A stretch of DNA of 64,000 nt. Source: Elusimicrobiota bacterium. GTDB lineage: Bacteria > Elusimicrobiota > Elusimicrobia > UBA1565. The position numbers were made by a program, and so were the translations under genes. Of this stretch, positions 1 to 64,000 are shown one piece after another. Within the stretch, counting starts at the first letter, position 1, and the number at the start of each line of letters is the position of its first letter. The stretch lies in the NCBI GenBank assembly GCA_016196755.1, contig JACPXC010000039.1, positions 10,645 to 74,644 of the forward strand, in the 5' to 3' direction. The notes below the pieces were generated by a model. The model did no database searches and was not told the origin of the DNA. It was given only the letters and a program-made list of their open reading frames with translations.

Positions 1-944
1 ACGCCGGGCTCGAGCTGGACGAACAGCCCGTAGGGCTCCTTGCGCGTGATCTTGCCCGTGATGACCTGGCCGGCGGCGTACTTGGCCCAGGGATCGACGA
101 ACGCGGGGGCGGTCGGGGTGGCCGGGCGCTCGGTGACCTGCTTGATCGACAAGGCTACCTTGAGCCGGCCCTCGGTCGTCTCGCGCTTGAGGATCTTGAC
201 CGTCACCTCTTGGCCCACGGTCAACAGGTCCGACGGGGATTCCACGCGGGACCAGGCCAGCTCGGAGACGTGGGCCAGACCCTCGACGCCGCCGATGAGC
301 TCGACGAACGCCCCGAACTTCTCCAGGCGGCTCACCTTCCCGACGACCACGGACCCGTCGGGGTTCTGCGCGAAGTAGGCGTCGACGGCATGCCCGCGCT
401 CCTCCTCGAGGAGCTTGCGCCGGGAGACGACGATGCTGCGGCCGTCCTCCGAGAACTCGGTGATGCGGAACACGAAGGACTTGCCGACGTACTCGGCGCC
501 GGTCTCGGTGCGCTTGAGGTCGATCTGGCTGATGGGGCAGAAGGCCGTCTTGCCGTTGACGCTCACCCGCAGGCCCCCCTTGCAGAGCTCGACGACGAGG
601 GCTTTGACGGGGCGCTGGAGCGCGAAGGCCTCTTTGAGGTCCTCGGCGATGTTCTTGTCGGTGGGATTGACGGAAAGGCGGATCTCGCCGGGGCGGACCG
701 AGGTCACGAAAAGCTCGACGGCGTCTCCGGGACGCGCGGAGCAGGCTCCCGCGGCGTCGCGGAAGTCGGCCGTGGCGACCACGCCCTCGCGGCCCGGCGA
801 GAGCGCTACGTAGGAATCCTCCTGCCCCACGGTCAGGACGGACGCCCGCACCCGGTCCCCGGGCGAGTACACCGTCTCCGCCTCCTCCAAAGACGCCCCG
901 AGCATCTTCGAGAAATCCTCGCCCGACTCTTCCCCGGATTCCAT
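1..944 (-). CDS. S1 RNA-binding domain protein (ribosomal protein S1-like); C-terminal part lies beyond the window start
   Basis: Not in the ORF track because it is open at the window edge. My reverse-strand translation from ATG 944-942 gives MESGEESGEDFSKMLGASLEEAETVYSPGDRVRASVLTVGQ..., followed by repeated S1-fold strings (GKVSRLEKFGAFVELIGGVEGLAHVSE; GKITRKEPYGLFVQLEPG). Track ORFs 40-378, 210-1097 and 415-813 (+) are its shadows. Confidence 0.75.
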   Translation of the reverse strand, partial: MESGEESGEDFSKMLGASLEEAETVYSPGDRVRASVLTVGQEDSYVALSPGREGVVATADFRDAAGACSARPGDAVELFVTSVRPGEIRLSVNPTDKNIAEDLKEAFALQRPVKALVVELCKGGLRVSVNGKTAFCPISQIDLKRTETGAEYVGKSFVFRITEFSEDGRSIVVSRRKLLEEERGHAVDAYFAQNPDGSVVVGKVSRLEKFGAFVELIGGVEGLAHVSELAWSRVESPSDLLTVGQEVTVKILKRETTEGRLKVALSIKQVTERPATPTAPAFVDPWAKYAAGQVITGKITRKEPYGLFVQLEPG

Positions 945-1125
945 CACACGCCTCCCGCAGCCGACCGGATAGAGAAAGATTACCAGATTCTTGGAGGCGC
1001 CTTCCCCAGGCCTCTTGGCCCGGTCCGGGGGAGCCCTTTTGGACCGTCCGTCGGGACCCCTTTCGACCCTACTCCGGGTCCGCAATGCCGAGCATAATAG
1101 ATGCAGTTCGATCGGAGGAACGGCA

Positions 1126-2709
1126 ATGGGACTGAACTTTCCGGCTAAGCACGGCGCGCGGGCGACCCTGGGTCTGCTCTTGTCGTCTTGCTTGGTCATC
1201 GACGCGGCGGCCCAGGCCCTCAGAGCGCCGATCATGGGGCAGGGCTATTTGGGAGCCGGAGGCGTCACCGCCGTTCCCAGGCTCGTCCTTCCCGGGCCGA
1301 GCGCCTTGGCAGCGCCCTCCAGCCTGCCCGCGGCCTCGCTCCCTTCGCTTCAGCCGGTCCTGTCCCCGAACGCCGCGGCGGCCCCCGTCCTGGCGCTGCC
1401 GGCCGCCCGCGCGGTGCCGGCGGCCGCCCTGGCCGCCTCCGTCCCGACCGCGGCAAACGCCGTCGCGGGCCACGAGCCCGCCGGCGTCCCCGGCAGCTCG
1501 ATCCGGGCGGCCTCCCTCAGTCTGGGCTCCATCGCCTCCGCCATCGCGAGATCGATCCGGTCCATCCGATCCGGCGGCGGGTCCCTGGAGTCCCAATCGC
1601 GCTCGGCGGGAGACATCGGCGCCCGGCTGATCGGCGAAGAGCTCACCGGCCGCGGCGCCGCCGCCCCGGTCGCCTTCCAGGCCGGCGCCCCGGACCGCAC
1701 CCCGGGCGGCGCCCTGCTCCCCGAGGAAGAGAACTCGGTGCGCGTGTTCGACAAGGCCTCCCCCTCGGTCGTCTACATCAAGAACCTCCAAAGCGGCGGC
1801 GGCCGGCGGTCGTTTTTCCAGAGGGAGGCGGACGACGAGGAGAAGGTGCGCGGCCAGGGCTCGGGCTACGTCTGGGACCGCGACGGCCACATCGTCACCA
1901 ATTTCCACGTCGTGCAGGGCGGGGACGCCTTCAAGGTCGTCTTCAAGGACGGCAGCGAGCTCGACGCGCGCCTGGTGGGGACCGACCCGACCAAGGACAT
2001 CGCCGTCCTCAAGGTCTCGCCCGTCAAGCCCTTGACCCCGATCGAGCTAGGCGACTCCGGCTCCCTGCGCGTGGGCCAGAAGGCGATCGCCATCGGCAAC
2101 CCGTTCGGGCTGGCGCAGACCATGACCCAAGGAGTGGTCAGCGCCGTCGACCGCGAGATGGAGGGCGTCGGCGGGGTCCTCATCCGCGGCATGGTGCAGA
2201 CCGACGCGCCGATCAACCCGGGCAATTCCGGCGGCCCGCTGCTCGACTCCGGCGCGCGGCTCATCGGCATGAACACCCTCTCGCTGGGCGCCGGCGGCGG
2301 CAGCAACGTCGGCATCGGCTTCGCCGTCCCGGTGGACTCCATCAAGAAGGCGGTGCCCGAGCTCATCAAGTTCGGCAACGTCGACCGGCCGACCTTGGGC
2401 GTCAGCCTCGCCACGCAGGAGGAGCTCGCCCGCCACGGCTACCGGATCGAAGGCGTCTTCGTCAAAGGCGTGCAGCCGGGCGGGCCCGCCGCCGCCGGCG
2501 GCCTCGAACGCGGAGACATCATCACCTCGATCGACGGCGCCAAGGTGGAGAGCTTCGACGACCTCTACGCCGCGCTCGAGAAGCGCAAGTCCGGCGACAC
2601 GGTGAAGGTCGGCGTCCAGCGCGGAGACCGCGAGGGGACCCTCAGCGTTCGCCTCTCCTCGCTGCGCCAGAGCGCCGGGCGCGGCACCACCGTCGCCCAC
2701 CGCCCCTAG
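1126..2709 (+). CDS. HtrA/DegP-family periplasmic serine protease with C-terminal PDZ domain
   Basis: Track ORF 991-2709, trimmed to ATG 1126 (GGAGGA at 1114-1119; MGLNFPAKHGARATLGLLLSSCLVIDAAAQA looks like a signal peptide). Trypsin-like block TDAPINPGNSGGPLLD. PDZ-like tail (GVFVKGVQPGGPAAAGGLERGDIITSIDG). A long Ala/Pro/Leu/Ser-rich linker follows the signal peptide. Confidence 0.9.
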   Translation: MGLNFPAKHGARATLGLLLSSCLVIDAAAQALRAPIMGQGYLGAGGVTAVPRLVLPGPSALAAPSSLPAASLPSLQPVLSPNAAAAPVLALPAARAVPAAALAASVPTAANAVAGHEPAGVPGSSIRAASLSLGSIASAIARSIRSIRSGGGSLESQSRSAGDIGARLIGEELTGRGAAAPVAFQAGAPDRTPGGALLPEEENSVRVFDKASPSVVYIKNLQSGGGRRSFFQREADDEEKVRGQGSGYVWDRDGHIVTNFHVVQGGDAFKVVFKDGSELDARLVGTDPTKDIAVLKVSPVKPLTPIELGDSGSLRVGQKAIAIGNPFGLAQTMTQGVVSAVDREMEGVGGVLIRGMVQTDAPINPGNSGGPLLDSGARLIGMNTLSLGAGGGSNVGIGFAVPVDSIKKAVPELIKFGNVDRPTLGVSLATQEELARHGYRIEGVFVKGVQPGGPAAAGGLERGDIITSIDGAKVESFDDLYAALEKRKSGDTVKVGVQRGDREGTLSVRLSSLRQSAGRGTTVAHRP

Positions 2710-3668
2710 CCGGGTTCGTCGAGCGCCCGTCGCGCGGCCCCGGCCGCCACGGCCAGGGGGCCGAGCGCGGCGGCCCGCACGCTCACCTTCCGCGCGATGG
2801 CGGCCACGGCGTGGCGGCGCATCGAGCGGTCGACCGCGGGGACGAAGATCTTGCCGAGGGCCTCGATGAGGCCCCCTCCCAGGACGACGACGTCGGGAGA
2901 GAGCAGGTTGACGAAGTTCGCCAGGACGATCCCCACGATGTGGGCCCGGCTGCGCACGAGCTCCTCGAGATGGCCGTCCCCCCGCTCGATGGCCCGGGCG
3001 ATGGCGCCGGCCTTGATCTTGAGCAGGTCGGCTCCGGCCGCGCGGAACAGGTGCGGCGCCCATTGCTTGGCCGCCAGCGCCGCCGCCTGGGCCGCTATGG
3101 CGTGGCGGCTGGCCACGTCGTCGAGGAGCCCGTAGCGGTGCGAGCCGGCGAAGGGGCCCAGCGCGTCGATGAGGTAATGCCCCACCTCCCCGGCCAGGCC
3201 CGAGGCGCCGCGGTGGAGCTTCCCGTCGATGATGAGGGCTCCGCCGATCCCGGTCCCCAAGAACAGGGCGAGGGCATGGCGGCTGCCTTTCGCGGCCCCC
3301 AAGGCATGCTCGCCGTATAGGCCGAACTGGACGTCGTTGCCGAGGGCGGGGCGCAGCCCCGTCAGCCGCTCGAGTTGGGCGCCGAGCGGGTAGCGGTCGA
3401 TGAACGGGATGTTGGGCGAGCCCACCAGCAGGCCGCGCTCGGCGTCGACCACTCCCGCGCAGCCGGCCCCGATCGCCGTCAGCCGCCTCCCGTCGCGCTC
3501 GCCGCGCCGGATGAGGCGTCGGACGCACCATGCCAGCGCCTCCGAGAAGCGCCGGCGGCCGCCCTCCGGCCGGGTGCGGATGCGCACGACCTTCACGGGA
3601 CGCATCCGCTCGTCAAACAGCGCCGCCAGGAGCTTCGTCCCGCCCAGGTCGATGCCGATGGACGCCAT
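2706..3668 (-). CDS. ROK-family sugar kinase (glucokinase-like)
   Basis: MASIGIDLGGTKLLAALFDE N-terminal ATP-binding motif; LFLGTGIGGALIIDGKLHRGASGLAGEVGH ROK signature region. 4-nt overlap with the htrA-like stop on the opposite strand. Confidence 0.85.
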   Translation of the reverse strand: MASIGIDLGGTKLLAALFDERMRPVKVVRIRTRPEGGRRRFSEALAWCVRRLIRRGERDGRRLTAIGAGCAGVVDAERGLLVGSPNIPFIDRYPLGAQLERLTGLRPALGNDVQFGLYGEHALGAAKGSRHALALFLGTGIGGALIIDGKLHRGASGLAGEVGHYLIDALGPFAGSHRYGLLDDVASRHAIAAQAAALAAKQWAPHLFRAAGADLLKIKAGAIARAIERGDGHLEELVRSRAHIVGIVLANFVNLLSPDVVVLGGGLIEALGKIFVPAVDRSMRRHAVAAIARKVSVRAAALGPLAVAAGAARRALDEPG

Positions 3669-3749
3669 GAGTCATCCTACGCCCGGCATATTGCGGCCGC
3701 ATGCGTCCGCGGTCAAACAAAGATGACGGCGTGCTATCATCGCGGTTCG

Positions 3750-4088
3750 ATGATCTACAAGCTCCTGCGCCGGGCGGAATGGGAGGCGTTCGAGGCCGCC
3801 GCGCGCTTCGAAGGCTCCGCGGCCGACCGGGCCGACGGCTTCATCCACTTCTCGACGGCCTCCCAGGTCCCGGAGACCGCGGCCAAGCACTTCGCCGCCG
3901 CGGGGGAGCTGGTCCTGGCCGAGGTCGACCCCGCGCGGCTCGGGTCCCCGCCCAAGTGGGAGCCCTCGCGCGGAGGCCGGCTCTTCCCCCACCTCTACGC
4001 CGCCCTGCCGCTCTCCGCCGTGACGCGCACCTGGCCCCTGGTCCCCGGCCCGGACGGCCGCCACCCGATCCCCGAAGACCTGCTCTAG
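3750..4088 (+). CDS. DUF952-family protein
   Basis: Track ORF 3375-4088 trimmed to ATG 3750 (ATG 3723 is an alternative). MIYKLLRRAEWEAFEAAARFEGSAADRADGFIHFSTASQV...FPHLYAALPL matches my memory of the DUF952 pattern. The upstream part of the track ORF overlaps the ROK gene antisense. Confidence 0.7.
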   Translation: MIYKLLRRAEWEAFEAAARFEGSAADRADGFIHFSTASQVPETAAKHFAAAGELVLAEVDPARLGSPPKWEPSRGGRLFPHLYAALPLSAVTRTWPLVPGPDGRHPIPEDLL

Positions 4089-4106
4089 CGGGGCGGGGCG
4101 CCCGGC

Positions 4107-4781
4107 CTAGGCGCCGTCGAAGCCCACGGCGTTCTTGCCGCGGCGCTTGACCGAGTACATCACGCCGTCGGCCCTCTTGAGGAAGTCCCGGGGCGTCTCG
4201 CCCTCCCGCAGTTCGATGACGCCCAGGCTCAGGGTGACGCCCCGGTCGCCGAGCGCGTCGCGGATGCCGAGGATGCGCTCGGCGATCGCGCCGGCCATCG
4301 CCAGCCCGGCATGCGGGCAGAGGACCAGGAACTCGTCGCCGCCGTAGCGGAAGCAGAGGTCCATGTGCTCGCGGATCCTGGTCGTCAGCGCCGCGGAGAC
4401 CCGCCGGAGGACGGCGTCGCCGGCCAGATGGCCGTGACGGTCATTGACCTTCTTGAGGTCGTCGACGTCGATGAAGATCATCGAGAGCGGCAGCTGCGTC
4501 CGGTGCGCGACGTGCACCTGACGGTCGAGCTCGACCCTGAGGTAGCGCGAGTTGAAGACCCCGGTCAGCCGGTCGGTGATCGAGATCCCCTCGAGCCGCC
4601 GCCGCTGGCGCTGGTCGAGGATCACGAGCCCGAGTATCAGGAGGGCCGCGACGAGGTCGGTCCAGTCCGGCGCGGCCCCCGCGAGACGGCCTCGCAGCCA
4701 AGCCGCCGCGACGGGGACCAGCGCGATGGCATAGGGCCAGTTCGACATCAGCCGCCGCTCGAGCGGTTCCTGGGGTTCCAT
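4107..4781 (-). CDS. Membrane-anchored GGDEF-domain diguanylate cyclase
   Basis: Two N-terminal hydrophobic helices, then a GGDEF domain with RYGGDEFLVL. The start ATG overlaps the stop of the upstream barrel gene (ATGA at 4781-4784). Confidence 0.9.
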   Translation of the reverse strand: MEPQEPLERRLMSNWPYAIALVPVAAAWLRGRLAGAAPDWTDLVAALLILGLVILDQRQRRRLEGISITDRLTGVFNSRYLRVELDRQVHVAHRTQLPLSMIFIDVDDLKKVNDRHGHLAGDAVLRRVSAALTTRIREHMDLCFRYGGDEFLVLCPHAGLAMAGAIAERILGIRDALGDRGVTLSLGVIELREGETPRDFLKRADGVMYSVKRRGKNAVGFDGA

Positions 4782-6007
4782 CAGCGTCGACGGCCGGCAG
4801 GGCGGAGATGGCGCAGGCCCTCGCTGGAGCGGGAGGGCTGCAGACGCGGGGACTTCACGGTCAGGAAATCATACTGCACCAGCAACCCCAGGGTATGCCC
4901 GCCGTTCCCGTGACCGCGGGCGGCGTTGAGGCCGTAGCCGTAGGCGGTCAGCACCTGCCAGGTCTTGGAGCGCGACAAGTACGCGGCCCCGAGGCCGACT
5001 CCCGTGTGCGTTTTTCCGCGCTGGCCGTGCCCCGGCGCGTAGTCGACCAGGGCGCTGGCCGCGGTCAAGGCGCCCGTCCAGGTCGTCTTGTCGCGGCTCA
5101 GGGGGACGATGTAGCTGCCGCCGAGCAGGACGAAGCGGCCGGCGCTGACCTCCTCGTGATAGTAGCCGGGCAAGGAAAGCGGGAATTCGGCGGCCAACGG
5201 CAGGTTGCCGCCCAGCCGGTAGGCGCTGAAGCGGTCGGGCCGGACGCTGCCCCCGCCGACCAGGTTGGCCAGGAAGCGCGCCTGGGAGCTCGGCCGGTTG
5301 TAGGCCAAGAGGGCCCGGCCCCAGAAGAGGCGGGTGTCGTCCTCGATCCGGCGGTCGTCGGCGAACCCATAGGCTCCCGGCGCCGCCCTCAGCCGTCCCT
5401 CGTACCAGGCCGAGAGCTCCCCGGCCAGGTTGGGCCTGAGGACGGGCTCCTGGCCGCCCAAGCGAAAGCCGGTCCGGAGACAGCCCTCGTCGAGCGCCTT
5501 CGGCGCGACGAAGGCGGGGTCGGTGCCCTTCTCGCCGGCGAATCTCGCGTGATGGACCTCGGCGCGCAGGACCCCGGCCAGCGGCGCGGGGCCCGGCACC
5601 GGGATGTCCTGGTAGAGCGCTACGGCGGCGCGGCCGCCATTGCCTTGGAAGGACTCGCCCCTCCGGTAGCGGCCCTGGCGGATCTCCGAGTGGCTGTCGG
5701 CCAAGGCGCCTCCCGCCAAGCCGAGGCCGAGGTCGCCGCGTGCGCCGAGCGCCTCCTTGATCCCAAGCTCGGCGTCGGCGTAGATCGGCGCGAGGGCCAG
5801 CCTGAGGGTCTGGCGCGGGGAGAGCCGGCGCGGCGCGTTGAGGTAGTAGAAAGCGTACCCCGCCAGCGGGCCGCGGCCGTCGAGCGCGTGGTCGAAGCCC
5901 AATTGCATGAGGCTGCGATGCTCGGGATCGATCTGGGCGGACGCCGGCGCCGCCGCGGCCGATAAAAGCGGCGCCAGGAGCAGAGCCGCCCCGGAGAAGT
6001 TCTTCAC
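4781..6007 (-). CDS. Putative Omp85/surface-antigen-like outer-membrane beta-barrel protein
   Basis: Track ORF 4781-6043 (TTG start). I prefer GTG 6007-6005, which gives VKNFSGAALLLAPLLSAAAAPASAQ as a signal peptide. Alternating beta-strand-like sequence; FSAYRLGGNLPLAAEFPLSLPGYY resembles the Omp85 RxxLGG...RGY region. Start and family are uncertain. Confidence 0.5.
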   Translation of the reverse strand: MKNFSGAALLLAPLLSAAAAPASAQIDPEHRSLMQLGFDHALDGRGPLAGYAFYYLNAPRRLSPRQTLRLALAPIYADAELGIKEALGARGDLGLGLAGGALADSHSEIRQGRYRRGESFQGNGGRAAVALYQDIPVPGPAPLAGVLRAEVHHARFAGEKGTDPAFVAPKALDEGCLRTGFRLGGQEPVLRPNLAGELSAWYEGRLRAAPGAYGFADDRRIEDDTRLFWGRALLAYNRPSSQARFLANLVGGGSVRPDRFSAYRLGGNLPLAAEFPLSLPGYYHEEVSAGRFVLLGGSYIVPLSRDKTTWTGALTAASALVDYAPGHGQRGKTHTGVGLGAAYLSRSKTWQVLTAYGYGLNAARGHGNGGHTLGLLVQYDFLTVKSPRLQPSRSSEGLRHLRPAGRRR

Positions 6008-6087
6008 GTCCTCGATGATAACGGCGCGGAGGCCGTCGGGCAATGAGGAGTTCTACGTCCCCTCCCGCTAAATGGTAGACTGAGGCT

Positions 6088-7407
6088 CTGAACTTCGACT
6101 CCTTCAAGCTCCACCCCCGCATCGCCGAAGGCCTCAAGCGGGCAGGCTACGAGACCCCGACGCCGATCCAGGCCCAGGCCCTTCCCATGGCCCTGGAGGG
6201 CCGCGACGTCCTCGGGCTGGCCCAGACCGGCACCGGCAAGACCGCCGCCTTCGCCCTGCCCATCCTCCAGAAGCTCATCGTGGGCCCGCGCGGCAAGGTC
6301 CGCGCCCTGGTCGTCGCCCCCACCCGCGAGCTGGCCGAGCAGATTCATACGACCTTCGAGACTCTGGGATTTCGCACCGGCCTGCGCAGCGCCACGGTCT
6401 ACGGCGGGGTCGGGATGCAGAAGCAGGAGCATGCCCTGCGCGGCCGCGCCGAGATCATCGTCGCCTGCCCCGGGCGCCTGCTCGACCACTGCGACCAGCG
6501 CATCGCGAACCTGACGGGGGTCGAGGTCCTGGTGCTCGACGAGGCCGACCAGATGTTCGACATGGGCTTCCTCCCCTCGATCCGCCGCATCGTCGCCCTG
6601 GTGCCGCGCCAGCGCCAGACCCTGCTGTTCTCGGCCACCATGCCCCAGGACATCCGGCACCTGGCCCATGAGTGCCTGCGCGACCCGGCCACGGTCCAGG
6701 TCGACCACGAGACCCCGCTGACCACGGTGACCCACGCCCTCTATCCGGTCAAGGAGCACCTCAAGGCCGCGCTCCTGCTCGAGCTGCTCAAGCACGCCGG
6801 CGAGGGCTCGGTCCTGGTCTTCACGCGCACCAAGCACCGGGCCAAGAAGCTCGGCCAGCGCGTGCAGGCGGCCGGCTACCGCGCCGAGTCCCTGCAGGGC
6901 AACCTGTCCCAGAACCGCCGCAAGGCGGTCATGGACTCCTTCCGCGACGGCTCGACCCAGGTCCTGGTCGCCACCGACATCGCCGCGCGCGGGATCGACG
7001 TCTCCCAGATCACCCACGTCATCAACTTCGACATACCGAACACCCCCGAGGCCTACACCCACCGCATCGGCCGCACCGGCCGGGCCGCCAAGACCGGGGA
7101 CGCCTTCACGCTGGTCACCGACGCCGACAACGAGATGGTGCGCGCCATCGAGCGGCGCATGGGCAAGCCCATCGAGCGCAAACGGCAGGAAGGCTTCGAC
7201 TACAACAAGGCCGGGGACGCCGCGCCGGCCCACAAGCCCGGCGGCCAGCACCACTCCCACGGGGGACAGCGCCATCACCAAGGGGGCGGGCAGCGCCAGC
7301 ACTCGGGAAGCGGGCAGGCTCCTTCCGGGGTTCACCGCCCCGCCGCTCCCAGCGGCCATCGCGGCGGCGGACACCGCCGTCGCCGGCGCGGACCCCGCCT
7401 AGGCTAG
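6088..7407 (+). CDS. DEAD-box ATP-dependent RNA helicase with His/Gly/Arg-rich C-terminal tail
   Basis: Track ORF 6187-7407 starts after the Q motif. The frame is open back to stop TAG 6076-6078 and encodes LNFDSFKLHPRIAEGLKRAGYETPTPIQAQALP (Q-motif region), then AQTGTGKT, VLDEADQMF, SAT and HRIGRTGR. The only candidate start is CTG 6088. Confidence 0.85.
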   Translation: MNFDSFKLHPRIAEGLKRAGYETPTPIQAQALPMALEGRDVLGLAQTGTGKTAAFALPILQKLIVGPRGKVRALVVAPTRELAEQIHTTFETLGFRTGLRSATVYGGVGMQKQEHALRGRAEIIVACPGRLLDHCDQRIANLTGVEVLVLDEADQMFDMGFLPSIRRIVALVPRQRQTLLFSATMPQDIRHLAHECLRDPATVQVDHETPLTTVTHALYPVKEHLKAALLLELLKHAGEGSVLVFTRTKHRAKKLGQRVQAAGYRAESLQGNLSQNRRKAVMDSFRDGSTQVLVATDIAARGIDVSQITHVINFDIPNTPEAYTHRIGRTGRAAKTGDAFTLVTDADNEMVRAIERRMGKPIERKRQEGFDYNKAGDAAPAHKPGGQHHSHGGQRHHQGGGQRQHSGSGQAPSGVHRPAAPSGHRGGGHRRRRRGPRLG

Positions 7408-8334
7408 TTCGGAGGTCGGGACGGCCGTGACCGTCACCCCGGCCTGAAGCTTCCCGTCCTCGTCCTGCAGTTGATCGGGTATCCAGGTCGCCGGCTGGGG
7501 CTTGTAGGCCACCTCGAGGAAGTTCCGACAGCCGGCGTCGAACGCCGCCCAGACCGCCTCGAAATGCCGCTCCAGGGCCGTCGGCTGCTTGGCCAGGAGC
7601 CGCTTGATCTCAGACGGGTCGGTCTCCTGCTTGCCCGAGGTGCCCATGAACACCGGGACCTTGGGCGGCTTCACCTCTATGCCCTCGAGCGCCTTCGTCA
7701 GCGCGGCCTCGCAGGAGGAGAAGGCCGGTGTGTGGTAGGGCCCCTCGACCTTGAGCAGCTTGACCTTGAACGGCAGGCCTTCGGCCGAGATCTTGGCGGC
7801 CATGGCTTCGAGGGCGGCCATCGTCCCCCCCGCCGTGCCGCGCCCGATCGTATTGTGCAGGGCCAGAGAGACGCCCGGGAAGTCGGAGATCTTATCGCCG
7901 AAGTCGGGCAGGTAGTCGGTAGAGACCGCCGCCAGACCCATCGGCTCCGAGAAGCTCTTGCAGGCGTCGGAGAAAGCCTGGGCACGCGCGCGGATAAAGG
8001 CGCCCGAATCCTCCACCGTCATCGCCTCGGCGGCCACCAAGGCCGCGGCGATACCCATAGAGTGGCCGATGGCACCGTCAAGCTCGAGGCCGGGGGTCCT
8101 CGCCTTGTAGGCGAAGAAGTTCCCGAGATGATGGGCGTGGATGGCTCGCTGGGCATTGAAGGTCAGGGCCAACTCGGGGTCCGGCATCGTCGTCGTCACG
8201 GCCTCGAGGTCCCCGCCCAAAGACGGCGTCAGGCGCTCGAGGACGGCACGCGCGGCGGGGAGCTTCCAGAGCTCGGAGCACATCCCGGCGGCCTGGACCG
8301 ACTGTCCGGCGAACATCACGCAGTGGCGGCTCAT
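7399..8334 (-). CDS. Malonyl-CoA:ACP transacylase-like acyltransferase (FabD-like)
   Basis: VMFAGQSVQAAGM near the N-terminus and the nucleophile elbow GHSMGIAAALVAAEA. Last gene of the lipid operon. Confidence 0.8.
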   Translation of the reverse strand: MSRHCVMFAGQSVQAAGMCSELWKLPAARAVLERLTPSLGGDLEAVTTTMPDPELALTFNAQRAIHAHHLGNFFAYKARTPGLELDGAIGHSMGIAAALVAAEAMTVEDSGAFIRARAQAFSDACKSFSEPMGLAAVSTDYLPDFGDKISDFPGVSLALHNTIGRGTAGGTMAALEAMAAKISAEGLPFKVKLLKVEGPYHTPAFSSCEAALTKALEGIEVKPPKVPVFMGTSGKQETDPSEIKRLLAKQPTALERHFEAVWAAFDAGCRNFLEVAYKPQPATWIPDQLQDEDGKLQAGVTVTAVPTSELA

Positions 8335-8343
8335 GTCGGGCTC

Positions 8344-9747
8344 CTATGAGACCATGAAGCTGTAGGCCGCGTAGCGGCCGGAGTGGGACAGGGACACCCC
8401 CCAGTCCTGCAGCTTGCCGCGGCGCAGGACCCGCGGCAGGCCGTCGTCCTCGCTGATCGCCAGGAGCGCCGCCGAAGGGATGTCGTCGGCCGATTCGGCG
8501 ATGAAGTCCAGCAGGCGCCGGCGCGCGAAATCGCCGGGATTCTCGCCGGAAGGCACCTCCTCCACGCGCCAGAGCACGTCGCCGGGCTGGTCGGCGTCGC
8601 CGACCGAACCGCCGCGCAGGACGGCCAGGCAGTGCACCTTGTCGTCGTCGGCGTCGGTGAAGGAGATGTCGGCCTGCGCCCCGGTCGGGCGGTGCAGGGC
8701 CTTGCGGCGGAACAGATCGACCTCGATCATCCGGAAGGCGCCGTGCGGGGTCATTATCCCGGCCTGGGTGAAGGCCTTGTGAGCGGCCTCCTTGGCCGCG
8801 AAGTACATCCAAAAGGTACGGAAGCGGGACCCTTTGAGCTGAGACGAGAAGTAGGATAGCTCCTTGGCGCTCAGATGGCGGGTCAGCCAATCCGTGTCGG
8901 CCTCGCCGCTTTCCAAATCGAAGTTCTCGCGGTGGCGCTCGGCGCCGAGGTCGACGACGTCGTTGCCCGCGCAGTTCTTGCTCAGGACGCTCCCCGCGAA
9001 CCAGCGCTCCTGGAGACCCGCCAGCACGGTGAAAAGCCGCTCGGAGACCGCTCGCGGGGTGGTCTCCCCCGGCAGGACGCCGTCGACGAGTTCGGCGTGC
9101 ATCCGGAACGCTTCGCCGCGGCGCGGCGCCACGGTGGCGAAGGTCTGACCCTCGCCGCGCAGGTACACGCAGAGGAACTTGGCCCCCGGCGTGGCCAGGG
9201 CCAAGCGGCCGAGGAAGTCCTTGGGCTTGCGGGAGTCCAGCCAGCCGTTGCGCGCCCGCCCGGCCTCGGGATAGACGAAGACCGAGCCGCCTTCCTTCAG
9301 GATCAGCGCGCACTTCTCGAAGGCGGCCTCGCGCCAGCGCACCGAGGCCTCGTCCTCGCCCTCGCGCAAGAACGGGATGCAGCGGCACAGATACATGAGC
9401 GTGCGCACCGCGGCGGCCTTGAGCGGCGAGCCCACCGCGTAGTAGTTCCGATACTCGGGGGTCGACCAGGGCAGGCGGTTGGCCTGTCCCGCCCGGCTCA
9501 TCGGGAACACCGCCCAGAAGACCAGGAAGGAGTCGATCATGGTCAGGTGGTTGGCCGCCCAGATGACCGGACCGGGGTGGGCGTCGAGCTTGGCCCAGAG
9601 CTCGGCGCGGAAGCGCTCGAGGTCCTTGAACGTATAGCCGAACCTGAGCCGCCCCATCGCTATGATGAGGGCGTAGGTCGGGTAGGCCAGGAGGCGGCTC
9701 CAGAGCGCCTGGCGGCGCAGCTGGGCCGTCTCCGCGGCGCTCAGCAC
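8344..9747 (-). CDS. Fusion protein: lysophospholipid/glycerol-phosphate acyltransferase (PlsC/LPLAT) domain + 4'-phosphopantetheinyl transferase domain
   Basis: N-terminal half: NHX4D motif (AANHLTMIDSF) and YPEAGR (FPEGTR-like). C-terminal half: GNDVVDLGAERH, FAAKEAAHKAF (W/FxxKEAxxK) and VSLSHSGRYAAYSF, all typical of PPTases. GTG start 9747-9745 overlaps the upstream stop by 7 nt. Confidence 0.75.
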   Translation of the reverse strand: MLSAAETAQLRRQALWSRLLAYPTYALIIAMGRLRFGYTFKDLERFRAELWAKLDAHPGPVIWAANHLTMIDSFLVFWAVFPMSRAGQANRLPWSTPEYRNYYAVGSPLKAAAVRTLMYLCRCIPFLREGEDEASVRWREAAFEKCALILKEGGSVFVYPEAGRARNGWLDSRKPKDFLGRLALATPGAKFLCVYLRGEGQTFATVAPRRGEAFRMHAELVDGVLPGETTPRAVSERLFTVLAGLQERWFAGSVLSKNCAGNDVVDLGAERHRENFDLESGEADTDWLTRHLSAKELSYFSSQLKGSRFRTFWMYFAAKEAAHKAFTQAGIMTPHGAFRMIEVDLFRRKALHRPTGAQADISFTDADDDKVHCLAVLRGGSVGDADQPGDVLWRVEEVPSGENPGDFARRRLLDFIAESADDIPSAALLAISEDDGLPRVLRRGKLQDWGVSLSHSGRYAAYSFMVS

Positions 9748-10634
9748 CCGGAGAGGCGGATCGTCTCGGAGAGCAGGGTGCGGATCTGCGCGACCTTGGC
9801 TTCCTCGGCCGCCGAGCGCTTGCCGGCCTGCGCCGCTACCTCGGCTGAGACGCGCAGCTTCGCCGCGCTCATCTTGAGGCGGGTCTTGATCTCGGCTTCC
9901 TCGGTGCGCAGGGCGGCGACGCGGCCGGCGTCGTTGGAGGTGGTGGCGCCGGCCAATTTGTCGACGGCCATGGTCAGCTCCGAGCTCAGCGCCTCGTGGG
10001 CGGCCTTGTCCGCGGCGTAGGACTTCTGACGCGCCTCGGCCAGCGCAGCGGGGTCGGCCAGGAGGGCCTCGTAGGCCAAGGCCTGCGCGGCCAGGGTCTT
10101 CACGTTGGCGGCGGCCTCGTCCTTCTCTACCCCGGTCAGCTTCTCGGCCCGGGAGACGGCCTTCTTCAAGGCCTCGTTCATCTTATGCCCGTCGCCGACG
10201 ACGCTGATGTAGGCGAAGGACACCACGCGCTCGAGATAGGCGGGGTCGGAGGCCATGTGGCCGAAGTCCATGAGCATCTTGACCGAGAGGCCGGGCGTGG
10301 CGGCCAGGGCGTCCTGGCCGTCGAGGATGCGCAGCTTGCCCAGCTCGCCGTCCTCGAGGCGGAATTCGCCGTTGGCGCCTACGGGCACGCGGGTGGTCTT
10401 CTTGGTCAGGAACTGGCGCTCGATCGACATCGTGATGTCGGCCAGGTTGCTCGACTCGATGCCCATGCCGATGATGTGGCCCAAAAACGGGGTGTTGGCG
10501 TCGGCCGAGGACCAGTTGGCCTCGTTGGTGGCGTACTTCTTGACCCCGGCGATGATCCGCTTCTCCGTCTCGGCGGCGTCGATCGTGTTGAGGTCCGTCG
10601 CCTCGATGACCGTCTCTTTGCGCTTAAAGGCCAT
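9741..10634 (-). CDS. ACP-like domain protein with long Ala-rich, probably coiled-coil, C-terminal extension
   Basis: Strong SD (AGGAGA) 5 nt before ATG 10634. Residues ~25-75 (EKRIIAGVKKYA...PFLGHIIGMGIESSNLADITMSIERQF) align by eye with the ACP helix II region [20 protein letters not shown]. The remaining ~200 aa are Ala/Glu/Lys-rich heptad-like sequence. Confidence 0.45.
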   Translation of the reverse strand: MAFKRKETVIEATDLNTIDAAETEKRIIAGVKKYATNEANWSSADANTPFLGHIIGMGIESSNLADITMSIERQFLTKKTTRVPVGANGEFRLEDGELGKLRILDGQDALAATPGLSVKMLMDFGHMASDPAYLERVVSFAYISVVGDGHKMNEALKKAVSRAEKLTGVEKDEAAANVKTLAAQALAYEALLADPAALAEARQKSYAADKAAHEALSSELTMAVDKLAGATTSNDAGRVAALRTEEAEIKTRLKMSAAKLRVSAEVAAQAGKRSAAEEAKVAQIRTLLSETIRLSGC

Positions 10635-10675
10635 GGTCGTCTCCTGGTGCTGATGATGTGACGCTATTTTACCAA

Positions 10676-11980
10676 TTATTCCCAGCGCTTAAAGAGCAGA
10701 CAGCCGTTGACGTCGCCGAACCCGAACGACGCCTTGATGACGTAGTCCAGCCGTTTCTGGATCATCTCATGCGGGATGCTGCCCGCGATCTTCTGGATCT
10801 CGGGGTGCACCGTCTCGCAGTTGATAGAGGGATGGACGTAGCCCTGGGACAGCTGGTCGATGGCGGCCACGGCCTCCAGGGCGCCGGCCGCGCCCAGTGT
10901 GTGGCCGATCATCGACTTGGTCGACTGGATGAGCGGGAACTTCTCGAGCGGGAGCTCCAGGGCCTTGATCCAGCTGCCCGCCTCGCGAGGATCGGCCCCG
11001 GTCGAGGTCAAATGGCCGTTGATGAGCGAGATGGCCGACGGGGAGACGCCGGAGTCCTTGAGCACGCGCCGGATGCAGCGCGCCACACCGTCGGGGTTCG
11101 GGAAGGTCATCGTCCCCCCGTCGCGCTGGCCGCCGGAGTTGCAGTAGGCCGCCACGAGCTCGCAGTGGATCTTGGCCCCGCGCTTCTGGGCCGATTCGAG
11201 GCTCTCGATCCTGAGCACCGCCGCGCCGCCGGCCGGGACGAAGCCGCAGGCCCCGGCCCCCATCGGCTGGGAGCCCTTGCCCGGCATCTCGTTGTACTTG
11301 GAGCAGAGCACGTCGCGCATGGCGTCGAACCCCGACCAGACGCCGTAGTGGGAGCCCTCGGCCCCGCCCACGAACATCGACTCGGCGTAGCCGAGCTGGA
11401 TGTGCTTGTAGCCCTCGAAGATGGCCTCGGTGCCGGTGTTGCAGGCCGAGCTGTTGGTCGTGGTCTGCCCGCCCAGCCCCAGGAACTTGCCCACCGCGAC
11501 GCTGACCGAGCTGCCCATGACCTTGGGGACGATGTCGGTGCCCATCGGCGCCGTGCCGCGGCCGGGCTCCTGCTCCTCGGCCTCGGCCATGACGGGCCCG
11601 AGCTCCTCGAAGATGGTGTCCATCCCGCCCACGCCGCAGCCGATGAAGGCGCCGGTGTCCCAATCCACGGGGGTGTTCTGGTAGCCCTTGAGGAGGTCGA
11701 CGGCCATCCCCGAGTCGCGCGCGCACTCCACGGCCGCCAAGGCAGCGTAGATCATGGCCTCGCTGAGCTTATGGTAGTCGGTCTGCGGGAGGACCTTGAG
11801 GATGTCGTCCTCCTCGATCGGCGGTGCCCCGCCGATCTGGCAGGCGAAATTGAGCTTCTTGAGCTGTTCGTGCCAGGTGATGCCGGACTTTCCGGCCTTG
11901 AGGGCGGCGCGATAGGCCGGCAGGCCCACGCCGTTGGGAGCGACCACGCCTAGACCGGTGACGACCACGCGCTTGCGCAT
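10676..11980 (-). CDS. Beta-ketoacyl-ACP synthase I/II (FabB/FabF-like elongating KAS)
   Basis: Track ORF 10676-12256 trimmed to ATG 11980-11978 (MRKRVVVTGLGVVAPNG). Active-site region NSSACNTGTEAI, then GHLTSTGADP and GHTLGAAGALE. The start shares one nt with the upstream stop (TGATG). Confidence 0.9.
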   Translation of the reverse strand: MRKRVVVTGLGVVAPNGVGLPAYRAALKAGKSGITWHEQLKKLNFACQIGGAPPIEEDDILKVLPQTDYHKLSEAMIYAALAAVECARDSGMAVDLLKGYQNTPVDWDTGAFIGCGVGGMDTIFEELGPVMAEAEEQEPGRGTAPMGTDIVPKVMGSSVSVAVGKFLGLGGQTTTNSSACNTGTEAIFEGYKHIQLGYAESMFVGGAEGSHYGVWSGFDAMRDVLCSKYNEMPGKGSQPMGAGACGFVPAGGAAVLRIESLESAQKRGAKIHCELVAAYCNSGGQRDGGTMTFPNPDGVARCIRRVLKDSGVSPSAISLINGHLTSTGADPREAGSWIKALELPLEKFPLIQSTKSMIGHTLGAAGALEAVAAIDQLSQGYVHPSINCETVHPEIQKIAGSIPHEMIQKRLDYVIKASFGFGDVNGCLLFKRWE

Positions 11981-12468
11981 CAAAACCCTCCCGAGCCCTT
12001 GGGGACGAACATCCCCGCCGTCCTGCCGCTGAAGATCTCCTCTCCGTCCTTCGGCCCGCCCATGAACTGGATCTCGACGCTGCTGACCAGCTTGTTGCCG
12101 CGGAAATAGCCGTCCTCGCCGAACCGAGCCATCGCGGCCACCCTGTCGCCGGGCTTGACCACCTTCTTGAAGACCCCGCGCTCGATGTCGGTGAAGAAGC
12201 CCACCATCTGGCGGATCTCGTCGGGGGTGTTGGTCTTGGCCAGGTGGAAGATGCACCAGGCCACGCTGCCGACCTGGGCCGCCATCTCGATGAGCTTTAC
12301 CCCGGGGACGACCGGGTAGCCGGGGAAGTGCCCGTCGCAGTCCTCTTGCTTCCAGGTGTAGGTCGCCAGGATGTGCTCGTCGTCGAGCTCTAGGATCTCG
12401 TCGACGAAGCGCATCGGGCGCGCCTGCGGCACCATCGCCAGCACTTCCGCGGGGGTCATGGGCTTCAT
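11980..12468 (-). CDS. FabZ-like 3-hydroxyacyl-ACP dehydratase (single hotdog)
   Basis: RFVDEILELD...GHFPGYPVVPGVKLIEMAAQ is the FabZ-type catalytic His motif. Confidence 0.85.
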   Translation of the reverse strand: MKPMTPAEVLAMVPQARPMRFVDEILELDDEHILATYTWKQEDCDGHFPGYPVVPGVKLIEMAAQVGSVAWCIFHLAKTNTPDEIRQMVGFFTDIERGVFKKVVKPGDRVAAMARFGEDGYFRGNKLVSSVEIQFMGGPKDGEEIFSGRTAGMFVPKGSGGF

Positions 12469-13193
12469 AACGCCATCCCCCCGTCCACCGCGATGACGGT
12501 CCCGTTGGCGAAGTCGTTCTCGATGAGGTGGGCCACGGCCTGGGCCACGGCCTCCGGGGCGCCGAAGGAGCCCAGCGCCACCTGGGCCATGATCTTCTCG
12601 CGCATCTCGGGGGCTATGCCGTCGGTCATCGCGGTCTCGATGAAGCCCGGCGACACCGCGTTGACGCGCACGCCGCGCGGGCCCAGCTCGAAGGCGAACT
12701 GCAGGGTCAGCGCCTCGAGCGCGGCCTTGGAGGCGCGGTAGAGCGCGCTGCCGACCAGGGCCTTGCGGGCCAGGATCGAGCTGACGTTGACGATGACGCC
12801 GGAACCCGCCGAGGCCATCTCCTTGCCGAAGTCGCGCATCAGGAAGGCCGGGCCCTTGAGGTTGACCGAGACCAGCGAGTCGAAGCTGGTCTCCTGGATC
12901 ATCAGCGCGGGCTCGTGCGGGCGGTCGGTGCCCGCGTTGTTGACCAGGACGTACGGGGCGCCTTGGGCGAGGACGGCATCGAGCAGGCTCTTGCGTCCCG
13001 CCTCGGAGGAGAGGTCGGCGCGGACGATGAAGGAGTCCGGGATCTCGGCCCTGAGGGCCTCGGCCGCGGCCTGGTTGCCGTTGTAATGCAGGGCCAGGCG
13101 CAGTCCGCCCTCGCTCTTCTGGTGGATCAGCTTGGCCGTGGCCCGGCCGATGCCGCCCGAGGCTCCCGTCACGACGGCGATGTCCTTAGGCAT
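12465..13193 (-). CDS. 3-oxoacyl-ACP reductase (FabG-type SDR)
   Basis: Track ORF 12465-13853 trimmed to ATG 13193-13191 (MPKDIAVVTGASGGIGRATA). NNAG, and YRASKAALEAL (YxxxK). Overlaps neighbours at both ends (4 nt and 1 nt). Confidence 0.9.
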   Translation of the reverse strand: MPKDIAVVTGASGGIGRATAKLIHQKSEGGLRLALHYNGNQAAAEALRAEIPDSFIVRADLSSEAGRKSLLDAVLAQGAPYVLVNNAGTDRPHEPALMIQETSFDSLVSVNLKGPAFLMRDFGKEMASAGSGVIVNVSSILARKALVGSALYRASKAALEALTLQFAFELGPRGVRVNAVSPGFIETAMTDGIAPEMREKIMAQVALGSFGAPEAVAQAVAHLIENDFANGTVIAVDGGMAL

Positions 13194-14323
13194 CAAGCCC
13201 TCACCATGAGTTTCCCGCCGCGGCCCATGACCCCGTCGACCGGGTAGTCGCAATAGCGGATGTTCTTGTGGCAGCCCACGTTGGCGTTGGCCATGGCGAG
13301 GACGCGCCGCCCGTCGGCGAAGACCTCGGCGTCGGCGCGCGCGAAGGCGTCGCCGGTCTGCGGGGCCTTGAAGTACTTGAGGATCTTGAGCTTGTAGACG
13401 AGCTCCGCGTCCTTGGGCGTCACCGCGCCGAAGAGCTCGACGCGCTCGAACCCCAGCGCCCGGCCGGTGCCGGCGTTGCCGGCCCAGGCGAGGAACATGC
13501 CGAGCAGCTGCCAGACCCCGTCCACCAGGAGCGCGGCGGGCTTGCTCCCGCCGCTCATCGGGAAGAACCACTCGGTAGGCGCGTTGGCGCGCGTGGCGAG
13601 GATCTCGCCCTCGCCGGCCGCCTCGTCGAAGGCGATGCGGCGCACGTCGCGGACCTCGAGCATCAGCGAGTCTGGCAGGAGTCCCATCTCCCCGGCCGGG
13701 TCCTTGACCAAAGTCCCGCGCGAGAGGGCGATGATCTCCGGATGGGAGAACGCGCTCCGGCCGGTGAACTCGGCGGCGGAGAGCGGCGCCCGGTAGGCGG
13801 CCTCGGGGGCAGGCGGCACGGCGCCTAGGACGGATTTCGACTCGTCCTGCCAATAACCCGTCCCGACCGCGGCCGAGGCTATCGTGTAGACCGGCACGCC
13901 GTCGACGGACACGGAGGCCTTGCCGGTGACCATAGCCTCGCCGCCGTCGCGCTCGATGGACAGGACGTCCACCGCGTAGACGACCTCTTTGTCATACGGG
14001 CGGATCTGGCCGAAGAACGAGACGCCCTCCATCCCCATCGGCTTGTCGCAGGCGGGCAGGCCGCGCCAAGCCGCGAAAAGGCGCAGGGCCTGCCAGACGG
14101 CGTCCACGCCCCAGCAGCCGGGCATGACCGGGTCGCCGAGGAAATGGCAGCCGTAGAACCAGTCGTCGACGCTGTTGCGGCGCACGGCCTCGATGCGCCC
14201 GGTGCCGGCGGCCTCGTCCCATGCCAGAACCCGCACCGAGTGGAAGGGCAGGAGCAGCGCGCGCGGCAAAGTGCCCGCCTCGGCCATGGCGAGGAGCTCG
14301 GTCTCGCCCATGACGGCGCTCAC
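13193..14323 (-). CDS. FabA-type dehydratase/isomerase hotdog fused to a second, apparently catalytically degenerate hotdog
   Basis: Track ORF 13193-14941 trimmed. GTG 14323-14321 overlaps the upstream TGA (GTGA); ATG 14311 is an alternative. N-terminal half has WFYGCHFLGDPVMPGCWGVDAVWQ (FabA active-site signature). C-terminal half has WFFPMSGGSKPAALLVDGVWQLLGMF, which lacks the His and DPVMPG. Confidence 0.8.
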   Translation of the reverse strand: MSAVMGETELLAMAEAGTLPRALLLPFHSVRVLAWDEAAGTGRIEAVRRNSVDDWFYGCHFLGDPVMPGCWGVDAVWQALRLFAAWRGLPACDKPMGMEGVSFFGQIRPYDKEVVYAVDVLSIERDGGEAMVTGKASVSVDGVPVYTIASAAVGTGYWQDESKSVLGAVPPAPEAAYRAPLSAAEFTGRSAFSHPEIIALSRGTLVKDPAGEMGLLPDSLMLEVRDVRRIAFDEAAGEGEILATRANAPTEWFFPMSGGSKPAALLVDGVWQLLGMFLAWAGNAGTGRALGFERVELFGAVTPKDAELVYKLKILKYFKAPQTGDAFARADAEVFADGRRVLAMANANVGCHKNIRYCDYPVDGVMGRGGKLMVRA

Positions 14324-15324
14324 GCCAGGGCCTCCATGTAGCCGCCCCCCCAGGCCAGACCGGAGCCGAGGACGGCGTAGACCAGCTGGTCGCCCTTCTT
14401 GAAGCGCCCCATGTTCTGGGCGATGACCGACGGACAGCCGGCGGCGGCGATGTTGCCCTGCTCGCGGACGTTGCGCAGGTGGCGCTCCGCGGGAAGGCTG
14501 AGATGGCCGAGGATCGAGTCCTGCATGACATGGTTGGCCTGATGGGCCACGGTGTAGACGCCCTCGGCGTAGAGGCCCTTGGCCGCGGCGATCGACTCGT
14601 ACATCTCGCAGGTCTTGCGGATGGAGAACTCGCGCACCATGGCGCCGTTCTGCGCGAAATGGCCCGCGCTGTCGATGATGATGTCGTCGGCGCCGCCCGG
14701 GGCGGTCTCGAAGATCATCGGTTCTACCGAGAGCTTGCCGGGACGCCGCGCCGACATCACCTCGGCGGCGGCGCCATCGCCCCAAATGTAGCCGTCGAAC
14801 GAGTCCGGGGAATAATCGGTACGCACCGTATACGCGCTGGCCTGCACGCACAACACGACCTCGGGCATTCGGTCCGGGCGCATGTCGGCCAACAGCTTCA
14901 TGTGTCGGGCGAAGCTCGAGCAGGCGCTGTTGACGTCGCAATGCGGGCCGGGGCCGATCCCCAGGGCCTTGGCGATGAGCGCCGCGCTGCTCGGGATCGT
15001 CTCGAAGGGGGTGTCGTTGTTGGCGATGACCCAGCCGACTTCCTCGGCCTTGACCCCCGCGTCGGCCAGGGCGCGCCGGGCGGCCTCCGCTCCCAAGGAC
15101 ACAGGGGTCTCGCCGCGCGCGCGCGCGTGCAGGATGGCCTGGGCGGGGTCGGCGTTCTTGGTCTGCTTGATGTAGTCGCGGCTCAGGACGGAGTAGCGCT
15201 TCTGGATGCCCAGGCGCGAATCCACCCAGTCCTGGCCGCGCTTGAGTCCGACCTCCCGCTGGAGGAAGTCGTTGGTGATCTCGGTGGCGGGGAGGGCCCA
15301 GCCCATCCCCAGGATCTGCAGCAT
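14320..15324 (-). CDS. Beta-ketoacyl-ACP synthase III (FabH-like initiating KAS)
   Basis: Track ORF 14320-15606 trimmed to ATG 15324-15322 (MLQILGMGWALP). Cys-His-Asn regions: DVNSACSSFA, VAHQANHVM, GNIAAAGCP. Confidence 0.85.
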   Translation of the reverse strand: MLQILGMGWALPATEITNDFLQREVGLKRGQDWVDSRLGIQKRYSVLSRDYIKQTKNADPAQAILHARARGETPVSLGAEAARRALADAGVKAEEVGWVIANNDTPFETIPSSAALIAKALGIGPGPHCDVNSACSSFARHMKLLADMRPDRMPEVVLCVQASAYTVRTDYSPDSFDGYIWGDGAAAEVMSARRPGKLSVEPMIFETAPGGADDIIIDSAGHFAQNGAMVREFSIRKTCEMYESIAAAKGLYAEGVYTVAHQANHVMQDSILGHLSLPAERHLRNVREQGNIAAAGCPSVIAQNMGRFKKGDQLVYAVLGSGLAWGGGYMEALA

Positions 15325-16310
15325 CAGACTCCGGAGACCGCCTCGCCGCCGTCGACCCGGATGACCTCGCCGTTGGCCCAGGCGAAGCCGGGCAGGCAGA
15401 GCGAGAGGATCGCCTCGGCCACGTCCTCGGGCGTGGTCAGACGGTGGAAGGGGTTGCGCAGGCGGGCCTGCGCCTTCATGAGGTCGAAGTTCGGGATGGC
15501 GTTGCCGGCCGGGGTGTCGGTGATGCCGGCCTGGACCACGTAGGAGCGCACGCCGTAGGGCGCCAGCTCGACGGCCATCGCGCGGCAGGAGGCCTCGAGC
15601 GCGCACTTGGCCGCCGAGACCGCGGCGTAGCCCTTCCAGGCGATCTCATTGCCCTCGGAGGTCATCGCCACCATGCGGGCGTCCTTGGTCAGCAGGCCCG
15701 CGTTGGAGAGCTCCCGCGCCCAGAGCAGGTAGTCGTAGCCCATCATCCAGACCGTGCGCTGGAGGTCCTCCTCGCTGAGGAGTTCCTCGCGGTACGGGAT
15801 CCTGCTGTCGGCCAGCGTATAGAGGGCGTCGCAGCCCTTCTGGTGGAAGGCGGCGTTCACGGCCCGCTTGAGGACGTCGGGCTCCACGGAGGCGCCCTCG
15901 GCCTTGAGGGACTCGGCCAGCCCGCGCAGGGCGATCCCTTTGAAGTCCGGGGTCTTATCCTCGGCGATCAGCTTGCAAGAGCCGGCGGCGATCGAGTGCA
16001 TGAACAGGTGCACCTTCCCGGCCCCGGCCTTCTCGGCGATGCTCTCGAATACCGTCCCGCGCTCCTCGTCGTCGAAAAGGTTGGCGTTGTGGGTGACGAG
16101 GGACACCCCGGCGGCCCGAATCTCGTCGAAATGCGGCTTGATGACGGTCTCGACGGTCCCTTCCTTGTCCTTATGGGCGATGAGGATGTTGAGGCCTTCC
16201 CGGGCCAAGCGCTTGGCGGCGGCCAGGCCGAAGCCGGAGGACCCCCCCAAAATGACGCCCCAAAGGCCTTTTCCGCGGAATACACCGGTTTCTTGGTTCA
16301 TTCTTGTCAT
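15324..16310 (-). CDS. Enoyl-ACP reductase of the SDR type (FabI/FabL/FabV-like)
   Basis: VILGGSSGFGLAAAKRLA nucleotide-binding region; WKGYAAVSAAKCALEASCRAMAVEL (Y-x6-K as in FabI/FabL). First gene of the lipid operon. ATG 16301 is an alternative start. Confidence 0.7.
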   Translation of the reverse strand: MTRMNQETGVFRGKGLWGVILGGSSGFGLAAAKRLAREGLNILIAHKDKEGTVETVIKPHFDEIRAAGVSLVTHNANLFDDEERGTVFESIAEKAGAGKVHLFMHSIAAGSCKLIAEDKTPDFKGIALRGLAESLKAEGASVEPDVLKRAVNAAFHQKGCDALYTLADSRIPYREELLSEEDLQRTVWMMGYDYLLWARELSNAGLLTKDARMVAMTSEGNEIAWKGYAAVSAAKCALEASCRAMAVELAPYGVRSYVVQAGITDTPAGNAIPNFDLMKAQARLRNPFHRLTTPEDVAEAILSLCLPGFAWANGEVIRVDGGEAVSGV

Positions 16311-16321
16311 GGATTATACGT

Positions 16322-16359
16322 AAAAAAACGGGCGGGAGGCGCTGCCGCCCCCCCGCCCG
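16322..16359 (-). terminator. Rho-independent terminator downstream of ppiC-like gene
   Basis: On the minus strand, stem CGGGCGGG (16359-16352) pairs with CCCGCCCG (16336-29), followed by TTTTTTT (16328-16322). Confidence 0.7.
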
Positions 16360-16379
16360 CCTTTCCGACCAACGCCGGA

Positions 16380-16664
16380 CTAAGCCGTGCGGCTGATGAC
16401 CTGGATGAGATGGTAGCCGAACTGCGTCTTGACCGGCCCTTGGACCGACATCGGGTCGGCCGAGAAGCAGACTTTGTCGAACTCGGGGACCATCGCCCCC
16501 TTGCCAAACGAGCCCAGGTCGCCGCCCGACTTGCCCGAGGGGCAGGAGGAGTGCTTCTTGGCCAGCTCGCCGAAATCGGCGCCGCCTTCGATCTGCTTCA
16601 TGAGGTCCTTGCAGTCCGCTTCCGTCTTGACCAGAATGTGCCGCGCGTGAGCCGTTGCCGCCAT
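16380..16664 (-). CDS. Parvulin-type peptidyl-prolyl cis-trans isomerase (PpiC-like)
   Basis: [55 protein letters not shown]...GYHLIQV is the classic small parvulin pattern. GGAGGA SD before ATG 16664. Confidence 0.9.
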
Positions 16665-16686
16665 AGTGTCCTCCGGTGTCAGCAGT

Positions 16687-16764
16687 TGGTGTCAGTCTTT
16701 CGGATGTTTCGGAAGTTTGCAAAAAACTCAGCGAACTTCCGAAACATCCGAAAGACTGACACCA
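16687..16764. repeat. 31-bp perfect inverted repeat (hairpin with 16-nt loop) between a secreted-protein gene and ppiC
   Basis: Arm GGTGTCAGTCTTTCGGATGTTTCGGAAGTT (16688-16717) is the exact reverse complement of 16734-16763. The pair 16687/16764 also matches. Loop TGCAAAAAACTCAGCG. Confidence 0.9.
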
Positions 16765-16769
16765 GAAGC

Positions 16770-17309
16770 TTACAACAGTTTGAAGGAACGGAGGAACGCC
16801 TGCCAGGCCTTCTCCCCCTTGCCCGAGGGGTCGGGCAGGGGGTTCTCGTCGCGGTAGCTCAGGACGAAGAAGCGGCCTTTCACCGGCACCAGGAGGAAGC
16901 GTTCCTCGGATAGCGCCGGGGAGCCGCCCGGAGCATGCGGGTCGCCGTCGAGCGAAGGAACCCCGCGCTTATACATGGGGTAGGCCTTGCCGGAGATTCT
17001 CGTCCGTCCTATCCCCTCAGGGGGGCGGCCCATCGTCGAAGCGGCCGGCGAAGCGAGGAAGGCGTCGGGGACGGAGTATTCCGAGCCCTTCCCGCCGAAG
17101 AGCCGCACCGAGATCAGAACGCCCGCCCGGGTCAGCTCCAGCGCCGCGTCCTGCCCTTTGGCCCGGCGCTCGACGGTCCAGCCGGCGGGAGCCTTATAGC
17201 CGGCCAAGGCCTCGATCGCGCCCTTCTTCTCTTTCACGGCAGGCTCCTTGGCCTCCAGGCCCGAGGCCAGGAGCAAGAGCGCGGCGGCGGCCAGGCGCGC
17301 CGCGCTCAT
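16770..17309 (-). CDS. Small secreted hypothetical protein
   Basis: C-terminal part of track ORF 16770-18842, trimmed to ATG 17309-17307 (MSAARLAAAALLLLASGLEA is signal-peptide-like). ATGA overlap with the upstream gene stop. Confidence 0.6.
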   Translation of the reverse strand: MSAARLAAAALLLLASGLEAKEPAVKEKKGAIEALAGYKAPAGWTVERRAKGQDAALELTRAGVLISVRLFGGKGSEYSVPDAFLASPAASTMGRPPEGIGRTRISGKAYPMYKRGVPSLDGDPHAPGGSPALSEERFLLVPVKGRFFVLSYRDENPLPDPSGKGEKAWQAFLRSFKLL

Positions 17310-18898
17310 GGCCAGTGCCCCGGGTTCTCGCGGCGGTCCTTGTTGTACATGGCGGAAAGCTCCGCGCGGGAGACTTGTCCGGGCGCCGGCGGGGCGAAGG
17401 ACTCGCCGCGCGGCTTGCCCCGGGTGAGCTCGGCCAGGCGCCGCCGGCGCTCCGCCAGCTCGCGCTCGGCGTCCCCGAAGAACGGCCTGGCGGCATCCGC
17501 CGCCATGCGCTTGAGGACCGCCTTTCCCGCGTCCGTCCCATAATAGTCGACGTAGCTCTGGACGTAGGTGGAGATGTTCCCCAGCGTCGTCTCGCGCGCC
17601 GGCGCGGTGACCGATACGTAGTTGCCGATGTCCTGCCGGATCGAGGCGAACGACTCCGCCTTGAGTCCGTGGCTCTTGACGAAATGGTCGATGATGGGCA
17701 GCCAGGACTTCTGCGCCGCTACCTGCTCGGGAACCTGCGCCTTGGCGGCGTCGGCGGCCGCGCGGCGGTCGCGCAGGACCGGCAGCGGGTCGGCCAGCTC
17801 GGAGACGCTGAAGGTGGCCGCGTAGTACGGCAGGTTGGTCTTGAGCCCCCGGTGGTAGGCCTCCGGGTCGGCGAGATAGTTCCACATGTGCCCGTTGGTC
17901 AGCTTGACCCCGCGCTCGGCGTCGACCAGCCAGCCGACCAGGCCCGCCCCGGCCTCGTTGTCGCGGTAGGAGAGGTAGGTATCGTGCACCCCGGCCTTCT
18001 TGGCCTCGAGGGCCCCCAGGCCGTGCCCGAGCAGCTCGTGGCCCAGGGTACCCGGGAGATAGGAGGCGCGAAAATCCGCGTCGGTGCCGAGGTAGTCGCG
18101 GTTGAGGCGGACGTGGACCATCTCCCCCGAGGAGTCGGTGCTCCCCCCCGAGGACTCGATGATCTTCTTGCCGTTGACGTCGATTACCTTGGAATTGGCC
18201 ACCGGCTCGAAGGAGACGCGGACCTTCTTGCCGGTCTTGATGAGGCGCTCGGCCAAAGCCTGGGCCGTCGGGCTCTCCAGCATGCGCGCGATGGCAAGGT
18301 CGAGCTCGGCCCGCTCGTTCGGATTGCCGTGGTCGATGAGCTCGAGCTGGGGCTTTAAACGGTCGATGAGGGCGGGCTCGGCGGGCTTGAGCCCCGCGGG
18401 CGGCTTCCCCCCCGGTCCGCGGCCCGTACGCGGCTCGGGCTGGGGGACGCGCCCGAGGCGCGTCGGGTTGAGCAAGGCCAGGAACTCGCGGTCCCGCTCG
18501 GCCAGCATCGGGCCGCGTTCCCAGAACAAGGTCAGCGCCAGGTCGCGGTCGGCCTGGGTCAGCGTCCCGTCCTTCTCTTTTTCGCGCAGGGCGGCTACGA
18601 CCTTCTCGCCATGGGCCCGGAAGAGCAGGTGGGCGCCCTCGTTGCTGAGCAGGTGGCCCGGCTCGGTCGGGGCGAGCGTGGAATCGGATAGATGGTCGGC
18701 GGCCAGGCGATAGCGGCCGCCCTCGTATTCGGCCAGGAAGGCCTTCTCGGATTCGAGGACCCCCGGAGGCACACGCGCGTCGAACGGGGCGTCCGGGACG
18801 GGGTTCTCGGGGACAGGAGCCGCGGGGTCGCAGAAGAGGCACGCGCGCGCCGCCGGTCCGAGGAAGGCCAGCGCCAAAGCCAACGCTAATCGGGGCAT
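17306..18898 (-). CDS. Secreted or lipoprotein-like hypothetical protein with HELLGH motif
   Basis: Track ORF 17306-18940 trimmed to ATG 18898 (MPRLALALALAFLGPAARAC). Coding-like composition throughout. The motif GTLGHELLGHGLG is HExxxH, not a canonical zincin HExxH. Confidence 0.6.
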   Translation of the reverse strand: MPRLALALALAFLGPAARACLFCDPAAPVPENPVPDAPFDARVPPGVLESEKAFLAEYEGGRYRLAADHLSDSTLAPTEPGHLLSNEGAHLLFRAHGEKVVAALREKEKDGTLTQADRDLALTLFWERGPMLAERDREFLALLNPTRLGRVPQPEPRTGRGPGGKPPAGLKPAEPALIDRLKPQLELIDHGNPNERAELDLAIARMLESPTAQALAERLIKTGKKVRVSFEPVANSKVIDVNGKKIIESSGGSTDSSGEMVHVRLNRDYLGTDADFRASYLPGTLGHELLGHGLGALEAKKAGVHDTYLSYRDNEAGAGLVGWLVDAERGVKLTNGHMWNYLADPEAYHRGLKTNLPYYAATFSVSELADPLPVLRDRRAAADAAKAQVPEQVAAQKSWLPIIDHFVKSHGLKAESFASIRQDIGNYVSVTAPARETTLGNISTYVQSYVDYYGTDAGKAVLKRMAADAARPFFGDAERELAERRRRLAELTRGKPRGESFAPPAPGQVSRAELSAMYNKDRRENPGHWP

Positions 18899-18976
18899 CA
18901 CCCTAAGGATAGGCGCGGACCTGGATTCGTCAGGGGTCAAGAGACCTAGTAGACCCGGACCGGAAGGACTACGGAC

Positions 18977-20863
18977 CTAAAGCCTTATCTGCCGCCCGAT
19001 CTCGATGACCTGGTTGTCGGGAAGCCGGAAGTACTCGGTGGGGCGCAGGGCGTTGCGATAGAGGAAGGAGAACAGGCTCAGCCTCCACGGCGACAAGCGG
19101 CCGCGGTGTGTGGTCACCAGGGTGTTGTCGCTGAGGATGAAGGTGAGGCGCGTCGGGCTGGAGGCCAGCTTGAAGCCGCCGGCCGCCAGCTTGGCGACCA
19201 CGGCCGGGATATCGGGGTCTTCCATGAAGCCGTAGCGGGCCACCACCTGATGGAAGTCCGGCCCTACCGTCTCCACGCTGAGACGCCGCGACTCCACGAC
19301 GCGCGGGACGTCCTCGGTGAGGACCGTGATGAAGATATTCTGCTGGTGCAGCACCTTGTTGTGTTTTAGGTTGTGAAGCAGGGCGCTGGGCGTGGTGGCG
19401 GCGGTGCCGCTTAAGAACACGGCGGTGCCCGGGACCCGGACGATACCGCCCTCGACGGCCTCCTGGACGAACTGGGCCAACGGAAGGAAGCCTTCCTGCT
19501 GCAGCACGCCCAGGATGTCGCGTCCTTTCTTCCAGGTCGTGAACACCAGCATCACGATGGCCGCGGCGGCCAGCGGGAACCAGCCTCCGTCGATCACCTT
19601 GACGCTGTTAGCGCCGAAGAAAGCCAGGTCGGCGGCCAGGAACGCGCCCGTCACCGCCAGCGCCGTGGGCAGCGACCAGTTCCAGACGTTCCGGGAGACG
19701 ATGAAGGCCAGCAAGGTGGTGATGATCATGGTCACCGAGATGGCGATGCCGTAGGCGGAAGCCAGGTTGGTCGACCGCTTGAAGCCGACCACCAGCGCCA
19801 CCGTGGCGGCCAGCAATATCCAGTTCACGGTCGGGATGTAGATCTGGCCGATCTCATGAGAGGAGGTGTGCTGGATGCGCGAGCGGGGCAGGAAGCCGAG
19901 TTGGACGGCCTGCCGCGTAAGGGAGAACACCCCCGAGATGACCGCCTGCGAGGCTATCACCGTGGCCATGGTCGCCATAAGGACGGCCGGATAAAGCGCC
20001 CATTCCGGGACCATCCGGTAAAACGGGTTGTTGGCGAGCTCGGGGTGCTGCAGCAGCAATGCCCCTTGTCCGAAGTAGTTCATCAGCAGGCCGGGCGCCG
20101 CGATGAAGAACCAGTCGATCTGGATGGCTTTCTCCGAGAAGTGCCCGAGGTCGGCGTAGAGCGCCTCGCCGCCCGTGGCCACGAGGAAGACGGCGCCGAG
20201 GACCAAGTACCCGTGGTAGCCGTTGCGGATCAAGAAATCCACGGCGTACATGGGATTGACGGCCGCCAGCACCGACGGCTCTTTAATGATCTGCGCTACT
20301 CCCGTGATCGCCAGGAACGCGAACCAGACGATGATGATGGGGCCGAAGACCAAGCCCACCTTGGTCGTCCCGTGAGCCTGGAAGAAGAACAACCCGATCA
20401 GGATAGCCACCGTGATAGGAATGATATAGGGAGTGAACAGGGGCGTGGCGATCTCCAGGCCTTCGACGGCGCTGAGCACAGAGATAGCGGGAGTCAGCAT
20501 GCCGTCGCCGTAGAGCAGCGCGGCGCCGAAGAGGCCGAACGCCAGGATGAACTTCTGCGTGGTCGGCCCTACGGCGGCGCCGCGAGCCAGCGCCATCATC
20601 GCCAGGATGCCGCCCTCGCCTTTGTTGTCGGCCCTCAGGACGTAGACGTGATATTTGAGCGTGACGAGGATGACCAAGGTCCATACGATCAAAGACAGGA
20701 CGCCAAGGACGTTGGCATGCGTGACCGGCACGCCGTGCGGGCCATGGAAGCATTCCCGGATCGCGTAGAGAGGGCTGGTGCCGATGTCGCCGTAGACGAC
20801 GCCCAGTGCGGTCAGGCAGAGCAGGGCCAGGCGGGAACGCGACGTCTTAGACTCCTCGGTCAC
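18977..20863 (-). CDS. kup: KUP/HAK/KT-family potassium uptake transporter
   Basis: LTALGVVYGDIGTSPLYA signature, ~12 hydrophobic segments, ~200-aa cytoplasmic tail. GTG start 20863-20861. Confidence 0.93.
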   Translation of the reverse strand: MTEESKTSRSRLALLCLTALGVVYGDIGTSPLYAIRECFHGPHGVPVTHANVLGVLSLIVWTLVILVTLKYHVYVLRADNKGEGGILAMMALARGAAVGPTTQKFILAFGLFGAALLYGDGMLTPAISVLSAVEGLEIATPLFTPYIIPITVAILIGLFFFQAHGTTKVGLVFGPIIIVWFAFLAITGVAQIIKEPSVLAAVNPMYAVDFLIRNGYHGYLVLGAVFLVATGGEALYADLGHFSEKAIQIDWFFIAAPGLLMNYFGQGALLLQHPELANNPFYRMVPEWALYPAVLMATMATVIASQAVISGVFSLTRQAVQLGFLPRSRIQHTSSHEIGQIYIPTVNWILLAATVALVVGFKRSTNLASAYGIAISVTMIITTLLAFIVSRNVWNWSLPTALAVTGAFLAADLAFFGANSVKVIDGGWFPLAAAAIVMLVFTTWKKGRDILGVLQQEGFLPLAQFVQEAVEGGIVRVPGTAVFLSGTAATTPSALLHNLKHNKVLHQQNIFITVLTEDVPRVVESRRLSVETVGPDFHQVVARYGFMEDPDIPAVVAKLAAGGFKLASSPTRLTFILSDNTLVTTHRGRLSPWRLSLFSFLYRNALRPTEYFRLPDNQVIEIGRQIRL

Positions 20864-20869
20864 CGGCCC

Positions 20870-20875
20870 ATTCTA
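20870..20875 (-). promoter_or_regulatory. -10-like TAGAAT placed 6 nt upstream of the kup GTG (possible leaderless start)
   Basis: Minus strand reads TAGAAT-GGGCCG-GTG. No good -35, because the upstream sequence is the terminator T-tract. Confidence 0.35.
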
Positions 20876-20891
20876 TCATGCCGAGGCCGTC

Positions 20892-20948
20892 TAAAAGGAA
20901 AGGTCGCCGGGGAGAGCGGGCGCCGAGTCCGGCCGCCCCGGCGACCTT
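20892..20948 (-). terminator. Hairpin plus T-tract between response-regulator gene and kup
   Basis: AGGTCGCCGGGG (20901-20912) pairs with CCCCGGCGACCT (20936-20947). On the minus strand the stem is followed by TCCTTTTAG. Confidence 0.55.
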
Positions 20949-20992
20949 GAGATAGCTTACCCGGGGACTCCCGCGGCTTCGACCGACGCACG

Positions 20993-21688
20993 TCAGGAGA
21001 TGTCAGCCCTGGCCACGAACTCGTAGCCGCCGGGCGTGGTCTTGAGGCGGAAGGCTTGGTCGCCCAGGTCCTCGCGCAGGCGGGAGATCGCCTTCTCGAG
21101 GGCGGCCGGCCCCGCCCGGCCGCGCCAGACCCGGGTCAAAAGCTCCTCCTTGGCCAACGGCCCGTCGGCCGAGGCCAAGGCGGCCAGGAGCTCGAAGCGG
21201 CTCGGCGGCAAGGTGGCGACGAGGCGGTCGTTGACGAGCACCGTCCTCAGGCGGGTGTCGAGGCGCATCTCCCCGGAGCGTATCTCGCGTCCGGGCGCGG
21301 ACTCCTTGGGCCGCGCCGCCAGACAGGCCTTCACGCGGCGCAGGAGCTCCGGGATGCGGAACGGCTTTTCGAGGTACTCGACGGCGCCGAGGGCCTTCAC
21401 GGTCTGCTCGAGGACCGAGCCCCTCTGCCCCCCGCCGAAGGCCGTCATGACCAGGACCGGCGTCCCCTTGAGCTCCGGGTGGCCGTGCAGGGCTTTGAGC
21501 ACTTCGGCCCCGCTCATCCCCGGCAGCATCAGGTCGAGGATGACCATGTCGGGCCGCGAGGTGAAGATCTTCTTGAAGCCCTCGTCGCCCGAAAAAGCGT
21601 AATGAACCTCGTGGCCTTCCAGGTTCAGGGCCACCGAGAGCACCTGCTGGATGGACGGGTCGTCCTCGATCGACAGGATGCGCGCCAT
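20993..21688 (-). CDS. OmpR-family response regulator (REC + winged helix)
   Basis: MARILSIEDDPSIQ...MVILDLMLPGMSG...YLEKPF receiver motifs. C-terminal trans-reg pattern (LVATLPPSRFELLAALA...GYEF). SD-like GGTGAGG 4 nt before the ATG. Confidence 0.9.
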   Translation of the reverse strand: MARILSIEDDPSIQQVLSVALNLEGHEVHYAFSGDEGFKKIFTSRPDMVILDLMLPGMSGAEVLKALHGHPELKGTPVLVMTAFGGGQRGSVLEQTVKALGAVEYLEKPFRIPELLRRVKACLAARPKESAPGREIRSGEMRLDTRLRTVLVNDRLVATLPPSRFELLAALASADGPLAKEELLTRVWRGRAGPAALEKAISRLREDLGDQAFRLKTTPGGYEFVARADIS

Positions 21689-21748
21689 TTGACCTCACCT
21701 GACCGTCCTGACAAGTGTGGCCTACAATCGCGACCTCGTCAAGGCCGT

Positions 21749-22183
21749 CTAGAGGGCGGCCAAGCCAAGCCCCACGGCCCGAGCGGCCTCATTGAGGCGT
21801 TCATCGAGCGAGGCGAACCGAACCCGCGCTTCGACATCGGCGGCCGCGCGAGCCGAAGCCAGCTGAAGGGCGTCCGCCGGCCGCAAGCCCAGCTCGGCGA
21901 CATGCCGGCGGGCGTCCGCGAGGATCTCATGGTCAGGCCAGAGCAGGGCAAGGGCTCCCTCCAGCTCTCGGACTTCGACGCGAAGCTTTGAAAGGGCGCC
22001 GCGGGCGAGGGAGCCTTCGGCGAGCCGGCGCGCGATAGCCGACTCCATCTCGATGAACGTGAAAAATGAGGTGTAGCCTGGGAGTCCCCCCTCCTGAAAG
22101 GCCAGATGCCTGACTTGGGAAGAACGCGCTTCCTGAAAAAGCATGGCCAAGAGCGCCGAAGTATCCCAGTAGGCGGGCTTCAT
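21749..22183 (-). CDS. vapC: PIN-domain toxin (VapC-like)
   Basis: MKPAYWDTSALLAMLFQE N-terminal acidic PIN motif. 4-nt overlap with the upstream antitoxin gene. Confidence 0.8.
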   Translation of the reverse strand: MKPAYWDTSALLAMLFQEARSSQVRHLAFQEGGLPGYTSFFTFIEMESAIARRLAEGSLARGALSKLRVEVRELEGALALLWPDHEILADARRHVAELGLRPADALQLASARAAADVEARVRFASLDERLNEAARAVGLGLAAL

Positions 22184-22428
22184 TCCTCGTCGCGGATGCG
22201 CCGCACGAGCTGGGCCGACGACAGCTTGGCCCTGCGCCCCAGACGAAGCGGCTTGGCTTCTCTAAGACGAGAGAGGTCGCCGGCCGGCAGAGGAGGGACG
22301 CGGGAGATCGGGACGATTCGCGCTACCGGCCGGTTATGATCGGTGACCACGACCTCGGCGCCCTTGGCGACCTCGGCGACGATCGAGGAAAGGCCGTCCT
22401 TGAGACGCGCGATGCTATAGACCTTCAT
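22180..22428 (-). CDS. Phd/YefM-type antitoxin
   Basis: MKVYSIARLKDGLSSIVAEVAKGAEVVVTDHNRPVARIVPI is the typical Phd/YefM N-terminus. Small gene immediately upstream of the PIN gene. Confidence 0.8.
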   Translation of the reverse strand: MKVYSIARLKDGLSSIVAEVAKGAEVVVTDHNRPVARIVPISRVPPLPAGDLSRLREAKPLRLGRRAKLSSAQLVRRIRDEE

Positions 22429-22434
22429 TCTTTT

Positions 22435-22463
22435 ATTATAGCCTCTATTATGGCTACTTTCAA
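22435..22463 (-). promoter_or_regulatory. Consensus-like sigma70 promoter of VapB-1, leaderless geometry
   Basis: Minus strand: TTGAAA (22463-22458), 17 nt, TATAAT (22440-22435), AAAAGA, ATG (22428). The spacer carries the inverted repeat TAGCC..GGCTA. Confidence 0.7.
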
Positions 22464-22478
22464 GGCCTAGAGACCGGC

Positions 22479-22931
22479 CTAAAGGCCGGCGGCTTTGAGC
22501 TGCTCGGGGGAGAGCCGGGCGAAGGACGCCTCGGCCTCGGCGTAGAAGCCGCCCCGGGAGTCGACTAGGCGGCTGGTGACGAAGACGAGCCGGCGGTGCT
22601 CGCGGACGATGTCGGTCTCGACGTGCAGGTTCACCGACAGCGGGACCGCGCGGCGGAAGGCGGCCGAGATGCGCGCCGTGAGGACCGGCCAGCCGCGCAC
22701 CCAGCAGGCCGCGCCCATAGCCTCGTCGAGGACGGTGAGGACCGCGCCTCCGTGCGCGCGCCTCGGAGCACCCTCGGCATGGGGCCCGAAGCGCACCTTG
22801 GCGATGAGCGGACCGTCCTTGCCGCGGCGCTGGTAGCGCAGCGCGATGCGTTCGGCCTCGAGGATGCCCCCCGTGAACGTGCGCTCGGCCTTGCTGTTCG
22901 GGAACGGGCTGACGTCGACTAAGTCGTTCAC
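22479..22931 (-). CDS. PaaI/YbgC-type hotdog thioesterase
   Basis: RRAHGGAVLTVLDEAMGAACW matches the PaaI-type HGG...D motif. 150 aa. Confidence 0.75.
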   Translation of the reverse strand: MNDLVDVSPFPNSKAERTFTGGILEAERIALRYQRRGKDGPLIAKVRFGPHAEGAPRRAHGGAVLTVLDEAMGAACWVRGWPVLTARISAAFRRAVPLSVNLHVETDIVREHRRLVFVTSRLVDSRGGFYAEAEASFARLSPEQLKAAGL

Positions 22932-22942
22932 GGGAGGCGTGA

Positions 22943-23398
22943 TTATAGCTTAGCGGGCGGCTCGCCGAGGGACGCGAGATCGGCCAAGTCCTTGGGACGA
23001 GCCGCCGCGCGCTTATTCTTGATGAGCGCGGCCTTGCCCATGTAGAAGACGGTCTGGTCCCCGAATGGGCCCTTCTGACGGCTAGCCCAGACCTCGTCCG
23101 GCGTCACCCCGTCGAGTTCCGTGAGCAGGTCGATGCGCATCGGCGGATAGCCCATCTGGATTATCTTGCCCGACAGGATATCCCGTTCCGTAAGCGAAAG
23201 GGCTTGAAAGCCGAATTCCTCGATGGCGCGGAGCAGCCTCTTGGCGTTCGGAGCCGTCGGCCTGACCCAGATGTCCACGTCGCCGGTGTAGCGCGGCGCG
23301 CCCAGGAAAGCCAAGGCATAGCCGCCCACGATCACGCTCTGCACGCCGTTTCGCTCGAGACAGGCGATGAAGTCCGCGAAATCCGGGTGGATCTTCAT
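22943..23398 (-). CDS. Minimal nucleotidyltransferase-fold protein (putative TA toxin partner)
   Basis: VIVGGYALAFLGAPRYTGDVDIWV fits the NTase G[GS]-x(9-13)-DxD motif. 4-nt overlap with the upstream AbiEi-like gene. Confidence 0.6.
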   Translation of the reverse strand: MKIHPDFADFIACLERNGVQSVIVGGYALAFLGAPRYTGDVDIWVRPTAPNAKRLLRAIEEFGFQALSLTERDILSGKIIQMGYPPMRIDLLTELDGVTPDEVWASRQKGPFGDQTVFYMGKAALIKNKRAAARPKDLADLASLGEPPAKL

Positions 23399-23904
23399 GC
23401 GCGGCGATCCCTCAGCACGATGGCGCGCGCGAGCCGCGGGAGGCTCTTGAAGCCCGACAACGCGTAGTATTGCTCGCGAAGGAACTCCACCGCGGCGACC
23501 CGGGCCGAGGGAGACTTCGCCAGCCAGTATTCGAGGTCGCCGCGCTCCTCCTCTTTAGACGTCACGCGCAGCGCCATGCGGTCTTTTGGGTAGGCCCGCA
23601 CGACCCGCAGATGAAACCGCCGCCCGTCCAAGATGAAATGCCCTGCACGCTTGCGGTTATAGACCAGCCCGCCGTCGGCGAGCAAGAAATCGTCGGTCTT
23701 GAGAAAGGCCCGCACCAGCTCCCGCGTCTCCGGGGAGGCCGACTTTGGGCGGCAATATAGACCGCGGGCGAGCTTACGGACTTCGCCCTCCTCAAGAAGA
23801 GTCTTGAGGTCTCGATCGACGGCCGTCGAAGCCCGCTCAAGGTCGAGACGACGGTAGACCCTGCCGAACTGCATGAAATCCCTGAGCTTCCAGGAGCTCC
23901 TCAC
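23395..23904 (-). CDS. AbiEi-like (type IV TA antitoxin / wHTH regulator) protein
   Basis: C-terminal part of track ORF 23395-24426. GRVYRRLDLERASTAVDRDLKTLLEEGEVRKLARGLYCRP resembles the AbiEi N-terminal wHTH (..G.l.rl.rGlY). Start GTG 23904-23902 sits 6 nt after TATAAT; ATG 23874 is an alternative. Confidence 0.6.
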   Translation of the reverse strand: MRSSWKLRDFMQFGRVYRRLDLERASTAVDRDLKTLLEEGEVRKLARGLYCRPKSASPETRELVRAFLKTDDFLLADGGLVYNRKRAGHFILDGRRFHLRVVRAYPKDRMALRVTSKEEERGDLEYWLAKSPSARVAAVEFLREQYYALSGFKSLPRLARAIVLRDRRA

Positions 23905-23910
23905 TCCGGC

Positions 23911-23961
23911 ATTATAGAATATTTCATGCACTTTGTCAATAATAATGAATCTTTCATGCAC
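23911..23961 (-). promoter_or_regulatory. Perfect-consensus promoter with two direct operator-like repeats
   Basis: Minus strand: TTGACA (23939-23934), 17 nt, TATAAT (23916-23911), GCCGGA, GTG. The 10-mer TTTCATGCAC occurs at 23922-23931 (inside the spacer) and at 23952-23961 (upstream of -35), 30 bp apart. Confidence 0.7.
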
Positions 23962-23985
23962 CCTTTTTACTAGAATGCTCCCAGA

Positions 23986-24288
23986 ATGAAACGGGAGCTC
24001 GCTAGGATCCGCGTCGGCATCGACGCCGTCGACAACGGCCTGGTGCGCCTGCTGGCGCGCCGGCGCGCCCTCGCCCTGCGCCTGGCCCGGGTCAAGGCCG
24101 GGCTCGACATGCCGATCTACGACCGCGTCCGTGAGGAGGCCCTGTTCAAGCGCGTGAAGGCCTGGGGCGCCGGCCGCGGCCTCGACGCCGAGTTCGTCGA
24201 GGTCCTCTTCCGCCTCATCGTCATGAACTCGAAGGAAGTCCAATATCATGAGAACCTCGGCCAGGGCGCGCGCCGCCGCCGGGTCTGA
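23986..24288 (+). CDS. AroQ-class chorismate mutase (monofunctional)
   Basis: MKRELARIRVGIDAVDNGLVRLLARRRALALRLARVK...PIYDRVREEAL is the typical CM_2 helix pattern. TAGAAT at 23971-23976, 9 nt before the ATG. Confidence 0.85.
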   Translation: MKRELARIRVGIDAVDNGLVRLLARRRALALRLARVKAGLDMPIYDRVREEALFKRVKAWGAGRGLDAEFVEVLFRLIVMNSKEVQYHENLGQGARRRRV

Positions 24289-25381
24289 GACCCTCCGCCT
24301 CTCCGCCGAAGCCGCCCGCCTGCGCCGCGCCGGCCGCGACATCGTCAGCCTGCTCGAGGGCGAGCCCGACCTCCCGGTCCCGGCCGCGGCGCTCGGCGCC
24401 ACGGTCCGCGCCCTGAAGGCCGGCAAAACCGGCTACTCGGACTCGGCCGGCCTCCCCGAGCTGCGTTCGGCGATAGCGCGCAAGCTCCGGGCGCGCAACG
24501 GCGTCCCGGCGGTCCCCGAAGGGGTCCTCGTCACCAACGGCGCCAAGCAGGCCGTCTACGCGGCGCTCCAGACCTTGGCAGGGCCCGGCGACGAGGTCAT
24601 CGTCCCGCGGCCCGGCTGGGTGAGCTACCCTGAAGCCGTGCGCCTGGCCGGGGCGCGGCCGGTCTTCGCCGGCCTCGCCGGCGTCGCCGCCGCCGTCACC
24701 GCTCGCACCCGAGCGGTCGTCATCAACACCCCGAACAACCCCACCGGGGCCGTGGCGTCGGCCTCCGAGCTCAAAGCCTTGGTCCGGCTAGCCGAAAGGA
24801 AGGACCTCGTCCTGGTCTCCGACGAGGCCTATGAGGACCTGGTCTACGACGGCGTAAAGCACGTCAGCGCCGCCTCGCTGGGGCCGGCCGCCGCGCGCCG
24901 GACGCTGACCGTCCAGACTTTTTCCAAGAGCTGGTCCATGACCGGCTACCGCGTGGGCTTCCTCGCCGGGCCGGTCGAACTCGTCAGCGCCGCCGCGCGC
25001 ATGCACGGCCACATGACCGGCAACGTCTGCACCTTCGCCCAGCACGGCGCGCTGGCGGCGCTGGCCCTCCCCCCCGCCCAGCGCGAGCGCCGCCGGGCCG
25101 TCTACGAGCGCCGGCGCGACCTGGCCTGCGCGCTGGCCGCCCCGCTCTTCGACTTCACGATGCCCGAGGGCGCCTTGTTCATCCTGGCCGACGCGCGGCG
25201 TTGGCTGGGCGGACGCTTCAAGGACGACGCCGCGCTGGCCGGGCATCTGCTGCGGGCCGGCGTCGCCGTCGTCCCGGGCTCCGCGTTCGGCGCCCCGGGG
25301 CATCTGCGCCTGAGCTTCTGCGCCCCCGAGGCGCGCTTGAGCGAGGGCTTCCGCCGCCTCCGGGAGGCCCTGTGCCGCTAG
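24248..25381 (+). CDS. Class I/II PLP-dependent (aspartate/aromatic) aminotransferase
   Basis: GEPDLPVP..., YSDSAGLPELR, NPNNPTG-like INTPNNPTGAV, and the PLP-lysine region TFSKSWSMTGYRVGF. Confidence 0.85.
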   Translation: MRTSARARAAAGSETLRLSAEAARLRRAGRDIVSLLEGEPDLPVPAAALGATVRALKAGKTGYSDSAGLPELRSAIARKLRARNGVPAVPEGVLVTNGAKQAVYAALQTLAGPGDEVIVPRPGWVSYPEAVRLAGARPVFAGLAGVAAAVTARTRAVVINTPNNPTGAVASASELKALVRLAERKDLVLVSDEAYEDLVYDGVKHVSAASLGPAAARRTLTVQTFSKSWSMTGYRVGFLAGPVELVSAAARMHGHMTGNVCTFAQHGALAALALPPAQRERRRAVYERRRDLACALAAPLFDFTMPEGALFILADARRWLGGRFKDDAALAGHLLRAGVAVVPGSAFGAPGHLRLSFCAPEARLSEGFRRLREALCR

Positions 25382-26103
25382 GCATCATCGGCTTCGGCCG
25401 CCTCGGCGCCCTCCTGACCCGCCATCTGGCCGCCGACTGCGCCATCAAGGTCCACGAGAAGCGGCCCGGCTTTGCGGCGAGCATCAAGGCCGCCGGCGGC
25501 GAGCCCGCCTCGCTGGCCGAGGTCTGCCGCCAGGACGTCGTCGTCCCCTGCGTGCCGATCGCCGGATTCGAGGGCGTCCTGCGCCAGGTCCGCGGGCTCC
25601 TGCGCCCCGGGACCCTCGTGGTCGACGTCTGCTCGGTCAAAGAGCGGCCGGTGCGGCTCATGAAGGCGCTCTTGCCGCGCGCCGTCGAGATCCTGGCCAC
25701 GCATCCCAACTTCGGCCCCGACAGCGCCGCCGAGTCCCTGGGCGGCCGCCAGGTGGCCGTCTGCCGCGTGCGCATAGCGCCCGAACGCTACCGGCGCGTG
25801 AAGGCCTTCCTCGAGCGCAAAGGGCTCGAGCTCGTCGAGATGACCCCCAAGGAGCACGACAAGCGCATGGCCTCCTCGCTGCTCCTCACCCATTTCATAG
25901 GCCGCGCGCTGGTCGGCTTCGGCGCCCGGCCCACCGGCATGGACACCGAGGGCTTCAAGCGCCTCCTGCGCATCCTGCAGACAGTCAGCAACGACAGTTG
26001 GCAGCTCTTCGAGGACATGAACCGCTATAACGCCTACGCCCCGGCGATGCGCCGGCGCTTTCAGGCCTCGCTGCGCTCGGTGGACCGGAGGGTCTCGAGA
26101 TGA
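25372..26103 (+). CDS. tyrA: Prephenate/arogenate dehydrogenase
   Basis: Track ORF 25201-26103 trimmed to GTG 25372 (VPLGIIGFGRLGALL is a GxGxxG NAD fold). VDVCSVKE and HPNFGP motifs. Overlaps the aminotransferase stop by 10 nt. Confidence 0.75.
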   Translation: MPLGIIGFGRLGALLTRHLAADCAIKVHEKRPGFAASIKAAGGEPASLAEVCRQDVVVPCVPIAGFEGVLRQVRGLLRPGTLVVDVCSVKERPVRLMKALLPRAVEILATHPNFGPDSAAESLGGRQVAVCRVRIAPERYRRVKAFLERKGLELVEMTPKEHDKRMASSLLLTHFIGRALVGFGARPTGMDTEGFKRLLRILQTVSNDSWQLFEDMNRYNAYAPAMRRRFQASLRSVDRRVSR

Positions 26104-26924
26104 GAGTCGCCTACCAGGGGATGCGCGGCGCCTACAGCGAGGAGGCCGCCCTGCGCCACTTCGGCGCGCCCTGCCAGCCGGTGCCCTGTGCGTTTAGCGA
26201 GCAGGTCTTCGACGCCGTGGAATCCGGGTCGGCCGACTTCGGCCTGCTGCCGGTCGAGAACAGCATCGTCGGGCCGGTGACGGTCAACGAGGACCTCTTC
26301 CTCAGAAAACCGGCCTTCATCATCGCCGAGACCTACCTGCGCATCGAGCATTGCCTGCTCGGCTTGCCGGGCTCGGCGCTGACCAAGCTCAGCACGGTCT
26401 ACTCCCACCCGGTGGCGCTCGAGCAGTGCCGCGACTTCCTCGCCGCGCGCCACCTGGGCTCGATCCCGGAGTACGACACCGCCGGGGCCGCCGAGCTCGT
26501 GGCCTCGCGCGGGCGGCGCCAGGACGCCGCCATCGCCTCCAAACGCTGCGCCGAGGTCTACGGCCTGAGCGTCCTGGCCGAGAACATCCAGAACGCGCGC
26601 GAGAACTTCACGCGCTTTGCGGTCTTCGTGCGCTCCAACCGCATCCCTCCGGGGCAGGTCATGGAGAAGACCAGCATCGCCTTCAGCGCCAAGCACAAGC
26701 CGGGAGCCCTGCTCGACTGCCTGCGCCGCTTCGCCGAGAACGGCGTGAACCTTTTGAGGCTGGAGTCGCGCCCGGTGCCGGAGGACCCGTTCCAGTACAT
26801 CTTCCTGGCGGACTTGGTGGGCGGCCTCAAGGACGCGGGGCTGGCCGCCGCCCTCGAGGCGCTCTGCGGCGAGGCCGGCTTCGTGAAGGTCTTGGGAAGC
26901 TATCCGGCCGCGCCGCGGCCGTAG
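26100..26924 (+). CDS. pheA: Prephenate dehydratase with ACT domain
   Basis: MRVAYQGMRGAYSEEAA, LPVENSIVG, TRF and ESRP motifs. ATGA overlap with tyrA. Confidence 0.88.
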   Translation: MRVAYQGMRGAYSEEAALRHFGAPCQPVPCAFSEQVFDAVESGSADFGLLPVENSIVGPVTVNEDLFLRKPAFIIAETYLRIEHCLLGLPGSALTKLSTVYSHPVALEQCRDFLAARHLGSIPEYDTAGAAELVASRGRRQDAAIASKRCAEVYGLSVLAENIQNARENFTRFAVFVRSNRIPPGQVMEKTSIAFSAKHKPGALLDCLRRFAENGVNLLRLESRPVPEDPFQYIFLADLVGGLKDAGLAAALEALCGEAGFVKVLGSYPAAPRP

Positions 26925-27961
26925 GCTTCGAGCACCATCGTCTCGGTAGCCTCCCAGCCCAGGCAGGCGTCGGTGACCGAGACCCCATACTGAAGGCGGC
27001 CCAGCGGAGACCTCCCCTTCGGGATGGGCTGGCTGCCCCCCTTCAGGTTGCTCTCCACCATCAGCCCCATGAGGCTGGGAGCCTTCCCGGAGGCCTGCGC
27101 GAGGCAGGCGGCGAAGACGGAGGGCTGTCTTTCGGGGTCCTTCCCCGAGTTCCCGTGGCTGCAGTCGACCATGACCTTGGGCTTGAGGCCCGCCGCGCGC
27201 AGGGACTCGGCGCAGGACTCCACGGTGGCGCGGTCGTAGTTCGGCTCCCGCCCGCCGCGCAGGACGACGTGGCTGTGCGGGTTTCCCTTCGTGCGGTACA
27301 CCGAGATGCGTCCCTGGGGATCGAGGCCGAGGAAGTGATGCGGCCGGAGCGCCGCCTTCATCGCGTCGAGCGCCACCTGGATGTCGCCGTTGGTGCCGTT
27401 CTTGAAGCCCACCGGCGAGGAGAGTCCGCTGGCCAGCTCGCGGTGGGTCTGAGACTCGATCGTGCGCGCGCCGATGGCGTGCCAGGAGACCAGCTCGGAG
27501 AGATACTGCGGCGTGATGGGGTCGAGCGCCTCGGAGGCCGCCGGCAGGCCGAGCTCGGTGATCTTGCACAGGAGCTTGCGGGCCAAGATCAGGCCGTCCT
27601 CCAGGTGGAACGAGTCGTCGAGATAGGGGTCGTTGATGAGGCCCTTCCAGCCGACCGTGGTGCGCGGCTTCTCGAAGTACACGCGCATCGCCACGAGGAA
27701 GCGGTCGGCCACGCGGTCGGCGAGACCCGACAGGCGCTGCGCGTACTCGAGGGCGGCCTTGGGGTCGTGGATCGAGCAGGGGCCGACGATGAGGAGCAGG
27801 CGCTCGTCCTTGCCGTCCAGGATGTCGCGGATGGCGGCCCGGCCGCGCTCGACGGTTTCGCGGCTGGCCTTCGACATCGGCAGGCGCTCGCGCACCCGGC
27901 GCGGGGTGGGCAGGAGGGTATGCCCCAGGATGTTTACGTTGTCGAGCTTGGCTTTGGCCAC
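26900..27961 (-). CDS. 3-deoxy-7-phosphoheptulonate (DAHP) synthase, class I
   Basis: LLLIVGPCSIHDPKAALEYAQRL, KPRTTVGWKGL, DCSHGNS: class I-alpha DAHPS motifs. Convergent 25-nt overlap with pheA. Confidence 0.9.
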   Translation of the reverse strand: MAKAKLDNVNILGHTLLPTPRRVRERLPMSKASRETVERGRAAIRDILDGKDERLLLIVGPCSIHDPKAALEYAQRLSGLADRVADRFLVAMRVYFEKPRTTVGWKGLINDPYLDDSFHLEDGLILARKLLCKITELGLPAASEALDPITPQYLSELVSWHAIGARTIESQTHRELASGLSSPVGFKNGTNGDIQVALDAMKAALRPHHFLGLDPQGRISVYRTKGNPHSHVVLRGGREPNYDRATVESCAESLRAAGLKPKVMVDCSHGNSGKDPERQPSVFAACLAQASGKAPSLMGLMVESNLKGGSQPIPKGRSPLGRLQYGVSVTDACLGWEATETMVLEAYGRGAAG

Positions 27962-27983
27962 GGGTGGTCCCGCGACCAGGATA

Positions 27984-28862
27984 TCAGAAGCGCGAGCCCA
28001 GGGAGAAGCGGTGCGTATTGCCGAGCTCGCCCATCGGGAGCACGCCGTAGGACAGCTCCCAGCGCTCGTTCTTGAAGCCCATGCCCAGCGTCAGACCGCG
28101 CACGGCGTCGAACCCCGAGCCGCCGGCGACGTTCCGGGTCGTGTAGCCGGCGCGGACGAATACGGCCTCGAGCGCCTGGTATTCCCCGCCTATGGATACC
28201 ACGCTGCCCGCGCCGCGCGGACCGTTGACGAGTTCCGCCGCCAGCGCGTGGCCGCCCGTCAGACGATACGCCCCGCCGAAGGCCAGCCGCAGCGGCAGGT
28301 CGTCGCGTTCGGTGTCGTACTTGAGCCCGCGCCCCACGTTCCGGAGCGCGGCCCCGAGGGTCAGCGCACCCAGCGCCCGGCGCAGTCCGGCGTCCAGGCC
28401 GACGCCCTGCGCCTCGGCCGACCCGATGTGCCCGCGGATGTATTTGACGGCAACCCCGTAATCCGCCAGGCCGCCCTTGGCGGCATAGGCTAGGCTGACG
28501 GCCGTGTCGGACGCCTCGAAGCCGCCGGTGGGCCGCCCCAAGGCGTCGCGGCCCTCCAGCTCGCCGTGACTGAGATGGGTCAAGCCGCCCGCGAAGGTTC
28601 CGCGCTCCGTAGGATACGCGAAGGCGAGGAAATCGTGCCGGGTCCGCAGCGCCAGCTCCGCGTGGCTGACCGCCGCCTCGCGCCTCTTGAGCGCCGCCAG
28701 GCCGGCGGGGTTCCAGTACAGGGAGTGGGCGTCCTCGCCGAGCGCCGTGTAGGCGCCGCCCAGCGCCAGCGCGCGCGCGCCGATCCCCAGATCGAGGAAG
28801 GCGGCGGTCTCGGCCCCGCGGGCGGGCGCGGCGAAGAGCAGGAGGAGGGCCAGGGTCTTCAT
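27984..28862 (-). CDS. PorV/PorQ-family (UPF0164-like) outer-membrane beta-barrel protein
   Basis: Track ORF 27984-28964 trimmed to ATG 28862 (MKTLALLLLFAAPARGAE). FLDLGIGARALALGGAYTALGEDAHSLYWNPAGLA matches the family N-terminal signature as I remember it. Ends in an aromatic (..HRFSLGSRF). ATGA overlap with the giant gene stop. Confidence 0.65.
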   Translation of the reverse strand: MKTLALLLLFAAPARGAETAAFLDLGIGARALALGGAYTALGEDAHSLYWNPAGLAALKRREAAVSHAELALRTRHDFLAFAYPTERGTFAGGLTHLSHGELEGRDALGRPTGGFEASDTAVSLAYAAKGGLADYGVAVKYIRGHIGSAEAQGVGLDAGLRRALGALTLGAALRNVGRGLKYDTERDDLPLRLAFGGAYRLTGGHALAAELVNGPRGAGSVVSIGGEYQALEAVFVRAGYTTRNVAGGSGFDAVRGLTLGMGFKNERWELSYGVLPMGELGNTHRFSLGSRF

Positions 28863-31800
28863 TTGACGATGGCCAGCTTCCCGGTCCGAGTCTCGGTCTG
28901 TCCGTCCTTGCGCGCCGCCACGACGTAGAAATAGACGCCGGAGCCGATGCCCGAAACGTCCCATAGGTGCTCGTAGGTGAACTGCGGCCCCAGCCCGTTG
29001 CCGTCGTCGAAGGCCCCCCGGTCGGTGAATTCCGACGAGGAATGGACCAGGCGGCCGGTCAGGTCGTAGACGCGCACATCGGCGCCGCCGGCCAGGCCCG
29101 GCTGGAGCCGGAAGGTGGCGGCCTTCACGCCGCGCACGGGGTTGGGGAAGATATAAGCCGCCTTGAAGCCGAACCCCGGGTCGGCGACGGCGGGGAACGC
29201 CCCTTCCTGCCGCGCCTTGGGGTCAGGGGCGAAGGCCGACAGCCCGGCTCCGCCTCCAGCGGGAGCCGTCGAGACGCCCTGCGAAAAGACCGCGTCGACC
29301 CAGTAGTTCGTGGCCTGATAGCCGTTCACCGGGAACGCCGGAGCCGCGCCATACACGTAGCGCCCGTTGAGAGCTCCGGGCGCGTTGGCGGGCGCATGGA
29401 GCGGCGGGCTCTCGCGAGGGACGGTGAAGTAGTTGCGCGTCGCCGCGTAGCCCGTCGGCGAGTGGTAAGCCGCGACATAGACCGTGTTCGAGGCCACGGC
29501 GATGGGAGCGGGGAAAGCCGTCGTCTGCCAGCCGGTGGACGTCTCGTTGGCGAAGGGGGCCGAGCCGAGCAGGCCGCCGGTGCTCGTGTAGAGGCGGGCC
29601 GTGTGCGGGCCGTTGTTGCCGCTCACCTTGAAGAACCGCACGCCCGTGACGAACCCCGGCACGTCCGCGAAGAAGCGCACTCCGAGGGTCAGCGGGTTGG
29701 GGTCGAGGTAGAACTCGTTGCTCGCCGGGCCCTGGGTCGTCCAGAGCGAGGCCGTCGCAGTCGAGGACGGCGACGGAGAGGGGCTCGGCCCGAGGTCGGA
29801 GCCGTCCGGAGCGTAGACCGTGAAATCGTCGAAGGAAAACTCGGTATGGTCGCCGCGCAGGCCCACGGCGCCCGGATCCCGGAGGACCCGCCCGAAATTC
29901 CCCCAATCGACGAGCGACCAGGTCTTGCCGTAGGCGTCGAGCGTCAGCTCGACGGAGCCGTCGGCGAGGTTGACCGCGCGCGCCCGTACCGTCTGCGTCG
30001 AGCCGAACGGGATGGGATCGTTGCTGGCGAGCAGAAGGTACGTCTGCGCGCCGTCGACCACCTTGCCGATGCCGATGCCGCCGGTGTTGTCGTTGAACTG
30101 CAGGAAGTAGTAGTCGGTCGTGGGCGTGACCCGGAGCAGCACCCGCAGTCCGTCGCGGAAGACGGCCCGCGGCATCCCATGGTTGACGACGTTGAGCTGC
30201 ACGGCCACTTCGCCGAAATCGCCCCGCTGGGTCTGAAGCCGGATGAAGTCGTTTCCCGTCCCGTTGGTGGAGCCCGCGTTCGGCCGGACGTCGTCGTTGA
30301 CGCCGGTCCAGCCTTGGTTGCCGTTGGCGAAGAGCGACCCGACGCGCACCTTCCAGACGTCGGATTTGACGGAGGCCGGGTCGTTAGGGTTGTTCGTCGC
30401 GTACTCGTTGGTGATCAGGCCGTTGGGCCGCGTGAAGGTCTCCGAGAAGATCACGACTCCCGGCGTGAAGGTGGGCTTGACGGTGAACAGGAGCTCGTTG
30501 GACTCGCCGCCTCCGGGAGCCGGGTTGAAGACCGTGACCCTGACCGTCTGCGCAGCGGCGATGTCGCTTGCGGGGATCTCGGCGTTCAAGCCCCCCTCGT
30601 CGAGGAAAGTGGTCGCGCGCGGCGATCCGTTCCAGCGCACGGCCGCGCCCGGCACGAAGCGGCCGCCGCGGACGTGCAAAGTAAAGCCCGGGCCGCCGGC
30701 CTCGGCCGCCGCCCGCGGCGCGAAGCCGGACGGCGGGTAGACCACGGGCACCGGGTTCTGCACCGGGCAAGGACCGGAGCAGGGGACGTAGAGCTCGGCG
30801 CTGGAGAGGTATTCGTCGGCTCTCCCGCCCGTGGCTAGGACCCTGCCGTCGGCCAGGAGCAGCGCTCGATGGGCGCCGCGCTGCGTCGTCATGTGGGCGG
30901 CGGGCCGCCAGGTCCCATTGGCGGGATCATAGAGCTCCGCGCTGGAGAGCCCGGTGCCGCTTTCGTTTTCTCCCCCGGCCGCCAGGACTAAGCCCTCGGG
31001 CAGGAGAGTGGCCTCATGGCGCCAACGGTTGAGCGCCATGGGGCCGGTCGCGGACCAAAGGCCGGTGGCGGGATCGTAGAGTTCGGCGCCGGCGGCCGGC
31101 CGCCCGCCCGAGACCAGGACCCTGCCGTCGGCCAAGAGCGTGGCGGAGTGCCCCGTACGCGCCGCGCCCATCGAGCCGGTGTCCGACCAGGTCCCGGCGG
31201 CCGGATCGTAGAGCTCGCTGAGCTCTCCTCCCGCGGCCAGGACCTTGCCGTTTTGGAGGAGTGTGAACGAGACGGCGCCTCCCCCGGCCCTGGAACCGGT
31301 CGGCCCCCAGACGCCGGTAGCGGGATCGTATAACTGCGCGCTCCCGTCGCCGGCGACCGCGAGCACCTTTCCGTTGGGCAAGAGCGCTCCCAGCCCGCGA
31401 AGCGCGGACATGGAGCCGGTGGGGCTGAACGTGCCCAGGGCGGGGTCAAAGAGCTCGGCGCTTACATTGAATCCATCCGAGTTGCCTCCTCCGAACACCA
31501 AGACCTTCCCGTTGGGCAGGAGGGCGGCTGAATGGCCGTAGCGTTGATCGGCCATGAAGCCGGTGACCGTAAAAGAGCCCGTAGCCGGATCATAAACCTC
31601 GGCCGTGTTGGTGGGATCGCTTCCGCCGCCGGTCACCAGCACCCGCCCGTCCGGCAGGCGAGTCATGGTATGGGATTGGCGCACCGCGGGCATGGGACCC
31701 GTAGCCGCCCACTCGCGCGCGCCCGGAGCGGCCGCCGGCTGAGTGGAGATGGCAAGGTTGCAGGCCGTCTCGCTGCCGGTAGCGGCGAAGAGCCCGAGGT

Positions 31801-34800
31801 TGTCGAGCGTCCCGACCGCGCCCTGCTCGGTCCGGAACGCAAAATTCCCGCCGACCAGCTGCTCGGGCGAAGCGCCAGTCCTCACGAAGGCGGAATAGGT
31901 ATGGGCCGGGACGTCCACCGCCAGCCTGAAACGGTACGCGGTCCCGGCGCTGTAGGGGATCGGGGCGGCCGCCGCGTACGCGCCGCCGTTGCGCGCGTCG
32001 ATGAAGCCCGCCGGGTTGAAGCGGACGATCGAGGCCACCGCCGGATAGTCGGCCGCGGGGCCGTTGGAGAACCCCGCCACCCCGTCCATGCCGGCCTGAC
32101 CGGGGGTGGCGTCGAAGGTCGCTTCGAAGGACCCCGCCTGCGGCGAGAACGGCCGGTTCTGCCACGACCCCGCGCTGCTAAAGCAGGTCGGGTTGGGGGC
32201 GGGAACCGTCGAGACGTCTTGAGAAAAGACCGCGTCGACCCAGTAGTTCGTGGCCTGGAAGCCGTTCACAGGGAACGCCGGCGCCGCGCCATAGACGTAG
32301 CGCCCGTTGAGGGCCCCGGGCGCGTTGGCGGGCGCATGGAGCGGAGGGCTCTCGCGCGGGATGGTGAAGTAGTTGCGCGTCGCCGCGTAGCCTGTCGGCG
32401 AGTGGTAAGCCGCGACATAGACCGTGTTCGAGGCCACGGCGATGGGCACGGGGAATGACGTCGTCTGCCAGCCGGTGGACGTCTCGTTGGAGAAGGGGGC
32501 CGAGCCGAGCAGCCCGCCGGTGCTCGTGTAGAGGCGCGCCGTATGCGGGCCGTTGTTGCCGCTGACCTTGAAGAACCGGACGCCCTTGACGACCCCCGGC
32601 ACGTCCGAGAAGAAGCGCACGCCTAGGGTCAGCGGGTTGGGGTCTAGGTAGAACTCGTCATTCGCCGGGCCCTGGGTCGTCCAGAGCGAGGCTGTCGCGG
32701 TCGAGGAGGCCGGTGGAGGCGCGCTGGCGGCGAAGACCGTGAAGGCCGCGGCGTTTGAAACGCCTCCCTCGCCGCCGGGGACCGGGTTGAACACCGTGAC
32801 CGAAGCGGTGCCCGTTGACGCGACGTCGCCGGAGGAAATACTCGCGGTCAAGGTCGAGCCGCTGATGAAGGTCTTGGGCCTGCTCGAGCCGTTCCATCGC
32901 ACGACTGAATCGGGCGTGAAGTTGCCCCCGTTGACCGTCAGCGTAAAACCGGGCCCTCCGGCCGTCGCCGAGTTAGGCGAGAGTCCCGTGATGGAAGGCG
33001 CTGTCACGGACAAAGGCGCGCTGCCGCTCACCGAGCCGGAGGAGGCTATGATCCGCGCGGACCCGCCCGCCAGCCCAGTCGCGAACCCATACGCCGTCAC
33101 GGTGGCCACCGAAGGCGCGTCGCTCGACCAGCCGACCCCGGTCGGGCTCGGGTCGAAGACCTCCAGCGCGCTCCCGTTGCCTGTAGGGTCCGTGCCGCCG
33201 GCGACGTAGAGCTTGCCGGCGATAGCGGCGGCGGCGGGTCCGCCGCGCGCGGTGGGCATCGGCGGGCCCGGAGCCCAGACGTTGGCCGCCGGGTCATAGA
33301 CCCACAGGGCGTTGACCGGCTGGCTCGCGCCGTCCATGCCGCCGGCTAAGTACCATTTCCCGTTTATGACGTCGCCCGCCATCGCCGAGAGGACGGCCGG
33401 CATGCTGGCGCCCGTCGTCCACGCATTGGTCCCAGGGTCGTAAACGTCCACCTCCGGCCGGACGACGACGTCCTGGCCTCCGGTCACGTAGAACTTCCCC
33501 GCGATGGCGGTCCCCACGCCTCCGGCATGGGGCCGAGGCGCGTCGGGACCCGCCGTCCATGTTTGGGCTACGGTGTCGAAGATGTAGAGGCTCCGTTTGA
33601 AGCCCGCGAAGCCGTTGCAGGCGCTGAGCAGGTAGATCTTCGTCCCGATGACCGCGGCCTGGGAGCAGGCCGAGCGTTCCGGAACCGTCGGCCCGGCGCT
33701 CCAGGAGTTCAGGGCCGGATCGTAGACCGAGACCGTGTCGCTGGGCAAGGCCGGCGAGGTGGTCCACCCCCCGATCATGTAGATCTTGCCGCCGACGGCC
33801 GCCGCCGATCCTTGGTAGCGTCCCCGGTTGGCGCCCGGCGTCGGGGAGGAGACCGTGCTGTTAGGGGCGTTCAGCGGGGCCTTCGTCGACCATGAGTCGG
33901 CCGAAGGAGCGTACGCTTCCACGGTCGTCGTGTCGCTGGCGACATAGCCGCCGATGGCGTAGAGGACGCCGCCCGACGCGGCGCCCTGTAGGTCGCGGCG
34001 TCCCGACGGGAGCGGGGCTAACCCCGACCACGGGCCGGAGAGCGTGAGCGTCGAGCCGTCCGTATAGGTGCCGATCGCCCTGAAGGCCTGGCGCATGCCG
34101 ACCATCACCGCCGCGCTCGAGGGCGTGACGGAGATAGCGGCCAAGGAGGGAGATCCCCCGGGGCCCGTCGATATGGCGAGGTTGCAGACGGTTTCGCTTC
34201 CGGTAGCGGCGAAGAGCCCCAGGTTGTTGAGCGCCGCCACCGCGCCCTGCTCGGTCCGAAAAGCAAAATTGTTCCCCACCAGTTGCTCCGAACCCGCCCC
34301 GGACCGCACGAAGGCCGAATAGGTGTGGGCGGGTACGTTCACGGCCAGCCTGAAGCTGTAGGCGGTCCCGGCGCTGTAGGGGATCGAAGCGGCCGCCGCG
34401 TACGCGCCGCCGTTGCGGGCGTCGATGAAGCCCGCCGGGTTGAAGCGGACGATGGAGGCCACGGCCGGGTAGTCGGACGCGGGGCCGTTGGAAAAACCGC
34501 CCACGCCGTCCATCCCTGCCTGCCCGGGAGTGGCGTCGAAGGTCGCCTCGAATGAATCCGTCTGCGACGTGAAAGGACGGTTCTGCCAGGTTCCCGCGCT
34601 GGAGAAGCAGGTGGGATTGGGAGCGGGAACGGTCGAGGCGTTCTGAAAGAAGACCGCGTCGACCCAGTAGTTCGTGGCCTGGAAGCCGTTGACCGGGAAC
34701 GCCGGCGCCGCGCCGTAGACGTAGCGTCCGTTAAGGGCCCCGGGAGCGGTGGCGGGCGCATGGAGCGGAGGACTGTCGCGCGGGACGGTGAAGTAGTCGC

Positions 34801-36400
34801 GCGTCGCCGCGTAGCCGGTCGGCGAGTGGTACGCCGCGACATAGACCGTGTTCGAAGCCACGGCGATGGGCGCGGGGAAGGCCGTCGTCTGCCAGCCGGT
34901 GGACGTCTCGTTGGCGAAGGGGGCCGAGCCGAGCAGGCCGCCGGTGCTCGTGTAGAGGCGCGCCGCGTGCGGGCCGTCGTTGCCGCTCACCTTGAAGAAC
35001 CGCACGCCCGTCACGACCCCCGGCACGTCGGAGAAGAAGCGCACGCCGAGCGTCAGCGGGTTGGGGTCGAGGTAGAACTCGTTGTTCGCCGGGCCCTGGG
35101 TCGTCCAGAGCGTGGCCGTCGCGGTGGAGGACGGCGGAGGAGGAAGAGGAGGGGTCGATCCGGCGACCGAGAAGACCACGTCGACCCAGTAGTTGCTCGC
35201 CCGAGTGCTCGCGGTCGGGAACGCCGGCGCCGCGCCGTAGAGATAGAGCCCGTTGAGCGCCCCGGGCGCGCTGGCGGGGGCGTGCAGCGGCGCGTTGTCG
35301 CGCGGGGCGAGGAAATAGTCGCGGGTGACGGCGAAGCCCGATTGGGAATGATAGGAGGCCACGTAGGTCGTGCTCGCCGCGATCGGGATCGGCGCGGGGA
35401 AGAGCGCAGTCTGCCAGCCCGAGGCCGACTCCCCGGTGAAATTCACCGAACCCAGGAGCGCGCCGGCGTTGGTGTAGAGCCGCCCGACGTGGGGACCGGT
35501 CGCGCCGGTTTTATAGTAGCGGATGCCGTCGATGCGCCCGGCGACGTCCGAGCGAAAGCGCACGCCCAGCGACACGGGAGCCGGATCGTTGGAGAACTCG
35601 GCGGCGGCCGGGCCCAGAGAGGGAGCCCAGAGCGAGGCCGTGGTGGTCGACGCCAAGCCCCTCGACATGGCCTGGACCACGGTCTCGACGACCGTCCCTT
35701 GGGCCGAGCGGGCGGCCAACCAGTCCGTGAAGTCGATCAGCGTCCGCGAGCTGACCGAAAGGTCCTCGCAGCCGTCACAGATGTAGTGGAACACCAGCGG
35801 CACCCAGCCGCCGCCCGCCGCCTCGACGGCGCTCACGTAGCCTTGCAGCTGCGCCAGAGTCGTCGTGCTCTTGATCGATTCGGCCGAGCGTATGGCGAAG
35901 GGCTCGGGCGGAGGGAAGGGCTCGGCCTTGGCGCAGCCGACGCAGGAGAGCCCGCCCACGGCGCGGGCGTTCGAGTAGCCGCAGGCGGCGACGACCGACC
36001 GGACCCCCGCGTTGTTGGCCCCGAAGGGATAGGCGAAGGATTTGGGGTCGAAGCCCCAGGCCAGCAGCTGCTGGCGGTCGTCGCAGACTTGGCGCTCCGC
36101 CTCCGCGGCGGAGACTAAGGTAAGGTCCGCATGGGTCAGGGTATGGCCCGTGACCTCATGGCCGTCGGCAGCGAGGACGTCGAGCTGAGCGCGGGTCAGA
36201 AAGCCCCCGGCGCCGATCCGGTCCGTGTTCACGTAGAAGGTCCCCTTGAGGCCGCGCTGGCGGAGGATCTCCCCCGCCAGGGCCTGTCCGGACGTGGCGT
36301 CGTCGAAGGTGAGGCTGACCACCGTCTGGGCCGCTTGGGCCGAGACGGCCCCGCTCAGGGCCGCTAGGACCAGAAGCAAGCGCGGGAGGCGGATCTGCAT
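28859..36400 (-). CDS. Giant (2513 aa) secreted multidomain surface protein with T9SS-type C-terminal sorting domain
   Basis: Signal peptide MQIRLPRLLLVLAALSGAVSAQA. NodB-type polysaccharide deacetylase (VVSLTFDDATSGQ...). Four DUF4082-like units (LGVRFxSDVxG...NYWVDxVF). Two Kelch-like propeller blocks (GKIYMIGG, GKFYVTGG, DGRVLVTGG...). Ig-like/IPT-like segments. Final ~95 aa are FPNPVRG...VRVYDLTGRLV...GVYFYVVAARKDGQTETRTGKLAIVK, which is T9SS CTD-like. Confidence 0.9.
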   Translation of the reverse strand: MQIRLPRLLLVLAALSGAVSAQAAQTVVSLTFDDATSGQALAGEILRQRGLKGTFYVNTDRIGAGGFLTRAQLDVLAADGHEVTGHTLTHADLTLVSAAEAERQVCDDRQQLLAWGFDPKSFAYPFGANNAGVRSVVAACGYSNARAVGGLSCVGCAKAEPFPPPEPFAIRSAESIKSTTTLAQLQGYVSAVEAAGGGWVPLVFHYICDGCEDLSVSSRTLIDFTDWLAARSAQGTVVETVVQAMSRGLASTTTASLWAPSLGPAAAEFSNDPAPVSLGVRFRSDVAGRIDGIRYYKTGATGPHVGRLYTNAGALLGSVNFTGESASGWQTALFPAPIPIAASTTYVASYHSQSGFAVTRDYFLAPRDNAPLHAPASAPGALNGLYLYGAAPAFPTASTRASNYWVDVVFSVAGSTPPLPPPPSSTATATLWTTQGPANNEFYLDPNPLTLGVRFFSDVPGVVTGVRFFKVSGNDGPHAARLYTSTGGLLGSAPFANETSTGWQTTAFPAPIAVASNTVYVAAYHSPTGYAATRDYFTVPRDSPPLHAPATAPGALNGRYVYGAAPAFPVNGFQATNYWVDAVFFQNASTVPAPNPTCFSSAGTWQNRPFTSQTDSFEATFDATPGQAGMDGVGGFSNGPASDYPAVASIVRFNPAGFIDARNGGAYAAAASIPYSAGTAYSFRLAVNVPAHTYSAFVRSGAGSEQLVGNNFAFRTEQGAVAALNNLGLFAATGSETVCNLAISTGPGGSPSLAAISVTPSSAAVMVGMRQAFRAIGTYTDGSTLTLSGPWSGLAPLPSGRRDLQGAASGGVLYAIGGYVASDTTTVEAYAPSADSWSTKAPLNAPNSTVSSPTPGANRGRYQGSAAAVGGKIYMIGGWTTSPALPSDTVSVYDPALNSWSAGPTVPERSACSQAAVIGTKIYLLSACNGFAGFKRSLYIFDTVAQTWTAGPDAPRPHAGGVGTAIAGKFYVTGGQDVVVRPEVDVYDPGTNAWTTGASMPAVLSAMAGDVINGKWYLAGGMDGASQPVNALWVYDPAANVWAPGPPMPTARGGPAAAAIAGKLYVAGGTDPTGNGSALEVFDPSPTGVGWSSDAPSVATVTAYGFATGLAGGSARIIASSGSVSGSAPLSVTAPSITGLSPNSATAGGPGFTLTVNGGNFTPDSVVRWNGSSRPKTFISGSTLTASISSGDVASTGTASVTVFNPVPGGEGGVSNAAAFTVFAASAPPPASSTATASLWTTQGPANDEFYLDPNPLTLGVRFFSDVPGVVKGVRFFKVSGNNGPHTARLYTSTGGLLGSAPFSNETSTGWQTTSFPVPIAVASNTVYVAAYHSPTGYAATRNYFTIPRESPPLHAPANAPGALNGRYVYGAAPAFPVNGFQATNYWVDAVFSQDVSTVPAPNPTCFSSAGSWQNRPFSPQAGSFEATFDATPGQAGMDGVAGFSNGPAADYPAVASIVRFNPAGFIDARNGGAYAAAAPIPYSAGTAYRFRLAVDVPAHTYSAFVRTGASPEQLVGGNFAFRTEQGAVGTLDNLGLFAATGSETACNLAISTQPAAAPGAREWAATGPMPAVRQSHTMTRLPDGRVLVTGGGSDPTNTAEVYDPATGSFTVTGFMADQRYGHSAALLPNGKVLVFGGGNSDGFNVSAELFDPALGTFSPTGSMSALRGLGALLPNGKVLAVAGDGSAQLYDPATGVWGPTGSRAGGGAVSFTLLQNGKVLAAGGELSELYDPAAGTWSDTGSMGAARTGHSATLLADGRVLVSGGRPAAGAELYDPATGLWSATGPMALNRWRHEATLLPEGLVLAAGGENESGTGLSSAELYDPANGTWRPAAHMTTQRGAHRALLLADGRVLATGGRADEYLSSAELYVPCSGPCPVQNPVPVVYPPSGFAPRAAAEAGGPGFTLHVRGGRFVPGAAVRWNGSPRATTFLDEGGLNAEIPASDIAAAQTVRVTVFNPAPGGGESNELLFTVKPTFTPGVVIFSETFTRPNGLITNEYATNNPNDPASVKSDVWKVRVGSLFANGNQGWTGVNDDVRPNAGSTNGTGNDFIRLQTQRGDFGEVAVQLNVVNHGMPRAVFRDGLRVLLRVTPTTDYYFLQFNDNTGGIGIGKVVDGAQTYLLLASNDPIPFGSTQTVRARAVNLADGSVELTLDAYGKTWSLVDWGNFGRVLRDPGAVGLRGDHTEFSFDDFTVYAPDGSDLGPSPSPSPSSTATASLWTTQGPASNEFYLDPNPLTLGVRFFADVPGFVTGVRFFKVSGNNGPHTARLYTSTGGLLGSAPFANETSTGWQTTAFPAPIAVASNTVYVAAYHSPTGYAATRNYFTVPRESPPLHAPANAPGALNGRYVYGAAPAFPVNGYQATNYWVDAVFSQGVSTAPAGGGAGLSAFAPDPKARQEGAFPAVADPGFGFKAAYIFPNPVRGVKAATFRLQPGLAGGADVRVYDLTGRLVHSSSEFTDRGAFDDGNGLGPQFTYEHLWDVSGIGSGVYFYVVAARKDGQTETRTGKLAIVK
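29283..29766 (-). repeat. DUF4082-like unit, copy 4 (near-identical to copies 2 and 3)
   Basis: Exactly 2940 nt from copy 3. I counted 16 mismatches in 240 nt when comparing 29281-29520 with 32221-32460. Confidence 0.8.
31748..32706 (-). repeat. Segmental duplication copy B (DUF4082-like unit + ~160-aa unit X) inside giant gene
   Basis: Protein SSTATASLWTTQGPANDEFYLDPNPLTLGVRFF...CNLAIS repeats the block encoded at 34170-35130 with few substitutions. Offset is about 2424 nt. Confidence 0.75.
34170..35130 (-). repeat. Segmental duplication copy A (DUF4082-like unit + unit X)
   Basis: See copy B. The shared nucleotide string GACCGCGTCGACCCAGTAGTTCGTGGCCTGGAAGCCGTT lies at the same relative position. 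Confidence 0.75.
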
Positions 36401-36501
36401 GCCGGCTAGTAAATCCGAATCGCGGTTGCGCCCTCATGAAGGATCTGCAAAGTTTATGGCTCATGGCGGGAAGGTCCTAGCGCTGTTTGCGCCTACAAGA
36501 G

Positions 36502-37842
36502 TCAACGGGTCGGGAGAGGTCCCAAGAGCTCGATGAGCCTCAAGGTGTCGTGCGCCTGATAGTAGGCCTTCCCCACGCTCTGCGTCAGCCGCGGGTTGTA
36601 CTCGGTGAAAGCTCGGGCCGCGTCCAGGGCCTTGTCGACGCCCGCCTTATCATCATCGGCGGCCGCCTTCCGGGCCTCGGCCAGGAGCATGGGGACGAAC
36701 TCCCTGGCCTGGAGCTCCCCTTGGCGGAAGGCCTGCTCGACTAGGATGGAGGCGTCCTGATAGTTCATCCGGGCCCGCGCCTCGGCCTTGGCCGTTTTCA
36801 GGAGCGCCAGCGTTTCGTAAGGGTCGCCGGACCTCGCGGCCGCCCTAAGGATCCTCCCCACATGCTCCGCGGGCTGGCGCGCCGGGTCGATGGGGAGTTC
36901 CGCGCCGGGAGCGAATATCGGCGCGGCTTTACCGGGCGCCGGCTCGGGAGCGGCCTTGGCCTGGGCGGGCAGCGTGTTCATGAGGGCGGCCATGTTGACG
37001 AAGGTGGCGCCGGCCTGGTCCGCCGCGCGCGCGGCGTCGATCTTCCGGGCCAGGCCCGCGGCCCCGGCCGGGGCGCCGTCGCGCCCCAGCCCTTCCGCGG
37101 TGAGCACGATCCGGACGGCGGACAGTTCGGGATGCCGGGCCGACATGACCGTGACACCGTCGGCGTCCTTCATCGTGAACACGGGCCCGCGCTCGAAGAG
37201 CGGCGAGACGGCCAAGAGCACGCGCGCCGCGGCCAAGGAGGCTCCGGGGCCCAGCGCCGCGACCTCCGGGAGCCCGGCGACCCAGCTGTAAAAGCCATAG
37301 GCGCCGTTGAAATCCCGGGCGTCGACGCCTCCCACGCCGCCCGGAGCGGCCAGCGCTCCCTTGTCGAAAAGGAGGCCGAGGGCGGCGCCCCGCTCGGCCG
37401 AGCCCGATCTCGGGCTGACGGCCGCGCGCAGGGTCTCATCCTTGCCGAGGCGGTCTAAGACGGCGCGCGGACCGTCGGCGCCCGGCTCGGTCGGAGAGAC
37501 GGCGCGCGCTTGCGCGTCGGCGGAGGCCGGTACCGCGAAAGCCGCCGGGGCCGGGAGCGCGGCCGCGGCGGAAGGCGCTATCGCGGCCGCCAGGGGGCTG
37601 GGACGTGCCGCCGCCGCGGAAAGGGTCGGGACGCTCAGAATCGGGACGCCGCCGAGCCCAGCGCTCAGCGGGGCCAACGAGGCAGGCGTCCCCGGCGGGG
37701 GCGCCGCCGGGCTGACCTGGACGGGAAGTCCGCGCGCCGCCGGGACGCCGGTTCGGGTCACCTGGGAGGCGGCTTGGCCCGCGAGAAGAGCGAGCGTCAG
37801 CAGCGATAGCGCCGGCCGTCCTTCACGTAGACGTCGCGCCAT
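36502..37842 (-). CDS. Secreted Ala-rich hypothetical protein
   Basis: Signal-like N-terminus (ALSLLTLALLAGQAASQ), an Ala/Pro/Leu/Ser-rich region, and a helical C-terminal part. Sits between the giant gene and the next hypothetical in the same orientation. Confidence 0.6.
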   Translation of the reverse strand: MARRLREGRPALSLLTLALLAGQAASQVTRTGVPAARGLPVQVSPAAPPPGTPASLAPLSAGLGGVPILSVPTLSAAAARPSPLAAAIAPSAAAALPAPAAFAVPASADAQARAVSPTEPGADGPRAVLDRLGKDETLRAAVSPRSGSAERGAALGLLFDKGALAAPGGVGGVDARDFNGAYGFYSWVAGLPEVAALGPGASLAAARVLLAVSPLFERGPVFTMKDADGVTVMSARHPELSAVRIVLTAEGLGRDGAPAGAAGLARKIDAARAADQAGATFVNMAALMNTLPAQAKAAPEPAPGKAAPIFAPGAELPIDPARQPAEHVGRILRAAARSGDPYETLALLKTAKAEARARMNYQDASILVEQAFRQGELQAREFVPMLLAEARKAAADDDKAGVDKALDAARAFTEYNPRLTQSVGKAYYQAHDTLRLIELLGPLPTR

Positions 37843-37956
37843 TGGTTCCCCCCGTGCGTCTTACCGAAGTGTAGGCGGGAGTTCATGGGTGCAAAAGGGC
37901 CGCTGGGGATGACTCAAGCTGGGCCATCGGACCTAAGGATGGACTGGGGCGCGGCG

Positions 37957-39309
37957 TTACTGCGGCACGGGCAGCACACGCATGAGGGACTCGCGCACGC
38001 GCCGGCGCGCGGGCTCCAGAGCCGCGCCCGCCGCCTCCGCCATCTTGCGCCGACAGACCGCGCCGACCGCGCAGACGGCGTCCCTCGCGCCCTCGGCTCC
38101 TTCGCGCGCCCTGCGCGACGACCAGGCGCCCGCCCCCTCCGCGCGCTCCGCCGACCACTCAAAGGCCGCGACGGCCCCGTCGCGGCATTTCCCGGGCGCG
38201 GCGCAGACCGCGTCCCGCGTTCCGCGAAGCGCGGGAAGGTAGGTGTTTTGGCGCCAAAGCTCGGCGCGGTCCGAGAGGGTCAGCGGCGGCGGCGCGACCG
38301 TCATCGCGGAGGGGCCGGCCTCGTAATCCTCCGCGTCGTCCTGGATGCGCGCGAGCGCGCTGCCCGCCCGGAATACGAAGCCCTGCTCGCGCCACCGCGC
38401 CTTCAGCGCGGGGACGACGGCATCGCGCGCCGAGCCGAGGCGCGGATCGTCGTAATACCCGAAGACGGCGATGTCCTCGGCCGCTTGGAACGCCGCGTCC
38501 CCGCCTTCGCGCAGACGCCGCGTCGCGGCCTGCAGGACGATCCGCTCGTTTAGGCTCGCCAGCACGGCGCGCGCGGCCTCTCCGCGTTCGAGGTCCGACG
38601 CGGACTCGCGCAGGACGGCGTAGACGGCCAGCTCGTCGGTCTCGAGACCGTTGGCCGCCAGGAGGACGGCCGCGCGCTCGGCCGCCTCGCGGTCCGCGCG
38701 CTCGCCGGGGTCCAATTCCTCGCTCGCGCGCCCTGGCGCGCAGCCGCGAACCGCCTCGAGCAGGCCCCGGGCGACCTCCTTGCGACCGAGGACCGTGCGG
38801 TCCTCCGGCGTCCCCGCCTCGCGCTGGCGCGCGAGCAGCGCCGAGATCCCGTCGAGCGCCGCCGGGCCCGCGTGCGCGCGCTCCCGCCGGGAGCCTGAGC
38901 GACGCGGATCGAGCTCCGCGGCGAGCAGGCGCGTGATGCGTTCGAGGCTCGGGTCCTCCTCCGGCTCCGTCCTTGGATCCGCGAGCCAGCGCGCCAGGGC
39001 CTGAGCGTGGGCACGACGCGTCTCGGCCTCCATCCAATCGTGCCGCGATTGGCTATCGAGCAGGCTTTCCAACGCTCGCCGTGCACGCGGATCGTCGAGC
39101 CTCCCCGGTTCGGCGAAAAGCCAGTCGAACCCGTGACGGCGCGCGGGTTCCGACGGGATGCCGTTGCCGAAGCCGAGCCACTCCAGCGCCTCATCGAGAT
39201 CGGCGGGCGCGGGCGCGGATGCGGCATGCGCTCGGCTCGCGGAAAATGCCGCGGCGAAGATAGCCGCCGAGAGAAACGTCCGACTCCACGCTGGGAATAT
39301 TCCTTGCAT
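37957..39309 (-). CDS. Secreted hypothetical protein
   Basis: Track ORF 37957-39381. ATG 39309 gives MQGIFPAWSRTFLSAAIFAAAFSASRAHA as a signal peptide. Acidic/Arg-rich helical protein with no motif I recognise. Confidence 0.55.
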   Translation of the reverse strand: MQGIFPAWSRTFLSAAIFAAAFSASRAHAASAPAPADLDEALEWLGFGNGIPSEPARRHGFDWLFAEPGRLDDPRARRALESLLDSQSRHDWMEAETRRAHAQALARWLADPRTEPEEDPSLERITRLLAAELDPRRSGSRRERAHAGPAALDGISALLARQREAGTPEDRTVLGRKEVARGLLEAVRGCAPGRASEELDPGERADREAAERAAVLLAANGLETDELAVYAVLRESASDLERGEAARAVLASLNERIVLQAATRRLREGGDAAFQAAEDIAVFGYYDDPRLGSARDAVVPALKARWREQGFVFRAGSALARIQDDAEDYEAGPSAMTVAPPPLTLSDRAELWRQNTYLPALRGTRDAVCAAPGKCRDGAVAAFEWSAERAEGAGAWSSRRAREGAEGARDAVCAVGAVCRRKMAEAAGAALEPARRRVRESLMRVLPVPQ

Positions 39310-39386
39310 GATCACCACCCCCCGGATGATCCAAGGATGCATCGGCGCGTTCGTCTTCGCAAAGCCCCAAAGGGCCCGCATTGGCT

Positions 39387-39446
39387 GGGCCTAACGGCCT
39401 GAATTTTGGGCTCATGGCACTGAACCGCGGGCTAACAGGGCTGAAC
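39387..39446. repeat. Three direct repeats with exact 21-bp period
   Basis: GGGCCTAACGGCCTGAAT (39387), GGGCTCATGGCACTGAAC (39408), GGGCTAACAGGGCTGAAC (39429). Confidence 0.8.
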
Positions 39447-39469
39447 AGAGCCGGTCCGAGCTATGCAAA

Positions 39470-39805
39470 TTTACGCGCCTCGGGCGCGTGGATCGAAGAG
39501 TTGCGATACGGCCGCAACTCTTCGATCTCGTACGGATCAACGGAAAAACGGAAGACGATTGGGCGAGTCGTGTGCACGCTTCGCGCACGGTCCAAATGAT
39601 GAAAAAAACGTCGACTATCCACGTGGATAGTTCGGTGGATATCTTTCCGAATCAACCTGTGATTTCGTTCTGGAACGGCGTAAATCCGTGCGCGAAGCGT
39701 GCACACAGGCGGGCCAATCCTACTGCTCTTTGCCGTTCATTGCTCCAGATCGAAGGATTGCGGCCGTATCGCAATCCTTCGATCCACGCGCCCGAAGCGC
39801 GTAAA
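39470..39805. repeat. Low-GC, triply nested palindromic element (MITE-like, inverton-like or composite operator)
   Basis: Outer 58-nt inverted repeats 39470-39527 and 39748-39805 (53/58 identical). Inner perfect 21-nt inverted repeats 39570-39590 and 39686-39706. Central perfect 16-nt palindrome CTATCCACGTGGATAG at 39615-39630. Confidence 0.85.
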
Positions 39806-39944
39806 CTAACTTCTGGAGCCGTTTCAGAAGCCTACCCACACCTTCGTGCCATGAGCCAAGCTCATCTCCGCGAATTCTTTGCGAACCTAATTTCGCAAGA
39901 GTTCGCAGCCGCTACCTACACTTTTCGCGAAACGTCCGTTACAC

Positions 39945-39977
39945 TTCCCATTACGCGCGCGGGCGCGTACCCTCAAG
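39945..39977 (+). promoter_or_regulatory. Possible promoter of giant gene 2 with palindromic operator in the spacer
   Basis: TTCCCA (39945-39950), 17 nt (TTACGCGCGCGGGCGCG, a TACGCGC..GCGCGTA palindrome), TACCCT (39968-39973), CAAG, ATG 39978. The hexamers are weak matches. Confidence 0.3.
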
Positions 39978-42900
39978 ATGCGCACGAACAGCCCAAGGAT
40001 CTCCCCGAGCGCGCGGAGCCTGCTCGGCGCCCTCATCCTCTCGCTCGCCCTGCCGCGCGAGCTCCATGCCGACACCGCGGTCAAGACCGCCGTCGACGCC
40101 GCCTCCGTCAGCGGCGGGGCCGACTGGACCAACCCCGCCAACGTCCAAGGCGACGACGGCGCCTATGCCGATTTCAACGCCACCAGCCAGAGCTATCTGA
40201 CCATCAAGACCTTCGGCTTCTCCCTGCCGGTCGGCGCCACCGTCGACGGCGTCCAGGTGGTCGTCAACGGCCAAGGGGCCGGCGGAACCAACGCGCGAAG
40301 ACGCTTCCGGGCGGGCCTGACCAAGGACGGCGCCAATCTGGCGGGCACCGAGATGACGGCGCTGACCTTCCTCCAGGACGTGGATTCGGACATCACGACC
40401 GGCGGAGCCACCGACCTGTGGGGCACGACCTTGACCCGCGCGGAGGTCAACAGCGCGGACTTCGGGATCCTGATCCGGGACCAGAACACAACCGCCGATC
40501 TCCTGCGCTTCGACCATGCGACGGTGACCGTCTTCTACACCCCGGCCTCGCAGGCCACCGCGACCCCGACCGACGTAGCGCCCGCCGGCCTCGACCAAGG
40601 CGCCGAATCCGCCTTCGAGAAACTCTCGCTGGTCACCGACCAGGGGAACGCGGAATGGACGGCGGTCAAGGTGACCAAATCCGGGACCTTGGCCGACTCC
40701 GGCGTCACCTCGGTGAAGATATACCTCGACAACGGCAACGGCGTCTACGGCGGCGAGGACACCCTCATCTCCCCCGCCGTCACCGTCTTCGCGGGCGGCG
40801 TCGCCAACATCACGCTTTCGGCCGCGCAGACGCTTACGGCGACGGCCAAGGTCTACTTCGTCGTCTATGACCTCGAACCCTCGGCGGCGCCGGGCGCCAC
40901 GATCGGAGCCTCCATCGCCTCGCAGGCGGACCTCACGATCACCTCGCCCGACACCATCTCCTCGGCGAACTTCCCGGCGAACTCCGCCAACGCCACGGTG
41001 GGCGACGTGGCGGACACCGTCACGATGACGCCCACCGACCAGGCGCCCGGAAGCGCCGCGCAGGGGGCAGAGTTCGCGCTGGAGAGGCTGTCCTTGGTTA
41101 CCAACGCCGAGACCGCCTTGTGGACCGCCATCAAGGTCACCAAGGGAGGGACGCTCGGCGACGGCTACGTGACGACGGTCAAGATCTACGAGGACACCAG
41201 CGGCGACGGCTTCTACGGAGGCGGAGACACCCTCATCTCGCCGTCGGTCAACACGTTCACGTCCGGCTCGGTGACGATCACCCTGTCGGCGCCGCAGACC
41301 ATCACCACCAGCGCGAAGGCCTACTTCATCGTCTGCCAAATCGCGAGCGACGCCACGGTGGGTGCTACCATCGGCGCGCAGGCGGCGGCCGACACGGACC
41401 TCACCCTGAGCGCGCCGGACGCCGTGTCGGCGGCGAACTTCCCGGCCGCCTCCGCGAACACCGCCATCACCGACGTCGCCGACACGATCACGCTCACGCC
41501 CACCGACCTCGCCCCGGCGGACATCGTCCAGGGCTCGGACTACGCGGTGGAGAAGCTCTCGCTGGCGACCGGCGGCGACGCGGCCGTCTGGACGGCGGTC
41601 ACGGTGACCAAGACGGGCGATCTGGCCGACGGCGACGTCGCCTCCGTCAAGCTCTATCTCGACACCGGCAACGGCGTCTACGGCGCCGAGGACACTCTCC
41701 TGGCCAACGGCGCCTTCTCGGGCGGGGCCGCCGCGCTCAGCCTCTCTCCGGCCCAGACCATCACGACCTCCGCCCAGGTTTACTTCATCGTCTACGTCCT
41801 GACCTCCGGCGCCGCGCCGGGCGACACCATCGGCGCTCAACTCACGAACAACGCCAGCCTGACGGTGAGCGCCCCGGACACCGTCGCGACGACCAACTTC
41901 CCCGTCAACTCGTCAAATTCCACGGTCCTCCTTCAAGGCGACGAGATCACCGTCACGCCGACGGACCAGGCCCCCGGCAGCGTAAGCCAGGGGGCGGAGT
42001 TCGCCTTGCTCCGGCTCTCGATGGCGACCGACGCCAACACCGCGGAATGGACCGCGCTCAACGTGACCAAAGGCGGGACGGTGCCCGACGCGGGCATCGC
42101 GACGGTCAAGATCTACCTCGACGACGGCGACGGCGTCTACGACGCCGGCGACACCCTCATCTCCCCCGCCGTGACCGCGTTCTCGGGGGGCGCGGCGGCC
42201 GTCACGTTGACCGCCGCCCAGACCATCACCACCACCCCCAAGGTCTACTTCATCGTCTACGACCTCGAGAGCGACGCCTCCGCGGGCACGACCGTCGGGG
42301 CCTCGGTCGCGTCCAACAGCCAGCTGACCGTGACGACACCCGACACGGCGGCAAGCGCCAACCTGCCCGCGAACTCGGCCAACGCGACCATAAACGACGT
42401 GGCCGACACCGTGACCGTGACCCCGACCGACGCAGCACCGGCGAACATCGCCCAAGGCTCGGACTTCGCCCTGCTCAAGCTCTCGCTGGCGGCCGACGAC
42501 GACCAGGCGACCTGGACCAACCTGACCGTGACCAAGACCGGCGACCTGGCCGACGGCCAGGTCACCACGGTCAAGGTGTATCTAGACGACGGAGACGGGA
42601 CTTACGACGCCGGGGACACGCTGATCTCGCCGGCGGTCAACACGTTCACCGCCGGCGTGGTGAGCATCGCGATCTCGGCCTCCCAGGCGATCACGCCGGC
42701 GGCCAAGGTGTACTTCGTAGTCTACGCCTTGGAGGCGCTCGCCGCCGTCGGCGGCACCATAGGCGCGCGCGTGGCGGCCGCCGGCGACGTGACGGTCACG
42801 GGCGTGGACGGAGTCTCGGCGGCGAACCTTCCGGCGAACTCGACGGTCGCGAGCGTGGTCGACGGGGCCGACACCGCCACGGTGACCCCGACCGACCAGG

Positions 42901-45900
42901 CGCCCGCCAACATCGCGCAGGACGCCGACTACTCGGTGCTGAGGCTCTCGCTGGCCATGGACCAGGAGACCGCGCAGTGGACGGCTATCACGGTGACCAA
43001 GACGGGGACCGCGGCCGACGCCGCCGTCGATTCCATCAAAATCTACCTCGACGACGGCGACGCCGTCTACGACGCCGGCGACACGCTCATCTCGGCGGCG
43101 GTGACGCCCTTCTCGGGCGGCTCGGCCGCGATCACCCTGACGGCGGCGCAGACGCTGACGACGAGCGCCAAGGTATACTTCGTCGTCTACGACCTCGACC
43201 CCGAGGCGGCGGCGGGCGACACGATCGGAGGCTCGGTCGGCGCGGCCTCGGCGCTGACGCTGAGCGCCCCGGACGCGGTCTCCTCGGCGAACCTCCCGGC
43301 CGACTCGACGGATTCCTCGATCACCGAGCTTGCGGACACCATCACCGTCACGCCGACCGACATCGCTCCCGCCTTCGCGGTCCGCGGCCAGGAGACAGCT
43401 CTTCTCAAGCTCTCTCTGGCCACCCCCGCCGACTCGGCCTTATGGACCGTGCTGGCCCTGACGAAACTCGGGAGCCTGGGCAATGCCAGGATCACCGCCA
43501 TCAGGGTCTATCTCGATGACGGCGACGGGCTCTACGGCGTGGGCGACTCGCTCTTGGGCAGCGGGACCTACGGCGGCGGCGGGACCGTCGCCCTGTCTCC
43601 GGCCCAGACCATCAACGCTGCCCCGAAGGTGTACTTCGTCGTGTACCTGCTGGCGATCGGTTCCCCCCTGGGCGCCACCACGGGCGTCCGGGTCGCCGCG
43701 AACACCGAGCTGACGGTGACCGCACCCGACCTCGTCAGCGCCGCGAACTTCCCCGCCGACTCGTCCTTGGCCACCGTCGCCGATCCCCCCGCCCTGGTGA
43801 CGGTGACCCCGACCGACCTGGCCCCCGCCAACGTGAACCAGGGCGCCGACTACGCGGCGCTGAGATTGGCCATGGCGACCGGGGGCAACTCGGCCACCTG
43901 GTCGGCGCTCACGGTGACCAAGACCGGGACTCTCGCCGACGGCTCGATCACCACGGTCAAGATCTACCTCGACGACGGCGACGCCGTCTACGACGCCGGC
44001 GACACCCTCATCTCGCCGCCCGTGACGACCTTCTCGGGCGGGGCCGCCGCCATCACCCTGAGCGCGGCCCAGACCCTCTCCACCACGAGCCAGGACTATT
44101 TCGTCGTCTACACCTTGACCGCCACGGCTCTCCCCGGCGCGACGCTCGGGGCCGAGCTCACCGCCAACACCGACCTCACGCTGGACTTAAACAACACCGT
44201 CGCTGCGACCAACTTCCCGATCAACTCGACGAACTCGACGGTGGTCGACGTCGCCGACACGATCACCGTCACGCCGCTCGATCAGGCTCCGGCCGACGTC
44301 GCCCAGGGCGCCGACTTCGCGCTGCAGCGCTGGTCGATCGCCGCCGGGGGCGACCAGGCGCTGTGGACGGCGCTCACGGTGACCAAGACCGGCACGCTCG
44401 CCGACGGCTCGATCACGACGGTGAAGATATACCTCGACGACGGCGACGCCGGCTACGACGCCGGCGACACGCTCATCTCACCGCCGGTCACTACCTTTTC
44501 CGGAGGCTCGGCCGCCATCACGCTGAGCGCGGCTCAGACGCTCACCACCTCGGCGAAGGTCTACTTCATCGTCTATCAGCTCGCCGCCGACGCGACCGTG
44601 GGCGGCACGGTCGGCGCCCAGGTCGCGGCGAACACCGACGTGACGGTGACGGCTCCCGACCTCGTGGCCGCGGCCAATTTCCCGGCCGACTCGACCGACT
44701 CGAACGTGACCGACGTGGCCGACACGATCACGCTCACGCCCACCGACCTCGCTCCGGCCAACGTCGTGCAGGGCGACGAGTACGCGGTGGAGAAGCTCTC
44801 CTTGGCGACCGGCGGCGACCAAGCGAGCTGGACCGCGATCACGGTCACCAAGACCGGCTCCAGCCCGGACGGCGACGTGGACACGGTGAAGGTGTACCTC
44901 GACAACGGCAACGGGACCTGGGGCGGCGAGGACACCCTGGTCTCGCCCCCGGTCAACACCTTCTCGGCCGGCGCGGCCGCGATCACGCTGTCGGCGGCCC
45001 AGACGATCAACACCACGGCCAAGGTCTATTTCATCATCTACAAGGTCAACCTCTCCGCCGCGTTCCCGAACACCCTCGGCGCGGAGGTGACCGCCGACAC
45101 CGACCTCACGGTGAGCGCTCCGGACCTCGTCAGCGCGGCCAATTTCCCGGTCAACTCCGCCAACTCCAACGTCCTGGAGCGCGGCGACCAGATCACCGTG
45201 ACGCCGACGGACCTGGCGCCGGGCAGCGTCGCTCAGGACTCGGACTTCGCCCTGCTCCGGCTCTCGATGGTCACCGACGTGAACTCCGCCCAGTGGACGG
45301 CCGTCAACGTCGCCAAAGCCGGCGACCTCGCCGACGCCAAGGTCAGCTCCGTGAAGATCTACCTCGACGACGGCGACAACGGTTATGACGGCGGCGACAC
45401 CTTGATCTCCCCGGGGGTCACGACGTTCTCGGCGGGCGCGGCGGCCATCACGCTGACGGCGGCCCAGACCATCGGCACGCCCCCCAAGGTATATTTCGTG
45501 GTCTACGACCTGGCCAGCGACGCCCCGGTGGGAGACACCATCGGGGCGAGCATCGCCTCCAAGAACGAGCTGACCATCACGGTGCCCGACGTCGTGGTCG
45601 ACGTGAACTTCCCGGCCGACTCGACGAACTCACCCCTCACCGACATCGCCGACACCGTCACCGTCACGCCGACCGACCTCGCCCCGGCGAGCATCGCCCA
45701 GGCCTCGGACTTCGCCCTGCTCAAACTCTCGCTGGCAACCAACGAGGACGCGGCGACCTGGACAAACCTCACGGTGACCAAGACCGGCGACCTGGCCGAC
45801 GGTGACGTGAGCGCGGTCAAGGTCTACTTCGACGACGGCGACGGGAGCTACGACGGCGGGGACACCCTGGTCTCGTCGGGACTCGACACGTTCACGGCGG

Positions 45901-47912
45901 GAACGGCGGACATCGCCCTCTCGGCCGCGCAGACCATCACGCCGAGCGCCAAGACGTACTTCGTGGTCTATACCTTGGAGGCGCTCGCCGCCGTCGGCGA
46001 CACGATCGGCGCCCAGGTCGCGGCCGCCGGGGACCTGACCGTCTCGGGCGTGGACGTCGTCTCGGCGTCGAACTTCCCGGCGGACTCGACCGACTCCAGC
46101 GTGATCGACGGGGCGGACACCGTCACCGTGACTCCCACCGACCAGGCGCCGGGGAGCATCGCGCAGGACGCGGACTACTCGGCGCTGCGGCTCTCGATGC
46201 TCACCAACCAGGAAACCGCGCTGTGGACCGCGCTCACGGTGACCAAGACCGGGACCGCCGCCGACGCGGCGGTCGACTCCGTGAAGGTCTATATCGACGA
46301 CGGCGACAACGGCTACGACGCAGGCGACACCCTCATCTCGCCGGCGGTGACGACGTTCTCGGGCGGCTCGGCGGCGATCACGCTGTCGGCGGCGCAGACG
46401 CTGACGACCACGGCCAAGGTCTACTTCGTGGTCTATGACCTCGACCCGGAGGCCGTCGTCGGCGCCACCATCGGCGCCTCCCTGGGCGCGGCGTCGGCGC
46501 TGACGGTCAGCGCCCCGGACGCGGTCTCCTCGGCCAATTTCCCGGCCGATTCGACGAACTCCGGCGTCACCGACGTCGCCGACACGATCACGGTGACCCC
46601 CACCGACACCGCCCCCGCCAACATCGGGCAGGGCGAGACCTATTCCCCGCTCAAGCTCTCGATGGCTACCGCGGTGGACCAGGCGGTCTGGACCGCGCTC
46701 ACCGTCACCAAGCTCGGAAACCTCGCCGACGGCCAGATCACCACGGTCCGGGTCTACCTGGACGACGGCGATGGGACTTACGACGCCGGCGACACCTTGG
46801 TCTCGCCGCTGACGAGCACCTTCGCCGGGGGCTCGGTCGCGATCACCCTGTCGGCGGCCCAGACGATCGGCACCACCCCCAAGGCCTACTTCATCGTCTA
46901 CATCCTCGCCGCCGCCGCCCCGGTCGGCAACACGATCGGCGCCCGGGTGACGAACAACGCCAGCCTGAGCGTCACCGCCCCGGACACGGTGTCCGCCGCG
47001 AACTTCCCCGCGGATTCCGCTCTCTCCAGCGTGATCCTGGCCAGCGTGGTCACCGTATCCCGCGCCAACCTCGCTCCGGCCGAGATCGGCCAGGGCTCGG
47101 ACTTCGCGCTCGAGAGCCTCTCGGTGCTCACCGACGCGGAGACCGCGGTCTGGACCGACGTCAGGCTGACCAGGCTGGGAAATCTGGCGGCGGCCGACAT
47201 CACGGCGGTGAGGATCTACCTCGACGACGGCAACGGAGTCTACGGCCCGGAGGACACCCAGCTAGCCACCGGAAAATTCGGGATCCTGACCTTGAGTCCC
47301 GCCCAGACCATCACGACCTCGCCCACGCTTTACTTCGTGGTCTACGTCCTGCCGGGCGCGGCGCCGATCGGGGACACCACCGGCGCCAGCCTCACCCAGG
47401 CGAACTTCACCGTCACGGGCCCCGACACCGTCGCGGGGACGAATTTCCCCCTCGACTCGACGCTGGCCACCGTGGCGGCGCGCGAGCTCGCCGTCGTCTT
47501 GTCGGAGACCCTCATCGAGGCCGGCGACCTCGCTGTCAACGGCGAGTACGTCATCACGACCAACGTGACCGCCGTCAACAACGGCAACGGCCCCCAGACC
47601 TACGACCTCAAAGCCCAGCCGATCACCGGCGGCACGCCGTGGGCTCTGGGCGCGGCGCCCGACTTCGACGTCTTCACCCTGCGGGCGGTGGCCGGCGCCG
47701 CCGAGCCGCCGCTCGGGGATTTCGGCGCCGAGGACGCGCTGAGCGGAGCCGGGGAGCTGTGCACGAGCACCGTCTTCGCGCGCGGCACGGCGCGCTGCGA
47801 CAAGCAGGCCGCCGGCGCCAGCACGGTCCTCTGGCTGAAGGTCGGGATGCCGACCATCACCAGCACCGAGGCCGTGCAGGACATCCAGGTCACGGTGACC
47901 GCCAATCCATGA
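39978..47912 (+). CDS. Giant (2644 aa) secreted protein with 15 tandem ~154-aa repeats
   Basis: Signal peptide MRTNSPRISPSARSLLGALILSLALPRELHA. A ~165-aa N-terminal domain (..WTNPANVQGDDGAYADF..). Fifteen units of the pattern PTDxAP..QG..FA..LSL.T....WT...VTKTG.LADG.V..VKIYLDDGDG.YD.GDTLIS....F.GG.A.ITLSAAQT....KVYF.VY.L......G.TIGA......LT...PD.V...NFP..S. A ~150-aa C-terminal domain. No T9SS CTD. Confidence 0.9.
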   Translation: MRTNSPRISPSARSLLGALILSLALPRELHADTAVKTAVDAASVSGGADWTNPANVQGDDGAYADFNATSQSYLTIKTFGFSLPVGATVDGVQVVVNGQGAGGTNARRRFRAGLTKDGANLAGTEMTALTFLQDVDSDITTGGATDLWGTTLTRAEVNSADFGILIRDQNTTADLLRFDHATVTVFYTPASQATATPTDVAPAGLDQGAESAFEKLSLVTDQGNAEWTAVKVTKSGTLADSGVTSVKIYLDNGNGVYGGEDTLISPAVTVFAGGVANITLSAAQTLTATAKVYFVVYDLEPSAAPGATIGASIASQADLTITSPDTISSANFPANSANATVGDVADTVTMTPTDQAPGSAAQGAEFALERLSLVTNAETALWTAIKVTKGGTLGDGYVTTVKIYEDTSGDGFYGGGDTLISPSVNTFTSGSVTITLSAPQTITTSAKAYFIVCQIASDATVGATIGAQAAADTDLTLSAPDAVSAANFPAASANTAITDVADTITLTPTDLAPADIVQGSDYAVEKLSLATGGDAAVWTAVTVTKTGDLADGDVASVKLYLDTGNGVYGAEDTLLANGAFSGGAAALSLSPAQTITTSAQVYFIVYVLTSGAAPGDTIGAQLTNNASLTVSAPDTVATTNFPVNSSNSTVLLQGDEITVTPTDQAPGSVSQGAEFALLRLSMATDANTAEWTALNVTKGGTVPDAGIATVKIYLDDGDGVYDAGDTLISPAVTAFSGGAAAVTLTAAQTITTTPKVYFIVYDLESDASAGTTVGASVASNSQLTVTTPDTAASANLPANSANATINDVADTVTVTPTDAAPANIAQGSDFALLKLSLAADDDQATWTNLTVTKTGDLADGQVTTVKVYLDDGDGTYDAGDTLISPAVNTFTAGVVSIAISASQAITPAAKVYFVVYALEALAAVGGTIGARVAAAGDVTVTGVDGVSAANLPANSTVASVVDGADTATVTPTDQAPANIAQDADYSVLRLSLAMDQETAQWTAITVTKTGTAADAAVDSIKIYLDDGDAVYDAGDTLISAAVTPFSGGSAAITLTAAQTLTTSAKVYFVVYDLDPEAAAGDTIGGSVGAASALTLSAPDAVSSANLPADSTDSSITELADTITVTPTDIAPAFAVRGQETALLKLSLATPADSALWTVLALTKLGSLGNARITAIRVYLDDGDGLYGVGDSLLGSGTYGGGGTVALSPAQTINAAPKVYFVVYLLAIGSPLGATTGVRVAANTELTVTAPDLVSAANFPADSSLATVADPPALVTVTPTDLAPANVNQGADYAALRLAMATGGNSATWSALTVTKTGTLADGSITTVKIYLDDGDAVYDAGDTLISPPVTTFSGGAAAITLSAAQTLSTTSQDYFVVYTLTATALPGATLGAELTANTDLTLDLNNTVAATNFPINSTNSTVVDVADTITVTPLDQAPADVAQGADFALQRWSIAAGGDQALWTALTVTKTGTLADGSITTVKIYLDDGDAGYDAGDTLISPPVTTFSGGSAAITLSAAQTLTTSAKVYFIVYQLAADATVGGTVGAQVAANTDVTVTAPDLVAAANFPADSTDSNVTDVADTITLTPTDLAPANVVQGDEYAVEKLSLATGGDQASWTAITVTKTGSSPDGDVDTVKVYLDNGNGTWGGEDTLVSPPVNTFSAGAAAITLSAAQTINTTAKVYFIIYKVNLSAAFPNTLGAEVTADTDLTVSAPDLVSAANFPVNSANSNVLERGDQITVTPTDLAPGSVAQDSDFALLRLSMVTDVNSAQWTAVNVAKAGDLADAKVSSVKIYLDDGDNGYDGGDTLISPGVTTFSAGAAAITLTAAQTIGTPPKVYFVVYDLASDAPVGDTIGASIASKNELTITVPDVVVDVNFPADSTNSPLTDIADTVTVTPTDLAPASIAQASDFALLKLSLATNEDAATWTNLTVTKTGDLADGDVSAVKVYFDDGDGSYDGGDTLVSSGLDTFTAGTADIALSAAQTITPSAKTYFVVYTLEALAAVGDTIGAQVAAAGDLTVSGVDVVSASNFPADSTDSSVIDGADTVTVTPTDQAPGSIAQDADYSALRLSMLTNQETALWTALTVTKTGTAADAAVDSVKVYIDDGDNGYDAGDTLISPAVTTFSGGSAAITLSAAQTLTTTAKVYFVVYDLDPEAVVGATIGASLGAASALTVSAPDAVSSANFPADSTNSGVTDVADTITVTPTDTAPANIGQGETYSPLKLSMATAVDQAVWTALTVTKLGNLADGQITTVRVYLDDGDGTYDAGDTLVSPLTSTFAGGSVAITLSAAQTIGTTPKAYFIVYILAAAAPVGNTIGARVTNNASLSVTAPDTVSAANFPADSALSSVILASVVTVSRANLAPAEIGQGSDFALESLSVLTDAETAVWTDVRLTRLGNLAAADITAVRIYLDDGNGVYGPEDTQLATGKFGILTLSPAQTITTSPTLYFVVYVLPGAAPIGDTTGASLTQANFTVTGPDTVAGTNFPLDSTLATVAARELAVVLSETLIEAGDLAVNGEYVITTNVTAVNNGNGPQTYDLKAQPITGGTPWALGAAPDFDVFTLRAVAGAAEPPLGDFGAEDALSGAGELCTSTVFARGTARCDKQAAGASTVLWLKVGMPTITSTEAVQDIQVTVTANP
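40566..47498 (+). repeat. Coding tandem-repeat array: 15 units, organised as a duplicated 7-unit super-repeat plus one
   Basis: Unit 1 starts at 40566 (aa 197), unit 8 at 43809 (aa 1278), unit 15 at 47061 (aa 2362). Units 3-7 resemble units 10-14 far more than they resemble their neighbours. Confidence 0.8.
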
Positions 47913-48736
47913 CCAGGGCGCTCACGCTCCTCGCCGCCGTCCTGCTAGGCGCCGCCCCGGCGGGGGCGCAGATCGGCCTGGCGACCAGCTTCGTCGAGGT
48001 CTCCATCGACGGGCTCGAGCCGGGGCGCGTCCACGGGCTGGCCGATTTCTCCGAGCTCGAGTACCCGGTCCGCAATCTCGGCGGGAAGGCCGTGGAGGCG
48101 CTCCTCAAGGCCGAGCGTCCGGCCCGGGCCGCGCCTTTCTACGAGCCCATACCCGATCCCGCCTGGATCCGCTTCTCATCGGCCGCGCTCAAGCTCCAGC
48201 CCGGCGCCTCGGCTTCCGCCGAGGTGCTGATAGCGCTCCCGGACGACCCCCGCCTCTTTGGCAGGCACTTCGAGGCCTCCATCTGGGCGCGCACCCGGGG
48301 CGCCGGCGGCCTCGCCGCGGGAGTGAGGAGCCGCCTGAGATTCTCCGTCGGCCCACCTCCCGGCGCGCCGGAGGAGCGCGCGCCCCGGAGCCTGGCATGC
48401 CTGCTCGGGCCGGAAGACGTCCACGTAAGGCGCGCCAAGCCGGCCCACCGCCTTTCTCTCAGAGTCGCCAGCCGCGAGAGCCTTCCGCTCGAGCTCCTCG
48501 TGCGCGCCTTCCCGGCGCCGAAGGTCCCACGCGGCTTCCAGCCCGTCGAGCCTTCGGCGTGGGTCATATTCAAGCCGGCTCGCCTAAGGCTCGCCCCGAA
48601 GGGCTCGGCGGTCCTCGAGCTAGAATGGGCCGCTCCTGCGGAGCTCCGCGGCAGGCGGGTCGCCTTTGCGCTGCGCGCCGAGGCCTCCGACGGCCGCGCC
48701 TGCCCGACGCGCAGGGTCTTCCTCGACTTGGAGTAG
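47909..48736 (+). CDS. Secreted hypothetical protein, translationally coupled to giant gene 2
   Basis: Track ORF 47639-48736 trimmed to ATG 47909 (ATGA overlap with the giant-gene stop). MTRALTLLAAVLLGAAPAGAQ is a signal peptide. Two similar halves (PAWIRFSSAALKLQPGASASAEVLIALPDD and SAWVIFKPARLRLAPKGSAVLELEWAAPAE) suggest two beta-sandwich domains. Confidence 0.65.
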   Translation: MTRALTLLAAVLLGAAPAGAQIGLATSFVEVSIDGLEPGRVHGLADFSELEYPVRNLGGKAVEALLKAERPARAAPFYEPIPDPAWIRFSSAALKLQPGASASAEVLIALPDDPRLFGRHFEASIWARTRGAGGLAAGVRSRLRFSVGPPPGAPEERAPRSLACLLGPEDVHVRRAKPAHRLSLRVASRESLPLELLVRAFPAPKVPRGFQPVEPSAWVIFKPARLRLAPKGSAVLELEWAAPAELRGRRVAFALRAEASDGRACPTRRVFLDLE

Positions 48737-48769
48737 CATTTGGTATCGTCGCGGGGAGAAGGAGGAGAC

Positions 48770-49453
48770 ATGCCCGGCTGCCTTTCCGTCGTCGTCCCGG
48801 TCTACAACGAGGCGGCCGCCCTGCCCGGCCTGCTCGAGACCCTGCGGCGCCAGGCCCCGGACGCCGAACTGGTCGTAGCCGACGCCGGCTCGCTGGACGG
48901 CACGCAGGCCGCCGCGCGGGAAGGCGCCGATGTACTCGTGAAGTGCGTGAAGCCCGGCCGCGCCTTCCAGCTCGACTGCGGCCTGCGCGCGTCCTCGGGG
49001 GCCGTCGTCCTCTTCCTCCACGCCGACACCGTCCTGCCCGACGGCTGGCCGGCCCTCGTCGCCGACGCCTTCGCCGCCCTGCCCACGCCGGCGGCCAGCT
49101 CGTTTCGCCTAGCCTTCGACAGCCCGCGGCCGTTCTATCGCGTCCTCGAGCGCGCGGCCGCCCTGCGCCAGGCCGTCACGGGGGTCCCGCACGGCGACCA
49201 GGCCGTCGCCGTCCTGCGCGAGGCCTATCTGGCCTGCGGAGGCTTTCCGGTGGTCCCGCTCATGGAGGAGTACGAGCTGGCCCGGAGGCTCAGGTCCCAG
49301 GGCCGCTTCGTCACGCTCGAGGCCGCGGCGACGACCTCGGTGCGCCGCTACGAGAGGGACGGGCCGCTCAAGCGCGCGTTGGGAAACTCCGCCCGTGTGG
49401 CGCTCTGGTACCTCGGCGTCTCGCCCGAACGCCTGGCGCGGGGCTACCGGTGA
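48770..49453 (+). CDS. Family-2 glycosyltransferase, TIGR04283-like
   Basis: Track ORF 48740-49453 trimmed to ATG 48770 (GGAGGA at 48761). LSVVVPVYNEAAALPGLL, LFLHADTVLP, PHGDQAVAV, LMEEYELARRL and TSVRRYERDG fit my memory of that family. Confidence 0.7.
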   Translation: MPGCLSVVVPVYNEAAALPGLLETLRRQAPDAELVVADAGSLDGTQAAAREGADVLVKCVKPGRAFQLDCGLRASSGAVVLFLHADTVLPDGWPALVADAFAALPTPAASSFRLAFDSPRPFYRVLERAAALRQAVTGVPHGDQAVAVLREAYLACGGFPVVPLMEEYELARRLRSQGRFVTLEAAATTSVRRYERDGPLKRALGNSARVALWYLGVSPERLARGYR

Positions 49454-50106
49454 AGAGCGTGCTCGTCTTCGCGAAGGCCCCCGTGCCCGGAGCGGTGAAG
49501 ACGCGTCTGACCCCGCCGTTCTCGGCCGAGCAGGCCGCCGGCCTCTATCGGGCCATGGCCGCCGACTGCTTGGGGGCGGCCGAAGCGGTCCCGGGGGCGC
49601 GGGTCAGAGTGGCCTATCAGCCCGCGCCGACCTGGCCGGACCCGTCATGGCTGAAGATCCCGGCCCCGGACTGGTTCCCGCAGGCGGGGGCCGACCTCGG
49701 ACGCCGCTTGGCCGCGGCCACGGAAAAGGCCTTCGTCGACGGCGCCGAGCGCGTCGTCGTCATCGGAACGGACTCCCCCCAGCTCGCCCCGGCCACGATC
49801 GAAGAGGCCTTCGCCCGTCTGGCCGCCGCGCCGCTGGTCCTGGGCCCCGCCGCCGACGGCGGCTACTACCTCATCGGCCTGCGCGAGCCGGCCCCGAGCT
49901 TGTTCGATGACGTCCCTTGGTCCACCGCGGGAGTCCTCAAAGCCACTCAGCAGCGGGCCGCCGAGCTGCATTGGCCCGTCCATCTGCTCGATGAGCTCGA
50001 GGACGTCGATGACGCCCCCTCCCTGGCCCGCATGCTGGCCGCCGTGAAAGGCGCCCCGCTGGCCCTGCGTACCCAGACGGCCATCGCCGACCTCACCCGG
50101 CGCTGA
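49450..50106 (+). CDS. DUF2064 / TIGR04282-like putative transferase
   Basis: Part of track ORF 48397-50106, from GTG 49450 (GTGA overlap). VLVFAKAPVPGAVKTRLTPP, VVVIGTDSPQL, LGPAADGGYYLIGL, VPWSTAGV, LEDVDD. Confidence 0.7.
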   Translation: MKSVLVFAKAPVPGAVKTRLTPPFSAEQAAGLYRAMAADCLGAAEAVPGARVRVAYQPAPTWPDPSWLKIPAPDWFPQAGADLGRRLAAATEKAFVDGAERVVVIGTDSPQLAPATIEEAFARLAAAPLVLGPAADGGYYLIGLREPAPSLFDDVPWSTAGVLKATQQRAAELHWPVHLLDELEDVDDAPSLARMLAAVKGAPLALRTQTAIADLTRR

Positions 50107-50107
50107 A

Positions 50108-51307
50108 TCAGGTTCCAGAAAACAGGTCGGCGGGGTCGGCGAGGAAGAATTCCTCGAGGGGCATCCCCCCGGGTCCGACGATGAACGGCCGGGCTTCAGG
50201 CCATAGCCGCTTGAACGCCCTCAGGCCGGCGCCGTCGCCGGGAGCGGCGCCCGACTTGACCTCGATGGCCCACAGAGCCCGCGGAGTCTTCACCACGAAG
50301 TCCACCTCGCGGTCCCGCTCGCGCCAATAATAGACCTGACTGGTCGTGGGGTCGAGCGCCCCCAGGAGATGCCCTCCCACTGCGTTCTCCACCAAGCGGC
50401 CGCGCCAAGCCGGGTCGCGCAGCGCGCGCTCACGCGGCTCCCCCAGATACGCCGTCACGAGGGCGTTGTTGCGAAAGACCAGCTTCGGGCTGCCGGCGCG
50501 CTTGCGGCCGCGCCCGGCTTTGTATAGGTCGAGCCCGCCCACGAGGAACGCCGAGTCCAACAGGTGGAGGTAATGCGCCAGGGTCGTCGTATTGCCGGCG
50601 TCCTGGAGTTGTCCGAGCATCTTGTTGTAGGAGAGGATCTCGGCAGGGTGCGAGACGGCGAGTCCGAAAAGATGGCGCAGCAAGGCGGGCTTCGCCACCG
50701 CCGCCAATTGGAGGACGTCGCGCGAAAGGACGGTCTCTATGAGCGAGTCCGTGATGTAGCGGCGCCAGGACGCCTCGTCCGCCTTTAAGACCGCCGCGCC
50801 GGGATAGCCTCCGAAATACAGCCAGTCTTCCAGGTCCCAGCCGAAGGCTTCGCGCATCTCGCCCAACGACCAATGGCCGCATTGATAAGAGAGGAAGCGG
50901 CCGGCCATGCTCTCCGCGAGGCCTTTCTGGATGAGAAGGCTCGATGAGCCCAGGAGCAGTACCCGGATGGCGCGGCTTTCCCGCCTGGCGCGATCCCAAA
51001 GCAGTTTGATCGTCTCGCTCCAGCCGGACACCTTTTGAATCTCATCGAGCACGAGAAGGACGCGGCCATCGCGCCCTCCTCGGGCCAACGCTAATTCCCA
51101 CTGGGCATGGATCCATTCCGGGCCGGGAGGCAACGGGGCGTCGGCCGCCGCGAAGACGGTCTCGCCCTTCCAGGTCCGGCAGATTTGCTGGGCTGCCGTC
51201 GTCTTTCCGACTTGCCGTGGTCCGGTGATGATATGAAGGAAGGGTAATTCCGTCGCTAATGCTTCCTCTATTTTCGCGACGAGGGGGTGCTTGTAAATAT
51301 TACTCAT
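50108..51307 (-). CDS. AAA-family ATPase with DUF4143-type C-terminal domain (paralog 1)
   Basis: Track ORF 50108-51346 trimmed to ATG 51307 (MSNIYKHPLV). Walker A ITGPRQVGKTT and Walker B LLVLDEIQKV. C-terminal EVDFVV...AIEVKSG is nuclease-fold-like. Confidence 0.8.
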   Translation of the reverse strand: MSNIYKHPLVAKIEEALATELPFLHIITGPRQVGKTTAAQQICRTWKGETVFAAADAPLPPGPEWIHAQWELALARGGRDGRVLLVLDEIQKVSGWSETIKLLWDRARRESRAIRVLLLGSSSLLIQKGLAESMAGRFLSYQCGHWSLGEMREAFGWDLEDWLYFGGYPGAAVLKADEASWRRYITDSLIETVLSRDVLQLAAVAKPALLRHLFGLAVSHPAEILSYNKMLGQLQDAGNTTTLAHYLHLLDSAFLVGGLDLYKAGRGRKRAGSPKLVFRNNALVTAYLGEPRERALRDPAWRGRLVENAVGGHLLGALDPTTSQVYYWRERDREVDFVVKTPRALWAIEVKSGAAPGDGAGLRAFKRLWPEARPFIVGPGGMPLEEFFLADPADLFSGT

Positions 51308-51346
51308 TGGTTGAGTAATTATACTCAACGATTGAGTAAAATGCAA
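51300..51346 (-). promoter_or_regulatory. Promoter of ATPase-1 overlapped by four alternating TGAGTAA half-sites
   Basis: Minus strand: TTGCAT (51346-51341), 17 nt, TATAAT (51323-51318), 10 nt, ATG. Half-sites at 51300-06 (rc), 51312-18, 51322-28 (rc) and 51333-39, about 10.5 bp apart. Confidence 0.6.
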
Positions 51347-51358
51347 TAGGCCAGAACG

Positions 51359-51766
51359 TCAGGGCAGGATGTGAAAGCCGGCGCAGTGGGCCGGCCGGAA
51401 GCTGGAGAAGTGCCGTCTATCCAGCGTCGCCAGACGAACCAGCTTGAGGCGCTCTGCCGTAGCGATGACGGCCGCGTCCACCATCCCCAGGTCGGGACGC
51501 CGGCGCGCGACCTCGATGATCCGCCCCAAGTCCCGCGGCTCGCTCCAGGCCACGGTCAGCTCGCCGGCCGCGAGGCTCTCAAGGAAGCTCAACTCCGCGG
51601 CGGCTCCGAGGAACTTGTTGGCGAGGTAGCACACCTCCGGGAGGACAGGCGAAGGGACGATGAAAGGGCCGCGCTCCCGGCCCAGCACCGCGCGCGCGGC
51701 GCGGTGGTGCGGATCGTCGCGGTCGAGAAGGGCGACCAGGAATCCCGTGTCCGTCAGGACGGCCAT
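51359..51766 (-). CDS. vapC: PIN-domain toxin (VapC-like), second copy
   Basis: MAVLTDTGFLVALLDRDDPHH is a PIN N-terminus. 1-nt overlap with the antitoxin stop. Confidence 0.8.
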   Translation of the reverse strand: MAVLTDTGFLVALLDRDDPHHRAARAVLGRERGPFIVPSPVLPEVCYLANKFLGAAAELSFLESLAAGELTVAWSEPRDLGRIIEVARRRPDLGMVDAAVIATAERLKLVRLATLDRRHFSSFRPAHCAGFHILP

Positions 51767-52002
51767 CAGCGCCGTCGGCCGCGGTCGAAGAGCAGGTCCT
51801 CGGAGCGCTCCGAGAGGCGCAGCTTCCCGCCGCTCGAGCCGGCCCCGACGAAGGACGGTTCCCCGGCCTTCGGCGAGTGCCGCGCGACGAATTCCGCCAG
51901 CGCGAGGCGGACGACTTCCGAGAACGAGACCCCCGTCCTCTGGGCCAGCGCCTTGAGTTGGAGGAGGAGGGAATCCTCGGCGACCACCGTGGTCCTTGTC
52001 AT
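51766..52002 (-). CDS. Ribbon-helix-helix (CopG-like) antitoxin
   Basis: MTRTTVVAEDSLLLQLKALAQRTGVSFSEVVRLALAEFV is an RHH pattern. Upstream partner of the PIN gene. Confidence 0.75.
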   Translation of the reverse strand: MTRTTVVAEDSLLLQLKALAQRTGVSFSEVVRLALAEFVARHSPKAGEPSFVGAGSSGGKLRLSERSEDLLFDRGRRR

Positions 52003-52008
52003 AATATG

Positions 52009-52037
52009 ATTATGACATATGAAGCAAGGCTCGTCAA
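52009..52037 (-). promoter_or_regulatory. Promoter of VapB-2, leaderless geometry
   Basis: Minus strand: TTGACG (52037-52032), 17 nt, CATAAT (52014-52009), CATATT, ATG (52002). The ATATG..CATAT inverted repeat spans the -10. Confidence 0.65.
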
Positions 52038-52062
52038 GCGCCTTTCTTCCCGGTAATAACGC

Positions 52063-52326
52063 TCAGCGATCGAGTAAATCGTGAAAGAGGCTGTTCTGAA
52101 ACGCAGCGAGCCTGACCGGCGCCGGCTCGGCCGCCCGACGAGCCGCACGCGCGATAGCGCGCAACTGCCGCTCAAGGAAACGACAGGACGGGCAGATCAG
52201 CAGGTGCAGCCGTGCCAGGAGCCACGAAACCCCCGGACTTTCGAAGTCCCCCTCCGCCCGGCGGCGGGCGAAAGCGCGGCAGTCGAACATCGGCCTCACC
52301 GGGTCCCCCAACGCTTCTCCAGGCAC
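52063..52326 (-). CDS. Short zf-HC2-type anti-sigma factor (no obvious TM segment)
   Basis: H-x3-C-x2-C (LHLLICPSCRF) directly downstream of the ECF sigma gene. ATG 52290 (MFDCRAF) is an alternative start that removes the overlap. Confidence 0.55.
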   Translation of the reverse strand: MPGEALGDPVRPMFDCRAFARRRAEGDFESPGVSWLLARLHLLICPSCRFLERQLRAIARAARRAAEPAPVRLAAFQNSLFHDLLDR

Positions 52327-52862
52327 TCGCGCAGACGGTGTCGGGCACGGAAGAGCAGGACCCTCAGGTTAGTGTCGGAGACTTCCAAGACGTTACGGAT
52401 CTCCTCCGGCTCCAAGCCCTCGACCTCCTTGAGCTGGAAGGCCGCCCTCTGCGCCTCGGGAAGTTCCCCGAGGCAGGCCTTGATGTGCCCCTCGGTCTCG
52501 GACGCCGCGGCCTCTTCGTCTGGCCCCTTAGGGGGCTTGGCCCAATGCCCGTCGCCCGAAAAGCGCCGCTCGAACACTTCGTCGACGGGGTCGGTAGCGA
52601 CCTCGCGGGCGCGCAGCCGGCCGCGTTCCTTGGCCTTGAGGTACAGGATGCCGAAGAGATAGGTCCGGACCGAGGAGCGCCCCTCGAACCGGTCGAGCCC
52701 CGCCAGGAAGGCAGCGAAGGCCTCCTGCGCCAGGTCCTCGGCCTCGCCTTCGCCGAGCCCCAGAGCCATGGCCCCGCGCAGGAGCGGGCCGGAATTCTCG
52801 CGGACCACGGCCTCCAAGGCCTCCCGCTTCCGGGCACGCAGGTCGGCCAGAGAAGGCTCCAC
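52296..52862 (-). CDS. ECF-type RNA polymerase sigma factor
   Basis: Region 2 (DLAQEAFAAFL...) and region 4 (LPEAQRAAFQLKEVEGLEPEEIRNVLEVSDTNLRVLLFRARHRLRECL). GTG start 52862-52860 lies 6 nt after TAGAAT (52874-52869). Confidence 0.85.
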   Translation of the reverse strand: MEPSLADLRARKREALEAVVRENSGPLLRGAMALGLGEGEAEDLAQEAFAAFLAGLDRFEGRSSVRTYLFGILYLKAKERGRLRAREVATDPVDEVFERRFSGDGHWAKPPKGPDEEAAASETEGHIKACLGELPEAQRAAFQLKEVEGLEPEEIRNVLEVSDTNLRVLLFRARHRLRECLEKRWGTR

Positions 52863-52892
52863 TCGGGTATTCTAGCTGACCCCGCCCGGGCA

Positions 52893-52921
52893 TTGACAGC
52901 ACGGCGGGGGACCCCTACACT
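52893..52921 (+). promoter_or_regulatory. Promoter of the REC-OmpR-MotA-MotB operon, leaderless geometry
   Basis: TTGACA (52893-52898), 17 nt, TACACT (52916-52921), TAGCGC, GTG 52928. Confidence 0.65.
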
Positions 52922-52927
52922 TAGCGC

Positions 52928-53305
52928 GTGAGCACCAAGGTCTTGGTCGTTGACGACGACGAGGAATACCGGGGCATCGTGGTCGGGGCCCTCAAGACCG
53001 GGGGCTTCGAGACCGTCGAGGCCGACTGCATGGCCCAAGGGCTCGAGGTCTACCGCAAGGAGCGCCCCGAGGCCGTGGTCCTCGACGGCCAGCTCCCCGA
53101 CGGCGACGGCTTCGCCCTCTGCGCCATCCTGCGCAAGGAACCGGGCGGCGAGAAGCTGCCCGTCCTGCTCTGCACGATCCGCGGCTCCTTCGAGGAGGTC
53201 GTGGCCGGCCTCTCGGCGGGGCCCGACGACTACGTGGTCAAGCCCTTCGACGACCACGAGCTGCTGGCGCGCCTGCGCTCCGCGATCGACGCCCGCAAGA
53301 CATGA
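52928..53305 (+). CDS. Stand-alone receiver-domain response regulator (CheY-like)
   Basis: KVLVVDDDEEYR, AVVLDGQLPDGDG and YVVKPF receiver motifs. 125 aa, no output domain. Confidence 0.9.
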   Translation: MSTKVLVVDDDEEYRGIVVGALKTGGFETVEADCMAQGLEVYRKERPEAVVLDGQLPDGDGFALCAILRKEPGGEKLPVLLCTIRGSFEEVVAGLSAGPDDYVVKPFDDHELLARLRSAIDARKT

Positions 53306-54009
53306 AGGGGGCCCGCGTGGCCGTCGTCGAGGACGAACCGGGCTGGCTCGAGCTCCTCGAGCGCTCCTTGGGCGCGGCCGGCTTCGACGTGGCGGGCTTC
53401 GCGTCCCCCCTCAAGTTCCTCAAGTCCATGGCCACCGAGGTCCCCGAGGCCGCCGTCGTCGACATGCTCCTGCCCGGGATGGACGGACGCGAGGTCATCC
53501 GAGTCCTGCGCCGCGAGCCGCGCACGCGTCTGATCCCCATCGTGGCGATGACCGCCTCCGAGGTCTCCCCCAACTCGGCGGTCTCCGGCATCACGGCCGG
53601 CGCCGACGAGTATTTCCGCAAGCCCTTCGAGCCCGAGCTGCTCGTCGTCCGTCTCCAGGGGCTGCTCCAGCGCCGCCTCGGCGAGCCCGCGCCGTCCCCC
53701 GAGGCCGGCCTCCAGGACGACGGCATCTCGCTTTCTTTCGACAGCCGGGCCTGCACGGTGGACGGGAAGGGCCACGAGCTGACCCGGCTCGAGTTCGAAC
53801 TGCTCACCCATTTCCTGGGCCAGCCGGGCCGCGTCTACACCCGCCGCCACCTGCTGGACGCCTTCTGGCCCGGGCGCGTCCACAGCGACGGCCGCTCGCT
53901 CGACAAGCACGTCCAGCGCCTGCGCAAGGTCCTCGGCCGGCATTCCGACCGCCTGCAGACGGTCTACGCGGTCGGCTATGTCTGGCGCTTGAACGGAGGG
54001 ATGAAGTGA
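53302..54009 (+). CDS. OmpR-family response regulator
   Basis: VAVVEDEPG, AAVVDMLLPGMDG and YFRKPF motifs. Winged-helix output (LTRLEFELLTHFLGQPGRVYTRRHLLD...VGYVW). ATGA overlap with the upstream gene. Confidence 0.9.
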   Translation: MKGARVAVVEDEPGWLELLERSLGAAGFDVAGFASPLKFLKSMATEVPEAAVVDMLLPGMDGREVIRVLRREPRTRLIPIVAMTASEVSPNSAVSGITAGADEYFRKPFEPELLVVRLQGLLQRRLGEPAPSPEAGLQDDGISLSFDSRACTVDGKGHELTRLEFELLTHFLGQPGRVYTRRHLLDAFWPGRVHSDGRSLDKHVQRLRKVLGRHSDRLQTVYAVGYVWRLNGGMK

Positions 54010-54776
54010 ACCTCTCGCTCTGGCTCGGCTTGGGCGTCGGCACCGGCCTCCTGGCCTGGGGCGCGGCCAGCGGAGAGGCCGGCGGCTTCCTCAACACCCA
54101 CGGGATATCGGTCGTCATCGGCGGGACGCTGACGGCACTCCTGGCCGGCACCCCGATGGCCACGCTGGTCAGCTCGGTGCGCCGCGGCCTCGGACTCTTC
54201 ATGGCCGACCGGACGCCGACCCTCGAGGCCGCCATGGCCGAGGTCCTGCGTCTGGCCCAGGCCGCCCAGGACGGCGGGGGCCTGCTCTCGATCCAGGACG
54301 AGGCCCGCGACTTCGCCGAGGGCTTTCTGCACCGCTGCGTCCGGGTCGCCATCGCCTGCGGCGAGACCTCGGACGCACGGCGCGTGCTCGAGGAGGACAT
54401 CCGCCAGCGCCGCATCCTGCGCAACGAGGACGCCAACGTCTACCGCACGGCCGGCATGCTCTCGCCGATGTTCGGCATCCTGGGGACCCTGATCGGGATG
54501 ATCCAGGTGCTCTCCAAGCTCAACGACCCCAGCAAGGTGGGCCCCGCCATGGCGCTGGCCCTGTCCTCGGCCTTCCTCGGCATCGCCATCGCCAACATCC
54601 TCTGCATCCCGCTCGCCGGCCAGATCCGCATGTGGGCCATGAAGGAATCCCTGGTCCTCGAAGTCATCCTCGAGGGCGTGCTCAACATCGCCCTGGGCCG
54701 CCCCCCCATCGTCGTCGAGATGCGCCTGGCCTCCTACCTCGGCGCGCGTCCCACGCCGGCCGGCCGCCCCAAATGA
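54006..54776 (+). CDS. motA: MotA/PomA-type stator channel protein
   Basis: Part of track ORF 52950-54776, from GTG 54006 (GTGA overlap). Two N-terminal TM segments, a ~100-aa cytoplasmic loop, then MLSPMFGILGTLIGMIQVL...PAMALALSSAFLGIAIANILCIPLAGQI, which is the MotA/ExbB/TolQ core. Confidence 0.85.
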   Translation: MNLSLWLGLGVGTGLLAWGAASGEAGGFLNTHGISVVIGGTLTALLAGTPMATLVSSVRRGLGLFMADRTPTLEAAMAEVLRLAQAAQDGGGLLSIQDEARDFAEGFLHRCVRVAIACGETSDARRVLEEDIRQRRILRNEDANVYRTAGMLSPMFGILGTLIGMIQVLSKLNDPSKVGPAMALALSSAFLGIAIANILCIPLAGQIRMWAMKESLVLEVILEGVLNIALGRPPIVVEMRLASYLGARPTPAGRPK

Positions 54777-55390
54777 GCGTCTGGTACGAGCGCGAGGACG
54801 AACTGGAGGCCAACCTCAACCGCGGGGCCATGTGGAGCGTCACCTACGGCGACCTCATGAGCTACCTGGCGATCTTCTTCCTTCTGATGTATTCCGCCTT
54901 CGCCAGCAACGCCGTCAACATGCAGATGGACCTCAACGCGATCAAGGACCACTACAACAAGGAGGCCGACCTGTTCTCGCGCCACGGCATCCAGCAGATC
55001 GCCAAGCTCGAGGTCGGCGAGGACCGCATGCGGATCCTCTTCTCCGCGCCGGTGCTCTTCGACCCCGGCGAGGCCGACCTCAAGCCCATGGCCGAGGAGC
55101 ACCTTAAGAAGCTGGCCGCCGCCCTGCAGGAGCTCCCCAACCCCATCCAGATCGAGGGCCACACCGACGACCGGCCGCTCGGCAGGCACGCCGGCTTCAA
55201 GGCGAACTGGGAGCTCTCCGCCGCCCGCGCCTTCGCGGTCCTGCGCTGCCTGGAGCGCAACGGCGTCCCGTCCTCCCGCTTGGCGGCCATCGGCTACGGG
55301 GAGCATAAGCCCGTCGCCCTCAACGACACCTCGACCGGGCGCGAGGCGAACCGCCGCATCGAGATCAACCTGCTCAGGCGCCGGGAGTAG
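54773..55390 (+). CDS. motB: MotB-type stator protein with OmpA-like peptidoglycan-binding domain
   Basis: Part of track ORF 54632-55390, from ATG 54773 (ATGA overlap). WSVTYGDLMSYLAIFFLLMY includes the conserved TM Asp. NWELSAARA...RLAAIGYGEHKP...GREANRRIEI is OmpA-like. Confidence 0.88.
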   Translation: MSVWYEREDELEANLNRGAMWSVTYGDLMSYLAIFFLLMYSAFASNAVNMQMDLNAIKDHYNKEADLFSRHGIQQIAKLEVGEDRMRILFSAPVLFDPGEADLKPMAEEHLKKLAAALQELPNPIQIEGHTDDRPLGRHAGFKANWELSAARAFAVLRCLERNGVPSSRLAAIGYGEHKPVALNDTSTGREANRRIEINLLRRRE

Positions 55391-55397
55391 GCGGGCC

Positions 55398-57527
55398 TCA
55401 GGCCGGCTTCGCGGGCTTCGCGTCGCGCTTGGCCTGCTTCTCGGGCAGCCAGAACTGGAACACGCTGCCCTTGCCGAACTCGCTCTCCACCCAGATCCGG
55501 CCGCCGTGCGTCTCCACCACCATGCGGCAGACCGTGAGGCCGAGGCCGGTCCCGCGGGCCTTAGCGTTGACCTTGGTCTCCTCGACCTGGAAGAACTTCT
55601 GGAACAGTTTGCCGACCTTGTCGGCCGGGATGCCGGCGCCGGTGTCGCGGACCTGGACGAGGACGCCGTCGTGGTCGCGCTTGGCGCAGACGCTGACGGT
55701 GCCCTTCGACGGCGTGAACTTGAGGGCGTTGGAGATCAGGTTCTGTACCACGCGCTGGACCTGCGAGGCGTCCATCTCCAGCGGCGGCAGGTCCGGGGCC
55801 GCCTCGAGGCGGAGCTGGACCTCCTCCTTGGCCGCCTGGACCGACAGGAGGCCGTGGACGGCCTCGAGCACCGGAAAGAGCGGGGCGGGCTTGTAGTCCA
55901 GGGTCATCATCCCGGACTCGAACTTGGACACGTCGAGGATGTCGTCGACCAGGTGCGAGAGTGTCCTGGCGGCGTGGGTGATGACGGTAGCGCGCTTGCG
56001 GTGCTTCTCGCCTAGGGCGTTGTCGCCGGTGGCCTGGCCGGCCATCAGCATGAGCTCGGCCATGCCCGAGATGGAGGCCAGGGGGCTGCGCAGGTCGTGG
56101 GTGACGGTCTCGAGGATGTTCTGTTTGGTGCGCTCGACCTCCTTCTCGTAGGTGACGTCGCGCAGGATGAGCAGGATCCCCACCTCGCGCCGCTCGGCCC
56201 GTACCACGATCCCGCGCGCCGCGACCTGGCGAGGCTCCGTGCCCGCCGTGGCGCGCAGCTCGAACTCCGCGTTGCCCGCCTCGCGCTTGCGGCCGAGCAT
56301 CGCCAGAGCGAGGTCCCGCAGGGGTCCGGCCGGCAGGGCGCGGTGGACGCTGAGCTCCGTGCCCTCCGTGCCGCCCAGCATCTCCGCGGCCGAGGCGTTG
56401 GTGAAGGTGATGCGCCCGTCGAAGCCGGCCAGGACGATCCCGTCGGGGATCGTGCGGACCAGGGCGTCGACGCGCGACTTCTCCTCGAGCGTGCGCTCGA
56501 TATGGAGGTCCTGGACCTCCCGCAGGCGGCCGATCATCGTGTTGAAGGCCACGGCCAGGCGTTTGAGCTCGCCCCAGGCCAGTTCGGGGACGGGGGTCGA
56601 GAGGTCGTTGTCGGCCGCGCGCTCGGCGCCGGCCAACAGCGCGCCGATCGGGTCGGTCAGGCGGGCCGCGAACCAGGCGGCGAGGATCGCCACCAAGCCC
56701 ACCAACAGGCCCATGAACGCCGCCGCGCGGCCGGCGAACTCCGTGCCTACCGAGAGGGCTTCCGCGCGCGGCTGGAGGCTCATGACCCGCCAGTCGCCCG
56801 AGGTGGCGCCGGAGTAGGCGCCGACCATCCGGCCCGACGGCGCCGGGATGTCGGCCAGCCAGCCCGAGGCTTCGCCCAAGCGCACCGGCGGCCGCCAGGT
56901 GGGCGGCAGGAAGCCCTCGGCCGAGCCCTTGAGCGGACGGCCGTCGGCGCCCAGCACGACGACCCGGCCGGCGCGGCCGGGCTTGAGGGCCCCGAGCCGC
57001 TTCCAGAGCGGGGCCAGGTCGAAGGCCCCGTAGAGGAGCCGGCCGTCGAGCAGGGGGTAGGCGAAGACCAGCGCCGGGCGCCCCTCGATGATGGCCGGTT
57101 CGTCTAGGACCAGACGCCCGGTGGACTGGGCGCGCTTGACCAAGTCCTCCCCGGAGCGGTCGACGAGCTCCGGAGACTTGAAGACGGCGACGTCGGCCAG
57201 GCGGACGCGCTCCTTGCCGTCGAGGCTCAAAGTCGAGAGCAGGATGAAGGGCGGCGTGGCGGACGCGGCGCGCTGGAGGATGGCGAACTCCTTCTCGGGG
57301 GCTTTCGAGCCCAGACGCTCGAGGTCCTCGACGAAGCTTAAGCCCCGGTTGAGGCGGCCCACGGTGTCCTCGACGGTCGAGGCGGCCAAAGCCGTCAACT
57401 GCTCGTGGAGGAAGCGCGCGTTCTCCTCGGCGCGGCCCGTGGTGCGCAGGAACCAGGCCCCGGTGACGCCTACCGGGACGATCCCGACCGCGAGGAAGAC
57501 GACCAGCAATCGGCCGAAGAGGCCCAT
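55398..57527 (-). CDS. Membrane sensor histidine kinase (periplasmic domain, HAMP, PAS, HisKA, HATPase)
   Basis: Two TM segments flank a ~250-aa periplasmic region. HAMP (PIGALLAGAERAADNDL..), PAS (IPDGIVLAGFDGRITFTNASAAEMLG), H-box THDLRSPLASI, N/G boxes (NLISNALKFTP, VRDTGAGIP, GTGLGL). Confidence 0.92.
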   Translation of the reverse strand: MGLFGRLLVVFLAVGIVPVGVTGAWFLRTTGRAEENARFLHEQLTALAASTVEDTVGRLNRGLSFVEDLERLGSKAPEKEFAILQRAASATPPFILLSTLSLDGKERVRLADVAVFKSPELVDRSGEDLVKRAQSTGRLVLDEPAIIEGRPALVFAYPLLDGRLLYGAFDLAPLWKRLGALKPGRAGRVVVLGADGRPLKGSAEGFLPPTWRPPVRLGEASGWLADIPAPSGRMVGAYSGATSGDWRVMSLQPRAEALSVGTEFAGRAAAFMGLLVGLVAILAAWFAARLTDPIGALLAGAERAADNDLSTPVPELAWGELKRLAVAFNTMIGRLREVQDLHIERTLEEKSRVDALVRTIPDGIVLAGFDGRITFTNASAAEMLGGTEGTELSVHRALPAGPLRDLALAMLGRKREAGNAEFELRATAGTEPRQVAARGIVVRAERREVGILLILRDVTYEKEVERTKQNILETVTHDLRSPLASISGMAELMLMAGQATGDNALGEKHRKRATVITHAARTLSHLVDDILDVSKFESGMMTLDYKPAPLFPVLEAVHGLLSVQAAKEEVQLRLEAAPDLPPLEMDASQVQRVVQNLISNALKFTPSKGTVSVCAKRDHDGVLVQVRDTGAGIPADKVGKLFQKFFQVEETKVNAKARGTGLGLTVCRMVVETHGGRIWVESEFGKGSVFQFWLPEKQAKRDAKPAKPA

Positions 57528-57552
57528 CGGCGGATACTATACCAAGGGTCTT

Positions 57553-58698
57553 TCAGGAGATATAGTCGCCGGCCCAGAGCCTCTCCAGAAACAGCCTCCA
57601 AGGAAGCACTTCGACCCCCCCGGCGATCCGGCGCGGCTCCAGCTCCAAGCCGACGACCACGCGCCGCTTGACCGGGCCGTCCTCGATGAGGGCCGCGAGC
57701 GAGCGGGTATCACCCTCATGGACCCGGGCCGAGCCCTTTACCTCGACGGCCAGTTCCTTGTCGCCGAAGATGAAGTCCACCTCCTGGCCCGTGCTGGTCC
57801 TCCAGAAGGCGATGGGATGGTCCGGCTTCCTGTAGGCCTGGTAGGCACGCAGCTCCATCAGGATGAAGTGCTCGAAGGATTTCCCGAAGTCGGAGCTTCC
57901 CGGACGCGGGACGCGCCGAGCCAGATGGTTGGCGACCCCCACGTCGAACAGGTAGAACTTCTCGGTCAGGATCATGCGGCGGCTCGGGGACCTCCGCCAA
58001 GGCTGGAGGCGGAACCCGAGATAGGTGTCCTCGAGGATGTCGAAATAGTTCCGGACGATCCGGGCGGAGACGCCGGACTCGCGCGCCGCGTTGACGTAGT
58101 TGAGCAACTCGCTGCCGGTCCGGGCCGCGACGAGCAGGAACTCCGAGAAGGCCGGGATACCGCGGCTCAGGGCCTCCACGGCGATCTCTTCCTTGAGGTA
58201 GTCCGCGACATAGGCCCGTAGGTCTTCTTCCGGCCGCTCCGAGAGGAAATGCGGCGGGAGGAGGCCCGAGGTCAGGGCACGTTCCAGGTCGAAGCCCTCC
58301 GTTTCCAGCGCCGAGAGCGGCAGCAGGGTCCGGCGCCAGGCCCGACCGCCCAGGAGGTTCGCGTGGCCGCGGCGGAGCTTACGGGCGCTCGAGCCCGTCA
58401 TCAGGAACGAGCATCCGGCGTTCTCGATGAGCCAATGGACCTCGTCGAGCAGGGCCGGGACCTTCTGGATCTCGTCGAGGACGATGAGGCCGCGATGCTC
58501 CGAGAAGCGCTCCCGCAGGAGGGCAGGCCGCGCGGCATAGTCGGCGAAGACGTCCGTCTTGAGCAGGTCTACGACGGCCGCGTCGCGCAGGTGATGGCGG
58601 ATCCAATAACTCTTGCCGGCCTTGCGGGGACCCCAAAGGAACGCCGATTGGCGGGGCGGAAGGCCCAGCTCGAAGAGGCGCTTGCATATCTTACGCAC
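57553..58698 (-). CDS. AAA-family ATPase with DUF4143-type C-terminal domain (paralog 2)
   Basis: Walker A LWGPRKAGKSY, Walker B LIVLDEIQKV. C-terminal EVDFIFGDKELAVEVKGS. GTG start 58698-58696. Confidence 0.8.
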   Translation of the reverse strand: MRKICKRLFELGLPPRQSAFLWGPRKAGKSYWIRHHLRDAAVVDLLKTDVFADYAARPALLRERFSEHRGLIVLDEIQKVPALLDEVHWLIENAGCSFLMTGSSARKLRRGHANLLGGRAWRRTLLPLSALETEGFDLERALTSGLLPPHFLSERPEEDLRAYVADYLKEEIAVEALSRGIPAFSEFLLVAARTGSELLNYVNAARESGVSARIVRNYFDILEDTYLGFRLQPWRRSPSRRMILTEKFYLFDVGVANHLARRVPRPGSSDFGKSFEHFILMELRAYQAYRKPDHPIAFWRTSTGQEVDFIFGDKELAVEVKGSARVHEGDTRSLAALIEDGPVKRRVVVGLELEPRRIAGGVEVLPWRLFLERLWAGDYIS

Positions 58699-58704
58699 AA
58701 TGTA

Positions 58705-58733
58705 ATTTTATCCGGATAATCTGCCTTAGTCAA
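58705..58733 (-). promoter_or_regulatory. Promoter of ATPase-2, leaderless geometry
   Basis: Minus strand: TTGACT (58733-58728), 17 nt, TAAAAT (58710-58705), TACATT, GTG (58698). Confidence 0.65.
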
Positions 58734-58760
58734 GCCGGCCCGCCGCAAGCAGTTCCTCCT

Positions 58761-59738
58761 TTATGACAGAGTAGGCTGCTCCGGCCCGCTGGCCGGGATG
58801 GCCAGGGTCACGCGCGCGCCGCCGCCCGGAGGGTTGGCGGCGTCGGCATCCCCTCCGGCCCGCCGCGCCACGCGGCTGGCCAGGGCCAGCCCCACGCCGA
58901 GGCGGCCCGGCTTGGGAGACGCGAACGGAGTGAAGGCCGAAGCCAGCGCTTCGGGCGAGAACCCCGGTCCGCTGTCGGCCACCTCGATGACGGCCCGGCC
59001 GTCCTCGCCGCGCCGCACGGCCACGCTCAGCGTGCCGCCGCGCGGCATGGCCTCGAAGGCGTTGCGGACCAGCTCGAAGAGCGCCGTGCGCAGGCCGTCC
59101 GCGTCGACCCGTACGCGCAGGCCGACCCCGCCGCGACGGCGCAGCGCCACGCCGCGCGAGCGCAAGGTGGGCTCCCAGGCCGCCAGGACGGCGTCGACGA
59201 CCGCCTGCAGAGGAGTGTCCTCCAGCACCCGGCCGTCGTCGAGGAGCAGCATGACCAGCCGCAGACGGTCGCGCGCGCGGGCCAACTCCGTGGCGGCCAG
59301 GCGCAATAGAGCCTTGGAGCCCTCGGGAAGCCGTCCTCCCCCGGCCCGGCGCACATGGGCCAGCGAGCGGGCCAAGGTGCCGTCGAGTTCCCCCGCCACG
59401 CGCAGCCAGGAAGGCTCGAGCAGAGGGTCGAGGCCGGGAGCGGGGGCCTCGGCGAAGCCCGGCTCCGCCTCCGGTGCCGTGGGAGCGGCCGGGGCGGCGG
59501 GAGCCTCGGGTGCTACGGGCGTCGTGAAGACCGCCTCCTCCAGATTCACGGGGAGCGCGGGAGCGGCAGGCGCGGCGGGCGTGACCGGCAGGACCGGCGG
59601 AGCGGGCTTTAGGAGCTTCGTCGGAAGGCGCAGGCGCTCGATGAGGGAGCGGACCTCGCCGACCAGGGCGTCGGTCGCCGGGTCGAGCGGCTCCCGGCCG
59701 GCCCCCTCGCCGCCCGCCGTCGAAGGACCGTCGGTCAT
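58761..59738 (-). CDS. Soluble histidine-kinase-like ATPase (HATPase_c) protein with Pro/Ala-rich N-terminal region
   Basis: C-terminal part of track ORF 58761-60719, from ATG 59738 (ATGA overlap with the upstream gene). N box LFELVRNAFEAM, G1 VADSGPGF, G2 GVGLALA. Only a weak H-box candidate (SLAHVRR). Confidence 0.65.
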   Translation of the reverse strand: MTDGPSTAGGEGAGREPLDPATDALVGEVRSLIERLRLPTKLLKPAPPVLPVTPAAPAAPALPVNLEEAVFTTPVAPEAPAAPAAPTAPEAEPGFAEAPAPGLDPLLEPSWLRVAGELDGTLARSLAHVRRAGGGRLPEGSKALLRLAATELARARDRLRLVMLLLDDGRVLEDTPLQAVVDAVLAAWEPTLRSRGVALRRRGGVGLRVRVDADGLRTALFELVRNAFEAMPRGGTLSVAVRRGEDGRAVIEVADSGPGFSPEALASAFTPFASPKPGRLGVGLALASRVARRAGGDADAANPPGGGARVTLAIPASGPEQPTLS

Positions 59739-61240
59739 CAGATGAGGCTCGCGGCGCCCTCGCCGCCGAGGACGATCAGGCCGCGCTCCGACATCGCGCG
59801 CGCCTCGGCCAGGATCCGGCCGCGGGCGGCCATGACCTTGTCGCGGGACTGCGGCTGGCGCAGGACCGAGCCGACCACGGCCTTGACCTCCAGCGGGAAC
59901 TCGGCGAGGATCTTGTCGGAGAGGTCGGCCGTCGTGCCGCGCAGGGCCAGGCCCCAGACCTCCTGGGGGACGGCGGTGATGAGCCGGCGCAGGTCGCGGC
60001 GCTCGAGGCCCGCCAACGCCTCGAACGGGAACAGGGCCGACTCCACGTCGCGCGCCGCGTCGGGGTCGCCGCTGATGAGCCCTCCCAGGACCTCCTCGCG
60101 GGTCTCCGGCGGGACGCGGCTGAGCAGGGCCCCGAGCCGCCGCGGCCCCTCGATCCCGCTCTCGAAGCGCGCGCGCAGGCGCTCCTCGAGGTCGTCGACC
60201 TTGCGCGGGTCGGCCTCGGAGAGCCGGGCCAGCGCCGCCGCCACGGAGGTCTGCAGCGGCGGGGGCAGGGACTCGAAGAGCCGGCCGGCGGCGTCCGGGG
60301 CGCTCTCGGATATCTGGGAGAAGAGCAGAGCGAGCTCGTCGGCGTTCTCCGAGGCCAGCCGCCGGGCGGCCTCCTGGGGCTCCCTTTCTATTAGGAAGTC
60401 GAAGCGCCGCCCCAAGGCCGGCAGGCGTCCGCCCGCCGCCAGCGACGGGTCGGCGCCGAGGTCGGCCAGGGAAGGCAGCCCGCCCCCCAAGAGCTCCATG
60501 GGACGCTCGGGCCCGGACGCGGCGCCGCCCTGGACCGAGGTCTGGGGGATGCGCTCGAAGCGTGAGCTGGCGATGGTCCCCAGCTCTCTCAGAAGGATGC
60601 GGACGCCGCGCAGGCCCGCCAAGACCACGATGGAGGCCAGGAGCAGGCCGCCGAACAGCCCGCCCGCCAGAAGGGCGCCCAGGCGCACGCCCTCGCTCGT
60701 GAAGGCCAGCGCCTTCCACGCCGGCATGAGGTCGGCGCGCAGGACCGTCAGGTCGTCCTCGCGCTCGGCCGCCAGGCGCAGGAGGTCGGGCAGAAGGCGC
60801 CGCACCGCGTTCTCCTGGGCCGCGGTGACCTTGCTGTCGATCACCACCGTCACGTTGACGCGCTTTATCTGCAGGCCGGGGTGGCGGGTCGAGCGCTCGA
60901 CGTCCTTCTGCACGAACTGGATCTCCGACTTGTCGTCGGCGATGGCCGCGTAGCCCGGCAGCTTGTCGCCGGCCAGGCTCGGGGGCTTGAGGACCGGCGT
61001 CACGACCTCCGACTGGGTCTGCACCTCGCTGATCTCGCCCTGGACGGTGACGAAGACCCGGGCCCGGCCCGGACCCAGCAGGCCGTCGAGGAAGTCGCGG
61101 GCCTGGCGCTCCATGCGCGCCGCGGCCTCATCGGACTCGGCGGCCGCGTACGCCGGGGCGCCGTGCCCCAGGATGGCGACCGCGGCCAATAGCGCCGCCG
61201 TTCTCATACCCCCCCAGGATGCCATGGCCCTATGACGCAT
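59738..61240 (-). CDS. FliF-like (MS-ring, YscJ/FliF family) periplasmic domain + TM + FliG-like middle and C-terminal domains in one polypeptide
   Basis: The start may be ATG 61207 (MRTAALLAAVAILG). Periplasmic hallmarks: GRARVFVTV and PGLQIKRVNVTVVIDSKV...EDDLTVLRADL. TM segment: GALLAGGLFGGLLLASIVVLAGL. Cytoplasmic part: ENADELALLFSQISE.. (FliG_M-like) and LFPFEALAGLERRDLRRLITAVPQEVWGLALRGTTADL...ERGLIVLGGE (FliG_C-like). Confidence 0.7.
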   Translation of the reverse strand: MRHRAMASWGGMRTAALLAAVAILGHGAPAYAAAESDEAAARMERQARDFLDGLLGPGRARVFVTVQGEISEVQTQSEVVTPVLKPPSLAGDKLPGYAAIADDKSEIQFVQKDVERSTRHPGLQIKRVNVTVVIDSKVTAAQENAVRRLLPDLLRLAAEREDDLTVLRADLMPAWKALAFTSEGVRLGALLAGGLFGGLLLASIVVLAGLRGVRILLRELGTIASSRFERIPQTSVQGGAASGPERPMELLGGGLPSLADLGADPSLAAGGRLPALGRRFDFLIEREPQEAARRLASENADELALLFSQISESAPDAAGRLFESLPPPLQTSVAAALARLSEADPRKVDDLEERLRARFESGIEGPRRLGALLSRVPPETREEVLGGLISGDPDAARDVESALFPFEALAGLERRDLRRLITAVPQEVWGLALRGTTADLSDKILAEFPLEVKAVVGSVLRQPQSRDKVMAARGRILAEARAMSERGLIVLGGEGAASLI

Positions 61241-61288
61241 TTGTTGCCGTAGCGGCGACCGAGCGTTATCGCGAGGAAGTGCCGCATC

Positions 61289-62632
61289 CTAGGCCTTGGA
61301 GGCGGCCGGTCCTGAGACGGGGAAACGGACGAGGAACGTGGAGCCCTTGCCCGGGGCGGAGTCCAGGCGCACGTCGCCGCCGTGGAGCTCGGCCACGCGC
61401 TTGACCAGGGCCAACCCCAGCCCCGTGCCGGGCCCGCGGGTACCCTTGACGCGCTCGAACGGCCGGAACAGGGACTTCTGGGCCTCGGCCGGGATCCCCG
61501 CCCCGGTGTCGGTCACCGCCAGCTCCAGGGTCCGGCCGTCGGCCCCCTTGCGGGCCGAGACCCGGACCCTCCCCCCCCGCGGGGTGAACTTGATCGCGTT
61601 GGAGACGAGGTTCGCGATGACCTGTGCTACGAGGTCGGAGTCCATGCGCGCCTGCGGGAGGTCGGCGGCCACCTCGGCGCCGAGGTCGAGCCCCCCTTCG
61701 CGGGCATGCGAGGCGAAGAAGGCCGCGGCGTCCTCGACGATGGGACCCAGGGCGGCCGGCCGCAGGCGGAGCTCCACCGACCCGCGCGCCACCTTCGCGG
61801 TCTCGAGCAGGCTCGTGACGAAGTGCTCGAGCCGGCCCAGGTTGCGCTCGAAGGACTCCAGGCGCTTGGCGGCGGACTCCGGCAGGCCGCCCTCCGAGCG
61901 CAGGTCCTTGAGGTGGTGGCGCATCGCCGCCAGCGGGGCGCGCAGCTCGTGGGTCACCGCCGCGACGAAGGTGCGCTTGGACTCGTCGAGCTCGCCCAGG
62001 CGGCGGCCCGCCTCGCGCACCCCGCGGGCCAAGCGGGCGATCTCGTCGGAGCCCGAGGCCTCGGGCGCCGAGTCGAAGCGGCCCTCGGCCAGGCCGGCGA
62101 CCGAGCGCTCGATCTCGACGAGGCGCCGGGTGAGGCTGCCGGAGAGCAGTATCGAGGCCAAGAGGCCGACCGCCGCGGCCGCCCCTCCCGAGCGCAGGGC
62201 GTCGGCCAGGAGCAGGCCGTAGGCCTTCCGGCGCCCCTCGGCCGCCGTGCCCTGGTCGATGTTGAGCTGGACGGCCGCCGCCGTGGTGCCGCCCGGCCCC
62301 GGGACCCAGGCGCTGCGTTCATCGAGCGAGTCCACGGGCCGGGACTCGCCCACGTCGCGCCAGGGGTCGCCGCCCAGGCGCACGCGCGCCGAGGCGATGA
62401 CGGGGTGGTCCTTGCGCAGGGACGCGATGGCGTCGAGGAAGGCCAGCATGTCTCCCGAGAGCACCGCCTCGTTGGCCGCGGCCTCGGCCCGGGCCACCAG
62501 CATGTTCATGCGCTCCTCGTCGGCGCGGACCAGGGCCCGGCTCTGCAGGTGCAGGAAGACCGCGGCGGCGCCGGCCGTGGCGCCGGCCATCGCCACCGCG
62601 AGGATCAAGGCCAGCTTGAGGCGTACGCTCAC
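61289..62632 (-). CDS. Membrane sensor histidine kinase (HAMP, HisKA, HATPase)
   Basis: Track ORF 61289-63028 trimmed to GTG 62632-62630 (VSVRLKLALILAVAMAG). HAMP (LTRRLVEIERSVAGLAEGRF), H-box THELRAPLAAM, NLVSNAIKFTP, VTDTGAGIP, GTGLGL. Confidence 0.9.
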   Translation of the reverse strand: MSVRLKLALILAVAMAGATAGAAAVFLHLQSRALVRADEERMNMLVARAEAAANEAVLSGDMLAFLDAIASLRKDHPVIASARVRLGGDPWRDVGESRPVDSLDERSAWVPGPGGTTAAAVQLNIDQGTAAEGRRKAYGLLLADALRSGGAAAAVGLLASILLSGSLTRRLVEIERSVAGLAEGRFDSAPEASGSDEIARLARGVREAGRRLGELDESKRTFVAAVTHELRAPLAAMRHHLKDLRSEGGLPESAAKRLESFERNLGRLEHFVTSLLETAKVARGSVELRLRPAALGPIVEDAAAFFASHAREGGLDLGAEVAADLPQARMDSDLVAQVIANLVSNAIKFTPRGGRVRVSARKGADGRTLELAVTDTGAGIPAEAQKSLFRPFERVKGTRGPGTGLGLALVKRVAELHGGDVRLDSAPGKGSTFLVRFPVSGPAASKA

Positions 62633-62636
62633 GTTT

Positions 62637-64000
62637 TCACCGTTTCTTGAGCCGCTCGAGGGCGCGGCGCGCCGGGACGTTCTCGGGGTCGAGCTGGAGG
62701 ACGCGCATGAAGGCGGCGGTGGCCTGCAGCTGCTCGCCGCGGGCGTAGTGCTCGACGCCCTTCTGGTAGAGGCGCTCGACCTCGCGCGGGTCGACCTTGC
62801 GCGGCGCCGCGATCTGGTCGGGGGAGGCGTCCAGCGCCTGCGCGGCGCGGTCGATCGGCGCCACGGCCCGGACCGGCGCGGGGGCGGCGGCCGCCGGACC
62901 GCCGGGGAGCTGGGTGGGCGCTTGGCCCAGCGCGGCGCGGGCCTTGGCCATGTACTCCTCGAGGGCGCGGCGCTCGCCGGCGTCCTTCTCCTGCGGCAGG
63001 GCCTTGTTCCAGGCGTCCAAGGCCTCATTATAGCGCCCGGTGATGTAATACGTGGAGCCCAGCCGCTCGAGCATCCGGACGTTGGCCGGGTCGAGGGTGG
63101 CGATGTCCTCGAGCAGGGCCAGCGAGCGGTCGCTGTCGCCGCGGTTGTGGGCCGCCTCGACGCGCTGCAGGAGCTCGGCCATGAAGGTCCGCGGGTGGCC
63201 GCTGGGCAGGCGCTCGGCCGGGATGCCGACGCCCTCCTCGACCTTCTTGAGGAAGTTGTCGAGCTTGGCGTCGTTGGGGACCATGCTCAGGGCGTAGGAG
63301 CCGAAGAGCACGGCCTCGCGGTCGCGGGCGTAGAGGAAGGACGAGATCATCTTGGCCAGGTTCTCCATCGCCTTCTCCGGCTTGCTCGGCTGCTCGGAGT
63401 AGTAATAGACGACCAGGCCCAGACGGTTGGCCAGGCGGTTGAGGGCGGGGTCGGCGGGCAGGTTTTTGGCCAGCTCGAGCAGGGTGCCGCGCGCCTCGCG
63501 ATAGCGGCCGACCTCGACCAACGCCTTCACGCGCGCCAGCGACGGGTCGGTCAGGTCGCGCGGCCGCAGGGCGTCGCTGTAGTCCTTGCCGTACTCGGGG
63601 TCCTTGCCCTCGCGGGCGCGGCGCACGTCCTCGAGCAGGGCCCCGCTGATCTCGTCCTCGGGCGAGGGCGCGCCGAAGTGGAAGTTGAAGGAGAACCGAT
63701 GCGTCCCCATGGTCTCGGAGATCGTGCCCATCGGCATCAGGAAGGCGTAGTCGATGCCGATCTTGTTGATCCGGTAGGACAGGCCGGCCGAGACCTGGCG
63801 GAACTCGCGGCTGCCGATCCCCAGGCCGCCGCGGACGCCGAAGTTCCCGCCGGTCAAGGACGGGAAGAAGCGCTCGACGCCGACCAGGATGTCGCGGTCG
63901 GCCGAGCCGGAGGGGCCCTTCACGCTGCGCAGCTCCCCGGTCAAGTTCATCCAGAGCGCCTTGTAGGCCGCGCCGAGGCGGATGTCCATCGGCAGCTTGT
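62637..64000 (-). CDS. PorV/PorQ-like beta-barrel (C-terminal part visible) fused to a TPR-repeat region; N-terminus beyond window end
   Basis: The frame stays open to the window edge upstream of the track's ATG 63989. IDYAFLMPMGTISETMGTHRFSFNFHF parallels the C-terminus of the 27984-28862 barrel (LSYGVLPMGELGNTHRFSLGSRF). About 330 aa of TPR-like helices follow (YYITGRYNEALDAWNKAL; GVEHYARGEQLQATAAFMRVLQLDPEN). Confidence 0.6.
   Translation of the reverse strand, partial: KLPMDIRLGAAYKALWMNLTGELRSVKGPSGSADRDILVGVERFFPSLTGGNFGVRGGLGIGSREFRQVSAGLSYRINKIGIDYAFLMPMGTISETMGTHRFSFNFHFGAPSPEDEISGALLEDVRRAREGKDPEYGKDYSDALRPRDLTDPSLARVKALVEVGRYREARGTLLELAKNLPADPALNRLANRLGLVVYYYSEQPSKPEKAMENLAKMISSFLYARDREAVLFGSYALSMVPNDAKLDNFLKKVEEGVGIPAERLPSGHPRTFMAELLQRVEAAHNRGDSDRSLALLEDIATLDPANVRMLERLGSTYYITGRYNEALDAWNKALPQEKDAGERRALEEYMAKARAALGQAPTQLPGGPAAAAPAPVRAVAPIDRAAQALDASPDQIAAPRKVDPREVERLYQKGVEHYARGEQLQATAAFMRVLQLDPENVPARRALERLKKR

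Follow-up and report, generated by a model that had tools for sequence, protein, structure and literature searches.

A 64-kb window from an uncultivated Elusimicrobiota bacterium, the whole stretch of DNA analysed here, carries a gene module that we read, with a probability of roughly 0.6, as a non-flagellar envelope machine, rotary and ion-driven, in which an outer-membrane barrel with TPR repeats would link torque to surface proteins bearing C-terminal domains (CTDs). The more general proposition, that a non-flagellar rotor-stator machine is physically linked with the PorV/Q-TPR and CTD proteins, is the safer one and we consider it probable. A non-flagellar motor had been proposed earlier from a sequence-only reading of this DNA; all elements of that proposal open to testing in silico held, and the comparative data strengthen it. 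Every gene it listed was found where it had been placed and the identities are borne out by profile searches. Its minus-strand gene set stood for the genes named but was incomplete, an AAA_14/DUF4143 gene having been missed. The features are as follows.

52893–52921, plus strand: sigma-70-like promoter match (TTGACA-17-TACACT) just 5' of the REC-OmpR-MotA-MotB operon, a consensus match only.
52928–53305, plus strand: stand-alone REC protein, 125 aa (Pfam Response_reg, E 8e-23).
53302–54009, plus strand: OmpR/PhoB-type response regulator, REC and winged helix, 235 aa (Pfam Response_reg and Trans_reg_C).
54006–54776, plus strand: MotA/PomA-type stator A subunit, 256 aa, GTG start (Pfam MotA_ExbB, E 1e-19).
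54773–55390, plus strand: MotB-type stator B subunit, 205 aa (Pfam MotB_plug and OmpA).
55398–57527, minus strand: membrane sensor histidine kinase, dCache-HAMP-PAS-HisKA-HATPase, 709 aa (Pfam), convergent with motB.
57553–58698, minus strand: AAA_14/DUF4143 ATPase (Pfam; PADLOC candidate defence family PDC-S01).
58761–59738, minus strand: soluble histidine-kinase-like ATPase, 325 aa (Pfam HATPase_c only).
59738–61240, minus strand: rotor protein, a FliF-FliG fusion, 500 aa (Pfam YscJ_FliF_C, FliG_M and FliG_C).
61289–62632, minus strand: membrane HAMP-HisKA-HATPase histidine kinase, 447 aa, GTG start (Pfam).
62637–64000 and running past the window end, minus strand: barrel-TPR protein, C-terminal 453 of 666 aa in the window (TPR Pfam matches).

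The rotor protein comprises a signal peptide, a periplasmic domain resembling FliF RBM3 (S-ring/collar), one transmembrane helix, a disordered linker and the M and C domains of FliG; the database entry starts at a later Met and is 489 aa long. Its family profile matches FliG MC among PDB sequences at E 3e-28, and in Foldseek its AF2 model (mean pLDDT 72) retrieves FliG MC at 1e-9 and FliF RBM3/collar at about 3e-7 with a TM-target of about 0.58. By the same model and search RBM1, RBM2 and FliG-N are absent. RBM1 and RBM2 form the FliF rings that house the flagellar export gate; lacking these and FliG-N, the rotor can hardly be an ordinary flagellar MS ring. In the window copy the classical rotor-stator charge pairs are not retained; FliG R281 corresponds to E (V in a second alignment), D288 to G and D289 to S. 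A profile search with the fusion returned 155 clusters (50% identity, E<1e-30), nearly all of which match both the RBM3 and FliG parts.

The stator is encoded in an operon of REC, OmpR-type regulator, MotA and MotB genes with overlapping stops and starts (52928–55390), found just as the sequence-only reading described it: a GTGA overlap joins the regulator stop to the MotA start, and by coordinates the MotA and MotB genes share 4 nt. Consensus matching alone yields three sigma-70-like sites in 12 kb where 0.4 are expected. MotA, with four transmembrane helices, aligns full-length to the NCBIfam PomA/MotA/MotP models at about 132–134 bits, under their cut-offs, and among PDB sequences matches flagellar MotA/PomA only (best E 1e-33). 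Both conserved prolines and the E98 equivalent are kept, and the R90 equivalent is Q. MotB has a transmembrane helix with the channel Asp (YGDLMSY), a plug and an OmpA-like peptidoglycan-binding domain; it matches MotD/MotS/MotB in NCBIfam, and MotB/PomB in the PDB with the transmembrane Asp aligned. None of MotA, MotB and the FliG part reaches its NCBIfam equivalog cut-off. The assignments of MotA, MotB, FliF and FliG hold in HMM, PDB-sequence and fold searches.

In the barrel-TPR protein a 14-strand PorV/PorQ/PorP-like outer-membrane barrel precedes some 340 aa of periplasmic TPR domain, a call based on full-length P0011 (666 aa) and homologues, as the window holds the last barrel strands only. 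The AF2 model (pLDDT 86.5) shows 14 strands and the TPR domain, and matches FadL and T9SS PorV (6h3i_F, TM-target 0.64) in Foldseek. The identity given earlier, a PorV-like barrel fused to TPR repeats, is borne out by the full-length protein and its homologues. A homologue from the window's clade scores 70 bits against NCBIfam PorV_fam, under the cut-off of 90, which two barrels from distant loci pass (132 and 148 bits). The link to PorV has become firmer than first supposed, with the PorV/PorQ-TPR gene constantly 5' of the fusion and CTD genes adjoining it; the HAMP kinase gene lies between barrel and fusion genes in the Elusimicrobiota clade. In most loci the barrel gene has a gene for a CTD-bearing protein directly 5' of it; in the rest such a gene lies close by. 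With a family-specific CTD HMM, a CTD-only gene was seen to abut or overlap the barrel gene in 12 loci, among them L028, an identical continuation of the window in which it overlaps the barrel-TPR gene start. The CTD-only protein is 120 aa long with a T9SS-type C-terminal domain, and by the same HMM this CTD also ends larger upstream fn3/Ig proteins, among them the giant ones in L022 and L025. Type B CTD proteins are described as remaining on PorP/SprF-like barrels (Gorasia 2022). Elsewhere in the window, the product of 28859–36433 is T9SS-type cargo, as had been proposed, its C-terminus scoring 30.2 bits against TIGR04183 (cut-off 23). This further CTD cargo, of type A, lies 20 kb from the module.

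By sequence comparison the module is not a chance arrangement. Another 17 Elusimicrobiota contigs show its gene order, at 31–57% protein identity, and all 15 matches among genome contigs were Elusimicrobiota MAGs. Where the sequence extends far enough, the order in this phylum is barrel-TPR, HAMP kinase, fusion, in some cases the HATPase, and dCache kinase, followed by oppositely oriented motB, motA, ompR and REC. Eight of ten informative Elusimicrobiota loci have MotAB at a distance of at most about 6 kb; two Elusimicrobiota loci (L013, L015) have none within 10 kb. The OmpR-type regulator gene is syntenic in related loci, and the stand-alone REC gene is kept beside it and MotAB in four of them (L005, L007, L016, L019). 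Much more distant loci preserve a simpler core order of CTD surface protein, PorV/Q-TPR, FliFG, MotA and MotB: in all six sampled the PorV/Q-TPR gene is 5' of the fusion (adjacent in five, four genes off in L020), and in four MotA-MotB is directly 3' of it. Recurrence of the neighbourhood, suggested earlier as a check, is thus found within the phylum and, for the simpler core, in distant lineages.

MotA5B2 turns FliG. FliF RBM3 forms 33/34-mer rings in PDB entries. In the machine we propose, the fusion protein would assemble, like FliF RBM3 and FliG in flagella, into a large inner-membrane ring with its collar in the periplasm and its FliG ring in the cytoplasm. Peptidoglycan-anchored MotA5B2 units would push on FliG-C and turn this ring at the expense of an ion gradient, presumably of protons. 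The periplasmic face of the ring may engage the TPR handle of the barrel through an RBM3-TPR contact that we purely infer, and the barrel would retain surface proteins that carry a CTD, just as CTD partners are held by PorP/SprF, PorQ and PorV in type IX secretion. Torque generated at the inner membrane could in this way reach surface-anchored adhesin-like proteins and move them as a gliding-type adhesin drive does, the known analogue being the stator-powered adhesin movement of GldLM-SprB/SprF; GldLM is described as driving both T9SS and SprB movement (PMC8986121). That the output is adhesin movement rather than secretion is a choice we make tentatively, at a little under even odds, the close alternative being that torque powers export or attachment of CTD surface proteins. 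The kinases and regulators may adjust the motor's activity or expression to incoming signals, or else relay its load.

That alternative can be taken further. With no adhesin or cell movement at all, the rotor-stator ring might energise export or surface attachment of CTD proteins, either through the PorV/Q-like barrel or at it, and so take the place of PorLM/GldLM in a pathway resembling T9SS. The constant linkage to a PorV/PorQ-family barrel and CTD proteins is consistent with such a role, as are the NCBI annotation of barrel homologues as T9SS PorP/SprF, the type-A cargo in the same genome and the description of known T9SS export as energised by a 5:2 motor (PMC8986121). However, neither the window nor any related locus showed an SprA-like translocon, PorK/N or PorU, and SprA similarity was not found for a 2673-aa ORF. 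On its own, a 14-strand barrel cannot pass folded cargo, and the CTD-only partner resembles a permanent anchor or plug more than a substrate. We regard this explanation as unlikely, though a serious contender.

The abundance of signalling genes raises a different prospect, namely that the rotor-stator pair mainly senses surface contact, envelope load or membrane potential, with the rotor-associated ATPase reading its mechanical or assembly state and informing the REC and OmpR-type regulators, and the barrel-TPR-adhesin acting as an external feeler. Mechanosensing is a known property of flagellar motors. The signalling genes of each module encode two membrane kinases, one rotor-coupled soluble ATPase and two regulators co-transcribed with motAB, and such a set of three kinase-like proteins and two regulators suits signalling at least as well as a mechanical role. 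The stand-alone REC is an OmpR/PhoB-type rather than CheY-type receiver, its best NCBIfam matches being PhoB/OmpR-family receivers, and the OmpR-type regulator scores 150 bits against NCBIfam PhoB, under the equivalog cut-off. The HAMP kinase, whose GTG start lies 4 nt past the barrel-TPR gene stop, separates barrel and fusion genes in 17 of 17 related Elusimicrobiota loci. The convergent kinase has a homologue at the same position in 11 related loci; its earlier description as a HAMP-PAS histidine kinase was correct but omitted the dCache sensor domain. The soluble ATPase combines a DHp-like hairpin with HATPase_c, conserves the N, G1 and G2 boxes and is kept throughout the clade, although its N-terminus varies and is coiled-coil or Pro-rich. 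A TGATG overlap joins the fusion stop to its start, and the two genes are predicted to be translationally coupled. In Rosetta-stone fusions, which also speak for the machine proposed above, the rotor is joined to HisKA-HATPase in one distant lineage and extended by TPR repeats in others. Against a primarily sensory device, two members of the soluble ATPase family have Q or D in place of the putative phospho-His, and the simpler distant modules L020, L026 and L027 keep barrel-TPR, rotor and MotAB with far fewer kinases. The core would thus seem to be mechanical, with signalling as an accessory, and we judge a mainly sensory role quite improbable.

A conventional or reduced flagellar motor is far less plausible still. 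Here the fusion would be the organism's fliF and fliG and MotAB its stator, with the other flagellar genes elsewhere in the genome. The nearest characterised relatives of all four proteins are indeed flagellar, engineered FliF-FliG fusions function in Salmonella, and a preprint reports full flagellar gene sets in a few Elusimicrobiota. Yet the fusion lacks FliG-N and the export-gate holders RBM1 and RBM2, and the genes found beside it throughout encode a PorV-like barrel, CTD proteins and kinases. The earlier statement that the 64 kb holds no other flagellar or chemotaxis gene agrees with our Pfam or NCBIfam scan, which found none beyond the module among 40 ORFs or ORF fragments (about 10 ORFs, including 48397–50106 of 569 aa, fell outside it). 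fliM/N, flhA/B, fliPQR, rod and hook genes were absent from these ORFs and from the called genes of related loci, where only the rotor, MotA and MotB have precomputed Pfam flagellar matches. According to the preprint, most free-living Elusimicrobiota lack flagellar structural genes and yet have motAB and fliG homologues. The AAA_14/DUF4143 gene, with its own promoter-like site (58733–58705), is absent at the corresponding position in all related loci and is a passenger insertion outside the conserved module. Zorya-like or other MotAB-based anti-phage defence is the least credible explanation: PADLOC ZorB models match MotB and the PDC-S01 candidate lies inside the locus, but general MotB homology accounts for the ZorB matches, the 256-aa MotA has neither a ZorA match in PADLOC nor the long ZorA tail, ZorC/D/E-like genes are absent and the PDC-S01 gene is an insertion specific to the window.

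The non-flagellar envelope machine thus remains our preferred reading. In agreement with the sequence-only reading, which knew of no described module of this composition, we found none in the literature apart from the preprint's passing remark on orphan motAB and fliG. If the reading is correct, these bacteria would possess an undescribed ion-driven envelope machine built from a flagellar-type stator and a stripped-down, single-protein rotor.

The genes at the 52893-64000 end of the window may specify a previously unrecognised class of envelope machine, in which a minimal MotAB-FliG/FliF(RBM3) rotary motor works without a flagellum and passes torque through a PorV/PorQ-like barrel-TPR protein to surface proteins anchored by a T9SS-type C-terminal domain (CTD). 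We put this reading, in which the machine is widespread in uncultivated lineages (at least 155 clusters) and is either a simple rotor-stator device of ancestral type or a radical re-use of the flagellar motor, at a probability of about 0.45. The motor region is tightly packed with genes and has 70% G+C. Every gene assignment that the sequence-only reading had made there is borne out by Pfam; the genes it listed are real, but it overlooked an AAA_14 gene within the locus. The genes identified by Pfam are as follows.

52928-53305, plus strand: REC-only protein, overlapping or abutting the next gene
53302-54009, plus strand: OmpR-type regulator
54006-54776, plus strand: MotA, with a GTG start within the OmpR stop
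54773-55390, plus strand: MotB
55398-57527, minus strand: dCache-HAMP-PAS kinase, from the minus-strand set that converges on motB
57553-58698, minus strand: AAA_14/DUF4143 gene
58761-59738, minus strand: soluble HATPase protein, with a TGATG overlap with the fusion gene
59738-61240, minus strand: FliF-FliG fusion, 500 aa
61289-62632, minus strand: HAMP histidine kinase, with a GTG start 4 nt past the TPR stop
62637 to beyond 64000, minus strand: TPR protein, C-terminal 453 codons

The AAA_14/DUF4143 gene has a promoter-like site of its own (58733-58705), matches the PADLOC candidate defence family PDC-S01 and was found in none of the related loci compared by tblastn. Because it lacks a counterpart in all of them, it is treated as a passenger inside the motor locus. 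A second AAA_14/DUF4143 gene (50108-51346, minus strand) also matches PDC-S01, at 490 bits with PADLOC, and the ORF beside it (51359-51766, minus strand) looks PIN-domain-like by eye. In locus L001, from an Elusimicrobia MAG (GCA_016207665.1), the slot of the passenger is filled by a REC-T2SSE gene (8021-9778, minus strand) encoding a PilB-like ATPase with a receiver domain, a possible link to type IV pili in that locus only. A wider pilus connection was rejected, as no other locus has such a gene within the module and the TPR matches to PilW, Tgl and Amuc_1098 reflect a likeness common to such repeats.

The kinases and regulators may govern the motor or its expression, or may sense its load. 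The soluble kinase-like ATPase (58761-59738, minus strand) and its homologues share a conserved LEPxWxR...YAHLRRLS motif, the His of which is Q in L001 and D in L015, another locus of the Elusimicrobiota clade, while the ATP-binding boxes are intact; the N-terminus ranges from a short Pro-rich segment in the window to a coiled coil of more than 500 aa in homologues. The protein may not be a conventional autokinase. The receiver of the REC-only protein is closer to the OmpR/PhoB family than to CheY, and a direct CheY-type switch role is therefore without support. Divergent from the REC-OmpR-MotAB operon, at 52063-52862 on the minus strand, lie an ECF-type sigma factor-like gene (188 aa) and an overlapping Cys-rich anti-sigma-like ORF (87 aa), both recognised by eye. 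The pair recalls PorXY-SigP control of T9SS, which is only a resemblance, and it was rejected as a module component as it is not kept beside the module in related loci.

MotAB is a flagellar-type stator rather than a generic ExbBD-like transporter, because it combines a large cytoplasmic interface, a plug and linker, and an OmpA-related peptidoglycan-binding domain, the criteria of a study of MotAB evolution that classes such stators as flagellar ion transporters of 'FIT' type (PMC12505986). MotA (256 aa) aligns end to end with the NCBIfam PomA, MotA and MotP models at approximately 132-134 bits, the PomA model covering residues 1-247, with scores below the curated equivalog cut-offs (134 bits against 237 for PRK09109 and 132 against 341 for PomA). 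Besides its full-length MotA/PomA similarity, it has the four TM helices of flagellar stator A subunits, the second and third being separated by a large cytoplasmic loop. Among PDB sequences it matched flagellar stator A subunits only (Paenibacillus MotA1 at 1e-33, PomA at 4e-27, and those of Clostridium, Bacillus, Aquifex and Campylobacter), with no ExbB, TolQ, GldL or ZorA match at E<=0.01. MotB has a single TM helix, matches Pfam MotB_plug at 31 bits (cut-off 24) and OmpA at 82 bits, and carries a channel Asp in the sequence YGDLMSY that aligns with the TM Asp of MotB in 6ysf; it also scores below equivalog cut-offs. In one distant module a lone MotA is followed by two MotB paralogues in tandem (12293-13630 of locus L020; 2731-4068 of locus L021), and a TolB-like PD40 propeller protein lies directly upstream of the rotor gene.

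The rotor protein is clearly homologous to FliF and FliG yet departs from several defining features of each, because it has no RBM1, RBM2 or FliG-N and its torque charges and EHPQR motif are altered. A profile of ten family members matched the middle and C domains of T. maritima FliG among PDB sequences at E 3e-28, and the N-terminal part weakly matched a FliF chain. Pfam assigns FliG_M (28.7 bits, cut-off 25), FliG_C (56.9 bits, cut-off 23.3) and YscJ_FliF_C (31 bits, cut-off 23.8), whereas the score against the FliG equivalog TIGR00207 is 51.5 bits with a cut-off of 226.7. The AlphaFold model, which has a mean pLDDT of 72 and only moderate confidence outside folded domains, runs from a signal-peptide-like helix through an alpha/beta periplasmic domain (residues ~30-170), one long TM helix and a disordered linker of about 50 residues to the helical FliG M and C domains. 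Ending in AYA-AAE, the hydrophobic N-terminal segment resembles a cleavable signal peptide. By Foldseek the C-terminal half matches FliG MC (1e-9), and the periplasmic domain matches the RBM3/S-ring/collar of FliF from Salmonella and Vibrio (~3e-7, TM-target 0.56-0.60), with a weaker match to SpoIIIAG. RBM1, RBM2 and a second TM helix are absent by AlphaFold and Foldseek, the periplasmic part being only ~150 aa and all taken up by RBM3; FliG_N has no match in Pfam, and in the model the linker runs straight from the TM helix to FliG-M.

In the flagellar motor the export gate is encircled by RBM2 and RBM1, and the FliF tail is the docking site of FliG-N. In the module the covalent fusion takes the place of this docking, and no rotor part is left that could carry an export gate. 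Engineered FliF-FliG fusions are functional in Salmonella and Vibrio, so a fused rotor is mechanically plausible, and the protein of about 500 aa should self-assemble. At the rotor-stator interface, both critical MotA prolines (E. coli P173 and P222) and the Glu equivalent to E98 are kept; in place of R90 the window copy has Q, and just two relatives have R. The torque-helix positions of the rotor (E. coli FliG R281, D288 and D289) are E (V in a second alignment), G and S in the window copy, and the EHPQR motif reads ENADE. Charge co-variation between rotor and stator was considered and rejected, as the classical pairs are not kept and 7-10 paired sequences give no convincing compensatory pattern. 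With these charge residues altered, MotA may engage the FliG domain of the module in another way or not at all.

The assertion that the 64 kb hold no other flagellar or chemotaxis gene stands for the ORFs scanned, with about ten ORFs including 48397-50106 (569 aa) lying outside the scan. Outside the motor region, the window holds housekeeping genes and genes for two giant proteins. A fatty-acid/polyketide-type synthesis cluster unrelated to the motor occupies 7399-16313 on the minus strand, comprising an acyltransferase, an acyltransferase/phosphopantetheinyl-transferase region, ketosynthases, KAS III and two SDR/enoyl reductases. On the called genes of the related loci, no precomputed Pfam match was found to families of the type III export apparatus, FliM/N, rod, hook or filament. 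Ring-building and torque-receiving parts are thus kept, while flagellum-making parts are absent from the rotor, the scanned 64-kb ORFs and the called genes of related loci. A preprint on magnetotactic Elusimicrobiota by Uzun et al. reports, from KEGG annotation, that most free-living Elusimicrobiota have no flagellar structural genes but do carry motAB and fliG homologues, the role of which it calls unclear (10.1101/2022.07.08.499144). These orphan genes are probably the same as those of the module; the preprint (10.1101/2022.07.08.499144) does not describe the FliF-FliG fusion, the operon, the linkage to PorV/Q-TPR and CTD proteins, or a distribution beyond the phylum. Given the parts kept, the parts missing and this report, we therefore read the module as a non-flagellar rotor-stator machine, its putative function resting on homology and gene neighbourhood.

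The module recurs well beyond the window. While a word-indexed search returned ten relatives of the fusion only, and a homologue search with a 57-sequence profile 7 proteins, presumably through its word pre-filter, a one-genome-per-species scan found it at 15 loci, all in Elusimicrobiota MAGs. When the ten proteins of the window were compared by tblastn, the order was constant, with barrel-TPR protein, HAMP kinase, fusion, HATPase and dCache kinase on one strand and motB, motA, ompR and REC on the opposite strand, the HATPase gene having moved next to motA in three loci. Among the 10 loci long enough to tell, 8 have MotAB no more than about 6 kb away, and protein identities are 31-57%. An exhaustive profile search of 1.84 billion representatives recovered 155 fusion clusters at E<1e-30, nearly all of them 480-850 aa in length and matching both the RBM3 and FliG parts. 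All six distant loci inspected have a TPR protein with a PorV/PorQ-matching N-terminus upstream of the fusion; its gene adjoins the fusion in five and stands four genes off in L020, and MotA and MotB follow the fusion, directly or one gene on, in four. CTD-bearing proteins, some exceeding 2,800 aa, lie on the flanks of these sets. The conserved core is a CTD protein, the PorV/Q-TPR barrel, the FliF(RBM3)-FliG(MC) protein and MotAB. Around it domains have been shuffled: in distant locus L022 (10001-12529; rotor protein P0261/P0187, GCA_027326945.1) a cytoplasmic HisKA-HATPase core is fused to the rotor N-terminus to give 842 aa, followed by a 426-aa coiled-coil protein, MotA and MotB, and in other lineages TPR repeats are added at the rotor C-terminus. 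Such shuffling supports a physical association of the module parts. If the kinase-rotor protein of L022 forms a ring, it would create a ring of kinases tethered to the rotor.

The outer-membrane partner, whose gene runs past the window end, was recovered at full length as the barrel-TPR protein P0011 (666 aa). An AF2 model built with 46 homologues (pLDDT 86.5) shows a barrel of 14 strands at residues 62-320, with TPR helices over about 340 further residues, and its best Foldseek matches are FadL and PorV of the T9SS translocon (6h3i, 8gl6; TM-target 0.64 for 6h3i_F). A clade homologue of the barrel scores 70 bits (E 2e-19) against NCBIfam PorV_fam, below the cut-off of 90, and 29 bits against PorP/SprF, while the proteins of distant loci L024 and L025 pass the PorV_fam cut-off of 90 with 132 and 148 bits. 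Many homologues have precomputed PorP_SprF hits (PF11751) and the NCBI name T9SS PorP/SprF, and every named one is from Elusimicrobia or Elusimicrobiota. A contig from the same sample (L028) matches the final 1,500 nt of the window without a difference, extends it by 4.7 kb and carries a 120-aa gene whose stop overlaps the barrel gene start, with a 638-aa fn3 protein further upstream. Apart from a signal peptide, the 120-aa proteins contain just one T9SS-type CTD (CHU_C/type B-like), with a TPNGDGxND motif; that of L001 matches CHU_C at 33 bits (cut-off 27). With a family-specific CTD HMM, a CTD-only gene was found directly upstream of the barrel gene in 12 loci, and the same HMM matches the C-termini of larger fn3/Ig/beta-helix/DUF4082 proteins upstream in most loci.

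T9SS-type cargo is also present elsewhere in the window. A protein of ~2525 aa (28859-36433, minus strand) combines a polysaccharide deacetylase domain, four DUF4082 domains and Kelch propellers with a C-terminal T9SS type-A sorting domain (TIGR04183, 30.2 bits, cut-off 23). The CTD-cargo gene beside the module in clade locus L007 has DUF4082 as well. No GldLM/PorLM motor, PorK/N ring, SprA/Sov translocon or PorU sortase was seen in the window or related loci. Two candidates for a SprA-like translocon in the window were rejected, the ~2525-aa protein as DUF4082/Kelch cargo and a 2673-aa ORF as having no Pfam, NCBIfam or PDB match. The latter (39891-47912, plus strand) has a strong coding signal, with GC3 of 0.94, and is flanked by two minus-strand ORFs likewise without matches (36502-37860 and 37957-39390; 452 and 477 aa). 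At L024, two bona fide PorV (PF19572) genes lie at 980-2829 with CTD cargo on the flanks including an S8 peptidase, and a Roadblock/LC7 (MglB-like) gene is found near the module at 15798-16145. MglB-type proteins regulate polarity in Myxococcus gliding.

In the mechanism that we propose, the fusion protein would form a ring that is turned by peptidoglycan-anchored MotA5B2 units, and the periplasmic collar of the ring would engage the TPR handle of the barrel. The barrel would in turn hold CTD proteins as PorP/SprF, PorQ and PorV hold theirs, and torque would thereby reach surface-anchored, adhesin-like proteins. By analogy with the GldLM-SprB/SprF gliding system, adhesin movement is the favoured output, and a close alternative is that the machine energises the export or attachment of CTD proteins. 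A primarily sensory role for the module competes seriously with these readings, although kinases are few in the simpler distant modules. That the module is a reduced flagellar motor is disfavoured, with RBM1, RBM2 and FliG-N all absent from the rotor in the model and by Foldseek. Zorya or another defence system is likewise disfavoured, as PADLOC gave no ZorA match for MotA and only generic ZorB similarity for MotB, and the sole defence-like gene at the locus is the window-specific PDC-S01 insertion.

A literature search found no described module of this composition. The module resembles the flagellar motor core (FliF MS ring, FliG and MotA5B2/PomA5B2) in a stator that aligns full-length with PomA, MotA and MotP and keeps the plug, channel Asp, OmpA domain and both MotA prolines, and in a rotor that retains the ring-forming RBM3/collar and FliG M and C; the same working principle would be expected, with stator rotation pushing a FliG ring. 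It differs in lacking RBM1, RBM2, FliG-N and FliM/N, with no export, rod, hook or filament genes nearby, in joining FliF and FliG in one polypeptide with a cleavable-type signal peptide and a single TM helix, and in its altered torque-helix and MotA charge pairs. Its constant partners are instead the PorV-like barrel-TPR protein, CTD proteins and kinases. Compared with T9SS and Bacteroidota gliding (GldLM/PorLM, PorKN ring, PorV/PorQ/PorP-SprF, SprB-type adhesins and PorXY), it likewise ties an inner-membrane ion-driven motor genetically to a FadL-like 14-strand barrel of the PorV/Q/P family and to CTD proteins, has adjoining cargo-barrel gene pairs that resemble sprB-sprF, and has a dedicated two-component system at the motor locus. 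However, its motor is MotAB with a FliF/FliG ring rather than GldLM with GldKN, its barrel bears a C-terminal periplasmic TPR domain, no SprA, PorU, PorK or PorN turned up in the sequence examined, and its hosts named so far are Elusimicrobiota, outside the phyla with established T9SS. The module is flagellum-like at the rotor-stator interface and T9SS/gliding-like in its outer-membrane partners; by the features tested it belongs to neither system.

Closest among the unusual cases described is the FliF-FliG fusion of Chlamydiaceae (Bergeron 2016, PMC4768692). There, too, a shortened FliF and a FliG-like cytoplasmic domain form one natural polypeptide, and the bacteria are considered non-flagellated. 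The chlamydial protein is ~330 aa, keeps RBM2, lacks the RBM3/SpoIIIAG-like domain, has a FliG-M-like domain only and is linked to injectisome genes, and MotAB is not among the few flagellar genes reported for Chlamydia (PMC4768692). The rotor of the module, in contrast, retains RBM3 together with the M and C domains of FliG, and its gene is linked to those of a stator.

With ExbBD-TonB, TolQR-TolA, AglRQS-Glt, ZorAB and SiiAB the module would share the transfer of ion-motive energy from the inner membrane to a process of the outer membrane or envelope. The Agl-Glt gliding complex of Myxococcus also uses periplasmic TPR proteins and outer-membrane barrels. The stators of these other 5:2 motors belong to the ExbB/TolQ or Zorya types and work by way of TonB/TolA/GltG-like rods or a long tail, whereas that of the module is flagellar-type and would act on a FliG ring.

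The presence of FliG or of a flagellar-type stator is taken as a hallmark of the flagellum. If our reading is true, neither 'FIT' stators nor FliG would be exclusive to flagella, whether the module is an ancestral device or a re-use. A conserved and widespread module with a minimal FliF ring and without export apparatus or filament would show the rotor-stator core serving another purpose, and bears on the long-standing question of the origin of the flagellar motor by offering either a simpler device that plausibly works or a clear instance of re-use. The ion-driven 5:2 motor systems that energise the outer membrane would also gain a new member, and through the module flagellar parts are connected with T9SS-type barrels and sorting domains outside Bacteroidota. 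For Elusimicrobiota, including flagellum-less magnetotactic members whose movement has been called enigmatic (10.1101/2022.07.08.499144), the module provides a candidate mechanism of motility or secretion.

Follow-up and report, generated by a model that had tools for sequence, protein, structure and literature searches.

The locus

The window, by which we mean the whole 64-kb stretch of DNA that was analysed, probably from an uncultured member of the Elusimicrobiota, carries on its minus strand a gene whose predicted product joins parts of the flagellar proteins FliF and FliG. The genes considered here, including this fusion, are the following.

52928..54009, plus strand: two response regulators, a single-domain one (52928-53305) and an OmpR-type one (53302-54009)
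54006..54776, plus strand: MotA/PomA-like stator A subunit of the flagellar type (Pfam MotA_ExbB), whose GTG start overlaps the stop of the second response regulator
54773..55390, plus strand: MotB-like stator B subunit with a transmembrane Asp, a plug and an OmpA-like peptidoglycan-binding domain
55398..57527, minus strand: dCache-HAMP-PAS-HisKA-HATPase sensor kinase, convergent with motB
58761..59738, minus strand: HATPase-only (degenerate histidine-kinase-like) gene, downstream of the fusion
59738..61240, minus strand: FliF(RBM3)-FliG(M,C) fusion gene, 500 aa from ATG 61240, with three Pfam domains above GA
61289..62634, minus strand: membrane histidine kinase (TM-HAMP-HisKA-HATPase), immediately upstream of the fusion
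62637..64000, minus strand: PorV-like outer-membrane β-barrel with periplasmic TPR repeats, C-terminal part of a gene that runs off the window end

The open reading frame of the fusion, first proposed by a sequence-only reading of this DNA, is real: it contains all the strings quoted then and is strongly coding, with a GC3 of 0.95 versus a GC2 of 0.50, as is typical for genes in this 70% GC window. Translation more likely starts at ATG 61207 (M12), giving a 489-aa product, than at ATG 61240; a G-rich SD-like run (GGGGGG) lies just upstream of 61207, which the gene caller also chose. The HATPase-only gene and the fusion are translationally coupled through stop and start codons (TGA, ATG) that have 1 nt in common, and the former is kept downstream of the latter in 13 related loci. 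The upstream kinase begins at a GTG (62632-62634) a few nucleotides past the stop of the barrel-TPR gene, while both response regulators share one overlapping operon with motA-motB.

Domain architecture of the fusion protein

The product divides into the following segments, all encoded on the minus strand.

61145..61240, minus strand: N-terminal signal peptide or weak transmembrane segment (aa 1-32), predicted cleavage between AYA and AAE
60701..61144, minus strand: periplasmic FliF RBM3/β-collar-like domain (aa 33-180), from PF08345, Foldseek and HMM alignment
60587..60691, minus strand: transmembrane helix equivalent to FliF TM2 (aa 184-218), the sole strong transmembrane segment in a hydropathy scan
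60416..60586, minus strand: cytoplasmic linker (aa 219-275), predicted disordered and poorly conserved (alignment A1)
60155..60415, minus strand: FliG middle (ARM_M) domain (aa 276-362), starting at the conserved LGRRFDFL motif
59765..60109, minus strand: FliG C-terminal domain (aa 378-492), with a torque-helix equivalent at aa ~447-462

Pfam, NCBIfam, a PDB profile search and Foldseek concur in identifying the predicted protein as a periplasmic FliF RBM3/β-collar, one transmembrane helix and cytoplasmic FliG_M and FliG_C domains. The cytoplasmic half had been recognised by eye as the middle and C-terminal parts of FliG, and the profiles agree. FliG_M (PF14841) matches aa 292-361 with 28.7 bits (GA 25) and FliG_C (PF01706) matches aa 391-491 with 56.9 bits (GA 23.3, E 2.9e-15). 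The family profile retrieves T. maritima FliG-MC (1lkv) with an E of 3e-28 over profile positions 265-486, and Foldseek run with the AF2 monomer model (pLDDT 72) retrieves FliG-MC structures (3usy) at 1e-9. Among the matched features are FxFE and GxxG, which are conserved and belong to the linker. MgtE_N (PF03448), the family to which this half might instead have belonged, gives no match to the window protein even at E<=10, and a few relatives give faint sub-threshold matches. With TIGR00207, the FliG equivalog model, the score is 51.5 bits (cutoff 226.7) and the match is confined to model positions 111-329; FliG_N (PF14842) has no Pfam match in the fusion, and the alignment with E. coli FliG begins only at residue 113.

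The periplasmic part had been described as a segment of ~180 aa with strings typical of FliF/SctJ ring-building modules. Such a module is present, but it spans about 150 aa and corresponds specifically to RBM3 plus the collar. YscJ_FliF_C (PF08345) matches aa 113-167 with 31.0 bits (GA 23.8), and relatives match this profile full-length (P0014, for instance, over 1-146 of its 147 positions). Foldseek retrieves the Salmonella FliF RBM3/collar (6sd1) at 3e-7 with 152 aligned columns of 151. The HMM alignment spans E. coli FliF 342-496 and E. coli FliG 113-325 and places the conserved RGD-x-L-x-V motif of the fusion on E. coli FliF 422-433. Motifs of this domain in the fusion are LLGPGRARV and REDDLTVLRADL, the FliF counterpart being RGDSLNVVNSPF. 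RBM1/RBM2 (PF01514) gave no match in the fusion with Pfam, and the periplasmic part is small. In FliF, RBM1 and RBM2 constitute the inner M-ring and accommodate the export gate.

Upstream of RBM3, the hydrophobic core of the N-terminus falls below the transmembrane threshold of the hydropathy scan and is accompanied by an AxA motif, so that it looks like a probable cleavable signal peptide. The linker, with pLDDT values below 50 over aa 226-277 of the AF2 monomer model, sits where the C-terminal peptide of FliF and FliG_N would otherwise be.

Degenerate functional motifs

The FliG surfaces that contact FliM and the stator diverge from those of E. coli. The EHPQR motif, which forms the FliM-binding surface, is reduced in the window fusion to E298..(P). 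In the HMM alignment its E is kept in 116 of 141 family members and its P in most; for H, Q and R160 the window fusion has N, D and A, and these positions vary family-wide. The FliG-like part had also been proposed as a switch domain, a label that is unsupported because this motif is degenerate and there is no FliM or FliN gene nearby.

Residues R281, D288 and D289 of the E. coli charged ridge align with E451, S458 and V459 of the window fusion, K264 is kept as R434, and the R297 column falls in a two-residue gap; these HMM assignments derive from sequence only. The by-eye alignment had put the first three on A, S and V: S and V are confirmed, R281 falls on E451 rather than on an alanine, and the conclusion that canonical charged-ridge residues are lacking was essentially right (D288→S, D289→V). 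Across the family, R281 is replaced by G in 82 of 141 members and D288 by E, Q or D. A basic residue (K453; R in relatives) lies two positions past the R281 column. A compensating charge pair between the MotA QDE and FliG K453 is speculative, given the uncertain offset of the sequence alignment.

Distribution of the family

The fusion architecture is common to at least 155 clusters at 50% identity; 155 cluster representatives fall below 1e-30, mostly over their full length, with identities down to about 20%. Fusions from 15 Elusimicrobiota MAG loci are 31-57% identical. All relatives with an assignable taxon are Elusimicrobiota; among the distant branches only L029 could be placed, its neighbouring iPGM housekeeping gene being closest to Elusimicrobia. 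With a 94-sequence profile (A2), a word-indexed search for homologues added nothing to the nine close relatives known before, and the metagenome scan used the narrower alignment A4.

A HisKA-HATPase module is fused to the FliF-FliG N-terminus in P0160, P0085 and P0102, and some relatives bear a cytoplasmic TPR tail. In distant branches FliG_C scores reach 104 bits, as high as in canonical FliG.

Conserved neighbourhood and stator genes

Gene order is conserved over deep divergence: one or more T9SS-type CTD proteins, the PorV-like barrel-TPR protein, in some cases a histidine kinase, the FliF-FliG fusion, and flagellar-type MotA-MotB. The barrel-TPR gene (homologues of 520-730 aa) lies directly upstream of the fusion in every branch of the family. 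The window and L001, L006, L008, L010, L015, L017 and L020 share the arrangement barrel-TPR, histidine kinase, fusion, (HATPase), dCache kinase, followed by the convergent MotB-MotA and response regulator genes. Elsewhere TPR, fusion, MotA and MotB form a single operon (L029), the fusion is followed by MotA-MotB-MotB (L021 and L022), or a kinase-fusion polypeptide precedes MotAB (L023). Within the branch with TPR tails, all loci having upstream sequence carry the barrel-TPR gene immediately upstream, and MotAB is found about 4 kb downstream in 12 of the 13 loci with enough sequence. The most distant branches (L021, L029, L065) retain only barrel-TPR, fusion and MotAB, with no adjacent kinase.

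Wherever the flanking DNA suffices, nearly all relatives have, like the window, a dedicated flagellar-type MotA/MotB pair in synteny with the fusion. In L014, L016 and L028 MotAB is absent within 10 kb of the fusion. No FliM/FliN, export-gate, rod, hook or other flagellar gene was detected in the 64-kb window or within ±10 kb of about 25 annotated or BLAST-screened loci. The idea of a one-polypeptide rotor gains independent backing from these syntenic stators and from the lack of other flagellar genes nearby.

The stator assignment itself is specific. The window MotA matches the NCBIfam PomA, MotA and MotP models with 106-134 bits and has no TolQ/ExbB match; a PDB search retrieves MotA (9lu9) at 1e-33 and PomA at 6e-27. 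The equivalents of MotA P173 and P222 and of MotB D32 are conserved, and MotB_plug scores 30.8 (GA 24). To our knowledge, FliG_C is the only partner of MotA/PomA-class stators. Residues R90 and E98 of MotA are charges that pair with FliG. Their equivalents are Q for R90 (R only in L021) and Q for E98 in all family MotAs examined.

ZorA and ZorB are MotA and MotB homologues, but we reject Zorya, or any other defence system, as an explanation. The locus lacks the combination of ZorA with ZorC/D or ZorE, and PADLOC gave no match for MotA or the fusion, and MotB showed generic ZorB/MotB similarity only.

Putative outer-membrane partner and likeness to the type IX secretion system

The barrel resembles PorV, scoring 70 against a cutoff of 90 with NCBIfam PorV_fam (L001) and 28.4 against a GA of 27 with Pfam PorV (L065). 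The T9SS-type C-terminal domain TIGR04183 (cutoff 23) is found in a 2513-aa protein of the window and in a small protein of L010, with 29.0 and 29.3 bits. In several loci the barrel and some CTD matches lie under curated cutoffs. The order in which a barrel gene comes after that of a CTD protein resembles sprB-sprF type pairing.

In Bacteroidota, GldLM powers both T9SS and gliding. As in those systems, genes for an inner-membrane 5:2-type ion motor appear linked here to a PorV/PorP-like barrel and to giant surface proteins with predicted T9SS type A/B C-terminal sorting domains. The motors differ, Bacteroidota having GldL5M2 with a long periplasmic GldM arm whereas the loci described here have MotAB and a putative FliG-bearing ring. 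None of the core components GldLM/PorLM, PorK/N, SprA and PorU is seen in the retrieved loci. The barrel here carries a TPR extension, and the lineage, Elusimicrobiota, lies beyond the phyla with described T9SS.

Comparison with known ring proteins

With flagellar FliF and FliG the fusion shares RBM3/β-collar, the TM2 helix, and FliG_M and FliG_C in the same order and topology, as well as a MotA/PomA-class stator as partner. Unlike them, it has neither RBM1 nor RBM2, and both FliG_N and the FliG-binding peptide of the FliF C-terminus are missing; it probably starts with a signal peptide where FliF has a transmembrane segment; its EHPQR and torque-helix charges are degenerate; and its neighbourhood is devoid of FliM/FliN, export apparatus, rod, hook and filament genes. 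FliF-FliG fusions of Salmonella and Vibrio (e.g., PDB 8z4d and 8z4g) are engineered, whereas the Elusimicrobiota fusion is natural. Covalent FliF-FliG fusions assemble rings (PMC6079021, PMC11481574).

The fusion shares the αββαβ RBM fold with SctJ/PrgK of the T3SS inner ring and with SpoIIIAG of the sporulation channel, and has a β-insertion like those of SpoIIIAG and FliF RBM3. SctJ/PrgK and SpoIIIAG, however, lack both a FliG domain and a stator partner, and their Foldseek matches (SpoIIIAG 7e-3, PrgK 0.07) are far weaker than that of FliF RBM3. The N-terminal domain of MgtE has a fold distantly homologous to FliG; the fusion differs from MgtE in having no CBS or MgtE membrane domains. The searchable literature yielded no account of a FliF-FliG fusion that is natural or non-flagellar, and nothing on FliG partners for non-flagellar stators, on Elusimicrobiota motility or on T9SS there.

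A putative MotAB-driven envelope machine

The reading that we favour, at roughly even confidence, is that the fusion supplies the subunits of a rotor-like ring in an envelope machine which is not flagellar, is driven by MotAB, is coupled to a T9SS-like apparatus for sorting or adhesins, and is placed under two-component control. Ring formation and rotation are extrapolations from homology, and the output likewise is inferred. The RBM3 domains would assemble in the inner membrane into an annulus resembling the S-ring (FliF builds rings of roughly 33-34 subunits), which would set a FliG_MC ring under the membrane at 1:1 stoichiometry and thereby render FliG_N and the FliF C-terminal peptide dispensable. 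Peptidoglycan-anchored MotA5B2 would conduct ions and push FliG_C through a non-canonical interface that differs on both sides, the MotA R90/E98 equivalents being Gln, that of FliG R281 Gly or Glu and those of D288/D289 variable. The ring would then turn, or at least take up torque, and through its periplasmic collar the work would reach the barrel's TPR arm, energising export, release or lateral movement of the CTD-bearing giant surface proteins in a GldLM-like manner. Adjacent kinases and response regulators may tune or read out the machine.

Several features weigh on this proposal. The canonical stator-rotor charge pairs appear lost on both sides, and consequently a productive torque contact could be absent. 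Where flagella have the rigid FliF_C-FliG_N joint, only a predicted disordered linker of about 55 residues connects FliG_MC with the membrane, and such a linker is a poor torque transmitter unless rigidified by a partner. No axle- or rod-like protein was identified in the examined loci.

The same flexible linker and lost charge pairs would suit binding better than torque transmission, as would be expected of a signalling scaffold or mechanosensor without continuous rotation. The ring would dock MotAB through FliG_C, and the kinases would read stator engagement or ion flow and signal to the OmpR-type regulator. What is sensed might be, for instance, the envelope, surface contact or the PMF. The conserved Elusimicrobiota cluster does hold three kinase-like genes and two response regulators, the latter overlapping in an operon with motAB, and one subfamily has HisKA-HATPase fused to the ring protein itself. 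Yet signalling looks like an add-on, because in the most distant branches no kinase adjoins what remains, namely barrel-TPR, fusion and MotAB. The partner that never varies, an outer-membrane barrel with putative CTD cargo, speaks for a mechanical or secretory output, and the MotA pore prolines and the MotB Asp and plug are as in working stators. We therefore regard this explanation as rather unlikely.

That no axle protein was identified would also agree with a static SctJ/SpoIIIAG-type periplasmic ring or conduit, in which the FliG/MgtE_N-like domain would serve regulation or gating while MotAB energised, e.g., the barrel-TPR protein in a Tol/Ton-like fashion. RBM rings also form non-rotating channels, in line with the weaker SpoIIIAG and PrgK matches, and FliG is homologous to the MgtE N-domain, to which some relatives have weak matches. 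The best matches, however, are specifically to FliF RBM3/collar and to FliG M and C, including the FxFE and GxxG features; the window protein itself does not match MgtE_N; and the co-inherited stator is of the MotA/PomA and not the TolQ/ExbB class. We judge a static ring improbable.

Since all its domains are flagellar homologues, some with canonical FliG_C scores in distant branches, the fusion might also be an accessory or alternative rotor part of a true flagellum encoded elsewhere, either as a second MS/C-ring isoform or as an extra motor ring with its own stators; several stator sets are common in many bacteria. This we find quite improbable, given that no flagellar gene lies in the window or within ±10 kb in the roughly 25 loci screened, where the conserved neighbours are PorV-like and CTD genes instead. 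RBM1/2 and FliG_N are missing, the FliM-binding motif is degenerate, and Gln at the MotA R90/E98 equivalents throughout the family would poorly match canonical FliG. Finally, a decaying remnant or pseudogene of a lost flagellar system joined by chance fusion, for which the many missing canonical FliF and FliG features could speak, is effectively refuted by the conservation data, namely an intact frame with high GC3, full-length architecture in >150 clusters despite their deep divergence, and conserved synteny and translational coupling.

Implications

Beyond the rotor-like machine favoured above, we propose, more tentatively and as a possibility that we do not hold to be probable, a hitherto unrecognised class of envelope machine: a self-contained rotary motor of an RBM3-FliG ring and MotAB that would power T9SS-like sorting or adhesin movement in Elusimicrobiota without type III export apparatus, rod or filament. 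Were its branches of FliG and MotA to turn out basal instead of derived, the machine could also exemplify the type of rotor-stator module that joined a secretion system when the flagellar motor first arose.

If true, nature would have welded an S-ring module to FliG_MC, given it a private stator and dropped the rest of the flagellum. This would be the simplest known rotor-stator pair, and therefore attractive for structural and single-molecule study of torque generation. We know of no FliG outside flagella so far; the core of the flagellar motor would then be usable there too. It would also be a candidate energy source for T9SS-type sorting beyond Bacteroidota, and would offer an extant system with which ideas on how the flagellar motor originated can be put to phylogenetic tests.

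A natural FliF-FliG fusion

The ORF at 59738-61240 (minus strand), which the sequence-only reading had proposed to be a natural FliF-FliG fusion, indeed encodes one, as judged from Pfam and Foldseek matches, HMM alignment and a good coding profile. Its GC content by codon position (GC1 0.76, GC2 0.50, GC3 0.95) resembles that of the real genes of this 70% GC window, so we consider the ORF a real gene. The product is probably 489 aa long and initiated at the ATG at 61207, since this codon directly follows a G-rich SD-like run and is where the public gene call begins the protein. A cleavable signal peptide seems to form the N-terminus, and a hydropathy scan revealed a single strong TM segment (aa 184-218).

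Pfam matches to the fusion protein comprise YscJ_FliF_C at aa 113-167 (31.0 bits; GA 23.8), FliG_M at aa 292-361 (28.7 bits; GA 25) and FliG_C at aa 391-491 (56.9 bits; GA 23.3; E 2.9e-15). The NCBIfam FliG equivalog scores 51.5 bits for a cutoff of 226.7 and is matched at model positions 111-329 only. The C-terminal half is FliG, as had been claimed, and not MgtE_N, for which Pfam returned no match in the fusion protein at E<=10. Membership in Zorya was also tested and rejected.

A profile built from the fusion protein and nine relatives matched the Thermotoga maritima FliG-MC structure 1lkv (E 3e-28, profile positions 265-486) and, weakly, a FliF chain. Read from N- to C-terminus, the AlphaFold2 model (pLDDT 71.9) shows a helix (aa 29-55) and four long β-strands; another helix (aa 140-153) and one last strand precede a long TM helix, a disordered segment (aa 226-277) and the FliG helical domains. 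Foldseek matched the model to FliG-MC structures (e.g., 3usy, 1e-9) and to the RBM3/collar of Salmonella FliF (6sd1, 3e-7, 152 aligned columns for a 151-residue chain), SpoIIIAG (7e-3) and PrgK (0.07) being far weaker. In HMM alignments, family positions 85-225 correspond to Escherichia coli FliF 342-496, a stretch spanning the C-terminal half of RBM3, the RGDSLNVV motif and TM2, and positions 272-479 to E. coli FliG 113-325. The FliF-type ring-building module anticipated from sequence is thus present but corresponds specifically to RBM3 plus the collar, and the periplasmic part measures about 150 aa instead of the ~180 aa first estimated.

RBM1 and RBM2, the FliF modules that build the inner M-ring and accommodate the export gate, are absent from the fusion protein according to Pfam, the model and the HMM alignment. 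So are the FliF C-terminal FliG-binding peptide and FliG_N, in place of which lies a linker of some 55 residues with little conservation. The EHPQR motif, which forms the FliM-binding surface of FliG, is degenerate in the family: its E is kept in 116 of 141 members and its P usually, while the rest is lost. In the torque helix, K264 is R/K in 88/141 members. The R281, D288 and D289 positions of E. coli FliG had been placed on A, S and V; the HMM alignment upholds S458 and V459 but assigns the R281 column to E451. Elsewhere in the family the R281 column is mostly Gly (82/141), the D288 column E/Q/D and the D289 column variable. Two positions past the R281 column lies a basic residue, K453 in the window and Arg in most close relatives.

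Gene neighbourhood and stator

The fusion gene belongs to the following minus-strand series.

Genes of the fusion cluster in the window
62637 to past the window end, minus: PorV-like outer-membrane β-barrel with TPR repeats (barrel-TPR), first gene of the cluster
A few nt after the barrel-TPR gene, minus: TM-HAMP histidine kinase, between barrel-TPR and fusion
59738-61240, minus: FliF-FliG fusion
Next after the fusion, minus: HATPase-only gene; its ATG and the fusion TGA have one base in common
57553-58698, minus: AAA_14/DUF4143 ATPase gene, between the HATPase-only gene and the dCache kinase
After the AAA/DUF4143 gene, minus: dCache sensor kinase, last of the series

The AAA/DUF4143 gene looks like an insertion into the cluster, as it is missing at that position from all related loci. 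A second AAA_14/DUF4143 ATPase gene lies at 50108-51346 (minus). Convergent with the dCache kinase is an operon with overlapping stops and starts, encoding a response regulator, an OmpR-type regulator, MotA and MotB. Just upstream of this operon, and divergent from it, are a PIN-type toxin gene with a small upstream antitoxin-like ORF (51359-52002, minus) and an ECF sigma factor gene with a probable anti-sigma gene (52063-52862, minus).

The only NCBIfam matches of MotA are PomA, MotA and MotP (106-134 bits), with none to TolQ/ExbB. Among solved structures it aligns over its whole length with flagellar MotA (1e-33) and PomA (6e-27). The pore prolines are kept in MotA, and MotB retains the Asp, the plug and the OmpA-like domain; by these signatures the pair looks like an intact stator of the flagellar class. 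In E. coli, MotA R90 and E98 pair with FliG D288/D289 and R281. Both MotA equivalents are Gln in the window, and the E98 position is Gln in every family MotA examined. Together with the altered FliG torque helix, this indicates that the classical charge pairs are lost on both partners, which fits a co-evolved non-canonical interface but also lost torque coupling. Genes for FliM/FliN, FlhA/B, FliPQR, rod, hook or flagellin were found neither in the window nor in any gene table of the related loci.

Diversity of the fusion family

A word-indexed search returned no more than nine relatives, including one named from an Elusimicrobia MAG; an exhaustive profile search returned 155 cluster representatives (50% identity) below 1e-30, mostly full-length (470-850 aa). 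All 15 loci from species-representative genomes belong to Elusimicrobiota MAGs, and in L029, a distant member, the neighbouring iPGM gene is closest to Elusimicrobia (72-75% identity). PGAP names one family member 'FliG C-terminal domain-containing protein'.

About seven representatives, including P0085, P0102 and P0160, carry an N-terminal HisKA-HATPase module, and for these three a TM-HK-TM-RBM3-TM-FliG topology is predicted. One such protein (L023/L024, 10001-12529) is 842 aa long; one of these proteins bears the JGI label 'signal transduction histidine kinase/flagellar motor switch protein FliG'. Many representatives have a C-terminal cytoplasmic TPR tail after FliG_C. In this large TPR-tailed branch (P0065, P0068, P0096, P0101, P0107; loci L030-L068), FliG_C scores come close to canonical values; the R281 position is occupied by Gly, and D288/D289 by Glu-Glu. 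Distant branches reach 104 bits for FliG_C and 62 bits for FliG_M and match YscJ_FliF_C over its full length. As these flagellar signatures are stronger than those of the window protein, the window clade looks like the derived one.

Conservation of the cluster

Comparison of the window proteins with 20 related loci (tblastn) revealed the order barrel-TPR, histidine kinase, fusion, (HATPase), dCache kinase. All close-clade loci with enough flank, except L014 and L016, also have the convergent MotB-MotA genes and two regulators. One further locus lacks MotAB near the fusion, L028, which encodes a Roadblock/LC7 (MglB-like) protein at 15798-16145. Another additional cluster gene, in L001, encodes a receiver-domain T2SSE/PilB-like ATPase (8021-9778).

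Distant members form a tighter module than the close clade. In L029, the TPR-barrel, fusion, MotA and MotB genes make up a single operon. L021 and L022 have the order fusion, MotA, MotB, MotB, with a CHU_C protein and a barrel-TPR gene upstream; the tandem MotB paralogues lie at 12293-13630 and 2731-4068, respectively. L023 encodes a giant protein, a barrel-TPR protein, an HK-fusion polypeptide, a 426-aa coiled-coil protein, MotA and MotB. A metagenome scan yielded 39 loci of the TPR-tailed branch, in which the barrel-TPR gene is directly upstream of the fusion wherever upstream sequence exists. Thirteen of these loci extend at least 6 kb past the fusion, and 12 of them carry MotA-MotB on the same strand, ~4 kb downstream. 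Between fusion and motA lies a conserved 830-1012-aa protein without Pfam match. In locus L065 the order is giant protein of 2732 aa, PorV-TPR (Pfam PorV 28.4; GA 27), fusion, 1012-aa protein (no Pfam match), MotA, MotB, rplM. The upstream TPR proteins are all homologous to one another, and over their first ~300 aa they are similar to a genuine member of the PorV family (31% identity, 4e-38).

CTD proteins and other genes of the window

Small and large genes preceding the barrel gene encode T9SS-type C-terminal sorting domains (CTDs), some above the curated cutoff (e.g., 29.3 for a cutoff of 23 in the small protein of L010). In the window, a T9SS type A sorting domain (TIGR04183, 29.0 bits; cutoff 23) forms the C-terminus of a 2513-aa protein (28859-36400, minus) that also contains polysaccharide deacetylase, numerous Kelch repeats and four DUF4082 domains. 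Directly downstream is a gene for a weakly PorV/UPF0164-like barrel (27984-28964, minus); the two constitute a second CTD-cargo/PorV-like pair in the same window. A 2644-aa ORF (39978-47912, plus) has strong coding bias but is without any Pfam match; over the final ~140 aa it is similar (37%) to the C-terminal end of the giant protein preceding the fusion cluster in L010, and its last 200 aa have no NCBIfam CTD match.

Lipid/polyketide-type genes occupy 7399-16310 (minus; malonyl-CoA:ACP acyltransferase-like, acyltransferase plus PPTase, β-ketoacyl synthase, KAS III-like), near a GGDEF gene (4107-4781). A 569-aa mechanical ORF (48397-50106, plus) was rejected as an artefact of high GC; the region instead appears to hold a GT2 glycosyltransferase gene (48740-49453) and one for a DUF2064 protein (49450-50106).

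A putative envelope machine

The conserved core is made of CTD protein(s), the PorV-like barrel-TPR protein, the RBM3-FliG fusion, MotA and MotB, for which domain identities, family size, synteny and stator class are direct observations. To our knowledge, MotA/PomA-class stators serve solely to push on FliG_C, and FliF RBM3 solely to form the S-ring and collar. Rings do assemble from engineered FliF-FliG fusions (PMC6079021, PMC11481574). The natural fusion may likewise oligomerise into an inner-membrane ring, the FliG_MC domains of which would take work from dedicated MotAB units, presumably by rotation. On the periplasmic side, the collar would be linked to the TPR arm of the barrel protein in the outer membrane, the ring thereby energising export, release or movement of CTD-bearing surface proteins, and two-component signalling would be layered on top. 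The fusion and MotAB would then be the functional analogue of GldLM, which powers T9SS/gliding in Bacteroidota. The flexible linker, the lost charge pairs and the three loci without nearby MotAB are weak points of this proposal, and no axle was identified among the genes of the cluster.

That the protein serves as a signalling or mechanosensory scaffold is suggested by the kinase fused to it in some relatives and by the regulators sharing the motAB operon, but distant branches have minimal operons without kinase, and we hold this explanation to be unlikely. A static conduit of the SctJ/SpoIIIAG kind, in which the FliG/MgtE-like domain is regulatory, would account poorly for the specific FliF and FliG matches and for the stator class, and seems distinctly improbable. 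So, to a slightly greater degree, does an accessory rotor of a flagellum encoded elsewhere, against which argue the neighbourhood content, the lack of RBM1/2 and FliG_N, the degeneration of the FliM site and a MotA with Gln in place of charges. A relic is refuted by the conservation and hardly conceivable. An inner-membrane ring and MotAB driving CTD surface proteins appears the most economical reading.

Full-text literature searches and targeted reads retrieved only engineered FliF-FliG fusions, none natural or non-flagellar; they retrieved neither FliG partners for stators outside flagella nor such a system in Elusimicrobiota. It is quite possible, though less likely than not, that the fusion and MotAB cluster marks a categorically new envelope machine. 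More conservatively, the already known rotor-stator core of flagella occurs here in a novel arrangement and setting.
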